A stretch of DNA of 50,540 bases, counting the filler, from Sphacelaria rigidula (taxonomy: Eukaryota): NCBI GenBank assembly GCA_964200075.2. It is 3 parts of 3 records of this genome, joined end to end, with 100 filler letters (N's around TTAATTAATTAA, not from the genome) between each part and the next. Parts side by side here need not be neighbours in the genome. Positions count along the whole stretch, not along the records: positions 1 to 16,786 come from CAXNAA020001255.1; 2 more parts are not named here. One strand, written 5' to 3'. This document shows, in pieces, positions 1-50,540 of the stretch. Each line of letters starts with the position of its first letter. Positions within the stretch are counted from its first letter, which is position 1. The notes under the pieces are model-generated. The model was given only the letters and a program-made list of their open reading frames with translations. It was not told where the DNA came from and ran no database searches. Both the position numbers and the translations under genes were made by a program.

Positions 1-1599
1 CTAACAATTCTAACCTCAGAAATTATTTCTGTACCCCTACCGTAGCATCACTCTCTATTGGAGGAAAATTATAGGAGAGTGGTACGGTTGGGGGGGACGG
101 GCTGCGTGGTGTGTTCCAGGAAGTGTATGGGGGGTTACGAGGATCAGAGCGATTAAGCGTGATTCGTCGCAAGTACGCCTGCCAGAATAACTTCTTGCAG
201 ATTCGGAGAGATGAAAATGAGCAGTGTGGAAGGATGTGTTTCACGTTGCTTCCCCCCCCCCCCCACCTTTCGTCATGCCACGTACCCAACGTACGAGACG
301 CCGTTGTCCATAGCATTGTAGGTGCAAGGTCGGGTAGGTGGTGAACGTACGCTTTATCCAACCAGGAACGAGGACGCACAGTGGGGTCGCGGGTGATTGA
401 CCCACACTCCGCCACAAGTATCAAGTCATTTGAACTTGGGGAAAAGTCACGATGACATGAACAGCAATTAGAGGGATACGCGACCCGCCTGTTGTGTGAC
501 ACCAACGGCGCATTTTCCAGGCGACATATAATCTGTTCTTTGGACCAATCGTTGCGGTCGTGCAACCGATGCTAGGGTGGTGGCCTTAAAGTGCTCACTG
601 AGTCTGCTGGAGCCGACAGCGGGTGGGTACGAGTGAGCATCACACAATCACCAGTTCGGAGAGTATTTTCGCTGGTGGTCTGTCCAAACGACAACAACGA
701 GGTTATCCGGGGTTCTAGCGTCGTCGGATTACCACTTATGATCATATTCAATGTCCATGATAGACCCAGAAAGCCTCCGGACGGTTTTCCTTATATCTCT
801 CGTAGACAAGCCAAGATCGCCCTCAAACTTGGCAGTTCGGTGGGTGATAGTGCCCCAACTTAGGGAATATTGCTGAAGATTATTTCGAAGGTTTCCTCCC
901 CTTTGACGACTCCCCAGGCGTAAAGCCCCCTGAACGCGGTACAGACTGCCTCAGAGCACAAGACTAAAAATGGATTTGTACTGGAATAGTCTAAGGAACA
1001 TTTGTACGATGTTTCGTTGCGAAACTGGACAAACCGATGCAAGGGGGTTGTGTTCACGTCGAACACGCCGTTCAATACTTTAATGAACTAGTCTAGTTCG
1101 GAGTTATACCGGCACGGTACACTTCAGCGTACTCATCCGCAAAACCTCACGCCGATTTTGGGAGTTAGATCGGTGCAAATATGACAACATGTACCTTTTT
1201 TAACTGTCACTGTGGACCACTCCCCTTCCTTAACCCCGAACTCCGCGCAATGGCGACGATCGCACTACGTACTGTAGTGGGTATGTGATGAAAAACCCAT
1301 GAGGCAAGGTATAACCCATGGCCGTCTCTGGAGGTTGCCATACCAGAAAATGAAGTAACCCATCCGAGACTGCCATCCATATGCAAGATAATCAATGCGC
1401 TTCGGGCCGGACGATCTCAGCAGGATACATCTCACCCTTCATGAGACTGGCGGAGCACATCGCGAAGCTTTGCGCTCGGCAATTGATTGCGAGTCTGGTC
1501 CCCCAAATGCGAAATCCTGGTGTGCTCCGTCCCGGCTTTGTAGCGAGGCGCGGCCGATGGTCTCATGACTGCCCCATGAAAGATCACGAGTATACTCCT

Positions 1600-1832
1600 A
1601 CCTGCCTCGGGGCGAGTCCGTGGTCCCAAGCGATCAACCCATCTCTACCCAGTACACGTCTAGCATTTTGGTCCCACGGATTGGGTCAGCACTCCCGCAC
1701 CGCGTCAACTTTCGTCAAACAAATGTAGCCAACTACGTGTGTGCTCAGGCACCCACGTATTTGACTGCCAGAATCAGATAATTCGAAGAACTCTCAACAC
1801 ATCGAGAATCGAACCATTAGATCACCGGGGCG
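1600..1832 (-). mobile_element. tRNA-derived SINE-like repeat, copy 1
   Basis: Shares gatcaacccatctct...cattttggtc...ggattgggtcagcactcccgcacc with 24710-24985; the minus-strand head has a B-box-like GGTTCGATTC. Confidence 0.65.
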
Positions 1833-2551
1833 CGGCGATATATATATAACCATGTGCCGCCAAATCAGCATACAGAAATGCTCACGTACATGGCCTGGTC
1901 TGAAAAAAACGGTCTGGGCTCCCCCTACCCTCATGTTATACTCTCAACATCTAGCTATTCAGATGCATGGCCGTGTTATGTCACCAGAAAACAACACATT
2001 CGAAACGATATTCGATCACGGGAGATATTGAATGATCTGACGCGGGCTAGGGATCAAAGAATTGAGAGATAGACGCTGCATTCGAACATATAGAACAGCC
2101 AGAGGGTTGGCAGGTGGTCACATGCGCTTGGACACCTTCGTACTGTCTACCCGCAAGTGCGGGCGCGAGGGAGAGAGTAGATGGGGTCCACCACGACACT
2201 GCCCGTACTCTGCAGATGCGATGAAAAGGCCGGTTCATACCCTCGTCTACCAACTCGTAACTTGGAGGTTGACCTTTTGCTGCGACCCATCGTACGGACA
2301 GTGGGTGTGGATTTGTGTGCGTGCGGTAGTGCAGCCCGTCCGTGTTGGAATCGGGTTCAGCCCCACAGACCTTCCAAGGGCAAATCTGCCCCAAATACTG
2401 CATAACACGCGGAACACTCAACGCTTGAATGCAGTCCTGATCCCTTGATAGATTGATTGCTGTACACGTATCTTGGGCCCGACCATGGCCAAAAGATGGG
2501 CGTAAACAAGGTGAACAAAATTCAACCGTCGCTCTGGAAAGGAAATCTGGA

Positions 2552-2579
<28 letters not shown>
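2552..2579. repeat. (AT)n microsatellite
   Basis: Direct reading. Confidence 0.95.
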
Positions 2580-2584
<5 letters not shown>

Positions 2585-2795
2585 ACACATAGAGTGGACA
2601 CCGGAAAACAAAATAAACACAAATATCGCCACAGAGCAACAAAAATGATACGAGAAGACTAGAGACGGAAAAGAATGACACTCCCTACCGAAAACATGTA
2701 GATACATACCAGAAAGAGAGTATACCCAGGAATATTGCAAGCAAAACGGAAGCAACCGTGGGAGCCATGACCCCCTCCCGGAAAGATTAACCTCG

Positions 2796-5700
2796 TTAAG
2801 GCTCGCACTGCTGACAACACTGCCCACTTGTGACAAATGTGGCCTGGATTTTGCGGCGGCTTGTTCAGTACACAGCTGACCGCGCGGAAGCACCCAACTT
2901 ACTGCAGCCGGGTGGGCCATATGACCGCCCCAGGGGGCTCTCGATACCGCCCCGCCCGCGTCGGCAGCCGGCGACTGATGTGTGCGTAGGGCTAAAACGA
3001 CTTCACGCTGTCTCAACGACTCAGAGGTGAAACGGGTTGGCTTTGCCCAACGCACGCTCTCAGTCAACCTTGGAACACAGGACCTGCACAACGACATCAA
3101 AACCACAAAAGGTTGTTCACACGTCAACACATATACCTACAAGGAAGTTGCCCTCCTTGTAGGTCTCTCACCTGGTCTTGCAACGAGCCCGCACGGTTGG
3201 GGAGCAGTGTGGCCATATCAGGGTGCTTCGGGCCAAGGACTGTCTCCTGCCTCGCCTCGCACCGCTCGTATAGACGCTCAGCCTCGGCCAACTTGCCCTG
3301 TAATATAGCAAAGGACGCAAAACCACCGCACGACAACCAACGTCGGACCTACAACGGGGGCGAGACGCTCGCGCCACCGCCATGCCCACGTCTGCAGCCG
3401 CCAACCGATGTGTGTGTAGGTCGAAAACCACCTCACCTAATCTCGACGACTCGGAGCTACAACCGGTTGGCTTCGCCCAACTCACCCTCTCAGTCGACAT
3501 TGGACCCCAGGATCTCGGCAACAACACCAACAACACCAACAACACGCAACGCCGTTCACGCGTCGGCACACATGACTACGGAAAGGTTTCCTCGACTCTT
3601 ACCTGCTGTTTCAACAACCCCGCACGATCGTTAAGCGTTGCGGCCAAATCAGGGTGCTCCGGGCCAAGAATCTTCTCCCGCATCGCCTGGCACCGCTCGT
3701 AAAGGCGCTCGGCCTCGGCCAACTTACCCTGCAATGAAGACATGACGCAAACACACCACACATGGTCAACGTCGAACCTGTAACGAGGCGAGACGCTCGC
3801 GCCATCGCCCCCCAAGCGTCTTCTGCAGTAACCAACCGATGTGTGTGCAGTACCGAAACTACTTTGCCCGATATCGACGACTCAGAGCTACAACGGGTTG
3901 GCTTCGCCCAAGTCACCCTCTCAAGTCAACCTTGGCCCTCAGAACCTGCGCGACGACACCGACACCACACGATGTCCTTCAAACGTCAACACACACCACT
4001 ACGACAAAGTTGCCCCACCTCTCACCTGAAGCTGCAACAAGCTCGCACGGTTGTGGAGCAGTGTGGCCAAACGAGGGTCTTCAGGGCCAAGAACCTCCTC
4101 CTGTATCGCCTGGCACCGCTCGTAAAGGCGCTCGGCCGCGGCCAACTTGCCCTGAAATGTATTATAGTACACAACGCAAAACCACCACATTTGGAGTCTC
4201 AGAAAATAAGATGAGAACTCTATGTCTTTGAAGGAATAGCAGCAAGGTATTGAAAAGGCGAGCCCACATCTGTGACCACGGTTTCGAGAGAACGAACAAG
4301 TAAACGGAAATAATTATACTAAGAACAGTCAACGTCGGACCTGCAACGGGCGCGAGACGCTCGCGCCACCACCCCGCTCACTCCTGTAGCAGGCGAAAGG
4401 TGTGGGTGCAGGGCCGAAACCACTTCACCCAATATCGACGACTCATACCTACCACGGGGTTGGCTTCACTCAACTCACCCTCTCAAGTCAACCTTGGCCC
4501 ACAGCACCCGCGCAACGACATCAACACCACTACGAGAAAGCTGCCTCGGCTCTCAACTGACTTTGCAGCAATCCCGCACGGTTGTTGAGCAGTGTGGCCA
4601 AACGAGGGTCCTACGGGCCAAGAACATTCTCCGATATTGCTTGGCACCGCTCGTAGAGGCGCTCGGCCTCGGTCAACTTGCCCTGAAATGTAGTACATGA
4701 CGCAAAACCACCACACAACAGCCGGTGTCGAACCTACAACGGCGGAGAGACGCTCGCGCCACCACCCCACCCACGTCTGCAGCCGATGATCAGACTGTGT
4801 GCAGGGCCGAAATTAGTTTACGCGATCTCGACGACTCAGAGCGACAACGGGCTGGCGTGCCCGAATCACCCTCAGTCAACCTTGGCCCACACGACCAACG
4901 CAACATCCACAGCACACAATGTTCTTTACACGTCAACACACACGACTACGAGAGAGTTGCCTAGGCTCTCACCTGATGCCGCAACACGTTCGCACGGTTG
5001 TGGAGCAGCGTGGTCAAACGAGGGTCCTCCGGGCCAAGAACCTTCTCCGTAATCGCCTGGCACGACTCGTAGAGGGGCTCGGCCTCGGAAAACTTACCCT
5101 GAAATGTAGTGGACGACGCGAAGCCACAACGCAACAGTCAGCGTCGGACCTACAATGGGGTTGACAGGGTTTGTGCCACCGCCCCGCCCGTCTGCCCCCG
5201 GCGACCGATATGTGTGCAGGGCCAAAACTACTTACTTGCCCGATCTCTTCGACTTAGAGATACAACGGCTTCGCTTCGCTCAACTCACCCTCTCCCCCAA
5301 CGTTGGCCAACACAACCAGCGCAATAAAATCAACACACACGACTACGAGGAAGTTGCCCGGCCCTCACCTGATGTTGCAACAAGAGCGCACGATTGTGGA
5401 GCGTTGCGGCCAAATCAAAGTGCTCCGGGCCGAGAACAATCTCCCTGATCGCCTGGCACCGCTCGTAAAGGCGCTCGGCCTGGGCCAATTTGCCCTGTAA
5501 TGCAGTTACGACGCAAAATCAGCACGCAACAGCCAACGTCGGATCTTCCATGGGGGAAAGACGCTCGTGAAACCCCCCGGCCCACGTCTGCAGCCGGCGA
5601 CCACTCTGTGTGCAGGGCCAAAACTACTTCACCCGATCTCAGAGCTACAACGGGTTGGCTTCACCGACGTCACCCTCTCGGTGAAAGTTAGCCCACGCGA

Positions 5701-8700
5701 CCAGCGCAACATCAACACACGGTGTCCTTCACACGTCAACGCAAACCACTACGACAAAGTTGCCCCACCTCTCACCTGAAGCTGCAGCAAGCCCGCACGG
5801 TTGTGGAGCAGTCCGGCCAAATCAGGGTGCTGCGGGCCAAGAATCTTCTCCAGCATCGTCTCGCACCGCTCGTAGAGGGGCTCGGCCTCGGCCAACTTGC
5901 CCTGTAATGTAGTTCTCGACGCAAAACCACCAGTCAACATCGGACCTACAACGGGGGCGAGACGCTTGCGGTACCGCCCCGCCCACGCCTGCCTTCGGCG
6001 ACCGATGTGTGTGCGGCGATGAAGGTACTTCACCCGATTTCCACGACCCAGAGCTACAACGGGTTGGCTTCGACCAACTCACCCTATCAGTTAACCTTGG
6101 TCCACACGTCAACGCACGACTACGAGAAAGATGTCCCGCCTCTTACCTGACGTTTCAACAACCCCGCGCGGTTGTTCAGCGTTGCGGCCAAATCAAAGTG
6201 CTCCGGGCCAAGGACCTTCTCCCTAATGGCCTGGCACTGCTCGTAGAGGCGCTCAGCCTCGGCAAACTTGTTCTGCAATGTAGTGAACGACGCAAAGCCA
6301 CCACATAATAGTCAACGTCAAGTTTACAATGGCGGCGAGACGCTCGCGCCACCGCCCCGCCTACGTCTGCCGCTGGCGACCGATGTGTGTTTAGGGCCAA
6401 CCCCACGGCACCTGGCCTCGACGACCCAGAGCTACGAAGGGTTGGCTTCGCGAAAATCACCTTCTGTCAACAATCGCCCGCAGGACCTGCGCAACATCCA
6501 CACCACACAATATCGATCACACGTCAACACACACGGCCACGAGAGAGTCACCCCGCCCTTCACCTGATGTTGCAACAAGCCCGCACGGTTGTGCAGCGTT
6601 GTGGCTAAACGAGGATGCTCCGGGCCAAGAACCTTCTCTTGCATCGCCTGGCACTTCTCGTAGAGGCGCTCCGCCTCGGCAAACTTGCCCTGCAAAGTAG
6701 TGCGCGACGCAGAACCACCACACGAGAGACAATGTCGGACCTACTATGGCGGTCAGACGCTCGCGCCACCACCCCGCCCACGTCTGCAGCCGGGGATCGA
6801 TGTGTGTGCAGAACCCAGACCACTTTACCCGATCTCGACGGCTCAGAGCTACAAGGGGTTGACCTCGCCGACCCGAACTCACTCTCTCAGTCACCCTTGC
6901 AATACAGGACGGCGAACAATATCGACACCCCCACAGTGTCGGTCACACGCCAACACACACGACTACGAGAAAGTTGCCCCGGTTCTTACTTGATCTTTCA
7001 ACAACCGTGCACGGTTGTGGAGTAGTACGGCCAAATCAGGATGCTCCGGGCCATGAACCTTTTCTGTTATCGCCTGGCACCCCTCGTAGAGGCGCTCGGC
7101 TTCGGCAAACTTGCCCTGCAAGGTAGCGCACGACGCAGAACCACCACACAACAGTCAACGTCGGACCTACAACGGCGGCGAGATGGTCGTGTAACTCAAG
7201 CACACAGCCATCGACCGATGTGTGTGTAGGGCCAAAACCACTTCAATACCGACGACTCAGAGCTTCAACGGGTTGGCTTCGCCCAACTCACCCTCTCAGT
7301 CAATCTTGAACCATAGGACCTACGCAACAACATCAACACTACACAGTGTCGTTCACACATCAACACATCACTACGAGAAAGTTCCCTCCGCTTTCACCTG
7401 AAGTTGCAACAAGCCCGCACGGTTGTTGACAAGCACGGCCAAGTCAGGGTGCTCCGGGCGGAGGACCGTCTCCATGATTGACTGGCACCGCTCGTAGAGG
7501 CCCTCGGCCTCGGCAAACCTACCCTGCAATGAAGACACGACGCCAAACCGCCAGACAACGTCAGACCTACAACGGGGCCGACACGCTTGTGTCATCACCC
7601 CGCTCACACCTGCACCCGCTGATTGATGCGTGCGCAGAGCCAAACTACTTCACCCAATCTCGAGGACCCCGAGCTAAAACGGGCTGGTTTTGACAAACTA
7701 AACTCACCCTCTCAAGTCAACCTTGGACCCCAGGACCTGCGCAACGACACCAACACCACATGATGCCGTTCACACGTCAACACACATGACCACAGGAGAG
7801 TTACCCCGCCTTTCACCTGATGCTGCAACAACCCCCCACGGTTGTTGAGTGTTGTGGCCAAATCAGGGTGTTCCAGGCCAAGAACCTTCTCTTGCATCGC
7901 CTGGCACTGCTCGTAGAGGACCTCCGCCTCGGTAAACTTGCCCTGCAAGGTAGTGCACAACGCAAAACCACCACACAACAGTCAACATCGGACCTACAAC
8001 GGCGGCGAGACGCTAGTGCCACCGCCTCGCCCACGTCTGCAGCCGGCGACCAAGAGGTACGACGGGTTGGCTTCGCACGAACTCACCCTCTCAGTCAACC
8101 TTGAAACATGGGACAGCGCAACAACCTCAACACCACACAACGTTCACACGTCAACACTCACGACTACAAGGAAGATGCCTCGGCTCTCACCTGGTCTTTC
8201 AACAACCCCGCACGATTGAGCAGCAATGTGGCCAAAACAGGATCCTCCGGGTCAAGAAGCTTCTCCTTCATTGCCTGGCACCGCTCGTAGAGACGCTCGG
8301 CCTCGGCAAACTTACCCTGTAATGTAGTACACAATCCAAAACCACCACACGACATTCAACGTCGGACCTACAACGGCGGCGACGCGCTTGTGTCAGCGAC
8401 CCGCCCACGTCTGCAGCCGGCGACCGATGTGTGTGCAGGGTCAAGCTTACTATGCCCGATCTCGACGACTTAGAGGTAGACCATGTCGGCTTCGCACGAA
8501 CGCACGCGTTGGCTGACACGACCAGCGAAATAACGACCACAAGAACTTTGCCTCGGGGCCCACCTGGAGTTGCAACAAGACCGCACGATTGTGGAGCGCT
8601 GTGGCCACATCAAGGTGCTCCGAGTCGAAAACAATCTCCCTGATCGCCTGGCACCGCTCGTAGAGGCACTCGGCCTCGGAAAACTTGCCCTGAATATAGT

Positions 8701-11700
8701 CAGCAGCGGGAGACAGTCGTTCCTAGTGAAAATCCGATTTGAAATAGAACTGAAGACAACCCGGATATCACCGCGCCTGTTTGTTGACCCGCACGGCAAT
8801 ACAAGGACGCTACGGGCCAAGGGACTCGTCATTAATACAATCGGATCACCTAAATTCCCCCAAAATGTTTCTTCATCTAGGACCCTAACATTTGGGTTAT
8901 CGAAATCCAAATTTGTAGGGCGTGTAGCAGTTATCAATAGCCATCAGTAGGTGAAGGAATGGAACCATATTTGGAAGATTTGGTGTGGATACAACGATTT
9001 TCATCCTCCGGGTTTTCATCCTCAATGGAAAGCTCCATCCTCAATTTCGATGATCGGCTGCGATGACACGCACACCTCCCTGCTGCATTACATCGCCCGC
9101 ACGATCTGCTCATCTTTCATTTTCGCGTTAAAATTGTAAAAATGCAACACAGACGGCCCACCCTGGGGGTGACCGTATAGATCGAGACGAAGCCAATCTA
9201 AAACGCACAGTACAGCAGTACAATGCTGTTTAGTACAGTGCGGTGTTGTCTTTTATTTCCCGTTGTTGCGTTCGTTACGTTTGTCTATGAGTATCACCAA
9301 GAATCAGACTACACCAAACCGTTCGACAGCATCACCTTTTCCTACCTCCAGTTGCGAAAATTAATCTTTGGACTGCCACTTCGGTAGGCCATCTCGGTGT
9401 TCCAATTTTTTTTTTAATAATACGCGCATGAAACACGAATGACCCATCCTGAGTGTGGCCGTCGTCTGTATATGGACAAAGCCTAACTATACCGTACAGC
9501 ACAGTGCAATGCAGTACAGTACAGCGCAGTACACAGTGCTATCTCCTCTGTACCCCCCGCTGCATTCTTCCCCTCGTCTATGGGTACCACCACATATCAG
9601 AGTGGCGCCTCTTCCTCACACCAGCTGTAAAAAAGCGACGCTTAATCACTAGGGTGGGCCATCGGCGTCTTGTGTTCATTCTTCGAGTCAAAATCTCTGG
9701 AGACGGTCACCTTTTCCTACAACCTGCTGCAAAGTTGAAACCTCCGGCCCCCAATTGAGTTATCTGGGTTTCGCATTCATTTTTCGAGGGAAACGTATGC
9801 CGATACAACATATGGCTGACCCTGGGGAGAGTGGCCCTTGCCCGTGTATTCCCGAGGTATACGTTCAAGTCGCAGTGGAACGAGGCTGTCGAGACGGCAC
9901 GGCGGCGCTGGTATAGTTAACACAACAGACAAAGAAAATAGCACAATTCAGTCACCATGATGTTGTCTGTTCAAGTACACGCCATATTCTTTGCCTTGGG
10001 TTCCCTGTGCGGCTGTGTTCACAAACTGCGGCGCTTTTCTCAACAGAATATATCGGAGTGCACTACATTTGGACGTGCGCACGCACCGAAACGAAGTTAC
10101 TCCGATTCAGAACTCTCCTCCGCGGTTTCCCCCCGAGCCCCCTCAGTCTTTGAGTATTTTTCACTTGCACCGATTGGGAACGGCGCGTTGCGCGGGGCAC
10201 TCTATCGATAGATTTTGCCCACGCGGTCCTCTACCGTTACGTGTGCGATTCGAGCACTTGTTGTTGCGTTGGGTGTTTTAAACCCCAATGCATCATACTG
10301 CAGTGGCCATTTCAGGGAACGTCTCGCGGTCAGACCAATAAGCCGGAAAATACATTTTTTTTCAGTTTTAGAGTGTACGCGTTAAAAGCACCTAGACAAG
10401 GCCACCGCTATAGGAAGCGTGTGGATGTTGAGCAAGAGTATGCATGGTGTGAACAGGGAGGGCGTCGCCTGCACGAGCGACTCACCCGTCGAGAGATTGG
10501 GGTCCAAAAATGTATCTGAGTGGAGCATCCCAGGACGGTGAAGAAACAATGGGTATCTCGTCTATGGTCTTCACGGTGTCCTCGAACAGCCTCTTCACAT
10601 TTTCTGCCCCGATTAACACAGGTAGCTGTAGTTGTAAGAATGCAGTCCTCTCTGTTACTGTTCCTACTTTTTTCCCCTTAGAGCGTATTTGAGTTTCGTT
10701 TTTGTTGGGTACGTCTATCATGAGACTACGTTTGGACCCCGGGGGGGTCAGTTAAAGTGCGACAATCAATCATCAATCAAAGTCCGTGGCGACAAAAGTT
10801 TCGTGTTGTAGGTTGTGGCGGAAAGAAGTCGGCAAACTTCGTAGTCTCAAGCGTACCGTCTGTACACATGTGTTGCATGGGTTGACACCGGCGAATAAAA
10901 TATACCGTAACACACCCAGTCATCGATATATATCAACCGTGGGATTGCGCTACGAAAGGAAAGGACGGGCAGCAAGATGCGGCCGTGGTAACTGTTCGTT
11001 GCAACGCACCGAGCGGACATCAACATGTCTCCCAGAACCCACACCGTACGCACCTGAGCGTCACCCACGTCCCAAAGCGCTGGGTAGAACCAGTGCTTCA
11101 TGCCAGCAGCGTCGTGCCCATGGTGATATCGTTGCTAACGATGAAGTTCTGGGTTTGAGTACAACAAGTTACACCGTCACGTTTTTTGCCCCTAAGAAAC
11201 GTGCTCCTTCGGTACAGAATCGTTGGGACGGCAACAGACCACAGACACTTTTTGTTCCGGAGAATGTTCAGGCACAATGATTGAGAATATGTGCTACATC
11301 CGTTCTTTGAAGAGCATCGGGAGAAAATGCACATCATTGTCTGATCGGGCTCATGGGCAGGAAAAATCTTGTCCACAATTTTTCGTCATACCCCATGTTG
11401 TCAAACGGAATATGTGAAGTTACATCGGGTGCGAATATTATTTTTCTCAAACACGCTCCCTTGAGTAAGGGCACTTCTCATAGACTATTTCTTACGGTTG
11501 TCTGTGGGGGGAGAGGCATCACGTTTAAACAGGGAATATCGCCAGTACATGTCTTGGATACGTTGCATTATCTCACTAAGAGGAGTCTAACCCAAACTTC
11601 TGATTCGCTTGGCTCCAAGGTTTCGAGGATGGCTTCCGAAACAAAAGACGGCGGGACATGAAGAAATATAGGATATTCGCAGTAATGGGCATTTATTTCT

Positions 11701-14700
11701 TGGCGTCCTCACACCGGGCTCATATTTCCTGTGTCTGTGTCCAACCGAGTTTTCTCCTGGGGGCAATCCTCCATACCTCGAACCAAGCAAATCAGAAAAG
11801 TGGGCTAGACTCCTCTCAGTGAGACGATGCGAAGCGTCCGAGACGTGCGGTGGCGATCTGCTTCAAGAGGGGGTCAAAGGTCGTGTCAAACGTCCCAAAA
11901 CAGGAGAATACGCCCCCAGAATAACCAACCGTATATGAAATGTCAAGACATGTGATGAGCGATCACGTTCGAAAAATGGGATTGGAACATTACAATGAGG
12001 TTCAATTCCAAAATAGTGATTTCCCTGACCTCAAGTAATGACAATTGACTTTCATATTAGACATTATACCTCCCGGCCACCCTGAAACTCTTTTGGGATG
12101 TTTTCCGCCTTCCGTTTCCGCAATGGGCAGTTTCCACCAAAACTCAATAGAATGCAGCAGCTGTCTCGTTTTCTGACACAAGTTTACTCCAGGCCGGAAT
12201 GGTCGTGACAAACACACGGAGAACAAGAACCCACCTGTAGACGAAACAGTCCACCGATAAGTGCATATGCGTCGGCCACGTCTGTCGTCTCAGCTCGACC
12301 CAACTCCAGCAAGCTGGCTCTATACCTCTCCACCCCCAGCTGCTCATTGCCGGACAGCTCCTCCAGTGATCGCCACAAACGAATCAACGCGTATACATCC
12401 GTGCTCAGCCCCTCGTTCTCCTTAAACTTCCGGACCACAGAAAGCCTGCTCAAGTATCGCGTTTGACGCCCCACAGCACCCTCGACCAACTCATGCCTCT
12501 CCTTACCTTTACACTCAAGTTTGATAAAGTCCAACAGCAGGTCGTGCACGTAAAAGGAGCCTTCCGCCTCATGCAACAGTGTATTCTGCGCAAGGAAATC
12601 AGCTTCATTCTGCGCACCTTTGTCATCCTGCGACGCGATATGGTCATGACAAACAAGTCGGTGTTGGGCGTGGGTGATCCTATGAGTTTCACGCAACTAG
12701 TGTTCCGACGGCTCCAGCTGACAGCAAGGTCTCCTCGTAATAATGTCACGAAATCCTGAACTCCTACTTGACACTCGTCCACCATGAGTAGTCTACATGG
12801 ACGAGGACTCGCATTGTATCGACGTTCAACCTATGCCTCCCAAACGCCGTATGGCAGGTGAAAGATTGTATACTGATATCAACTTGTTCCGGCATCACAC
12901 CAGAAACAAACGCTTTTTGAATCACGATCAGCCTAAATTCTCCTCCAATAGCTGGTAGCTTGATCCCGGCAAACGTTTTGAGCGAACGTGCTGACCACAC
13001 GAAGGGCACACCAAACTTCTCACCATACCAGGCAAACATGAAACGAAAGTGTATGCTCACAGTGCACATATATCGAGCTATGGAAACTATCCGGCATACG
13101 GACAAGACCACTCCGTACATGGTAATGAGTCTGGCTCCATAAGATTCCGCTCATCTCACAAGCATCACCGGGCAGCACGTATGTACAAAGGTCAGAAGTC
13201 TGCGACCGATGCAACGGCGCTATCGAATCAACCGAACCTTCTCCCAGAGCGTGGCCAGCATAGCAGTTGATGCCCAAACACCACGGGCCAGCACAACCAG
13301 ACTCAGGAACATGTCTTGCTGCTCTTGACCCAACTCTTCCAGGCTTACGGACAGCACGGGATACAGTGACCTCTTGGACTTGTCGTCGGCGATGTCTCTG
13401 CTCATCTGGAGACCTAGCCGGGTTGCTTTCTTCGCTTTTATCTCTAGGTGCAGCTGGTGCCACGATACAGCAGAGTCTGGGCTTCCGGTAACACACGGGA
13501 GTGACCCTGCAATAGCAAGGGCCAACGCCAGCCGCCCGCATTCCTCAGCAACCTACGACGGATAGATCATGACGGAGAACACCGACAGAACAACACAGGT
13601 CGCGGATGCAGTCCGGCGAGTCTAGAGGAACTTCCAACTATATCAAAACATGGACTACCAAGACAACACCGCTTACAGTCTCATTTTGACAGCGACAAAT
13701 TTCAATCTGTAAATCGGTACATTATTGCGTCATACAAGACATCAGCAATCACATCAGACATTGATATGGGTGGGACCATGTTCTCGGTTGACAGACGAGG
13801 ATGGCTTGCACATCTCAAACGCTCTACCGTGAACCAGTGGCCGTCATACTTGTACCTGGTCAGCCTCCCTCTCCGGAAGTGCCACTGCGCCGCTCTTCGA
13901 CTTCAGCAGCTGCCGCGCCTCCACATGGTCCATGCTTCCCACCTCCGTGCACCCCCCCTGCATGGCAACTACTGAGCGGACACGCGTGGTCACCAGCAGC
14001 TGAAGTCCCGTGAGCATCAGCAGATTCACAATATCGCGCTGCCATACATCGTCCACCACAACCAGGCGAGGCAGGCCATCTTCTGACATGGTTGCAGTCA
14101 AGCTCCGGATCACCTCGTCCTCGCTGTCGAAGTAGAGCGGCCCCGTGGGAGATACTTTAACCTTGGCGGCTAGCCCCTCAAGGAGAGCTAGAAGTTGAGT
14201 CTCACCAGCTCGTCCTACGCTAAGCCAGTAGACTCCTCCCTGAAAGTGCTTCAGCACATCTGGGTTGCGAACGACTGCAGATGCTAGCATTGTCTTGCCT
14301 GCTCCCCCCATACCAAATAGCGCGTACGGAGCACTGCTAGCATCTGCTGCCGTGAGTTTTGAAACGATCTCCGACACGAGAGCAGTGCGCTCTACGAAAC
14401 TTGGAGGTCGCGAGCGCGCTTCAGGCGGAACCCTCGCCATACGTCTAGGCGCGGAGGAGTGGGTCAGCTTGGTGCGTATAGCGCTGGCGTCCGCAGCTAT
14501 AGAAAGCGCGGCGGCGCTCGTCGCCATGGTCAAGATTGTCTCGAGTGCCGCCCTGTGCGTTTTGATCCTTGTTCTGTCTCTGGCGTGCAGAGGCAGCCTT
14601 CGCCGAGGAAAAGAACGGCCCCGCTTGGCGTCGAACTGGATGGCGGTTTGATGGATGTTGGTGATCTCTTTTGTCACCTGCTGCACAGCGGTCTGGATGT

Positions 14701-15448
14701 GCGCGGGGAGCTCCGGCGCACGGGCATTGTCCAGTACGATACTCGTTATCAAGACGCAGTAGCTTAGGAGGTCAAGTAGTTCCTCCCGTGCAGCAGTGGC
14801 TCCTTTCACGGCCTCGAACAGAGCACTGAGAACAGCACAGGCGGGCTTCACAGCGTCGATATTGACCGCATTCACCATGAGGGCGAGCCCCTCAATTACC
14901 ACCCCGGTGGCAGTCTCTCCGGCTGCTGCCTCCGCCGTTTCCGCCCGAAGGAGGACAGCTTGATACCACGGTCTATTCTCTTCGATGACCTTCTGCGTCT
15001 TTTCTAGTGCCTAATCGACGAGGTAACAACACGCGTTATGTAGTAGGCTGCAGGTGTGAACCATCTTTCTCTGTTTCGACGCCAAACCTAGGTGGCTCAA
15101 CGCTGCACTCATGCACAGAGCCCCAGCCTCGAGCCAACGCCAACCAAGGCACAGCCTGTATGCACGGGATGTCCATGTCATATCCTAGCGTCATTCCCCG
15201 TCAAGATCTTCAGTTAATTTCAGAATATTCCAGAGTTTCTCACAGATAACTCCACATTTCTCCACTGGCATCGCCAAAAAGCATATGCTCGGTCTACTAA
15301 TGATACCCGTGTTCTCACCTGTTCTCTTATTTTGTCACATACCGCCCACCAGTACATTTCTACGTCGCATACACCACATATTGCTGAGCACATCGAATTC
15401 GTCGAATCTCACCTGGACCGGAGTGCCCACGATGACCGGGGATACCAT
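2796..15448 (-). CDS. NB-ARC-TPR (NLR-like) protein, spliced gene: N-terminal helical domain + NB-ARC + 13 intact TPR exons
   Basis: Exons in transcript order: 15413-15448, 13856-15010, 13238-13552, 12235-12627, TPR exons from 8564-8689 down to 3172-3297, tentative stop exon 2796-2843. All junctions are GT-AG and phase 0. NB-ARC motifs occur in order: P-loop GMGGAGKT, Walker B LVVVDDVW, LLVTTR, GLPL-like CGRLALALAIAG, MHD-like FYVHDLL. First and last exons are less certain. Confidence 0.9.
3172..3297 (-). CDS. TPR exon 14 (GKLAEAERLYERCEARQETVLGPKHPDMATLLPNRAGSLQDQ)
   Basis: 126 nt, AG/GT flanked, phase 0-0. Confidence 0.85.
3603..3728 (-). CDS. TPR exon 13 (GKLAEAERLYERCQAMREKILGPEHPDLAATLNDRAGLLKQQ)
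   Basis: 126 nt, AG/GT flanked, phase 0-0. Confidence 0.88.
4026..4151 (-). CDS. TPR exon 12 (GKLAAAERLYERCQAIQEEVLGPEDPRLATLLHNRASLLQLQ)
   Basis: 126 nt, AG/GT flanked, phase 0-0. Confidence 0.85.
4557..4682 (-). pseudogene. Dead TPR cassette 11 (pseudo-exon)
   Basis: GKLTEAERLYERCQAISENVLGP*DPRLATLLNNRAGLLQSQ: in-frame TAG at 4611-4613, and the donor reads CAG|TTGAGA instead of CAG|GTGAGA. Confidence 0.85.
4973..5098 (-). CDS. TPR exon 10 (GKFSEAEPLYESCQAITEKVLGPEDPRLTTLLHNRANVLRHQ)
   Basis: 126 nt, AG/GT flanked, phase 0-0. Confidence 0.88.
5369..5494 (-). CDS. TPR exon 9 (GKLAQAERLYERCQAIREIVLGPEHFDLAATLHNRALLLQHQ)
   Basis: 126 nt, AG/GT flanked, phase 0-0. Confidence 0.88.
5776..5901 (-). 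CDS. TPR exon 8 (GKLAEAEPLYERCETMLEKILGPQHPDLAGLLHNRAGLLQLQ)
   Basis: 126 nt, AG/GT flanked, phase 0-0. Confidence 0.88.
6147..6272 (-). CDS. TPR exon 7 (NKFAEAERLYEQCQAIREKVLGPEHFDLAATLNNRAGLLKRQ)
   Basis: 126 nt, AG/GT flanked, phase 0-0; first codon is AAC instead of GGY. Confidence 0.85.
6564..6689 (-). CDS. TPR exon 6 (GKFAEAERLYEKCQAMQEKVLGPEHPRLATTLHNRAGLLQHQ)
   Basis: 126 nt, AG/GT flanked, phase 0-0. Confidence 0.88.
6990..7115 (-). CDS. TPR exon 5 (GKFAEAERLYEGCQAITEKVHGPEHPDLAVLLHNRARLLKDQ)
   Basis: 126 nt, CAA|GTAAGA donor, phase 0-0. Confidence 0.88.
7398..7523 (-). CDS. TPR exon 4 (GRFAEAEGLYERCQSIMETVLRPEHPDLAVLVNNRAGLLQLQ)
   Basis: 126 nt, AG/GT flanked, phase 0-0. Confidence 0.88.
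7817..7942 (-). CDS. TPR exon 3 (GKFTEAEVLYEQCQAMQEKVLGLEHPDLATTLNNRGGLLQHQ)
   Basis: 126 nt, AG/GT flanked, phase 0-0. Confidence 0.88.
8191..8316 (-). CDS. TPR exon 2 (GKFAEAERLYERCQAMKEKLLDPEDPVLATLLLNRAGLLKDQ)
   Basis: 126 nt, AG/GT flanked, phase 0-0. Confidence 0.88.
8564..8689 (-). CDS. TPR exon 1 (GKFSEAECLYERCQAIREIVFDSEHLDVATALHNRAVLLQLQ)
   Basis: 126 nt, AG/GT flanked, phase 0-0. Confidence 0.88.
11493..11933. mobile_element. Foldback/MITE-like long inverted repeat in NB-ARC intron 4
   Basis: tctcactaagaggagtctaacccaaacttctgattcgcttgg pairs with ccaagcaaatcagaaaagtgggctagactcctctcagtgaga; outer ends tacggttg / caaccgta. Confidence 0.7.
12235..12627 (-). CDS. NB-ARC-TPR exon 4: winged-helix/MHD region and first TPR half-repeat
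   Basis: CAG|GAT acceptor, CAG|GTGGGT donor, 393 nt; FYVHDLLLDF motif; ends DVADAYALIGGLFRLQ, resembling the C-terminal half of the array unit. Confidence 0.88.
13238..13552 (-). CDS. NB-ARC-TPR exon 3: ARC subdomain (VAEECGRLALALAIAGSL...LATLWEK)
   Basis: TAG|GTT acceptor, AAG|GTTCGG donor, 315 nt, GLPL-like motif. Confidence 0.88.
13856..15010 (-). CDS. NB-ARC-TPR exon 2: N-terminal helical bundle + P-loop/Walker B (385 codons)
   Basis: Open frame between acceptor GATTAG|GCA and donor CAG|GTACAA; contains GMGGAGKT, VVVDDVW, LLVTTR. Confidence 0.92.
15413..15448 (-). CDS. Probable first coding exon of the NB-ARC-TPR gene (MVSPVIVGTPVQ)
   Basis: ATG plus 12 codons ending CAG|GTGAGA; phase 0 matches the acceptor at 15010. 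Confidence 0.55.
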
Positions 15449-16050
15449 GACAGCGCTTTGTAAAAAACCTAAGCACGTGGAAGAGTCGCGTTCGGCGATC
15501 GACAGAGGGAAAGAGAGGTAGCTCAAGCCGACGGTCCGTCGGTCCATTCACTGTGTACTACTGCCGTTGTTTCATACGCGTGGGGATCCCATAAAAGTCG
15601 ACAGGCCGTAGGGGTGTTGGCCCAACGTTGCATAATACTCCGTGTAAAGAGCGAGCAAATTACATACCGGGGGAAACATAGATTCATCCCTTGGAACAAC
15701 GGACTTGTCCCAAGTGAGGAACAGCGATGTGTAACTGAAACATGAAAAACACAACACGGTCACGTCATCGTGGCGAGTTTTCCGTTCAACCCTGAGCGAA
15801 GCTATTTCGTCCGAGGAACAAAGTTGCTCGCGTTGTTTCTCGGTTTTCGGAGGACGGCGGGGGAATTTTTCACACGATAGTAGCCTCCTCGTTTGAAGCC
15901 ACTTTCGAGTGTGCTCGTGGCGACAAAATGCTTCATGTTTTAACCTGTGCTCGCCGCGGGGAGGGGAGGGGGAGGGGAAGGGAGGTGGCCATGGTTGTAA
16001 GTATTATCTCGCATGCCGTAGTCACGATACCGTTGACCTCTCATCCGTAC

Positions 16051-16786
16051 AGAGCCGGAACGGGGCACACCGGGTGTCGAGGGACTAGGCTCGCAATCAA
16101 TCACCAAGCGCGAAGAGCCGTGATGTGCTTGGGAGTCGCTTGAAGGGTGAGCTGCATCATACCGAGATTCTTCGGTCCGAAGCGTACTGTATATCTTGCA
16201 TTTGGACGACAGCCTCCGATGGGGAGTTATGCTATGATACGGGGCGGTGTATTTTGAGTATTTTCTCCCAATAAATTCCATCTCAAATCTTCGTTGAAAG
16301 CAGCAACGTTTGTTCAAATGCGATTACTACCAGTAAGACACATTCATACCACTAGACACCGTTCCTACCCAAATAAAAACGCGCTTTGTTGATCCAGGAA
16401 GAATTCGCTGACGATCGCGAAAGGCGCACGCCCCTTCGTTAAAAACGTTGAAATCACAGGACTATTAGCCGGTGACACGGTTGCGAAATGATGCTTAAGG
16501 TCGAAGGGTTAAGGACAAGAAGGCGTGGGGTCAACCGCTTCTCGTCTCGTGTTGCTTCTGCTTGTTGCAATGTCAGATGATGCAGTTATCGTTCAAAAAT
16601 TGTAGGTTGTTCCTATTAATTCCTCTTTCACCTCTCATTGAGAGGGTACGCGAAGAGTGGTATCCCCCGCACGCCCAACCCCCTCCCCCCTCCCCCCCCC
16701 CCCCCCCGCCCCCCACGGCGCTTCGCGCTTGGTGATTGATTGCGAGCATGGTCCGGCGAAAGCCCGGCGTGCTCCGTCCCGGTTTT
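16051..16786. repeat. Two inverted copies (16051-16122 and 16714-16786) of a ~70-nt dispersed repeat; third copy at ~1467-1540
   Basis: gctcgcaatcaatcaccaagcgcgaag is the exact reverse complement of cttcgcgcttggtgattgattgcgagc. Confidence 0.7.
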
Positions 16787-16886
16787 NNNNNNNNNNNNNN
16801 NNNNNNNNNNNNNNNNNNNNNNNNNNNNNNTTAATTAATTAANNNNNNNNNNNNNNNNNNNNNNNNNNNNNNNNNNNNNNNNNNNN
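16787..16886. other. Artificial contig linker (N44-TTAATTAATTAA-N44)
   Basis: Exactly 100 nt with a six-frame stop palindrome in the centre; identical to the linker at 33670. Confidence 0.97.
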
Positions 16887-17242
16887 CTCCTCCAAACAAA
16901 GAGGGTACCCAGGTTTGTCGCTAATGCACCATGGTATACCCTACTGTGACGTTTGCCCAAAAAAAAAATATATATATTTTGGTACCGAAGTAATTGTTGT
17001 TTTTATGCCCTATGCATTGTCCATACTAAATTTCAGGGCCCAACTCTAAATGTATAAAAGAGCATGGGCCTACAAAATTCAAATCCGCCTCTAGGCTGGC
17101 CCAGCTCGTACAGTCCACCCGTTTCAATAATGTACGTCGTTGGTGGTTGAGGACTAGGCTCATTACTCTGCGAGATGGAGAAGACACGGCAAGCCACTAT
17201 CGTTCATGTTATCGCTCGGCGCGTGTTGTTTTTACACCTCAG

Positions 17243-20200
17243 GGTCCAGACGAGTTGGCTGCAAAGGGGTCGGCGGGAAATATCGGAGTTGGGGGAAGCG
17301 GACAGGACTTTTTGCGAGAGGCCAGGGCACGAGCACAGGTGACCCTAGTCATATATCGCAGCTTACTGTAGTACGCTAGATACATATTATCGGGCCTAAA
17401 TATCGGATGTAGTGCCTTGACACATATTATCGGGTTCATGGACAGCACAGTAGCACGTTTTTGCTTCGCATACGTTTCACAGTGGTCATCAACTTTGGTT
17501 TCGGGGTGAGGGGATGTGTACTGCTTTCTCGTTTCGTGTACTACATGCCGTGTGCTGTCACAGCTGCATAGTGTGCGGGTATCAACTCTGGCACTTCCTC
17601 TGTCCCACATGTCAGGGTATTTGAGTTTACATGGACCCTTAACCGTGTCCGATCGTTAAGGAGATTTATTTTCTCCATCATATTATTTGGCGTTTTTTGT
17701 TTGGAGGTGAAATCCTTCTCCTTTTTTAGTCGTCATCGTTTCTACCATGCCGCCGAACGGCCGGCAGAACATCGGTCCGCCGGGAAATGGCGATATCGAG
17801 CCCTTATCCCGGGAGCAAACAAAAAAAACGGAAGAAAAAGCACTTGGCATTGTTTTTGCTTGAAAGTTAGTCGTCCGCCGTATCGCTGGAACTTGATTGC
17901 CACAAAAAATAGATGAATATCACGCTAAATATCAAAATATTTGCCGAAATATTCACCAATGTGGTCTTTCTTGACCCGAATTTCTTCGTACCGAAATTAT
18001 GTCAGATATTTTTAGTGTTGTACACACACGTGATTGGGGTAAACGCTTCTTGGAGAGCCAAAGACCCTATCTTGAGGGACACAGGAAGTGCGTCAAGGTG
18101 GTACAACGCGTGCGCTGCCGCTTTGTACTATTTTTTCTCGTCTCGTCGATCTTGCACAATGCCGTGTTGAACGTATTGAATGTTTTTATCATGTAAGTGT
18201 GAAGTAACCACGCGCATGTGGATGCCTACGAGATGACGGCGGTACAGTTTGCGACGCAGACCTGGTGTTGTGTGCATTGGATGTTCGTGTGTGCTGTTGG
18301 CGTAGATGTACAAGACGAGAATATCCTACATTTTTTAAGGGAAACGAACCTCACCTCTTCAGTTTTTTTTGCTCAGTTTGCAATTATTATAAAAACCTTG
18401 ATATCGCGACTTGTCTTCATGGGGAGCTAGCCTCCTGGAGCACTCATCTCAAGTGTAGCGCTCGTGTGTGATTCAGGGAATTGTTGCAAGTGAAGGGCCA
18501 AGTGCGAGTGGCAGCGAGGAGGACTCTACGAAGCTGTTGGTGTTGGCGCTTTGCCACGACGGTTTCGTCAAGCCTGCATCGGAAGAAGCGGTGTGTCAGC
18601 AATGCTTTACACTAGTGGTCTCGTGTGACAGTTGAATGCTTTACAGTTTGGACCTATGTACGGAGGACGCCAAATCACTCTTCAATAACCTTGCCAAAAT
18701 GAGAAATTTCCTCCCGATTTTGTTCCTGTACTACAGTACTGAGTAGCTCTGGTCTCTGAAACTTTGTGTCGAGTTCACTCTTTGAAATCCAATAATGTGC
18801 GAAATTTCTCATCTATATACAAACAGGTACAAGCAGGTTCCCCCAAAAGCCAGGTTCGAGTGAAAGCTGCGATCCACCTCGATATGTTTGCATTACTCTA
18901 TTTGATTTAGTAGTGATTTTCACCGCCCGGTGACGTGGCCACCCCTTCATCTCCATCCCCATCCCAAGCAAGCTACGAGCTGGGCCAGCCTAGACACGGA
19001 TTTAAGCTCTCCAAGCAATATCTCGTCGACACGGACGAGTTGGGCCGTGAACCGCGTATTGTATTTATCGTCTAACCACGGGGAAGGTGCCCATCTGCTC
19101 AAAAGTTTGTGCCCAGATTTTCTCGTTGATTAAACCCCATGTCTAGCAATTCCTATACCTAACGGAGATAGCGTCCGTACTAAAAATCCGCGATGACAGC
19201 TTTTATATTTTGTTTTAGTTTTCGTCACACTTCCAACCTTTACACCCTCTTTTTTCCTTTGGAGGAGTCTGTGATGTCAATTTATCGCCCCTTGTCTCTC
19301 CCGGTACACGCCTTGCCTTTTGGCATCGCGGATTGGATAATGACCAGCACCCCCGTACTTGGTCGACTGTCGTCTAGCAACTCCAGCCAGACTCTTTTTG
19401 CTACTCACGTCCTGGCACTCTCTTAACCACAGAAATCAATCACCAAAATCGGATCCTGTGTTTTTGAAGGAAAACCCTCGACACTTTTTGCTGGAATCGA
19501 ACCCGTGTTCTTTTCAGTCGTACTACTACAGTAAGCACCACCGGGGCGCGGCTTTACATGTGTCTTGAATCTTGGTTCTTGAGTCGTCTGGTCGACGCAG
19601 CACTGACCGTTCCGCACTGCTAATCGGACGCGCGATATTTTTTGTTCGCCGCCAAGGTACATTAAGGTATAGTAAGGTAAAGTAACCTTTCGGCGTCATG
19701 TGACGGCGACACAGTCCTGACAACCCACCGTGACTGTACCGGGCGGTATTTCATACCGCCCCACGGGAATGGAGCTAACGAAATTCTATGTTACTGAGAG
19801 CACGTTTACGACATTGACCACCGAAGAGCACGTGCGTTGATAGATTCCGCATGAGAGCGTTCCACGACGCACGAGTTGGTATCGCCGTAGTTTCGAGGGC
19901 CGTACAGAGTCACATTTGTTAGTTAGACAGTTTGACTGTTTAAGCGGCGGGTGGCTCGCACGGGTGCGCCAAGCACGAGTTGTTCCCGCCATTCAACAAA
20001 ATGACACAGGTACACGAACGAGTGTCACTCAGGCATTGTCTCCTACAGTATTGCCTTTCAGATTGTACAATCTGAGGTTTAATACTTTCCCGATCCAGGG
20101 TGTGCGTCCTGCTATTTAAGTGCTCATATCTCGTGATCGATGCATCGATGCGTGAATATTTTTCGCGCGAACTGCTGAATCAATTTTTGTCGGATTGCCA

Positions 20201-23200
20201 CTGTAGATGGCACCCGAAGGAAAGGGTGTTTCACCATCCGCTTTCGGAACTGAAAACAAGTGGATAGCATCCGGCTGACCTTCGACACCATCAGAATTGG
20301 CCTTTGAGTTCATCTGCTTCTCTTTCATCTGATGAACTGCGTTGCTTCACCGACAAATGTCTACGGCAGGCAACATCTACAGGAGATAATATGCTGTCTT
20401 CATCCACAAACAGCGGTCCCGTTGACCCCTTCGCAAGCACTAGCCACAACGTAGTCCTCAAGAAGAAGGACAAGGCGGGTTGGGGGGAAGACTCCTGGGG
20501 TGCTGCGCGTAGCATCGGCAAGGGGAAAGGGGGCAAAGACTTTGGGGGAGGAGGGAGGGGGGGATCGGGGATGCGACATGGAAAACCCCTGAAAGCTGGA
20601 GCATATGGGGAGGCGGCTGGCCGAACTTTTGCCGTGCTAGAGGTGAGATGTTCAAGCTGGCGTGTAGTTTCCTTTTTCGTAAGTCAATCACTGGATACGT
20701 GTGTTCACATCTTCACTAATTCAGATCCAAGGCATGAATGAAACCAGGCCTGGGAGAAACTCCACAGCGGTGGGGGGCACGCGTGGATATGTTTGTATGT
20801 ACTGTGTGTATGTATGCCAACTGTCGACGACGTCAATAGTGATCCAGGTACGACGTGATGTCCCGAGCCTTACTCGAAGTGGCTGACGTTGCTATCGATT
20901 ATTGAGGTTGTGTTGGAGGATAACACGGTGACGTAACCTTCTTGGCTGTATTCGTATCCCCACCTGCTGCCTTCTACTGTCCGCTATGCAGTTGCTTTTG
21001 TGCCGATAATGTAGTGCAAGTCAACGATACTAAATTGTGCAAGCAAGGTATAAGACATGAAACATGCATGCCACCGTTCAGCTAGCGCCCAGATAATCAG
21101 TATTCCTATTTGCCGGTACACAGCCTGCCAATCTCGCCATTGTCGTTTGGCTGTCAATGTTATTCACTGCGCCTGCTGTCCCTATCACCGAACTACTCTT
21201 GCCCTGGAGGACCTGCTCACCCTCGTCAAACTTATTTATGTACTTTTCCCCGTTTTTTTCTGCCGGTGCATCGGTGCACAACTTGAGCCCGTTCGTCAAG
21301 AATGTTCCACGAAGTTCTCACTTACCAGTGCGACTCACGCCGGAAACAGTCACGACGTCACGACGTCACGACGCAAGGCAATTCGAGAAGGTGTCAAATC
21401 GACGTTTTGCTGTCCTTGCTGTCCTTGCTGCAGGTGGGCTTAGGCGATGTTATATGCCTATCCAAGTCTTGGAAAAAGATGAACGCGGAGCATCTGCTTG
21501 GAGGAGATCAGGCTGAGTTAGCTTCGGCGGTCAAGGTGCGTCATGTACCTACACGTTGTTGGTTACCGTTGCTTACTCCAATACCACCCCGGGCGACACG
21601 TTTCTCAGTATCCAAGTTATCCAAACTGCGGCGATCACGTCGCTGAAACCTGCATCGTTGGAAAGACCTCGTCGAGAACGAGATCTCTCTGAGTGCAAGG
21701 TATCCTCTCTCTCTCTCTCTCTCCCGCTCTCTCTCTGTGTTTCCGGCTGTTGGTTAATGTCAACCAACGTACGCCATACCCTCTGTGTCCCGTAACCTAG
21801 GGTATTTGGGCTTACAAGATCCCATAAGTTCACGCCAGCGGCGTGTGTGTATAACACTAAAGTTGGTATCGTTAGCAAGATATTAGGTAGGGGTAGGAGT
21901 AGGAGTAGGGAAGGGAAGTCAATGTAAAAAAAGAAAATCCGACGTATATTTTTGGTTTGGCTTCGGGTCAAGAATGACCAATTTGGGGATTATGTTGGAA
22001 ATATTTTTAAATATGTTCGGGGATTTTTTTTTCCCGCATTTCTTTCTTGAAACAAGCTCCAGCGATGCGGAGGACGACGAAATTTCAAGAAGAGAAAGCA
22101 AAGTCTTTTTTCTTTTGCCCTCAGAATAGAGGGCGAAATACGGCTATTTCAGACGGACTGATTTTTTTACCAGCCGTTCGGCAGCACTGTGGCATGGTAG
22201 AAACAATGAGGATAAAAAACAGTGGGATTTAACCCAAAAACAAAAAAACGCCAGAGAAAATGAAGATAAGGTCTTCACGATCGGATACGCTTTAACGAGG
22301 GCGCGTGCAAAGCCATAGACCCTAATCTATCGGACAGAGTTGATAGCAAGTAGTGGTGTATTGTGGATTTGATCATCATCGGTGTCATCATCATTGTCAT
22401 CATCGTCATCATCGCTACCATCGTCATCGGAAATCAAGCCGCAAGTACCAGCTGATCACTTTTGCTGTCTCCTGGTCCGACCCAACCCTCGAATGTGTTC
22501 TCTGTCTTCTCTTGATTGTGCTCTGCTGATGAACGCGGTGCCTCTTTTAGCTGCTAGTGGAGATGGAAGCCACCCTACCCAGCGAGAGAGATCCTGTAGG
22601 CACGTTCACACCGTTGAACCTCACCACCGAGCTTAAAATCCAGGTGAGGAAAGCCAGACAAATCGATCCGGTTGGACGTGTGTAGTGTGTGTCATGTGTG
22701 TCATGTGTGTCATGTGTGTCATTTGTGTAATCCGTTCCGCGCTGTACGGTAAAGGTAAAGCATGACAAGTGCACGACGCACCACCACGACGCTCGTATTA
22801 AATTACACAAAAGCGTCCACACCCATGACACATCGGGCGTTGGTTGATAGATTCCTGTCACAGCTGCAAGTCAAGCTGCTAGTGTTATCTACAGTACCTA
22901 TTTCCATAGCAAGAAGAAGCCAGTGGTTGTACACAGGCTGCTTCATGCTCACCACCCAAAATTGTGTCATCAGCAAATGTCTTTTGCAATAGCTACCCAA
23001 GAGTCGCAGATATAGTATCATACCGACTGCCATGGATAACTGAAGAGGCTGACGTAGCGGGATTTTTTGTGTAAGACCATAGCGGTGGCGCAAAGCGCAG
23101 CTCGATCAATCAGCGACCTTCACAATGTTGTGAAACAAAAAATGCGATTTCCCGACGCAATTCCTACCTGTTCTCCGTATGCTTCAAATCGTAGCAACTA

Positions 23201-26200
23201 TCATCAGCTCGGCAATCTAAGGTGAAGAATAGACTTGAAAACGGTTACTATGGGGTCAAATTGTACCCCAAACCGTGAGTTTTCGGTGATATGGGGCTGT
23301 TGGCGTCGTTGGATTTTCCCTGGTGATTTTTTGTTCCTTGAAAGAAGGAGGAGACCTGACCCAACACTTACCCCGCAAGCGGATACGTGTGCCGATTATC
23401 CGGACGCTCGACGAGATTGCCTCACGGCATACAGCCAGTCATGTGGGGTTGGCGCTTCGAGCGTTCGAAAGCTTTGCTCAAGGCAGTGTGGGGGTCCGGC
23501 CCACTAAAACCCTTTGTCAACCTGACGCAGTGCACGCGTCGCCTTACTGGTATGAGCTTCGGCCCTAGAATTTACACTGATGTTAGCACCAAAGACCGAG
23601 AAAATCTCCTGATGAGTTATCTTATGTATTTCGTAGAAAAGCTCCGACCGCACTCAAACTTGGCAGATCGGTAGGTATTGGTGCTCCAAATGGAAAAAGA
23701 AAGCATTGCTGAGAAATGTCTCGAAGTTTCTCTCCTGTTTCCGGTTTCCGGTTTCCGGGGGTTCTAGCGTGAAGACCTAAGAAGCGCGTAAAGAATGCCT
23801 CGATTTAGGTATATATGCGTCCCGGGGCAGTCCAAGGAACATTCGTGCGAATCTTCGTGATGTAACTTGAAGACTGATGCAATAGGGTCGTTTTGACGCC
23901 AAACGTATCCGAAAAAGTCGTTTTAATACTGAAGTCAAGTAGTAAGGAGTTTGTACAATCCAAGCTCACTTTATCGCAAAAGTCGCACATGTTCACGCCG
24001 ATTCTTGGAGCTGAAGTCTGAAGTTTTGCACCCATGTATAACGGGCCATCAAGATACTTTCGAAGGATGTTCTTTCACATCACCGGTTATCGGGAGGCCC
24101 AGAAGGGCATGTAATCCCCCAAGACCCTGGGACCCCCGATAGCCGGCGAAAAAAATACCGTTCTCAGAAATTTCAGTAATACCCCGCAGTTCAGGTATGC
24201 ACATTTTCAAAGTGTAACTCTGAGAATCGGCGTGAACATATGCGGACATTTCGATTTTGGGGCATGAGCGTGAACTAGCGTGTAGCTCATGCACGATGTG
24301 ACGCGAAGATATGGTACTTGCTCAAGTGCAAATAGCACCGTCCAGTCAACGGCTGATGTAAGGTGTAAATTTATAGTCACATGATGAAGATGATGACAGG
24401 TTAGCTTGCAAACATTGGCTACATACTTCCTCTGTCCCAGGAGTAAAGTCCGTTATGGGGGATAGGCCGTTCCTCGCCAATGGTGGTGCTCACGATGTTA
24501 TGGTTAGGTTCGTTGAAAATACAAAGTTGTGGAGATGGTCACTGGAAAAACAAAAAACAAAATAATCGACCTACAACCTTAGACTCGTCGGATCAAACAT
24601 GACCAAATTTCGACCAAAGTTCGCCAATCTGTACGTCGTCGGCCGAATTTCGACGAATTTGGCTTGTTTTGATGTAATTGAAGGATGCAATTTGTCGCAC
24701 CTTGAACGCCTCCCCTTCCTCGGGATGAGGCCGTGGTCTCAAGGGATCAACCCATCTCTCGCCCAGTACGCGCCTTACATTTTGGTCTCGCGGATTGGGT
24801 CAGCACTCCCGCACCACGTCAACTCACGTCACACAAATTCAGTTGACTACTTTGCTTACTCACGTTATCACGCTTTCCACGGTGGGAATCATACATTACG
24901 AAGAAAAAACCTAACGCATAGGGAATCGAATCCTCGTTCTCTCCACCTTAATGGCGACAGTCGGACCATTACACCACCGGGTCGCAGCAATGTAAACGAG
25001 TGATTTTAGACTAGGTGTAGCTATCGTATGCCAGCGATGAACCGGCGAAAAAGAGCCAGTTATACTTTTTTACGCGATTCTTGCCGTTTTTCGTGTTTCC
25101 AGGGTTCATCTCTGTGTTATGGAAAAGAGGCGAAAAGTGGTCATTTTGGGGTCAACTGATCGTTTATCGGCCATTCGCGCACGCTGGCTGCTGCGCAAAC
25201 AGGGAAAAAACGACACGATTCAACTGAAAAACCCCAGGATCATTTGAAAAAAATCGCCTACGGCATTGGACACGGGCAAGGGTCCGTGTGATCATAACGG
25301 ACTTTACTTATGAGACAGAGGAAAAGCAGAGTTCAGCAGTCGCATGCGACAAAAAAGACCATGCAGCAAACACAAGGCGATCGCAGCTGAAAGGCTTTTT
25401 CCAAACACCTCTCGGGGCTTGTTTTCACCACAGGAAATGAGGTTCAGCGAGAGTTCGGCAGAGCTAAGGCAGGTTTTGGAGTCGAGGGCGCAGTCCAAGT
25501 GCCATACGTGCCCCAAGCTAGCGGAGCAGTATGGCCTACATGAAAAGTAAGTGCCGTGCAAATTACGCACATTGTTGCTGGGTAAATGAGTGGTACATGC
25601 CAGATTACATGCCAGAACTCCATATCAGCTGTTTAGCTCTCAAGTGTTGTTCGGATTGCGAGGCTTGTTCACGCATAACATTTGTATTGCCGCGTGTATT
25701 GCGTTTTATTTGAGGAGCTGGCTACTACTTGTTGGCTGTTGGCTCTTCGCTGGATGTCCCGATCTTGAAGCACGAAGTGAGGGATTACACTGTGGGTGCT
25801 GTACGAAACAAATGAGGCTGATAAAGTCATCAGCGCAGGCTGATGATGTTGTCGGTGTAGCTCGCTCACAAGATCAAGACGTCGTTTTGCAAGGCCATGA
25901 CTCTTCGTTATCGGCGACCTGCTGGACAATCCTGAGTTGGTTGACAATTTGTATATCCGTCCCATCGTTGTCAATTGTTGCATGACGATGGCTACGAGCA
26001 CCGCCGCGGGTGCTAGGGCAACAACTTGCACCAGTAAAACGTTGAAACGTTGCCCGTAGCAACAGTAGCACGTGTCTGCGCAGGGTCACTAGTAGTGTCG
26101 CACAGCTGTCGGTAGCTTGGAGACTCAGTCACACCTCGCACTCCATTTCATCCGTTATCCGTCATCCGCCATCCGTCATCCGTCACCCGTCACCGGTCGT

Positions 26201-29200
26201 CCGTCCCCGTGTATTCATTCCGCCGCGCCCCGGTGGTCTAATGGTACAACGTCTAATGGTACAGCGTCTATTGGTAGAACAGCAGTACAACAGCTGAAGG
26301 CATTAGGTCGGCAAAAGGCAGGTTTGATTTCTCACAGATGCGATCATGTCTTTTGCTAAAGGTATCGATGAGATATCCAACGTTGGAAGCGTGAGAATGT
26401 GTAGCAAAAACAACTAGCTTCGTCGTGAGTAGGCGAGTAGGCGCGGTACGGGGGTGCTCATTTACTTCGCGATACCAAAGTGCAAGGCGTGTACGGAGGA
26501 GATTGTGGGTTGGCCCTTCACGACTACGGAGTCGTTCCAATAGCGAGGAGGGGTTCAAAGTTTGACAAAAGAATACATTTTGTGTTTGACCGCGCGGGAT
26601 ACCCCACCCTGTTATTTGGAGCGTGGCAGGTCACCACCCATGGTTGGATACTGAAACTGGCACATGACATATATATATATATGTATACATATCCTATCCA
26701 AAATTCGACCGTCACATCGTGGTGTCTGCAATGTGGTATGCGCAATGATGGCTAGCTATCAGGCTGATTTACGCATACCCTTGTTTCGCCTATCTTGCTA
26801 TTAATAATACGCAGGCGGGATAGGTTACAGAGGCGGGTGGATCTTCTTCAGCATGCGCTGAGCAGTGAGGCCCTCTCGCTGTTTCCGGATTTCCAGCAGC
26901 GATTAGGGGTGCTGAGGAGGTAATCAAGACATGGAAGATTCACGTATTTTGCTTTAAGAAAACGTGATGAAAAGAAGTAAGGAGCGGTGATCGGTTGATC
27001 TGATCTGCACGAAGTACTTGCTCCTGCAAGACAGATACCTGTGCCGGAAGTGTAGAAGAAGCGAATACTGCACTGCACTCAATTTCAGTAAACAAATCAT
27101 GTAATCAGAATTGGCAGATAATCATGCTGCTATTCAATTGTCTACCCCTCATCACAGGCGGCATGTGCCGCGGTTTCATCTGTACACAATGTAGTACACC
27201 TGCTGTCGTGTAGTGCTTGGTCGGCAGTATGGTGGACCTGTCAACATTACCTAACCGTGCATCTCTGTGGCTCATTGTGCCCTGGCAGTCGTGCTTCTGC
27301 AGCACGATGTTTACCTGCACCACCTTGCGTGGCTACTCTTGTTTAAAGCACTGTCAATCGTTCAGTATAGCGTTCACGTTGGTGTGATGCTGTACCATTA
27401 AGAAAACACGCGCTTTTGCCTTGTCGATGAATTGAGCAGTGGAGCTGTCGTACCATGTAATCCTGCAATCGTTCTCACATTTGCTTCAGGCTTTGTCTAT
27501 CGATAGTAACACATAGTTTTTACTGCACACAAAATGCGCTTCTCAGGCATCGTTGGTACAGTATATATCACATGGTTATTCTACTTGTCGGTAGGGATGG
27601 GACGCCGTGTCACGAGGTGAACGTGAGTCGCTGTCAGATTTTGGTGTTATGTTGTGCCTTGTTCCCAGCACAGTGATTTTGTCACGACGTGACACGTGCC
27701 GTGAGAAAAATGTTTTACGACACAAGTCGATCCTGCTACTTATATGATGGCCGATGGCCTCACTCACCATCTCTTGATGCCCATACCGCCTTCTGTTCGT
27801 CGTATTCGTGGCACTGCCGTCGGCTCTATGTTGCATTAGCTTGGGATATGTCGAGGGAAACACCGTGCAACTTAAGGGGAGGGTGGCGTGCGAAATAAAC
27901 ACGTGTGACGAGCTAATCGCCACGGAGATGGTGTTCGAAAACGTGCTGGAAAATCTAGATCCGCCGGAGATTGCAGGTGGGTGACATGTGTATGCGCAAT
28001 TGTATGCAGTGTACAGTACCGTGCAGTGTGCAATAGCTTGCAGTGTGCGGGTACACAATGTGTGTCTGTGTGCAATGTGTAGTAGGGTGCGATGTGCAAT
28101 ACTGCAGTAGCAATGTGCACTGTACGGCGTGTCATGGGTGAAACGCTTGATTCTGCTCAATTCCTTGTGCGTGCGTCCGCTCAGTACATCCAATTTAAAG
28201 TGTCGAGGGGGGAACGTTCGCCGTATAAAAAAACACGTGTTGCTTCTTTTTGGTGTTGTTTCGCACACACCAAAAACTTCGGCATGAGTCAAGTATGTTC
28301 ACTCATGGACTCTCCCACGATATATATGTCTTTTGTTATGTTTCGTGACACTTTTAGCCTCTCCTCTTTCTCGGGACGAGTCCGTGCTCTGGAGGGATCA
28401 ACCCGACTCACTCCCGATGCACGCCGTACATTTTGGTATCGCGAGTCTTTTCAGGACTCCCGGACCGTATCGACTCGTATGAACAAAAGTTAGCCAAACA
28501 AACAGGTACGTTCAGTTATCGGCTATCGCGACTTCACATCGCCATATAGTTGACAGCGCAATCGTACTTCTCGCTCATACGTATTTTAATCGGTGTTGTT
28601 GTTGTCTTTGAGGCTTTGTTGCTTACGCGAGTCTTTTTCCAGAAATCTAAAGCCTGCGGTAACAAAGCCGTGGCACAAGAGGACAGAGTTCGAGGAAGGA
28701 TGTGCCCACGAACAGGAAGCACGACACCCCAAAGGACGGGCTTGTACACGCCACGCATGTCAACGAAGAAATAAAATACACCAAAGAAGTATACGTACGG
28801 CTCGAGAGATCATACTAGAAGTAAGAAAATGATCGTCGGCTACATGGTACGTGGGCCATACAAGTACGAGACCAAAATGTCAAAGTAAGGGACTACGTAG
28901 TTCGGCATACCGAACAAGTCAGGACAGGGAAAGGCAAGGCAAGGCAAGGTGTGACGGCGCTACAAGGTAGGCTTGCACGGATAACATCCCTCGCCTTGCG
29001 TATACCTCACCATCCGCTCACGTAGTTGTGCTAACACCACCACGTGTATCGTGTGGTGTCCAGGTATTCTGTCTGCGCTGATTTTCCAGGAAAAAACTCA
29101 GAACGAGCCCCCACTGACGGATAGGCTTCAGGCAGCGGTCAATCAGGTTAGAAGCACCACGTTATCCCGTGTACGACTGCTGATGAGGTGGTGGTCGGTT

Positions 29201-30979
29201 GTTGTTCCGGAACAGTTTCGATGTGAGCGAAACGAGCCGTGCAACCGTAACCTGTCGCTTGCCACCACCGACTAATGATGCACGTGTTCACTTAGACGGT
29301 GTTGTTTTTATTGTACCTTCGCTACTACTGCACCACCTATGGAGCGCAACAGTCAAGAAAGTATTTGCGTAAGCGTAAGAGATACCTAGTTGTACGCCAA
29401 GTGTGACCCATTACATCTCTTCATGTGCTTGCTGACTTTCGCTCACCACTGTCATGTGCTCACTCATTGGCTCCAGGTGGTGGCCATTTCGCACAGCCTT
29501 GGAAGGCTCCAAAGCAAGCACGGACTACCGATAGACGCTCAGGAGAACGCCAAGCTGAACCTTAACTTTGGCTTGGTGGATGTTGTGTACGAATGGGCAA
29601 GGGGTGTGCCGTTCCGTGAAATAACGCAGGTCAGCAACCAGAATTTTCATGCTTTTAGCCAGCAGCAATCTCGCCTACGCTGATCACAAACGGCTTCATG
29701 CTATCAATCTGTGCGTTTCACGTGTTTCAGGATCCTCAAATTATATACTTGAAATGATAAAATTTTAGTGAAAGATAGATATGAGGGTTCTTCTCGTTTT
29801 GTTCTTTTTCGTTTGTTCTCACGCCCAAGTACAGGATACTTGCTATTCGGAGAAGTTTTCGTCCGTGTTGCATGAGGGCAAGACTTTCTGCTACGGTAGA
29901 GAATTGCACAGTACTTGCACAGTCGACCTGCATACCTCACCAGCTACGATTTCATTTAAAAAGCGCTCTATGGCAATATACGTCATGCGATGTTGCCAGC
30001 TGTATCTTACCCAACGGTGCTTTGTAGGCTGCGATATGATGAAAGAAGGACCGTAATGTCGTCAATCAAGCCGAAACACACGGAAACGCTACACCATCGA
30101 GCACTTGAGGCATACACGTACATGCGCTCTCCCGTTTTATGCAGATCACCCTGGTGCAAGAGGGCTCCGTGGTGCGTACGATCACGAGGTTGGATGAGCT
30201 ATGTCGAGAGGTGAGAAGATCTTAGCTTGTTGTAGCTGTGCTTGCACTTCACTTGGGTTCGAAAAGCGTGTTGCAGACCGGACCATTCGGGTGCGGGTTT
30301 CATGCTATATTGGCGTCTGTAGGTTGTTGTGTGAACAACACATGGCCACTACCGTGTTGCAGCAGAGACAACGCGGATCATGAGACGGCGGTAGGTGAAC
30401 ACGGCAAGACGAACTCGCCGAATCGCAATGACACCCCTTGCGGACAAAGCTACTGGCTCTATCGCCATTACCCTGATCCCCCACCGTCATATCCCCATAA
30501 AGTTCCAGGAAACCGGCGGCAGCCGTTGGATGTGCCTCACGGCCCGCACGGCAATTTTTTAACGTCATGCACTCCTGAACTTCCCAAATCAAGGCGTGAC
30601 AAACCCCCAACCCCATCCACCGCCGGAGAAGCCTAAGTGTAGTTAATATGCATGCATGTAAACTGATTCGCGGTTTGTGTGCACATAAATGGAGGATGAC
30701 GTCGAAGTGTTGTACTTGGCCAGCCGATGTTCAATACTTGCAAACATCATAGTGTGTTCCGATGGTCATAGTACACGTACTAGTCATTTCTATTATCGCC
30801 ATCCTGATGAACGTTGCGTCGTGCGCTGTGTATGTTATATCGCTGTATACATGCACCAACGGCAGGTTCGCAACGCCGCCAGAGTTATCGGCAACCCGAC
30901 CTTGTACAGAAAGATGGAAGCCACGAGCCAGCTCATCAAGAGGGATATAGTATTTGCTGCTTCGTTGTACGTGGCATGA
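17243..30979 (+). CDS. SKI2: SKI2-like DExH-box RNA helicase, 3' part (arch region + DSHCT domain), 5' incomplete
   Basis: Exons 17243-17338, 18477-18590, 20370-20642, 21434-21535, 22551-22643, 25434-25546, 26815-26919, 27840-27976, 29064-29146, 29477-29629, 30145-30210, 30866-30979 splice in frame with matching phases. Motifs: LFPDFQQRLGVLRSLGYV, VQLKGRVACEINTCDELIATE, NFGLVDVVYEWARGVPF, QEGSVVRTITRLDELCREVRNAARVIGN, IKRDIVFAASLYVA*. The PDF-Q-R motif favours SKI2 over MTR4. The first three exons are less certain. Confidence 0.9.
22686..22722. repeat. 9-mer tandem repeat (tgtgtgtca) x4
   Basis: Direct reading. Confidence 0.85.
24710..24985 (-). mobile_element. tRNA-derived SINE-like repeat, copy 2
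   Basis: Minus-strand head with A-box-like TGGTGTAATGG and B-box-like GATTCGATTCC; body homologous to 1600-1832 and 28365-28500. Confidence 0.7.
28365..28500 (-). mobile_element. Diverged partial copy of the same SINE-like family
   Basis: ctcgggacgagtccgtg...gggatcaacccg...tacattttggtatcgcg aligns by eye to the other two copies. Confidence 0.55.
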
Positions 30980-32467
30980 AAAACTGGGCGTTCAGGATGG
31001 AAATCTGCCCATTCTGGTTGTTGGGAGTTGCCAGGAACGACGACATCCAACGATTTCGCAAGCGGTGTATTGGTGATTTTGCATGTGCAATGTATGCGTT
31101 TTACGCGTAAGGACCACGTGCTGTTGACATACATGGGGTTAGGGTTAGGGTTAGGTAATTTCTGGCAACGGTCTCAAATCCGCGAGAACAGTACACGCCA
31201 ATGTAAACTTTTATGCAGAGGTCAAGAAATGGCATGTGCAGCTCTACTATGCTTCCTAGTATCGTTATTGACTGCAAAGATACCACATGTCTGTGTGACA
31301 AGAGACCGCGAGGTTATGCATGCACGCAAGGCACACAAACTTGGAACCGCAGGATACTGACGACTACAGCAGTAAGGAAAGTTATAGGGAACGAACATAG
31401 AACTGAATTTAGCACGGTCGCTTTGCTACTCGCTCGTGACTTGAGCACGGTAGTGCACGTGGTGCCGTGCCATCTAGGTACGTGCTACATGTGCCCAAGT
31501 GTTTGAGGAACGACCACATCATACACCGTCACGGAAAACGAGGGAGTGTAGTATAGCTTAACTGCACTGGCAGCGCGAGTAAGTCGATTCGACAAAGACG
31601 AGAACGGAAATGCAGAACACAGGTGCAGTCTTGGTCGGAACGGAAAAATATGGTTTGAAACAAAAAAAAATGCAGGGGACTAACCAGGGGAAGAAGGTAC
31701 GTAAGTATCCTACGCAAAAGCGCGAGGTAAAGTGGAGAAGCTGCCGAAATCCATTGAAGAATTGGAGGATCAACCGACTTATGGCGTGTTGAGGAGAAAA
31801 CCCCAGCGATCGCCGCTTTAGAGATCTTGTTCTGTGCCATCTGCGTAAGATTATTGACGTTGTTTCTGCCCCCCATTTTATCTGCAATGGTTTTGGTTCC
31901 TCTTGAAAATATTTCGTTGTGTGTACTAGTTCTTGGTTATTTGGGTGAGTATGTGACAGGTGAAGTTACATGTTTTTGTCAAGTTATGTTTCCTCTCTGT
32001 CCGCTGTGCACGTTCTTTGAATAAAGCATGTGTGTTTTTTATCCTAACTTGTATCGCATTTGCCTTTTGTGGAGATGCACATTTTTTTTCATGTCCCACG
32101 CGAATGCTCATTCCGTGCAATGCTGGGACCGGAAGCTGACTATGATGGAAACCGATCGATGGCAAAAATCAAATGTTGCGTTCTCATAGTTCAGTAACGT
32201 GCAGTCGTAAATGGAGAAATATAAATACCAAATTCCCGAAAATCAAAACGTTCCTGGGATGCTGGGGTCACAGTAGTAGGAGAGATCTCAAGTTTGCTTG
32301 TCTCCTTAGCCTCGAATGTTGGATATAGCAAACTGAAACCCCGTACGACGTCATGCGGTAGCCTGTCTTTGTATTTTTGTCATCCCATCTATTCCGGACG
32401 CCAGTCTACACCTTTTGGTATTAGTGGGCGAATCAGCCGGGATCACACAGTAGGAACATCAATACTG

Positions 32468-32725
32468 TTTTTTTTTTTTTTCTCTAGTACTCCAACTTCC
32501 TTCTGCGGTGCTTGCGATATTTTTAATCGCGAGAGGAGTTCAGCGATCCCTTTCCCTCGTCGACCGTGAAGTCGAATTTTGTGTACCCACGACATAAGCG
32601 CTCTCCACTGTTATACATGGTGTGAGAAGAAAATCTCAGATCGTGTGACTTCACCGAGATTCGAACCCACAACCCAACCGTCAGAAGTTCTTGAGGTTAC
32701 CGACTGAACCACCCGGATGGCCGGC
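32468..32725 (-). mobile_element. Second tRNA-derived SINE-like element with poly(A) tail
   Basis: Minus strand: GTGGTTCAGTCGGTA (A-box-like), GGTTCGAATC (B-box), and a 14-nt poly(A) at the 3' end. A related head lies on the plus strand at ~33597-33669. Confidence 0.65.
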
Positions 32726-33669
32726 AACTTACTACTACATTGTTGCTGTACCCAGGTTCCGTGGCATACGATGGTATTGCGTTTGCTGTGAGGGAGACCT
32801 TTAAGCCCTCACAGCGCCCAAGGCTTTCTGTTCTGGTAAACTGGTGATCCCGTGGACATATCATGTGAGGTACCTGTATGGCGAATCCATGTGTAATGAC
32901 CCTTTATCCCCGCAGGGTGCTGCTAGTGACATTTTCTGCAAACTTTTACCTTGAGAGTACAGGTATATCAATTGAAGTAGCGTATCTCTATGGTGCAGTA
33001 CGGAGGTCGGAGCTTTGTGTCTCTGCGGCGAAGTCTATCACGGCGGCGCGCCCGTAGGCTACGGCTGGTGAAACCTTGGTACATGCCATGTCACGCGTGG
33101 TGAAGGCGCGGTCATCGCTCATGGTGGTCTCCACTCACCCAATTTAAATGTACGGTACGATATGGATCGATGACCTTATACTCACTACGACACGGATATA
33201 TATGTGTGGTTGACAATGGCCTGGTGGGCCCGCTGTAGTCACGCCGTCTGCCCAGCTCGTGCCGATGACACAAACAAGCAATTTTGTCAAGTTGTGGCCG
33301 TCCCGCAGCAACAGCAGAGCAGCCCCATCACACCATTGATATACTTTTTTTCCTCTCGCAAAAATAGTTGAGACGCAGAAATTCGTCGTGAGCACCGATC
33401 GCTTCAGTTTGTCCGTCCAGCGACCCCAGCGATGACGCACATCCAGGAACGATCGATCATGCAGGCCTCGCGCTGGGGCGTCCGCACTGTGCACCATGCC
33501 GCTGAGTGCAACAGCATGCTTCGTTGCTCGCTGTAGTCACGTTGTCTACCCAGCTAGCGCCGATACTATTAGCTCTCTGTTTTGTCATACACCTATTGCT
33601 CGGTTGGTAACCTCGTAACCTTCTGATGGTTGAGGGGGGGGGTTCGATTCCTGGAGCGATCTGGAATCT

Positions 33670-33769
33670 NNNNNNNNNNNNNNNNNNNNNNNNNNNNNNN
33701 NNNNNNNNNNNNNTTAATTAATTAANNNNNNNNNNNNNNNNNNNNNNNNNNNNNNNNNNNNNNNNNNNN
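33670..33769. other. Artificial contig linker (N44-TTAATTAATTAA-N44)
   Basis: Same 100-nt structure as at 16787. Confidence 0.97.
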
Positions 33770-34071
33770 ATGGTTCCGTCAACATCGGCCCCCCCCCCCC
33801 CCCCCCCCTCTAAAACCACACACCCCGGCCACCGGAAACCGCCGCATGTCTCCGGACTGTCAGTCTGTGAAACTGTTCCGAGGCAACGCTCGCTGTTTAA
33901 GGATTAAGATAGACCCCTTGTATTGAATACTTCGAAGTATTGAGTCTTGGATTACTTCGAGTCTCGCCTCGGGCAGTTTCGCCGGCTGACAGTTAAGCTA
34001 CATCCAGCGTTTTCGAAGGAGGGGGGGGAGGCTGATCCCAAACCAAACCAAAAGCTCACCAAAGTTATCGT

Positions 34072-34330
34072 GCACACGTCGGACAGCTCATGAGCTACTG
34101 TACCTAAAATGAGTAATCAAAGAGGACTCTCAGATCCGTTGGACCAAGACCACGAAATACGTAACCGCGGGGTCAGAGAAGCCAAAGCGCAACCTTGGCG
34201 CTACTCCTCTCTCGCAGCCGTCCAGCGCTCAAATATGAGAACAGTGGCCAAAAGAGCTAGCTCATGATCCGGATCAGTACACTAAAAATGAAGTCATATT
34301 TACGTATCTTATGAGCTGTCCGACGTGAGC
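34072..34330. mobile_element. MITE-like element with ~20-nt inverted termini
   Basis: cacgtcggacagctcatgag versus cttatgagctgtccgacgtg. Confidence 0.6.
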
Positions 34331-36216
34331 TATCCTGCGTGTTTGAAAAAAAAGTAGTGTTTCAAACTTCGAAGCTGGGCACCGAGCTCGAAGGAAAGGA
34401 AGCTGTCATTTTGTTGTCTTCATTGTATCATTCGGTAACTATATTCCCCTATAGAACGCCTATAGATCACTTACTTCGCACGCTCGCCGTATTCGACCAG
34501 ATGTGTACTGATCTCCCAATTATTGAAAGGACGCAAAAAAGGAGGTGTGTTTTTGCTCTATGAGCGTTTCCCGCGTTTTTCTCGGCGCCTTTTGTGCTGG
34601 CAAGACACTTGAACAACGTCTGGACGAATGTTGAACGCTGAGCAAAAATCGAAAAAGCGCGGTACAGTAGACTGCCTGCAGTGGGGAGCGACGATACACG
34701 CTGATGTTTTTGTACCGTCGTACTCAGCTGCTGATAGAAAAGGTTCTTTCTCGCAGTACAGGCAGTAAATAAAGTATGGTTGCCGAGGTGATGCAACATG
34801 CGTGCAGCCCCAAAAATGTTTGAGGTGCACCAACACTGCCTCAAGAGTACCTACACCGCGTTTGCATAGGACAGCGAGAGAGTACTGGTATATCGCAGCA
34901 GTAGCGTCTACTAGCGCGCGCCATTTGCAAAGCATTCCCCCACGAAAGTGGCTCACAACAGGTCAGGGGTTCCGCACTGCTTTCTGGACAGGACGCTCGA
35001 CGTTCACGTGTTCATGTAAATAGGCATCTTGCGTATCCAAAACAATATCTATTATTCCGAACCCCGATTGTGCCATAGCCGATCACAGGCGATCCTTGGG
35101 GGGGTTGTAGTGTGAGGGTTGGATTAATGATAACATCTTATGCGGAGCTTTCGGGGGGGGGGGGGGGGGCGGGCAAATGAATCATAGTTCAAACTACGCG
35201 ATACCCCTGTGGCGCTGTTCGATGAGAAACTTTAGCGTGCAGCGAATGCAAGCAATCGACGAAGTAGAGCACAGCGGTGTCCCCGCTGTGAGGTGGTCCT
35301 TTTTAAGGCGGGGCTTAACTGCACGGCGGTGAGAAGAGGCTTGCGCCATTGTTCCTCTAGTAAGTCAGGTCCAATCCACTTCAAGGCTGAGCCTCACTTC
35401 AAGGCAGTCATTTTTTATTGTACTATACTGTGATAAAAAATAGAATCCCCACAGTGCAGTTACGTTCGAAATGCTAGAATTCTAAACCACCCCAACGGGT
35501 TAACGAGCAGTGGCGCGATAATTGACAGTGTGCAATACAAGTGGAACCCTCATCGGAGAAAGACGTCTCCGGTGGCTATTGACACTAGACCCTCGAAAAA
35601 AACGCAAGTCCAAACAAAAAATCAGCCCTGCTTTCGTTGGGGCCAGCCATCTGTCACGCCAAGTAACAGCGGGTATTTTTTTTTCTTTTTTTTGGAAACA
35701 ATCACCAGAATCGTCGCGCTGTTACCAAATCGAGACCTTAATAGCTTTAAGTTCATCCACGGTTTTGACCTTCCGTTGCACGTGTGTTTTCAAGAGCTTG
35801 GAGGTGGGTCTGGTGTAGCTGCTGCTTCTTCTGTTCAAGTGCTTTTTACAGACTGGTTCTAGCGTAATGTGTTGTGGAGCTACAGAATGGAGACTTGAAG
35901 TAAGCAGTGGACCTGCAGGAAACCTACGACCCCCGACCCTCCCTTCCGAGGAGGTCAGCTTTGTAGCGCATGGGGTACCGCAATCGCTGAGCAGTGGTTA
36001 CGCGCTGCGCTCTGTTAGGCGTATTGAACTGTACTGTGCTTCTCTGTCCCGCTATTTGGTGTTTAGGTGAAAGCCGTTGTCTACCTGCCTTGAGCAAAGC
36101 TTTCCAAACGCTCGTGGTGCCTACCCCACATGACTGCCCCGATGCAGTCTAGCCGAGCCTCTGGGTAATCGGCGCATGAACCCGTTCGCGGGGTAAGTGT
36201 TGAATGAGAGTTTCTA

Positions 36217-36761
36217 CAGTAGTGGGCGGTCTAACTATTCATCATGAGGCATTTCGTGATTTCTTCGTAATTGGCGATTTTCTCGGACTCTTTTCGCTTG
36301 CCACTGCTTATCGCATTGGAGATCTGAAGATATTTGTATCCGCTCCACATTCCAAGAAAAAAAATAATCTGTACTCAACATTGAGTGACTTACGGGCTGA
36401 CCGGTCATCGGGGGTCCTTCGATGTTTCAGCCCAGATTCTTACTCTTCGGTATTTCCGGTCGATCGAGCCTGTCCCGATCATATTTGAAAAAAATGTACA
36501 GTTTTATATTTCAGAAATTCTGCCTACTCGCACTAGAGCCGAAAAACTGTGTTTCACGGTCAATAACACCCTCCTGATGAACGGGGTTTTCACTCGTTTC
36601 GCCCGATAACACCAACTAGCACTGACTTGGGCACTGCCTTTTGAGGATGATACGTTTATTGTACCAAAATCTACCGACGCTAGCAATTTCGAGTTCTATC
36701 GAAGAGTAGTACGCGAGGAAAACCCCAAAACCCCGCTGAATAGTTAGACCGCCCACTACTG
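36217..36761. mobile_element. MITE of Tc1/mariner-pogo type
   Basis: Perfect 25-nt terminal inverted repeat CAGTAGTGGGCGGTCTAACTATTCA, TA on both flanks, no transposase ORF. Confidence 0.85.
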
Positions 36762-36940
36762 TACTTCCTTCAAGCATAAAAGAAAACCTGCTCGAGCGTA
36801 CGCTTGAATTTTCATATCTAACGACATTAATCGTGAAACAGTATTCAATTACGCCTGCATCAATGGTCTGATCGTTGCAATACGCCTCACAGCCTTTGGC
36901 ATCTTTACCGTAGGGTCATTCGTACCGCGACGGAGCATAA

Positions 36941-39900
36941 ATGGAACGAACAGAAGGCGTCGCAGCAGTGCGGGCTTATGGGTACAAGTGAAGGTGACAA
37001 CTACTCTTGATCATTTGGTTTGTGCTCGTCCCCTGAAAGTAGTCAAAACCGCATGCCAATTCTGTCCATTTGGCATTCCTCGACGACCACCATATCATCA
37101 TTTATTGAAAGTCCCACACTACCACCCCCTTTCCCCCCCTCCGTCTTCTTCCGAAAAAAAATATCGCCGACCCAGTCTACCGCCAGCTCCAGGTCTCGGA
37201 GCGCATCAGTTTCTGGTTGGAATCAGCACCGAGCGAGCCTCTCCACTGGTGGCGATGGTTCCTCGGGAATCCCCATCCCCTGTCCTGCGCTTGTGGGTAC
37301 CCGCGTGTTGCACGTCGCCTGTGGGTCGAGACACACTCTGGCGGTAGTTGCTGGGGGGGAAGCGTACAGCTGGGGCTGGGGGGCATGCGGTCAGGTGCAG
37401 TACAGAACAAAACAGTGTGAGGGAAAAATATCACCCTCTTTCATACGCGCCTTCGCACTCAGAAACAGAGATGCACTATAGGCATACTGGAGTTTTATGT
37501 TGTCCACAGTTTTTTTTTGCTAGCCTGTGACCGTGGAAGGCGTCCGCATCAGATGCTCAGTACGAATGTACCGCGCAGATATCGGAACGGTTTTTTAATG
37601 TGAAGGCAACAACAACAACAACAACAACAACAACAGGTGGACCTGAAAAGTGAACCGCGAATAATCAGAACCTGAGATTCCCAAGGATAGAGCTTTCTGG
37701 AATATGAATCCGCTCATGTGTAGATAATCCATGCACGAGACATTTTCGCTCCCTCGTGGCAGGAGCTAAAGCACTCGGACCACACCATAGTGTGTGTGAT
37801 TTGTTGTACCTTCACCCTTGCCTCCACATCCAGCCCCTACCCCCATCCTCCGGACGAGTCCGTAGTCTCAGGGTAGCGACCCGTCTGTCCCCCGGTACTT
37901 GCCTTGCTCTTCTTTGTCCAGCATTGGACAATGACCACTCCCGCAGCCCGTCCTTATTTCGTGTTTTCTTAGGCCGTGTCTTATAAAAAGAAAATCGACT
38001 ACATGCGGTCGAATCGAATAGGTCGTATTTGGCTCGTATCTGATACGTCCACGGAATTTGTGTTCTCAAATGGCTTCGAGTCCGTTTTACAATTATTTTC
38101 CCGGGATGGACAGGGTGAAAAACAGAAAAGCTTAGCTTTTTTGGTTAAAAACAAGCGCATGACTCCTATGTTACAGACAACCATGCCAGGTACCACCTTT
38201 TCACAGAGTGGTGCAAAACCCAGATGGTTCATTCTGAACCACCAGCTCAACCCTCCAGCACAGAACACGAAGTGAGCACAGTGATACATACACTGCAGTG
38301 ATACGGAACCGACACCGACACCCTCTTGGCATGATGCGTTTCTTCTTTGTTGGCGAAAACTTGGGCCTCTAATTTGCCGTAGGGTCCACCGACGAAATTG
38401 CGTGTAGGGGTGGGCGACCGAATTGCTGACACGCTCATGGACAGTACGAGTAGAGGCGGTGCAAAACTGCACGTGGTTCGAATCTTCTTCACATCCTCCT
38501 GTATGCAGAGAGTACAGACGGCTCTGCTGTTTGCTGTCTGTATGTCACGTTGCCCGCTTCTTTTCCACATCGCGCCTGCATGCTGTACAAGACACACACA
38601 CTATACAGACAGTACAGGCAGCCCTACTGTACTGTCTGTACTGTCTATTGAATACAAGTAAACAAGTACTGCCTCACGAATTTTGCTCAGCTTGGTCGAT
38701 CGAAAGCGTGCAAATTCGCTCGGACTTGAAACACAGTAAAACGAACCAAATTCATTTCGCCTCACGAACTCGTTCGAGTCGAAAACAAAACGATAGGACA
38801 CGGCCTTATTCTCGCGTTTTTAGCCGACGGAAACCGTGAATAATACTCCGCTGCCGCGATTCCATTCCACACAACCCAAAAACGGAATCCGCCCCAAATT
38901 TGTATCGTTGTACCAGAGTGACCGCCGGAGTGCAGTAGCATAGTGCATCTGAAGTGTAGTCCAAGCAATGCAGGTACACCACTCGATACGCTCATCTGTT
39001 TCGCTGCATGGTGTTCGGGATCGATTTTGCAGTTAGGACACGGCGACGATCACTGTTCGGCGGTACCGCGCGTGATTGAAGCGTTAAGAGCAAGCGACAG
39101 CCAGGGCACCGGCGGTATCGTGACTGGCGTGTCTGCGGGAGGAATTCACTCGGCGGCTGTACTGGAAGGCGGAGGTGTCTACACCTGGGGAGGAAGTAGC
39201 TACGGCCAGGTGCTCTACCGAAGATGAAACCCTCATGGACTGGGGAGAGCAATCGAAAATCCAAATTGTAGTGTAGGGTACCACTGTAACCTGAGCAGTT
39301 AGGTTGTCGTGACTGTTTCAATATCGTATACTATATAAACCAAGCAATCACCACTAAGGCAAACGCCGCCGCGCCTCTGTGGTCTAGCTATCGTAGTACA
39401 CTTTTATAGTAGACAGCTGAAGGCAGGGGGCTGCGGGCTCAACCCCGTTGTATACGGTCTTTTGAGCAGAATTCGGTTTCCGTTGGTGGAAGCGAGAGAA
39501 GGCTACTCGCAAAGGAAGTTGACGAGAGTGGACGGGGTGCAGGAGTGCTGCCCCACTCCTTGATGCTAACGCCTCAGACAGGTACCGGGCGATGGACGAG
39601 CTGGTCTGTTAAGGCTACGAATTATTCTCGACGAAGGGGAGGGGTTTGAAGACATGATAATGATGATGATGATGATGATGATATATACGTGTTTGATGGA
39701 TGTCTCTGATCTGCTCTTTCCGTTCCCCGCCTTCCCCCTCCTTCTACTGTTTTTGGCAGCTCGGGCTCGGGCCACAGGTGACGGCAAAGGGTGCAGAAAC
39801 CGTGCCTCAACAAGTCATGCTGCCGCCGCCATCTCAAAACGGAGAAAGCACCGCTGGATTGCCGAGACGCAACAGTCTGACTCGCGTACTCAAAGGAAAT

Positions 39901-42900
39901 CATGTGAGTATGCTGTCCTTCATGGAGGGACCGTTAGTAACAGATACCAACAGAGCGGGCATGGGGACCTAAAAACACTTTTTGAACATCCTCTAGTGCG
40001 TGGTAAATACCACATATAAGCGCAAGAGACGTGAAAAGCTAGTGTGGGAACCCCATGTGGTAGTATCGGGCAAAGTTTTACATACGAGTGATGGCGCAAA
40101 CATGTAGTTATCTGTCATGTTTTCCCATCTCGGGTACTGTATGTCTATTGGTGCCAACCTTACACAATATTAAACCGTGATTCCAAACGTGGTTGAAAAT
40201 ATCGCGAGATCCCAAAGTTTTGGAAATTTCCCAAATATATACACTGTATGTTTTTTTTTAAATTCCAAATACAAAATACAAAATGTATGTACCGTTCGGC
40301 CACCGTCTGAAACTACAGAAACAGAACCGCAAAGTAACCTGCAAGTATCGTCTATCCGCTTTTTCCAAGTAAAGAGAAGATGGCTCGCTTGTCTTCCATA
40401 TGTTTTGGGGCAATGTCTTTGATCTGCACTGTCGGTCACTTTTAGTACACCGGGTCTGAGACGGTGTGTTTCAAGCACTGCATGCACGGGTGTGGAGATC
40501 ATTTTGTGCGCTGCCAATGCTGAAGGGCGACACGGGTAAGCCATCAGCAAGCATTGGAGAATAACCAACTACAACAGCGATACTGTAATAGCAAGCTAGC
40601 TTTCAATTCAGCACGGGCTAGGCGTCAATTTTTCGTAGGATGCCAATGTATACATTGAATAGACATGTGTGCACGGACGTGGGACTTTGCTAAAATTAGC
40701 ATGCCTTCATCGCTCACGTCGCAGCGGCTATTTTCGACAATGTGGACACTCCGAGACAAAAGGAAACACATAGCGCTATTGTCGACGCGGTCCGTTCCGT
40801 AATATTGTTTGGGAAAGTGTTGACTCTGACTGAGCGACATGGATGTCGGGTTTCGAGGCACAGAGTTGACCATATATCTACTCATAATCGCGTCTGTGCA
40901 CTATATATACAGCCTGACGTACATCTCTAGGGGTTGGGAGGGCGCAGGACAGCCTTTTGTAGAAAATGACGATACAGTGCGTTTTGGTGCTTACAGGCGG
41001 ACGGGCGATCGACCACTCCGTTGCTGGCTAAGACTGTCGCGTGCGGAGGTATGCACACTGCCGCGCTCACGGAGGAGGTACGACGAGTTTTACACGTTTT
41101 GATACAAGAATCTCAGCCGCTTGAAGGGGAACACCCCTTTGATAACGTCGATGTAACGGGCGTAGGTGGGGCGTTTTTTCGGAACACTTTATACGCGTCG
41201 GCGGAGGGAGCCGTGGGTGCGTGGCCCGTCAGTGCTGGCTGCTTTCGTCATACGTTGTTGCTATGGGTTTCACAACAAAGTTTGGGGATACAGTCTTCGT
41301 GTGTGTACCAGGGCACGTGTTGGATCTCGAGTGCAGGGGTGCTAGTCGTTCATGGTCATACGTTTAGAGTTGGCTTCACAGTGCAGCGATATTGTACTTC
41401 GAGACCCTGAAGTTTGAGCATCTACTTCAACGCTTGAATCTGCACGACGCGAAAAACAGTCGTGTGTCTGAATCGTAGCTTTATCGATAGCGGTATTATT
41501 TTCCCGAAACCCTGAGTTTTGCGTACCTAAGCCAGGGCTTTCCCCGATATATATCTCTCTTCTTGTAAATACTGTATATATATTTGTGTATGTCAATTGA
41601 GTTACACTATTGACTCGGAGAACTACAGCATGCCCTTGGTCGGGAAGACCGGAGAGAGGATGAAAATATCCAAGGGACGTAATGAAGACGGAGGTAAGCG
41701 TACTTTCTTGCTTTTAACTCGTTTGCCCCTTTTGCCCCGATAAGTTGTCATTTCATGCTTACCTCTCGCCGTGCTCGATAGTGAGAGATACACCGGTAGT
41801 GGGGACCATTTCATTTTGCGCCGCCCTAGTTCTTTGCCCACCATGGGTTTGGACTGTTTACTGTCAGGGTAGCGAGAAATAATCATGCGAAAGGATGCAT
41901 GGGGATATGTTCACTCCAATGGACCGTTCCGCGATCAAACCGTGAATCGTGCTGAACATTTTGGCGGGGAACGAGACACGTCGTGACGCTCGAAATACGC
42001 TTGATTGCCTGTAATGCTTTCAACAGGGGGTTGTGTACTGCTGGGGGCGTGCCGACAGCGGACAGTTGGGGATTGGAGCAGACTGGGTGCACGAGTCGAG
42101 CTCCGGCGTTATGGGCGTAGAGTGGCCCAAGAGAGTGTGTGGACACCTTGAGGAGCGCCAAACGGTACGCTTAACATACGTGAAATGACCGAGGCGTTTT
42201 TATTGAGTTTTTTTTTTTTTTTTTTCTTTTGGTTGTATTCGCGCCTTCGCTGTTTCTTTTTAATAATTTTGATTTGACTATTCGAGGTTTTTTTTGTTCA
42301 ANNNNNNNNNNGGGGGTTGGAGGGGGAGCGTGCGCGTAGCCGAGGGGGCGTGGGGGGGGGTTTTTTATTGAGTTTTTTTTTTTTTTTTTTCCCGTGTGGT
42401 GGCATACGCGCCGTCGCTGTCGCTTCTGAACAACTGCGAGTAGACTATTCGAGGTTTTTGTTGTTCAACCTCGAGCCCAACAAGATGTTGAGTTTTTGTT
42501 CCCAGGGCCCCTGATGCTAGCTAGTTGCTGTCCACGCAAGGCTATGTGCTCAGGAGCGCTGACAGCTTCACCCATGGGGTGCCCAAAATTGCCCGCGCGT
42601 AAAGACACGATTCTGACTTGAGGACACGTTTCACAGACGCTTTATTACAAGCACACCACCCGTCCAAATTCTCATCTCCTCGTCCATGCAAAAGTCGTTG
42701 CTCGCGTCTTTACAGAGACAGGGTTCAGCTAGGGTCTACTCGGCGATACCGCCGCTGACCACCTGTACACTAGACCCACGCGCGTGGTGTAACTACTCCC
42801 GTACTTCACGATTTAATGTAAAACCGTGAAGTTGATCTTGATCGACTCTTCAGCGCGCGCGCGCGTGTGTGTGTTATGCAGCCTGGTCTATGATGACTTG

Positions 42901-45900
42901 GTCGTTTGTTGGTTGCACTTTTCATCTTTGGCTTCTGCAAGCTGGTCGTTGATGCTGGTGGCCTTCGTCTGCATGCTTTCGCAGTCCGGTCACCGATCTA
43001 TTGCTAATGGATGTGCACCCGTTGCAGGTCTCCATCGCATGCGGAGGGTTCCACACTGCGGCGGTAACGGCAGAAGGGGAGTGCTACACGTGGGGCAAGG
43101 ATGATTTCGGGATGTTGGGCGTCGAATCGGGAGCCCTGTTGCAGGTATCCTTCACGTGTGCGAGCTACAACGGTTGTCGGTATCTTCCGCGCCACACTTC
43201 GGTCCGCTCTCTCAAGAGGAATGTTTTTGAAGGCATGGATGAGTGAATGCTCTGTATCATTCTCTGCGGATATGTCTAGAAAACGTTCACGCCCGAGGCA
43301 AGTATTGAGTAGCACCACCGTTTACTCGGCATCATTGTGCCAGTTACATGCAAGTATGCGTCGACAGCTCTTTAGCTGCCTAAATTGCGCTCGAACGGAC
43401 CTTGCTCCAGCTCTGCTATATGCGCAGCAGGGCGTGCAGTATCGCAAAATACAACCCGTGAGTGTTCTCTCTGATCTTCGGGATTTGTTTTTATGCGCAA
43501 AAGAGTGCCTCCCCCTCCCGAGAATAGCTAACTTTGGTGCTGAAATTGTCACTAATCTTTGTCCCGGGCTTCTCCTTATTGCTCTGGAAAAAAATCTCAT
43601 CACCAAAACCATATTTCTTGCCCCACCCTTGCTTTTCGCCGCGCTCTCGAGCACCCCCCTCCCCTTCGTCGGGACGAGTCTCCCCCTGTACTTGCAGTGC
43701 ACGTTGCTGCGGAGCATCGAATGATGACCACTCCATCTGCATCCCATCGGTTTTCAACCGATTCTTATCCCTTGTTGCTTTTAATATGCAGGGCGGGCTG
43801 TTCTGTCCACACCCTGTGACATTGCGTCACCCGGGAGAAAGCCAATCGACAGCTGAGGTATGACGATATGATTTTGCAAGGTTATGTTCTGTAGGGTACG
43901 CTTTGCTGTATACCCGGGGTATTTCCCCGGATGTTTACCGCACCCGACAGTTCTGTGATTTCTGTAAGACTTGTTTACCGGTACCCGACAGTTCTGTAAT
44001 CTCTGTAAGACTCCCGTACCGTTACCGGAGGGAACGGGTACGCTCTTGACAAGATACCTGATTGCGGGTACGGTTTTCTGTACAACCTCCATACCCTACC
44101 CGACAGTTTCTGTAAGTTATGTAAGCCTCCCATACCCTTACCCGACAGTTCTGCGAGTTCTGTACATAATGTTTACCCGTACCCGGAGCGCGAGTATGCT
44201 CTTGAAGAAATACTCGATTGCCGGTACCGGTGTTCTGTAAGCTTCCCATACCGGACCCGACAAGTTCTGGAATTTCTGTAGAACTTTTATCCAGTACCGG
44301 TACGCGACAGGTCTATGGGCTCTGTGAGCCTCCCATACCCCTACCCGGGGTTAGGGTATACCGTGATAGATATACCCGATTGCAGGTATGAGCACAGGTA
44401 TATATACCTTGGGGAAGTACGGACATAGGTTCAATCCAAACACATCCTCATGGCCTGTACATGTACCTCCCATCGATCAACCCACCTAACTCCTTCGTTC
44501 AAAACTGCACACCAACAGTAATTCAATGTTGAAAAGTTCTTTAGTTTGGGATCTGGCGGGATACGAGGTACCGCTGAGAGGGAACACGAAATATGAGCAG
44601 CCCTGCAGACCGTCAGGATGGATCACCCCCAGACTCGAGTGGTAGCTCGAGCGGGGGTGGTTCGTTTGCGCCACCAGAGGATCAAGTAGCAAGACGCTCG
44701 TCATCGACGTTGATGATGATTGTGTCGTGGTCATCAAACCCCAGGCCGTTATCGACGTGTCCAGCACACAGTATGAGCTGCCACCGAAAGTCGTCAAGGC
44801 CGTAGGCGCTTTTGTCGCGTGCCGAAGGGCTTCCAGAGAGCGGGCAGCCGTGAATGCTTCTTTATGTACTCTCTGGAAGTATACGTGAAGCCGATATATA
44901 TTGACGATCCCGTGCACATGTACTACTGCGACTGTTCGTGTGGTCTTTCTCTACCAACCCCGTGAAGCTGTTTGGAGTTTTCTTGAGCTGTCATCTGTAT
45001 TTCGCCACTGTTGTAGTGACGTAGGGCCCACCACAGGGGTGATGAGAATACCAAGGTCGTGTTTTTTAGGGTACGGTTCTCTGTTTACCCGGCGTCTTTT
45101 CCCGGGTATTTACCGCACCCCACAGTTCTGTAAACTCTGTAAAATTTCCATACCGGTACCCGACAGTTCTGTAATCTCTGTAAGACGTTCATACCCGTAC
45201 CCGATATTTCTGTGAGTTCTGTAAGCATCCCGCGCCGTTACCCGGGGGCACGGGTATGCTCTTGATAAGATACCCGGTTAACAGTACGGTTTTATGTGCA
45301 GTCTCCATACCTTACCCGACAGTTTCTGTGAGTTCTGTACAAAAATTTTACCCTAACCCGAGGGGTGGGTATGACCTAAAAGAGTTACCCGATTGCCGGT
45401 ACCGGTTTTCTGTAAGCCTCCCATACCGTACCCGACAGTTCTGTAAACTCTGTGAGACTTTCATGCCGGTACCTGATAGTTCTGTAAGTTATGTGAGGAA
45501 TCTCATACCCTACAGAACGTGCCCGTACCTTACAGAACACAACCTTGTAATTTTGTACAGACGCAGAGGGTGGCATATCTTTCGGTTCCGCCACTATACC
45601 CATTTTTTTTCTCTTCAAGTCCAAAGTTGGCAGTGGGGGCAGGGACGGTGCTCCAAATCCAAGTATTAGGTTGCCAGACGTCGTCAGTACTCTGGAAGTT
45701 AAATTGGTTTGCGCCTGGAACGTATGTCCTTGGAGTCGGAGCGAGGTTTTACACTTTTTGCGAGACTCAGCTACGAGTTGACTGCGAGTCAGAAAGGTCG
45801 AATTGATGTGGTGATTAATAAAACACGAGGAAAGACTTCCTGCGATAGCCCCCCCCCAAAAATGCATGGTTCTGGAGTCAAAATCTTGACGTAAATCGAA

Positions 45901-48900
45901 ACGGAAGAAGTCGAACGCAACGAGCAGCTGGGAATCCCCACGCTTGGGTTCGTTCTAGCCATTGTCGCCAATATGAGACGTTTTATGCAGCCTGAACCCA
46001 AACATCGGACGCTGTATGGACATTTTTTTTGGCGACACTTTTGGGCTGGTTTTTGGGGGGAGCTATCGTAGAAAGTGCCGGTAAGGCGGCTGAGTTTTGG
46101 AGTTTCCCGCAGAACGCACCGCACCCTATGGGCGGGGTATAGGAAAGTATTAGCTCAATAGACCAGTTGCATATGTTCGTGGTTGCACTCTGCAACTGGT
46201 GACTTGCTTGCAGAGGCCTTCATATTGCTTGACCGTTAGATAGCGAGAGTAGGTCGTCTGTTGAATCGGCATCAATTTCACTTGAAGAAAGTATGCATGA
46301 TTCAGATGGACTTCCCTCGCCCTCAAGGGGTTGAATAGTGGTTGGGGACGACAGTATGTAATTTTTTCTTTGAAGTCAATCAATTGAGGGGAGGGGGGGG
46401 TATGATGCCAGAACCGAGAGATATGCCCCCCCCTCGACAGTCGTATTGGTAACTTCATGAACTCTACTTGTATTTTGAACTCTGAAATGACTTACTCAAC
46501 CATCGTGATGTTGCACCGTAATGGTCTTGCAAACGACTCGAGGATTATTTTGGAATACGTCGACGTAGAGATTGCGAATTATGTTTTCGTTTGGCCGCTT
46601 CACAGCACTATTTAGTTAGTTGATTGGTTGTCGCACATGACCGGAGCCAACTTACCCATTACGATTCCAGTCGTGGTCATTAGATACGCGTACCCAATGT
46701 AACCAATGAAAAAGCGGAAAGAGTCGCTGGAGCGAAATGTATCGCACACTAAGAGACCAACAGTACTGCGAATACAGCCGTGGCCACAACATTAATGTAC
46801 CCGATGTTGAAAAAAAAAAGATGAAACGCTTGCTTTACCCTATTGGACCCCATTGACGATTTTTGGTTGTGTGAATCGGGATCATTTTCAGTCATTTTCA
46901 AGTCAAAATGATGCCGATTCACAACAAAAAAATCTTCAATGGGTTCCTACAGGGTTAAAAAAAATCGAGCAGGGGAGGGGAAAGCTGAAAAATAAACGGG
47001 AAAAAAATCAGCAAAAAGCATAGGATGAGTAAAGCATTAGAAAGGCATGGGCAAGGATCAGGATAAGGGAAAGACAACAACGAAAAAAGATATTAACATG
47101 TCGAGCTGAGATCTAGTATCAGTCCCGGGAAAACCACCCCGGAAAAACCCTGACGCATGGCTCCAGATAAGAAAATTGCCCAGAAGCAATATCCGGATGG
47201 AATTCAGTCATTCCGGGGGGTTAGTTGAAACCTCGTAGCTCATGTGCTATCGAATGACAAGTCGTCGCAACACGATTTTTTTTTTAATTCGGAGTTTCTC
47301 GAAATAAATCGAAACCGAATCACTAGGGTTGGGTACTGAACCAGTACGTACTGCCAGTGCATATGTACTGGTAGACAGCCCCGCCAGTACACCAGTACAT
47401 ACACATCTACGCTGAAAAGCGAAAATAATCGCTATCGTAATGACTCTGCTTGTTGTGCTGGTACTAGCGGCTGTAATTTGTGCGCGGTGTAGGTTTCGGT
47501 TGGGTAGCTTGGCACCATTGTTATCTCCCACTTATCTCCCACGTACTGTTAGAGCATGCTATGCTGGTTCGTGTCCCCACCCCCCTTTTTTTTTTCTCGG
47601 CTTCTTGGTTTAATTAGAGGGCTGCCATGTCGTTGTTTCCTTTGTTTTTTTGCGAGAGGCTGTCCAGTCCAGTAAACAAGAGTGCGCTCACCATCTTGTG
47701 ACCTTGTGCCTTGTGCTTTCACCTGCTGGTTTTGTAAGGCTTTCTACTTGGTTGGTTGCATTTTTTCAATACTCCCCGACGTAAGGGGTTTGGTGGAACA
47801 TACGGTTCCATGCACTTTCATATGCACATACTACGTTTCCCACGATCCTGGAGATCCTGGAGTTTGTGGGTGTTGCAAAGTTTAAAATTTGTGCCACATT
47901 CCCTCATGTAGAAAAGTAGAAAATAAAAAAATTTGGGCGTTGTCCTCGAAATTTCTATCGTTTTCCCCGCGATAGTGCCTCTGTCACATGGGCCAAAATC
48001 ACTCATTTTTTATGCTCAGTGAAGCCAAATCGCGTAAAATAGCGCCTCCAGCGGGGCCCTCCCCTCACCAGCCGGGGGGGGCCGATGGTCGCGCGGCTTC
48101 GCCGCGCCACCAGTGTAATGATCGGATCCTGTATACTAGCTGCGTCAGCAGCAGCCAGTATACAGGATCCTGACTGGCTTCGCCAGTACCCAGCCCTACG
48201 AACCACCGGTATCTTGGGTGCGAGTATGGAACATTGCACGGTTAGGACGAATCGTCACGACTAAGAATCACCGAATCCACGATTTCTTCGCCCTGATTGC
48301 CCTAAAGGGAGAAAAAAGTTGACCGCTGGTCCAAGGGGTATCCACGCAACTTTTGCGCCATTCGACGTGTCTCGGCTGGGTGTATCTGGGTTGCAACGCT
48401 GAAAACAAAGCCCAGGGATTGATTCGCACGAGACGAATCACTTATACTAAAAACACGTTATTTCCAGACGAATCATTATTTATCCAACCCTTGGAACATT
48501 GATTCGCACCTCGCGCGTAGCCGTGGCCAAATTGCTAAGATAGTGCAATCATGTCGTAGTTGTGGGGCCAGCATGTGAGCATCTCAGAAACGACAAACCA
48601 TGGTGAGAACACAAGGGAGGCAGTCGGAACCACCCATCTTCCAAGAAATAATAGTAGGACTGCGCTTGGGGTAGCACAGGGTATAGAGTAGGGTGCCTGG
48701 CGGTATCGATACCCTGGGTATTCATTCTAGGGTACCGAGTTTTTCCGGCTGTCGATACCCTGGGTACCGTGTTATGCTCGGTATGTTTCGGTGGTGGAGC
48801 CCCTGAGTTCGCCGGAACGCAAAGTATTTTCGGCAGTAATCCCGGGTACCTTAAGTACTTGATACTTGTACTGGGTGCATCGGGCGGGTACTTATTACTC

Positions 48901-49371
48901 ACTACAGTAATTTCTCTGCGTACCCGGGAACACCGAATATTTTCGGGAGGTATCCGAAGTAGTTGGTATTGTACTCGGTATTCGCGGTACTAGACCGGGA
49001 ATTTCGGTTGGCGGATACCCGAGTACTCTCGGTAGTCGAGCCCCTGCGTACCCTGGAGTCCCGGGTAGTCCAGGTACCCTGAACATCCAAGGTACCCCAG
49101 GGTACCTGGGCTACTTTGAGTACCCTCACAACATCGATGCTACCATGTTTGGCACCGCAGACAGTCACGTGCTATACATGGCGTAACAAACCACAGTTCT
49201 ATTTCCCCTCCCTGTTGTCGGTGAATCCAGGACATGACGAGCCCGACAGAAAAGATTGTGGCTGTGGCGTGCGGGGGCTGGCATACCGCTGTGATTGGAG
49301 AGCGGGGGGGATTGTGGACCTGCGGCAGGGGCGAGTATGGTCGATTGGGGCTCGGAGATCAGACCAGCCAG
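36941..49371 (+). CDS. RCC1-repeat (UVR8/HERC-like beta-propeller) protein, 3' incomplete
   Basis: Exons 36941-36987 (tentative start, MERTEGVAAVRAYGYN), 37187 (or 37176)-37394, 39033-39209, 39760-39903, 40997-41077, 42027-42164, 43028-43144, 43792-43857, 49231-49371 join in frame. Repeated motifs: VACGSRHT..YSWGWGACGQLG, VSAGGIHS..YTWGGSSYGQLG, VACGGMHT..YCWGRADSGQLG, IACGGFHT..YTWGKDDFGMLG, VACGGWHT..WTCGRGEYGRLG. Confidence 0.88.
37608..37635. repeat. (CAA)n microsatellite
   Basis: Direct reading. Confidence 0.9.
43877..44411. repeat. Non-autonomous element with internal acccgacagttctgt subrepeats, copy 1
   Basis: Starts caaggttatgttctgtagggtacg, ends taccttg; colinear with 45052-45547. 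Confidence 0.7.
45052..45547. mobile_element. Same element family, copy 2, with terminal inverted repeats
   Basis: caaggtcgtgttttttagggtacgg ... ccgtaccttacagaacacaaccttg. Confidence 0.7.
46838..46954. mobile_element. Short piggyBac-like hairpin MITE
   Basis: ~50-nt imperfect inverted arms beginning CCCT and ending AGGG; flanks are TTTA and TTAA. Confidence 0.6.
48685..49127. repeat. GGGTACCC-rich degenerate palindromic repeat
   Basis: Many gggtacc / taccc / cccggg motifs clustered in ~440 nt. Confidence 0.5.
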
Positions 49372-49572
49372 GTGATTATTGTTTTTCCTCTCTTTCTTGC
49401 GTTGCTCTCGTATCCCATCCCTTCGCTGTGTCTCCTTGTGTTGTTTGGCGTAAATTTCCTTGCTGGATGAAGGTTGCTCGTCACTCCACAAGTGTTTGCG
49501 CAAACATGTGTTGTATTCGTCAAAGATATATTATCTATATATCGTAGTATGTAGTTGCGGAATGCTGAGAGC

Positions 49573-50075
49573 TCACCCACTATCATAGTTTTGATCTCTG
49601 ACCCCCCTCTGACCGCAGGTGAGGATGCAGAATGGGCCATGGTTCACCTCAATCGCACGATATTATCCTTTTTTCCGACACCCACTGTCGCCACGTGGAC
49701 ATTGTGACATGACATAGATAACGCTGTTGTGTTCAGAATCACCCTGCCTTCAACCCGCAACAATCTCATGGAACAGAGTGAGTGTGGGATTTGGCCGTTT
49801 TTTTACTGTCCAGGTTGCGTCCGGATCTGGTGTTATGGTTCAATCTCGTGACGCCGCGCCCCCCGAGAGAAATGGTTTGTTGCGCCGTACAAACAGGGAG
49901 ATTCTGAACGCAACGACGTTATTTGTGTTATATCACAATGTCCGGGTGGCGATAGCGGATGTCCGAAAAAGAGAGAACGCTGTGCGACTGGGATAAATCA
50001 TGGTCCATTTGGCATTTTTACAGTCGAAATCAGCCTGCGATCTGTGGGGGGTCAGATCCCAGGATGCTTGGGCGA
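49573..50075. mobile_element. MITE-like element with degenerate inverted termini
   Basis: gatctctgacccccctctgaccgcagg (49593-49619) versus cctgcgatctgtggggggtcagatc (50034-50058). Confidence 0.5.
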
Positions 50076-50540
50076 TAATATGAACCATACGCCCATGTTT
50101 GTGCAAACGCTGTTTTTGTCTCCTTTGCTCAGTTGTGTTGCGCGTGTTTCATTATTTGTAGCCTGAGAAGAAACAAAGAGAACTCTCACCTCTCGTGAGG
50201 AATATCGAGCTTACGTCTATGACCACGGGTTCGAGAGATCGGACTAATGTGCGGAAATGGTAATAGTATACGAGCTGGTCCAGCTGTGAGGATAACGAAA
50301 CAATGGAAAGGGCCGGCAGGCGGTAATACGAAGATTTGGGCGCTGAAAATTTGACACAGCATGTTTATCACCAGTCCGGACAAGACTAGTGTCTGTACAC
50401 TTGAAAAAAATAATAATGAAGAAGTTAGAGCGACTTGAAGTTTATACGAAAACAGGAAAATCATCATAATTCCGTGTGAAATTAAAAAGTAACGAATGTA
50501 CGTTCAACCAGGTGGTGGGCAATCGCGTCCCGGGCACTCC

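Follow-up and report, generated by a model that had tools for sequence, protein, structure and literature searches.

An expressed NB-ARC-TPR gene of Sphacelaria rigidula with an array of 126-nt repeat exons

The stretch of Sphacelaria rigidula DNA analysed here (50,540 nucleotides, called the window below) holds the 5' 12.5 kb of a minus-strand NB-ARC-TPR gene. We consider it probable, at roughly 85%, that this is an expressed gene with 13 live TPR cassettes and one decayed cassette, in an array that arose by tandem duplication and whose live cassettes are spliced in order. The gene is an ordinary, expressed member of a described brown-alga family of candidate immune receptors that combine NB-ARC and TPR domains.

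Domains and exon map of the gene

The exons located in the window (Table 1) encode about 1179 residues so far. Pfam NB-ARC matches the exon open reading frame at residues 210-375 with E 6.4e-14 and 52 bits (cut-off 23.5 bits), and the annotated protein, P0001, matches NB-ARC (IPR002182/PF00931) at E 1.1e-15 and both TPR_12 (12 stretches) and TPR_10 (10 stretches) at E 1.2e-115; the original prediction of an NLR-like (STAND) gene with NB-ARC and TPR domains, which had proposed a HMMER search with these very families, is thus borne out on all three. A 388-residue query is a 100% match to the NCBI entry 'unnamed protein product, partial [Sphacelaria rigidula]'. The AlphaFold model of the nucleotide-binding domain (exon 13856-15010) has a pLDDT of 82.9 and gives 66 Foldseek matches at E<=1e-3, the best being Apaf-1 (1z6t_A, E 1.8e-9), followed by NRC4, ZAR1, Sr35 and CED-4; the predicted fold is of the STAND/NLR type and Apaf-1-like. 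We take GMGGAGKT to be the P-loop, LVVVDDVW Walker B, CGRLALAL a GLPL-like motif and VHD an MHD-like motif. With P-loop, Walker B and downstream ARC motifs intact, the translation points to a STAND/NLR-type NB-ARC ATPase, and G233, G236, G238 and K239 are nearly invariant among 45 relatives. The protein family is large, with 3882 proteins at E<=1e-3 and 57 at E<=1e-30.

Table 1. Features of the NB-ARC-TPR gene, in window coordinates (X5 and X7, RNA-like runs)
Feature	Position	Strand	Evidence or remark
First coding exon, ATG at 15448, 12 codons, donor GTGAGA	15413-15448	-	N-terminus of P0001; splice sites read
N-terminal four-helix bundle and NB-ARC exon	13856-15010	-	Pfam, AlphaFold, Foldseek
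Four-helix bundle (predicted)	~14456-14869	-	within exon 13856-15010
Presumed P-loop GMGGAGKT	14291-14314	-	translation
Presumed Walker B LVVVDDVW	14042-14065	-	translation
LLVTTR motif	13982-13999		within NB-ARC exon
ARC exon, 315 nt, phase 0-0	13238-13552	-	joint 12626/13237 (CT..AC ends) in X5 and X7; in P0001
Presumed GLPL-like motif CGRLALAL	13517-13540	-	within ARC exon
Winged-helix/linker exon, 393 nt, phase 0-0; first TPR helix A at end	12235-12627	-	joints 12626/13237 and 8688/12234 in X5 and X7
Presumed MHD-like VHD	12541-12549	-	within winged-helix/linker exon
3545-nt intron, unrelated to array introns; dispersed repeats and weak relic cassette	8690-12234	-	joint skipping 3545 nt in X5 and X7
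Weak relic of a 15th cassette	8771-8836	-	nhmmer E 6.6e-5; 31-42 of 66 nt identical to cassettes
Cassettes 1-10 and homologous introns	4973-8689	-	9/9 junctions in X5, 8/9 in X7
Cassettes 1-5	8564-8689, 8191-8316, 7817-7942, 7398-7523, 6990-7115	-	AG acceptor, 126 nt
Cassettes 6-10	6564-6689, 6147-6272, 5776-5901, 5369-5494, 4973-5098	-	AG acceptor, 126 nt
Cassette 11, inactivated	4557-4682	-	TAG at 4611-4613, TT donor at 4555-4556, acceptor intact
Cassettes 12-14 (4026-4151, 3603-3728, 3172-3297) and introns	3172-4151	-	joints 3727/4025 and 3296/3602 in X5 and X7
Incomplete 14th array-intron copy, starting with GT donor	2934-3171	-	nhmmer 3154-2934, profile 10-230 of 296, E 1e-53

Residues ~48-185 of the large exon are confidently predicted to form a four-helix bundle (pLDDT 83.6, pTM 0.74). 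VIA-align pairs it with MLKL (4btf_A, Z 10.9, rmsd 2.2 over 98 residues), 6ux8_A (Z 10.6), AtMLKL3 (Z 9.3), the CC-R domain of NRG1.1 (Z 9.1) and the CC domain of MLA13 (Z 8.9), all below the Z of ~13 under which likeness between helical bundles is possibly just a common arrangement, and ranks a designed helical repeat first (Z 11.5). The window's own bundle sequence matched no Pfam family, and Foldseek gave no match for the bundle at E<=1e-3; Pfam MLKL_N (PF22215) is matched by 3 of 42 family members at E<=0.05 (best E 4.2e-4), and MLKL_N is carried by 36% of the members of an Atlas cluster that scores 0.85. The predicted fold may resemble, at these Z values, the four-helix-bundle executioner domains (MLKL N-terminal domain, plant CC-R/CC and fungal HeLo); an MLKL/plant CC-like N-terminal death domain is a possible addition to the known family.

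Annotation and homology suggest an intron at 15011-15412, whose joint is absent from the 15 of 42 joints listed; in P0003, a 59%-identical relative, similar residues run straight into the next exon, and RNA-like contigs span 15062-15441 unspliced at low depth. The donor of the NB-ARC exon lies at 13856/13855 by homology with P0008 or at 13850/13849 by annotation, in phase 0 either way. For the 3545-nt intron, repeats are indicated by the very high depth that the DNA runs reach at 8514-9515, 10518-11018 and 11520-12020 (binned positions).

The cassette array and its splicing

The array consists of 14 units of exactly 126 nt (42 codons), each preceded by an AG acceptor and all of phase 0-0, as originally described. 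Chance is excluded as its origin by Tandem Repeats Finder scores of 1051-1829 and nhmmer E values of 1e-35 to 1e-83. The count of 14 exons, however, has to be lowered to 13 usable ones: a GT donor is present in 13 of the 14 units, and unit 11, with its in-frame TAG and TT donor, is dead and skipped. All 13 live cassettes have good splice sites of uniform quality: the acceptors are pyrimidine-rich and end in CAG, and the donors resemble GTRAGR. The description of one TPR per exon holds as one 42-residue period each but not strictly as one TPR, since, with helices A and B lying in the cassette consensus where we presume them to be, an exon would comprise helix B of one TPR and helix A of the next.

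The RNA evidence consists of assembled contigs, which drop rare isoforms, from two runs of one study, X5 and X7. Their label is a guess, and it is the splicing itself that marks them as RNA; by their differences from the window (none in X5, several in X7) they are two genotypes. Among the 15 of 42 joints listed, 14 have CT..AC ends and lie exactly on predicted exon borders, and these are found in X5 (14/14) and X7 (12/14) and in neither of the DNA runs X3 and X4 (0/14), where the introns are covered. The junctions that chain the 13 live cassettes in genomic order number 12 of 12 in X5 and 10 of 12 in X7. Cassette 10 is joined to cassette 12 in X5 by joint 4150/4972, which removes 821 nt and skips unit 11, in agreement with the expectation that a cassette can be lost without a frameshift; the 15 listed joints include no other exon-skipping joint. 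The gene is expressed, being spliced accurately in two RNA-like genotypes, and the dominant transcript contains all live cassettes in genomic order.

The original prediction went further, to a combinatorial receptor repertoire varied by alternative splicing and/or intron recombination. Alternative splicing of the array could yield many TPR combinations from one gene, because the cassettes are symmetrical, of equal length and phase 0-0, so any subset keeps the frame, and the skip of unit 11 means that the spliceosome can join non-adjacent cassettes. Splice variants with differing repeat content are reported for Ectocarpus ROCO genes in the available text of PMC11378527 and, going by the title of Teng et al. 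2023, for NB-ARC-TPR genes, and the joints listed are only 15 of 42. In both RNA-like runs, however, the listed joints link each live cassette to its neighbour, the sole skip removes a cassette that has no donor, and the uniform quality of the splice sites marks no cassette as optional; we regard such splicing as unlikely. With the listed joints in order and the units old, the repertoire is unsupported here, though unrefuted, since the RNA evidence covers the 15 listed joints in contigs of one study and minor isoforms may occur. To call the diversification mechanism unresolved was fair, although the literature already has an alternative-splicing hypothesis for the NB-ARC-TPR family (Teng et al. 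2023, Plant J 114:246, as cited in the available parts of PMC11378527 and PMC12879055).

Two further joints were observed in the contigs. X7 contains an odd joint from 6608 to 5420, and both DNA runs contain a joint from 7355 to 3991 with 8 foreign letters; they hint at paralogues or rearranged copies.

The gene model is open at its 3' end, as the window contains no stop codon or terminal exon after unit 14 and an X7 contig carries 738 extra letters past cassette 14 that were not placed within 1500-3170; this extension could be chimeric. No acceptor or further cassette was found beyond the 14th intron copy, repeat homology ending at ~2934-2940, which is where the original feature was said to begin (~2940), and reading through the donor of cassette 14 meets a stop after 15 codons. 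Such an end might be that of a pseudogene, still transcribed but decaying or truncated and no working receptor: the last repeat unit stops at ~2934 without an acceptor, one cassette is already dead, dN/dS (0.48) is fairly relaxed, and probable pseudogenes make up 5 of the 24 NB-ARC loci in the available text of Zambounis et al. 2012 (PMC3341825). Against this, about 3.5 kb of coding sequence stays open over 17 exons with the ATPase motifs intact, splicing is accurate in two genotypes, the X7 contig does extend past cassette 14, and the missing 3' end is explained by the window starting at a contig end (base 1) alone. The relatives P0008 and P0036 do possess a terminal exon, which encodes a capping helix and a stop. 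We judge a pseudogene to be very unlikely.

Age of the repeat units

Of the 13 introns between the units, 12 have lengths of 245-305 nt, and the one after unit 11 has 405 nt because of an insertion of ~110 nt. They are mutually homologous, as had been claimed, with a mean identity of 73% (range 59-83%) versus 39-48% for a control, the flank upstream of unit 1. An nhmmer profile of the 13 array introns, run on the 50.5 kb, matches those 13, the partial 14th copy (2934-3154) and, over 32 nt, the tail end of the intron that follows unit 11. Neither the four remaining introns of the gene nor any other part of the sequence is matched; the other introns are indeed unrelated to those of the array. 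Tandem duplication of a ~417-nt unit probably built the array, the introns being homologous because the unit duplicated was exon plus intron. Since then the copies have diverged at about the neutral rate, and unit 11 has decayed, to be left out by the spliceosome.

Between units, exons are 79% and introns 73% identical, and as protein the cassettes share 57-83% identity, a few repeat positions accounting for most of the amino-acid variability. Over the 78 pairs of live cassettes dN is 0.20, dS 0.42 and intron distance 0.33, and the longest exact tract common to two units is 42 nt (median 19, 91 pairs). Homologous introns might nevertheless drive ongoing recombination in the germline or soma, altering the number or order of cassettes through unequal crossing-over or gene conversion, the 'adaptive immunity' idea put forward in the available text of Zambounis et al. 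2012 (PMC3341825). Similarity among the cassettes of the gene (0.68) exceeds that to the cassettes of three relatives (0.47-0.58), the relic cassette and the incomplete last unit mark past gains and losses, and in the non-source DNA runs X3 and X4 the contig with the odd joint passes from nt 43 of the intron that follows cassette 4 (position 7355) to nt 35 of the one that follows cassette 12 (position 3991), which nearly keeps the repeat register. The 8 letters at that joint, however, match neither intron, and it is equally well explained as coming from a paralogous locus or from a short repeat match; the X3 and X4 contigs listed run collinearly with the window over cassettes 14-13, 11-9, 8-7 and 2-1; and the citing text of PMC11378527, as far as available, has no somatic recombinants reported in brown algae. 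The units moreover differ by 21-27% without long identical tracts, and intron divergence is near dS, which argues against recent homogenisation. By their sequences the units are old diverged copies, and from this divergence and the short exact tracts the array is without sign of recent recombination and would offer little substrate for homologous recombination. Ongoing recombination appears highly unlikely to us, the least probable of the alternatives.

Comparison with known systems

For an expressed receptor gene with its live cassettes spliced in order, a working scheme may be drawn by analogy with Apaf-1 and plant and fungal NLRs. The TPR solenoid would serve both to keep the ATPase inactive and to bind ligand; nucleotide exchange would next bring about oligomerisation, and the oligomer would gather the N-terminal bundles as output, possibly with membrane damage and cell death. 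Ligand sensing, oligomerisation and cell-death output are putative, as is an immune role in brown algae. The gene resembles Apaf-1/CED-4, NRC4, ZAR1 and Sr35 in the predicted fold of the nucleotide-binding domain (Foldseek E 1.8e-9 to 1e-7), and Apaf-1/CED-4 and CC-NLRs in the order of N-terminal helical domain, NB-ARC and C-terminal repeat sensor; it differs from Apaf-1 and CC-NLRs in that its sensor is TPR and not WD40/LRR, and sequence identity is 15-28%.

The NB-ARC-TPR NLRs of Podospora, which the available text of PMC13449251 compares with the brown-alga genes, likewise combine NB-ARC with highly similar internal TPRs whose number and content are thought to diversify recognition, but the fungal repeats are near-identical and lie in one exon, whereas the Sphacelaria repeats are diverged and intron-split. 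In brown-alga LRR-ROCO genes each LRR, of 72 nt, has an exon to itself (Zambounis et al. 2012, PMC3341825; Teng et al. 2024, PMC11378527; available parts of both). The present gene differs from them in having TPR rather than LRR, NB-ARC rather than a ROC-COR GTPase, and phase 0-0 rather than phase 2 exons, and ROCO loci are described there with non-coding-strand repeats, of which the Sphacelaria locus has none.

The nearest counterparts are the Ectocarpus NB-ARC-TPR genes, for which the accessible parts of Zambounis et al. 2012 (PMC3341825) describe 42-residue TPR exons, inactivated TPR exons in introns and, in figure 3, a single NB-ARC clade that holds the repetitive-exon genes. The present gene differs in belonging to the order Sphacelariales, in its old, diverged array, and in that no TPR cassettes were found on the non-coding strand of the locus and no other clustered NB-ARC genes were seen in the 50 kb. 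As in Ectocarpus, NB-ARC is followed by C-terminal TPRs with each 42-residue period in its own exon, the repeats have in common the consensus GK.xEAE.L[YF]...G.[DE]...[VI]A..L.N.A.LL..Q, variability is concentrated at few repeat positions, and TPR exons inactivated by a stop or a lost splice site lie in introns on the coding strand (here unit 11 and the relic at 8771-8836). The architecture class was rightly said to be known from Ectocarpus, and with its NB-ARC domain, C-terminal TPRs, repeated 126-nt exons and inactivated exons the Sphacelaria gene belongs to this brown-alga subgroup with 42-residue TPR exons.

Gene model and cassette array

A protein search returned an NCBI entry of 1226 residues, "unnamed protein product, partial [Sphacelaria rigidula]", that is 100% identical, and the exon table below was built from this entry, the splice sites and the transcript joints; a search for longer homologous proteins yielded nothing beyond that same entry and a single protein that is unrelated, which is weak evidence. 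The gene is encoded on the minus strand. Its large open reading frame (13847–15010) matches Pfam NB-ARC with E 6.4e-14, which bears out the NB-ARC gene that had been predicted upstream of the repeat array; the assignment to the NB-ARC-TPR family is right as well. Every intron is in phase 0, including all four non-array introns (12235–15448), and coding exons 1–4 (36, 1155, 315 and 393 nt) are all multiples of three.

Coordinates of the gene and of other features in the window
Feature	Position	Strand	Content
Exon 1	15413–15448	minus	ATG at 15448
Exon 2	13856 or 13850 to 15010	minus	four-helix bundle and NB-ARC
Exon 3	13238–13552	minus	ARC
Exon 4	12235–12627	minus	winged helix and first helix A
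Cassettes	3172–8689	minus	14 units, 13 live
Unit 11	4557–4682	minus	in-frame TAG at 4611–4613
Relic cassette	8771–8836	minus	82 nt upstream of cassette 1
Intron insertion	4190–4298	minus	about 110 nt
Truncated 14th intron copy	2934–3154		
RCC1-like frame	37011–37481	plus	
RCC1-like frame	40970–41410	plus	

A six-frame motif scan of the whole 50,540-base window found 14 TPR-like units, all of them within the array, and motif scans of both strands found no further TPR-like units in the rest of the window. Each of the 14 is exactly 126 nt (42 codons) long, follows a pyrimidine-rich CAG acceptor and is read in frame from its first base to its last (phase 0-0), and a GT donor follows 13 of them; Tandem Repeats Finder, which is independent of the motif scan, gave periods of 416–431 nt with scores of 1051–1829. 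In unit 11 there is an in-frame TAG, and TT replaces GT at the donor; with these two lesions it is an inactivated exon, so that 13 cassettes are usable. The predicted set of 14 phase 0-0 exons of 126 nt is thus exact as to the units themselves but one too many as to those that can be used. A weak cassette relic was also found with a cassette DNA nhmmer profile (E 6.6e-5); 31–42 of its 66 nt are identical to the cassettes, and it is full of stop codons. Read from the repeat consensus, a single exon covers helix B of one repeat, a linker and helix A of the next; the helices are assigned as in TPRs of the kinesin-light-chain type. The last exon upstream of the array closes with a lone helix A (...AYALIGGLFRLQ), and a terminal exon that begins with helix B is therefore expected.

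Twelve of the 13 array introns are 245–305 nt long, and the intron following dead unit 11 reaches 405 nt because it carries, before cassette 12, an insertion that is absent from the other 12. The array introns can be aligned end to end with a mean identity of 73% (range 59–83%), against 39–48% for a control, the unrelated flank upstream of unit 1. When the 13 introns were made into an nhmmer profile, it matched those 13, a truncated 14th copy and the tail of the unit-11 intron past the insertion, but neither the remaining introns of the gene nor any other part of the 50.5-kb window. As no match lies outside the array in these 50.5 kb, we rejected a dispersed mobile element as the source of the intron homology. 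The start of about 2940 first assigned to the locus is the point at which repeat homology stops. Intron alignments, nhmmer and Tandem Repeats Finder agree that the homologous array is real and beyond chance, and the original prediction was right that its introns are mutually homologous and the others unrelated.

Exon identity is 79% (range 74–87%), as against the 73% of the introns. Pairwise comparison of the live cassettes (78 pairs) gives dN 0.20 and dS 0.42 (ratio 0.48), and the intron Jukes-Cantor distance is 0.33; as the intron distance is near dS, the introns have drifted about as fast as silent sites. The intron homology is no more than the trace of duplication of exon-plus-intron units. 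Amino-acid variation is centred on repeat positions 8, 12, 17, 37 and 41, with the scaffold otherwise conserved. The longest exact tract common to two units is 42 nt (median 19 nt over 91 pairs), and such short tracts would be a poor substrate for homologous exchange. Exon-intron incongruence, taken as a possible sign of shuffling, was not informative here, since the relations among units are star-like and carry no tree signal; the intron halves were themselves uncorrelated (rho -0.23, Mantel p 0.87). Cassette likeness is 0.68 within the gene, compared with 0.47–0.58 between its cassettes and those of three relatives, and the cassettes of one relative (P0008) are far more uniform, at 0.85. Arrays thus expand or homogenise gene by gene, and the array here has probably not done so recently.

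Transcripts of the array

Assembled contigs of one study, from four public sequencing runs, were aligned to positions 1500–16500; such contigs drop rare variants. Runs X5 and X7–X9 are called RNA by guess only, and X3 and X4 behave as DNA. We examined 15 of the 42 joints detected, and none of those 15 joints spans intron 15011–15412 or intron 13553–13855. CT..AC ends (GT..AG on the minus strand) lay exactly at predicted exon borders in 14 of the 15, and these 14 joints were present in X5 (14/14) and X7 (12/14) but in neither X3 nor X4 (0/14), whose contigs read straight through the introns. Twelve are junctions that link the 13 live cassettes one to the next, as they are ordered in the genome; the others join exon 3 to exon 4 and exon 4 to cassette 1, the latter removing 3545 nt. 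The joint from cassette 10 to cassette 12 removes 821 nt and so omits dead unit 11, and there was no other exon-skipping joint among the 15 of 42 listed. X5 is identical to the window sequence and X7 has variants common to X3 and X4, so the same junctions hold in two genotypes. Positions 15528–16028 and most array introns had no cover in the RNA-like runs.

These joints show that the default transcript product is the full ordered array. They also bear on two expectations held for the locus at the outset. That a cassette can be lost without a frameshift is borne out by the decayed unit 11, which the transcript contigs drop cleanly with the frame kept. The proposal that the array is a combinatorial receptor repertoire, varied by alternative splicing and/or intron-mediated recombination, is neither new nor supported here, since the joints listed give the full ordered array and the units are old.

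The public gene model (P0001, the gene's annotated NCBI protein) has three splicing errors within the array: an odd splice cuts cassettes 3 and 4 short and fuses them, part of the intron following cassette 6 is retained and translated, and an invented splice brings in the first half of dead unit 11. All three errors are at odds with the transcript contigs. The model stops at cassette 14 without a stop codon, and an X7 contig runs 738 letters past that cassette, letters that find no placement within 1500–3170. Searches for a terminal exon gave no convincing match below 3172 or elsewhere in the window (tblastn with four full-length relatives, best E 0.25), and the cassette DNA profile of the window added only the weak relic. 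In relatives such as P0008 and P0036 the last cassette is followed by a short capping helix (GK..EA..L-like). Read-through at the last donor would give 15 codons and then a stop, and X5 contigs lie at low depth over 1686–2266 and 2601–3151. All this is most simply explained by a last exon located past the end of the contig.

Two kinds of joint depart from this order. In X3 and X4 alike, one contig runs from 7355 (nt 43 of the intron after cassette 4) to 3991 (nt 35 of the intron after cassette 12), roughly in register and with 8 foreign letters between, and in X7 a cassette-like record joins 6608 to 5420, in register within cassettes. Both joints may come from paralogues or from a rearranged copy of the array; the first is what would be expected of an eight-cassette tandem duplication or of exchange with a paralogue.

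Several other features of the window were seen in passing. Depth is very high in all four runs at 8514–9515, 10518–11018, 11520–12020, 1500–1720 and 16029–16500, and contigs have many loose ends at 9060, 10733–10772, 1686–1723 and 16082–16127; the high-depth regions resemble dispersed repeats or mobile elements, and the 3545-nt intron contains three of these regions. Two open frames carry by eye a motif (e.g. ...HVACGSRHTLAVV..GEAYSWGWG...) that we liken to RCC1 repeats, which suggests a separate plus-strand gene. The N runs at 16787–16886 and 33670–33769 each consist of two 44-N blocks with 12 bases between, the first adjoining the end of the gene-bearing contig, and a 10-N run at 42302–42311 is a scaffold gap mark.

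The nucleotide-binding domain and the N-terminal bundle

An AlphaFold model of the large exon, made with 45 aligned relatives, has a pLDDT of 82.9. Its nucleotide-binding domain matches the fold of Apaf-1, CED-4 and the plant resistosome NLRs NRC4, ZAR1 and Sr35 (Foldseek E 1.8e-9 to 1e-7), and the gene keeps an intact P-loop, Walker B motif and subsequent motifs. Residues ~48–185 form a confident predicted four-helix bundle (pLDDT 83.6, pTM 0.74). When this bundle was compared with 48,161 chains by VIA-align, it matched MLKL with Z 10.9 and rmsd 2.2 over 98 residues, the MLKL N-domain with Z 10.6, AtMLKL3 with Z 9.3, NRG1.1 CC-R with Z 9.1 and MLA13 CC with Z 8.9, the top row being a designed helical repeat; helical bundles below Z ~13 may share a common arrangement only. 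Pfam MLKL_N is matched by 3 of 42 family members (best E 4.2e-4), and a score of 0.85 was obtained for an Atlas cluster in which 36% of the members carry MLKL_N, no more than a lead. No Pfam family was found in the N-terminal region of the window's own sequence, a Foldseek comparison of the bundle with the PDB had no match at E<=1e-3, and a PDB sequence search with the domain gave a single match at E 0.91. We consider it plausible, with a probability of about 0.5, that the bundle is an MLKL/CC-like executioner domain. That the domain is a true MLKL/HeLo-type membrane-disrupting executioner and that, jointly, the array is still being reshaped by exchange between homologous introns is an unlikely combination.

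If the protein works like Apaf-1 and the NLRs of plants and fungi, the TPR solenoid would hold the ATPase off and bind ligand, nucleotide exchange would permit oligomerisation, and the clustered N-terminal bundles would give the output, perhaps membrane damage and cell death. Should the bundle truly be MLKL-like, it would supply a mechanism of output that can be tested for this predicted receptor family. A full-text literature search (brown alga/Ectocarpus with NB-ARC, MLKL, HeLo or four-helix bundle; supplements and Teng et al. 2023 outside its scope) found no description of the N-terminal domain of the brown-alga family.

Comparison with other NB-ARC-TPR genes

S. rigidula belongs to the brown-algal order Sphacelariales. 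The Ectocarpus study (Zambounis et al. 2012, PMC3341825) describes 24 NB-ARC-TPR genes, 13 of them with TPR domains made of 42-residue exons, and reports inactivated TPR exons in introns on the coding strand, high gene birth and death and diversifying selection; somatic recombination is proposed there as a hypothesis. The repeat consensus given there is the same as that of the S. rigidula gene. Denoeud et al. (bioRxiv 10.1101/2024.02.19.579948) report that S. rigidula was sequenced and that NB-ARC-TPR orthogroups are expanded, and two fungal-NLR papers cite the brown-alga genes for comparison alone. The exon-per-repeat NB-ARC-TPR architecture, the inactivated exons and the proposed routes of exon shuffling and alternative splicing are already published for brown algae.

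The present locus extends that architecture to the Sphacelariales and is a worked example in which transcripts carry every live cassette in order and leave out a decayed one with the frame intact. The old units of its array argue against "highly dynamic" shuffling at every such locus. A possible, modest addition is the MLKL-like N-terminal domain; if it is truly of the MLKL/HeLo type, brown algae would join plants, fungi and animals in coupling a STAND switch to a killer domain that is a four-helix bundle.

Follow-up and report, generated by a model that had tools for sequence, protein, structure and literature searches.

Intron motifs in a tandem array of TPR exons of a Sphacelaria rigidula NB-ARC-TPR gene are probably a passive legacy of duplication

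Introduction

Do the introns of a tandem exon array carry signals that diversify the gene, or are they alike simply as copies of one another? This question is raised by a 50,540-base stretch of DNA of the brown alga Sphacelaria rigidula (hereafter the window), in which an initial annotation described a series of introns as conserved modules with repeated hairpins and a duplicated short motif, and suggested recombination or conversion signals, RNA structures steering exon choice, or mere recent duplication. Brown-alga NB-ARC-TPR and ROCO genes have been proposed to diversify either through combinatorial splicing of their repeat exons or through recombination in somatic cells; dedicated intron signals, had they existed, would have opened both ideas to a direct test. 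The layout of NB-ARC-TPR genes has already been described in Ectocarpus (Zambounis et al. 2012, PMC3341825).

Results

Tandem Repeats Finder, exon borders and an intron profile together delimit a minus-strand array of 14 units at positions 2934 to 8689, the C-terminal portion of an NB-ARC-TPR gene. Each unit consists of one 126-nt exon, encoding a TPR of 42 amino acids, and one phase-0 GT-AG intron of about 245 to 305 nt; over 2977-8051, Tandem Repeats Finder reports periods of 416 to 431 nt with 72 to 74% matches. In the direction of transcription, exons 1 to 5 lie at 8689-8564, 8316-8191, 7942-7817, 7523-7398 and 7115-6990, exons 6 to 10 at 6689-6564, 6272-6147, 5901-5776, 5494-5369 and 5098-4973, and exons 11 to 14 at 4682-4557, 4151-4026, 3728-3603 and 3297-3172. 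All 14 are exactly 126 nt long and preceded by AG, and 13 are followed by GT. Single exons match TPR_12 and TPR_10 in Pfam, and their consensus reads GKFAEAERLYERCQAIxEKVLGPEHPDLATLLHNRAGLLQxQ. As every exon is symmetric and in phase 0, skipping or a change of copy number would be frame-neutral. Thirteen introns are complete (245-305 nt, save one of 405 nt owing to an insertion of about 132 nt), and the intron profile recovers all 14 copies (E values from 7e-84 to 4e-54) with no other match in the window.

Two units depart from this pattern. Exon 11 (4557 to 4682, minus strand) is dead, with an in-frame TAG and its donor GT changed to TT, while the intron that follows it contains the insertion, an A+T-rich segment at 4190 to 4321, seen in the alignment, that splits the module into two profile matches (4555-4322 and 4189-4158). 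The 14th intron module (2934 to 3171, minus strand) is truncated, matching only profile positions 10-230 of 296, and marks both the 3' edge of the array and the start of a long last intron. At 3171, contigs continue as a loose end with letters absent from the window; since a 17-letter word taken from this end after exon 14 was not found there with up to 2 mismatches, the last exon or exons of the gene lie outside the window.

Upstream of the array, the minus-strand gene begins with a first coding exon at 15413 to 15448 (MVSPVIVGTPVQ), whose translation matches the N-terminus of a public protein labelled Sphacelaria rigidula (P0001). It is followed by the large NB-ARC exon (Pfam PF00931, E 6.4e-14), given here as the open frame 13844 to 15010 with an approximate 3' end; used as a query, this reading frame is 100% identical to P0001. 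The last exon before the array, a linker ending in ...GGLFRLQ (12235 to 12650, 5' end approximate), was placed from P0001 and a spliced joint. Contigs of all three RNA-like sequencing runs (X6, X7 and X8) contain the joints 15009->15412 and 8688->12234; the latter, a GT..AG joint on the minus strand skipping 3545 nt, connects TPR exon 1 with the exons upstream of it. The corresponding 3.5-kb intron (8690 to 12234) holds high-copy repeats, the depth of the DNA run X4 reaching 32,689 at 8576-9009 and 15,930 at 10746-11179 versus about 10 to 60 elsewhere, together with a truncated and decayed TPR exon on the coding strand at 8771-8836 (exon profile E 6.6e-5, profile positions 46-111), the only such relic outside the array. 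Pfam gave no match in two frames within this intron, nor in six long frames from other parts of the window. The public gene model, which treats one intron and a portion of a dead exon as coding, is corrected here. Among named proteins, those closest to the NB-ARC part come from brown algae (Ectocarpus fasciculatus, 50%; Scytosiphon promiscuus, 42%) and show the 42-aa periodicity; the best named matches as a group are brown-alga NB-ARC-TPR proteins at 42 to 55% identity. The gene is an ordinary further NB-ARC-TPR gene with repetitive TPR exons.

We then asked what the introns have in common. They are homologous over their whole length and keep the order of their motifs, as had been claimed, but the motifs themselves are not specially conserved. 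With the gene on the minus strand, transcription yields the reverse complements of the words originally reported. Allowing one mismatch, the 9-mer CTACAACGG occurs 27 times in the window versus 11.2 expected, a count reached by none of 100 shuffles; 19 of the 27 lie within the array, all on the plus strand, and the 10 exact occurrences are spread over 9 of the 14 introns. Its two copies within a unit, reported to be about 120 nt apart, are separated by 96 to 110 nt, mostly 108. This duplication of the 9-mer inside a unit (13 of 15 letters alike) exceeds chance only marginally, as 33 of 500 shuffles score as high. The hairpin words, said to be kept in nearly every intron, are indeed carried by some copies but intact in few: of the 14 introns, 4 carry an exact GCGAGACGCTCGC and 8 carry it with up to 2 mismatches, 1 carries an exact GGGTTGGCTTCGCCCAACTC and 6 carry it with up to 2 mismatches, and on the transcribed strand the second hairpin has one A-C mismatch. 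A separate idea, that the intron is itself a decayed TPR exon, was rejected, as the consensus-against-consensus score was reached by 87 of 500 shuffles in sense and 143 of 500 in antisense.

The motif columns did not surpass the remaining intron columns, or silent exon sites, in conservation. Introns share a mean pairwise identity of 0.741, as against 0.760 at third positions of exons and 0.808 at exon positions 1+2; the 55 motif columns stand at 0.759 against 0.738 for the other intron columns (one-sided P = 0.096). The p-distance of introns (0.254; bootstrap 0.233-0.275), which is understated as the intron alignment was optimised for identity, compares with 0.293 (0.194-0.384) at four-fold exon sites. 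Of about 247 windows with the length of a given motif, between 39 and 143 equal or exceed that motif in conservation. A scan for specially conserved windows of 9, 12, 20 and 30 columns found none, the best being matched by 293, 419, 180 and 740 of 2000 column shuffles, respectively, and the lag-1 autocorrelation is -0.03. Three observations, namely an NG86 dS between exons (0.42) above the Jukes-Cantor distance of introns (0.31), an excess of invariant intron columns (44 of 229 versus 31 under an equal-rate star model) and of parsimony-informative ones (88 versus 76.6 +/- 6.3 expected), leave room for mild constraint, rate variation or shared history.

These figures bear directly on the suggestion that the motifs are site-specific recombination or gene-conversion signals, akin to V(D)J signal sequences or to VLR cassette assembly. 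The fixed order and the spacing of about 108 nt between the two 9-mer copies in most units would fit such a role, and somatic recombination has been speculated upon for the NB-ARC-TPR family (PMC3341825). Yet neither the surrounding sequence nor silent sites are less well conserved than the words, and few copies hold the hairpin words exactly (4 and 1 of 14). As to breakpoints, only 2 of the 10 deletions of at least 5 nt start beside a motif, while 4 of the 10 fall in the GT-rich 5' part of the intron, and no conversion tract was detected in the array: 32 of 300 permutations contain a run of concordant variable sites as long as the longest one observed. As cited in PMC11378527, brown algae have yielded no reports of somatically recombined loci or of a site-specific recombinase. 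With motif columns unexceptional and covariation absent (see below), we consider this suggestion extremely unlikely.

Might the motifs instead act at the RNA level, as Dscam-like docking and selector sites that pair, or as intronic enhancers, choosing among TPR exons? Symmetric phase-0 exons would make skipping frame-neutral, and alternative splicing of repeat exons has been reported for brown-alga NB-ARC-TPR and ROCO genes (Teng et al. 2023, as cited in PMC11378527). RNAalifold on the introns gave a consensus of -5.22 kcal/mol with a covariation term of +0.14, from which the hairpins initially proposed are missing. The 11 pairs of the two hairpins are 72.5% paired versus 72.5% in shuffles (281 of 500 as high), and the covariation score is 0.083 versus 0.081, pairing being lost without compensation; neither approach thus reveals covariation. 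Folding z-scores for 3 of the 13 introns (-0.23, -0.89 and -1.60) are unremarkable.

The splicing pattern points the same way. Contigs of X6, X7 and X8, which all come from one study and whose RNA nature is indicated by the spliced joints themselves, contain 12 exact GT..AG joints over the array in all three runs, none of which is present in the DNA run X4. The 13 intact exons are joined in genomic order, each linked to its neighbour, and the joint 4150->4972, skipping 821 nt, bypasses dead exon 11 in all three runs. None of the 15 joints listed (7 more went unlisted) skips an intact exon; as contigs drop rare isoforms, low-level exon skipping may occur. With no covariation, no excess of pairing, no window of excess conservation, ordinary folding energies and contigs that join consecutive exons, a part for these motifs in exon choice appears very improbable.

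That the same intron sequence is present many times might also be expected of a mobile, introner-type element, or of a host for a small RNA gene (snoRNA or miRNA). The copies, though, strictly alternate with TPR exons in a single array, with none elsewhere in the 50.5-kb window. No Rfam family matched the introns at gathering score, the one chance match (E 0.13) falling on the non-transcribed strand, and no stable fold was seen in the 3 introns folded. We regard the chance that either applies as next to negligible.

The history of the array was reconstructed from 13 units. Their tree comes close to a star: of 10 inner branches, 7 are collapsed and 1 is well supported, and the terminal branches have a median of 0.14 changes per site. 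The spectrum of variant columns (44, 62, 55, 39, 13, 10, 5 and 1) is close to that of an equal-rate star model (31, 68, 67, 40, 16, 5, 1 and 0.2). Units lying further apart in the array are no less alike (Spearman -0.12, P = 0.30), and Mantel tests, all non-significant, reveal no history shared by the parts of a unit. Judged from these patterns, the array looks static since its amplification. The proposal that the motifs just reflect recent duplication is therefore upheld as regards duplication but not as regards its being very recent, given about 0.14 changes per site per unit.

A further reading is that the homologous introns are substrates, rather than specific signals, of unequal recombination that alters the number and order of TPRs from one individual to another, whether in the germ line or in somatic cells. 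It draws on a contig of depth 11.9 from X4, a second sample of this organism (95-99% likeness in 2195 of 2777 placed contigs), which joins position 7355 in intron 4 to 3991 in intron 12 with 8 other letters between, the pattern expected from duplicating units 5 to 12 by unequal crossing-over. The 126-nt symmetric phase-0 exons would preserve the frame at any copy number, and exon shuffling has been proposed for the NB-ARC-TPR family (PMC3341825). Against this, the joint is found in a single de Bruijn contig, and a paralogue or an assembly error could give the same; the break falls within the GT-rich 5' region of the intron, away from the motifs; and the star-like tree, the lack of conversion tracts and the absence of a distance effect indicate no homogenising or reshuffling for about 0.14 changes per site. 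We hold such recombination to be rather unlikely. A stronger form, in which the introns of about 290 nt would be the working substrate of TPR copy-number change, with blocks of TPR exons gained or lost by exchange between non-adjacent introns as in the X4 contig, and would be long and alike because TPR number is thereby made evolvable, seems to us doubtful.

Discussion

Overall, the intron motifs are very probably passive remnants of a tandem-duplication burst in a brown-alga NB-ARC-TPR gene, the introns being neutral and constitutively removed. Under this explanation, a unit of about 417 bp (a 42-codon TPR exon with its phase-0 intron) would have multiplied in tandem until at least 14 copies existed, either in a single burst or in rapid steps, after which each copy would have drifted independently by about 0.14 substitutions per site. 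We infer that the burst took place through unequal crossing-over or replication slippage. The introns would look conserved because they are copies of one ancestral intron, and the hairpins and CTACAACGG would be inherited letters decaying neutrally; decay at the neutral rate implies that the motifs are not special signals. The introns would be of the ordinary GT-AG kind, removed constitutively, with intact exons joined serially and the donor-less, stop-bearing exon skipped.

The locus closely resembles the Ectocarpus NB-ARC-TPR genes, in which an NB-ARC domain is followed by TPRs with one 126-nt, 42-aa exon per repeat (PMC3341825), although Sphacelaria rigidula belongs to another brown-alga order. 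Its repeat fits the Ectocarpus consensus GKYxEA[E/D]PL[Y/F]...Gx[D/E]xxx[V/I]AxxLxNxAxLLxxQ (PMC3341825), being of the GKYxEAEPLY...LGPEHP...NRAxLLxxQ type save for R in place of P at one position. As in Ectocarpus, inactivated TPR exons persist in introns on the coding strand (here exon 11 and the relic at 8771-8836). Genes with repetitive TPR exons are described as a single clade by their NB-ARC domains, to which the present gene may belong. The inclusion of a whole intron within the repeated unit, and its neutral evolution, were not found described in the accessible part of PMC3341825, and the array looks static here, whereas the Ectocarpus genes were termed 'highly dynamic' in that paper.

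Other repeat-bearing genes offer partial parallels. The ROCO genes of brown algae, in which each 72-nt exon encodes one LRR, share the repeat-per-exon layout, in-phase introns and a repeat number derived from exon duplication, with diversity proposed to arise via alternative splicing; they differ in carrying LRR repeats and phase 2 introns, against TPR and phase 0 here, and in the non-coding-strand relics reported for them, of which none was found in this window (PMC3341825; PMC11378527). Bacterial TPR_12/TPR_10 proteins of kinesin-light-chain type belong to the same 42-residue family (48-71% identity to single exons, 80 metagenome loci), but where inspected their repeats are spaced contiguously at 126 nt in one frame without introns, one locus (L001) being a single open frame of 332 aa. 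The intron module was found in none of the 80 loci at E < 0.01, and a metagenome scan with a 21-letter intron word returned no stretch; being intron-less, these repeats are uninformative on the introns. Like Dscam, the locus belongs to a candidate immune receptor and lines up similar, frame-neutral exons in tandem; unlike Dscam, it yielded no conserved complementary sites, and in the contigs its exons are joined serially rather than being mutually exclusive.

For the NB-ARC-TPR gene analysed here, the answer to our question is negative: there is no detectable intron signal, and the intact exons are serially spliced in the available data. The search for a diversification mechanism is thereby narrowed to copy-number variation between individuals, rather than intron motifs.

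Structure of the TPR array and its gene

The array (2934-8689) lies on the minus strand, which is the coding strand of the gene that holds it. Fourteen exons were placed, each exactly 126 nt (42 codons) long, preceded by AG in 14/14 cases and followed by GT in 13/14. Upon translation, every exon yields one TPR of the TPR_12/TPR_10 type, with the consensus peptide GKFAEAERLYERCQAIxEKVLGPEHPDLATLLHNRAGLLQxQ. Upstream of the array are a linker exon and an NB-ARC domain (frame 13844-15010; Pfam PF00931, E = 6.4e-14). The inter-exon introns (n = 13) measure 245-305 nt, intron 11 being exceptional at 405 nt, a length explained by an A+T-rich insertion of about 132 nt (4190-4321) that splits its module and for which neither terminal repeats nor a target duplication are evident. 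A 14th intron copy follows the last exon, its homology ending at 2934, that is, at position 230/296 of the intron profile. Tandem Repeats Finder described the array with periods of 416-431 nt and 72-74% matches. Inside the 3.5-kb intron (8690-12234) that precedes the first array exon, the relic of a TPR exon, truncated, decayed and without its donor (8771-8836, minus strand), suggests that the array once reached further 5'.

The non-transcribed plus strand of the array displays many open frames of 90-210 codons (2979-8643), only putatively coding, which fit the skewed composition of the region (GC skew about -0.2; AT skew about +0.15 to +0.2). Elsewhere, the window contains an (AT)14 microsatellite (2552-2579), a C-rich run reported as a period-1 C repeat with 82% matches (16679-16714), and two arrays of a related 41-nt tandem repeat located about 1.1 kb apart (43932-44026 and 45113-45224).

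Splicing and the public gene model

Three RNA-like sequencing runs from one study (X6, X7 and X8) are not recorded as RNA; their contigs bear joints missing from the DNA run X4. Among the joints listed, 12 lie in the array and are exact GT..AG joints, 11 of them taking out single introns; others are 8688->12234 and 15009->15412. Exon 11 (4557-4682, minus strand) is dead, with an in-frame TAG and TT instead of GT at its donor, and it is skipped together with both flanking introns by the joint 4150->4972 (821 nt) in the RNA-like contigs. No intact exon was skipped among the 15 joints listed, rare forms being lost from contigs. Unspliced contigs of low depth are present too (e.g. 5875-6175). As the contigs run on past exon 14 (3171 leftwards) into letters absent from the window, the last exon(s) of the gene must lie beyond its left end. 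The 3' end of the gene is thus outside the window, and the public model is partial.

This model is a Sphacelaria rigidula protein of 1226 aa (P0001; source title "unnamed protein product, partial [Sphacelaria rigidula]"), to which the NB-ARC frame is 100% identical. It takes in 19 residues of intron 6 (6273-6563, minus strand; VKGGVTLSWPCVLTCDRYC), contains part of the dead exon 11 and cuts two exons short at their ends. Neither inclusion is supported by the contigs, which have a plain 6272->6564 joint at intron 6, so P0001 looks mis-spliced in places.

Occurrence of the intron motifs

The initial annotation had described the introns as conserved modules carrying two hairpin words and two copies of a 9-mer, and proposed that these might be recombination or conversion signals, RNA structures steering exon choice, or simply a reflection of recent duplication. 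That the introns are shared modules was borne out, since homology is full-length and the intron profile matches 14/14 copies (E = 7e-84 to 4e-54), with no further match anywhere in the 50,540-base window. The 9-mer CCGTTGTAG does occur in two copies, spaced by 96-110 nt (mostly 108) rather than the 120 nt or so first given; its repetition within the unit (13/15 letters) is only borderline, as 33/500 shuffles score as high. At up to 1 mismatch, CTACAACGG is found 27 times in the window versus 11.2 expected, a count that 0/100 shuffles reach, and 19 of these 27 occurrences fall in the array. The hairpin words, said to be in nearly every intron, are present in some: the first is exact in 4/14 introns (8/14 at up to 2 mismatches) and the second in 1/14 (6/14 at up to 2 mismatches). 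With the gene on the minus strand, its RNA bears the reverse complements of these motifs, and the second stem as transcribed includes an A-C mismatch. The motif observation is real in substance. Separately, derivation of the intron from a decayed TPR exon was considered and rejected after comparing sense and antisense orientations.

Constraint on the motifs

Mean pairwise identity was 0.741 for introns; within exons it was 0.808 at positions 1+2 and 0.760 at third positions. The p-distances were 0.293 at four-fold degenerate sites (bootstrap interval 0.194-0.384) and 0.254 in introns (0.233-0.275). The 55 motif columns had an identity of 0.759, compared with 0.738 elsewhere in the intron (one-sided p = 0.096) and 0.760 at exon third positions, so that neither special conservation within the intron nor conservation above silent sites was found. 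Depending on which of the four motifs is taken, between 39 and 143 of the roughly 247 equal-length windows were at least equally conserved. The best-kept intron 12-mers, CTGAGAGGGTGA and GTGTTGACGTGT, are not among the words first singled out, and even the best windows are unexceptional: the maximum over 9, 12, 20 and 30 columns was reached in 293, 419, 180 and 740 of 2000 column shuffles, respectively. Adjacent intron columns are uncorrelated (-0.03). Exon-exon comparison (NG86) gave dS 0.42 and dN 0.20 (ratio 0.48), the intron Jukes-Cantor distance being lower (0.31), and 44/229 intron columns are invariant versus 31 expected under an equal-rate star model. Both the higher dS and the surplus of invariant columns are compatible with alignment bias, or with constraint or rate variation of a mild kind; neither indicates localised elements. 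Overall, the motifs are not under constraint and very probably evolve like silent sites.

RNAalifold on 13 introns produced a consensus of -5.22 kcal/mol (covariation term +0.14) with a double change in 1/16 predicted pairs, and the two hairpins were absent from it. Their 11 pairs are paired in 72.5% of cases versus 72.5 +/- 1.4 in shuffles (281/500 as high), and covariation in the stems scores 0.083 versus 0.081; with pairing and covariation both at shuffle level, the stems decay through uncompensated changes. Fold z-scores for 3 of the 13 introns taken singly were -0.23, -0.89 and -1.60, and Rfam at a permissive threshold returned one sub-threshold match, on the opposite strand (E = 0.13). 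Some signal function of the motifs, all kinds summed, is very unlikely.

History of the array and rearranged contigs

A maximum-likelihood tree of 13 exon-plus-intron units is near-star, with 7/10 inner branches collapsed, one inner branch well supported (units 1 and 9) and a median terminal branch of 0.14. Identity is independent of distance along the array (Spearman -0.12, p = 0.30); the similarity matrices of exon, 5' half-intron and 3' half-intron are uncorrelated; and the variant-column spectrum is close to the star model. The suggested conversion signals found no counterpart in a GENECONV-like test, which detected no unusually long shared tract (32/300 permutations). Ten deletions of at least 5 nt, a small sample, were recorded: 4 fall within the GT-rich 5' part of the intron, 2 start just past the 5' copy of the 9-mer, and no motif is lost to any of them. 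The simplest history would be that a unit of about 417 bp was duplicated in tandem in a burst, the copies then decaying neutrally and independently of one another, with no concerted evolution.

Quite separately, the introns might matter as generic homology for unequal recombination. In X4, which comes from another sample of the same organism, one contig (depth 11.9) links 7355 (intron 4) to 3991 (intron 12) across 8 other letters, a junction expected under unequal crossing-over of non-adjacent introns; it may stem from another individual whose array differs in copy number or order. However, the breakpoint falls in the GT-rich 5' intron part, away from the motifs, and the joint is a single short-read contig for which a paralogue or an artefact is possible. 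We consider such a role unlikely, if less so than a signal function.

Within the 3.5-kb intron, two stretches (8576-9443 and 10312-11613) reach an X4 depth of up to 32,689 versus about 10-60 nearby, and loose contig ends occur at about 9060 and 10733-10780 in all runs. These are probably insertions of high-copy transposable elements; Pfam gave no match in two frames tried within them. Another X4 contig links 8456 (intron 1) to 10747 (the repeat edge), with 28 other letters between, and may reflect either structural variation or a paralogous locus; the reference arrangement is also covered by X4.

Relation to brown-alga NB-ARC-TPR genes

Next after P0001 among named relatives of the NB-ARC part come brown-alga NB-ARC-TPR proteins from Ectocarpus fasciculatus (50%) and Scytosiphon promiscuus (42%), which share the 42-residue repeat. 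In the metagenome collection, a 21-letter intron word had zero exact matches, and scanning with the exon peptide gave 80 loci, those inspected being contiguous repeats without introns; the intron profile matched 0/80 of them at E below 0.01. No analysis of intron similarity within arrays was found in the literature searched, though one may be in print. According to PMC11378527, reports of somatic recombinant loci and of a site-specific recombinase are both lacking in brown algae; on the alternative splicing of NB-ARC-TPR genes it refers to Teng et al. 2023 (Plant J 114:246). Somatic recombination had been speculated upon by Zambounis et al. 2012 (PMC3341825), who describe the same architecture in Ectocarpus, with 13/24 NB-ARC loci having TPR domains of 42-aa exons and with inactivated TPR exons on the coding strand of introns. 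The motifs are very probably sequence inherited through the duplication of an exon-intron cassette, evolving in the manner of silent sites, in a brown-alga receptor gene of a known type.
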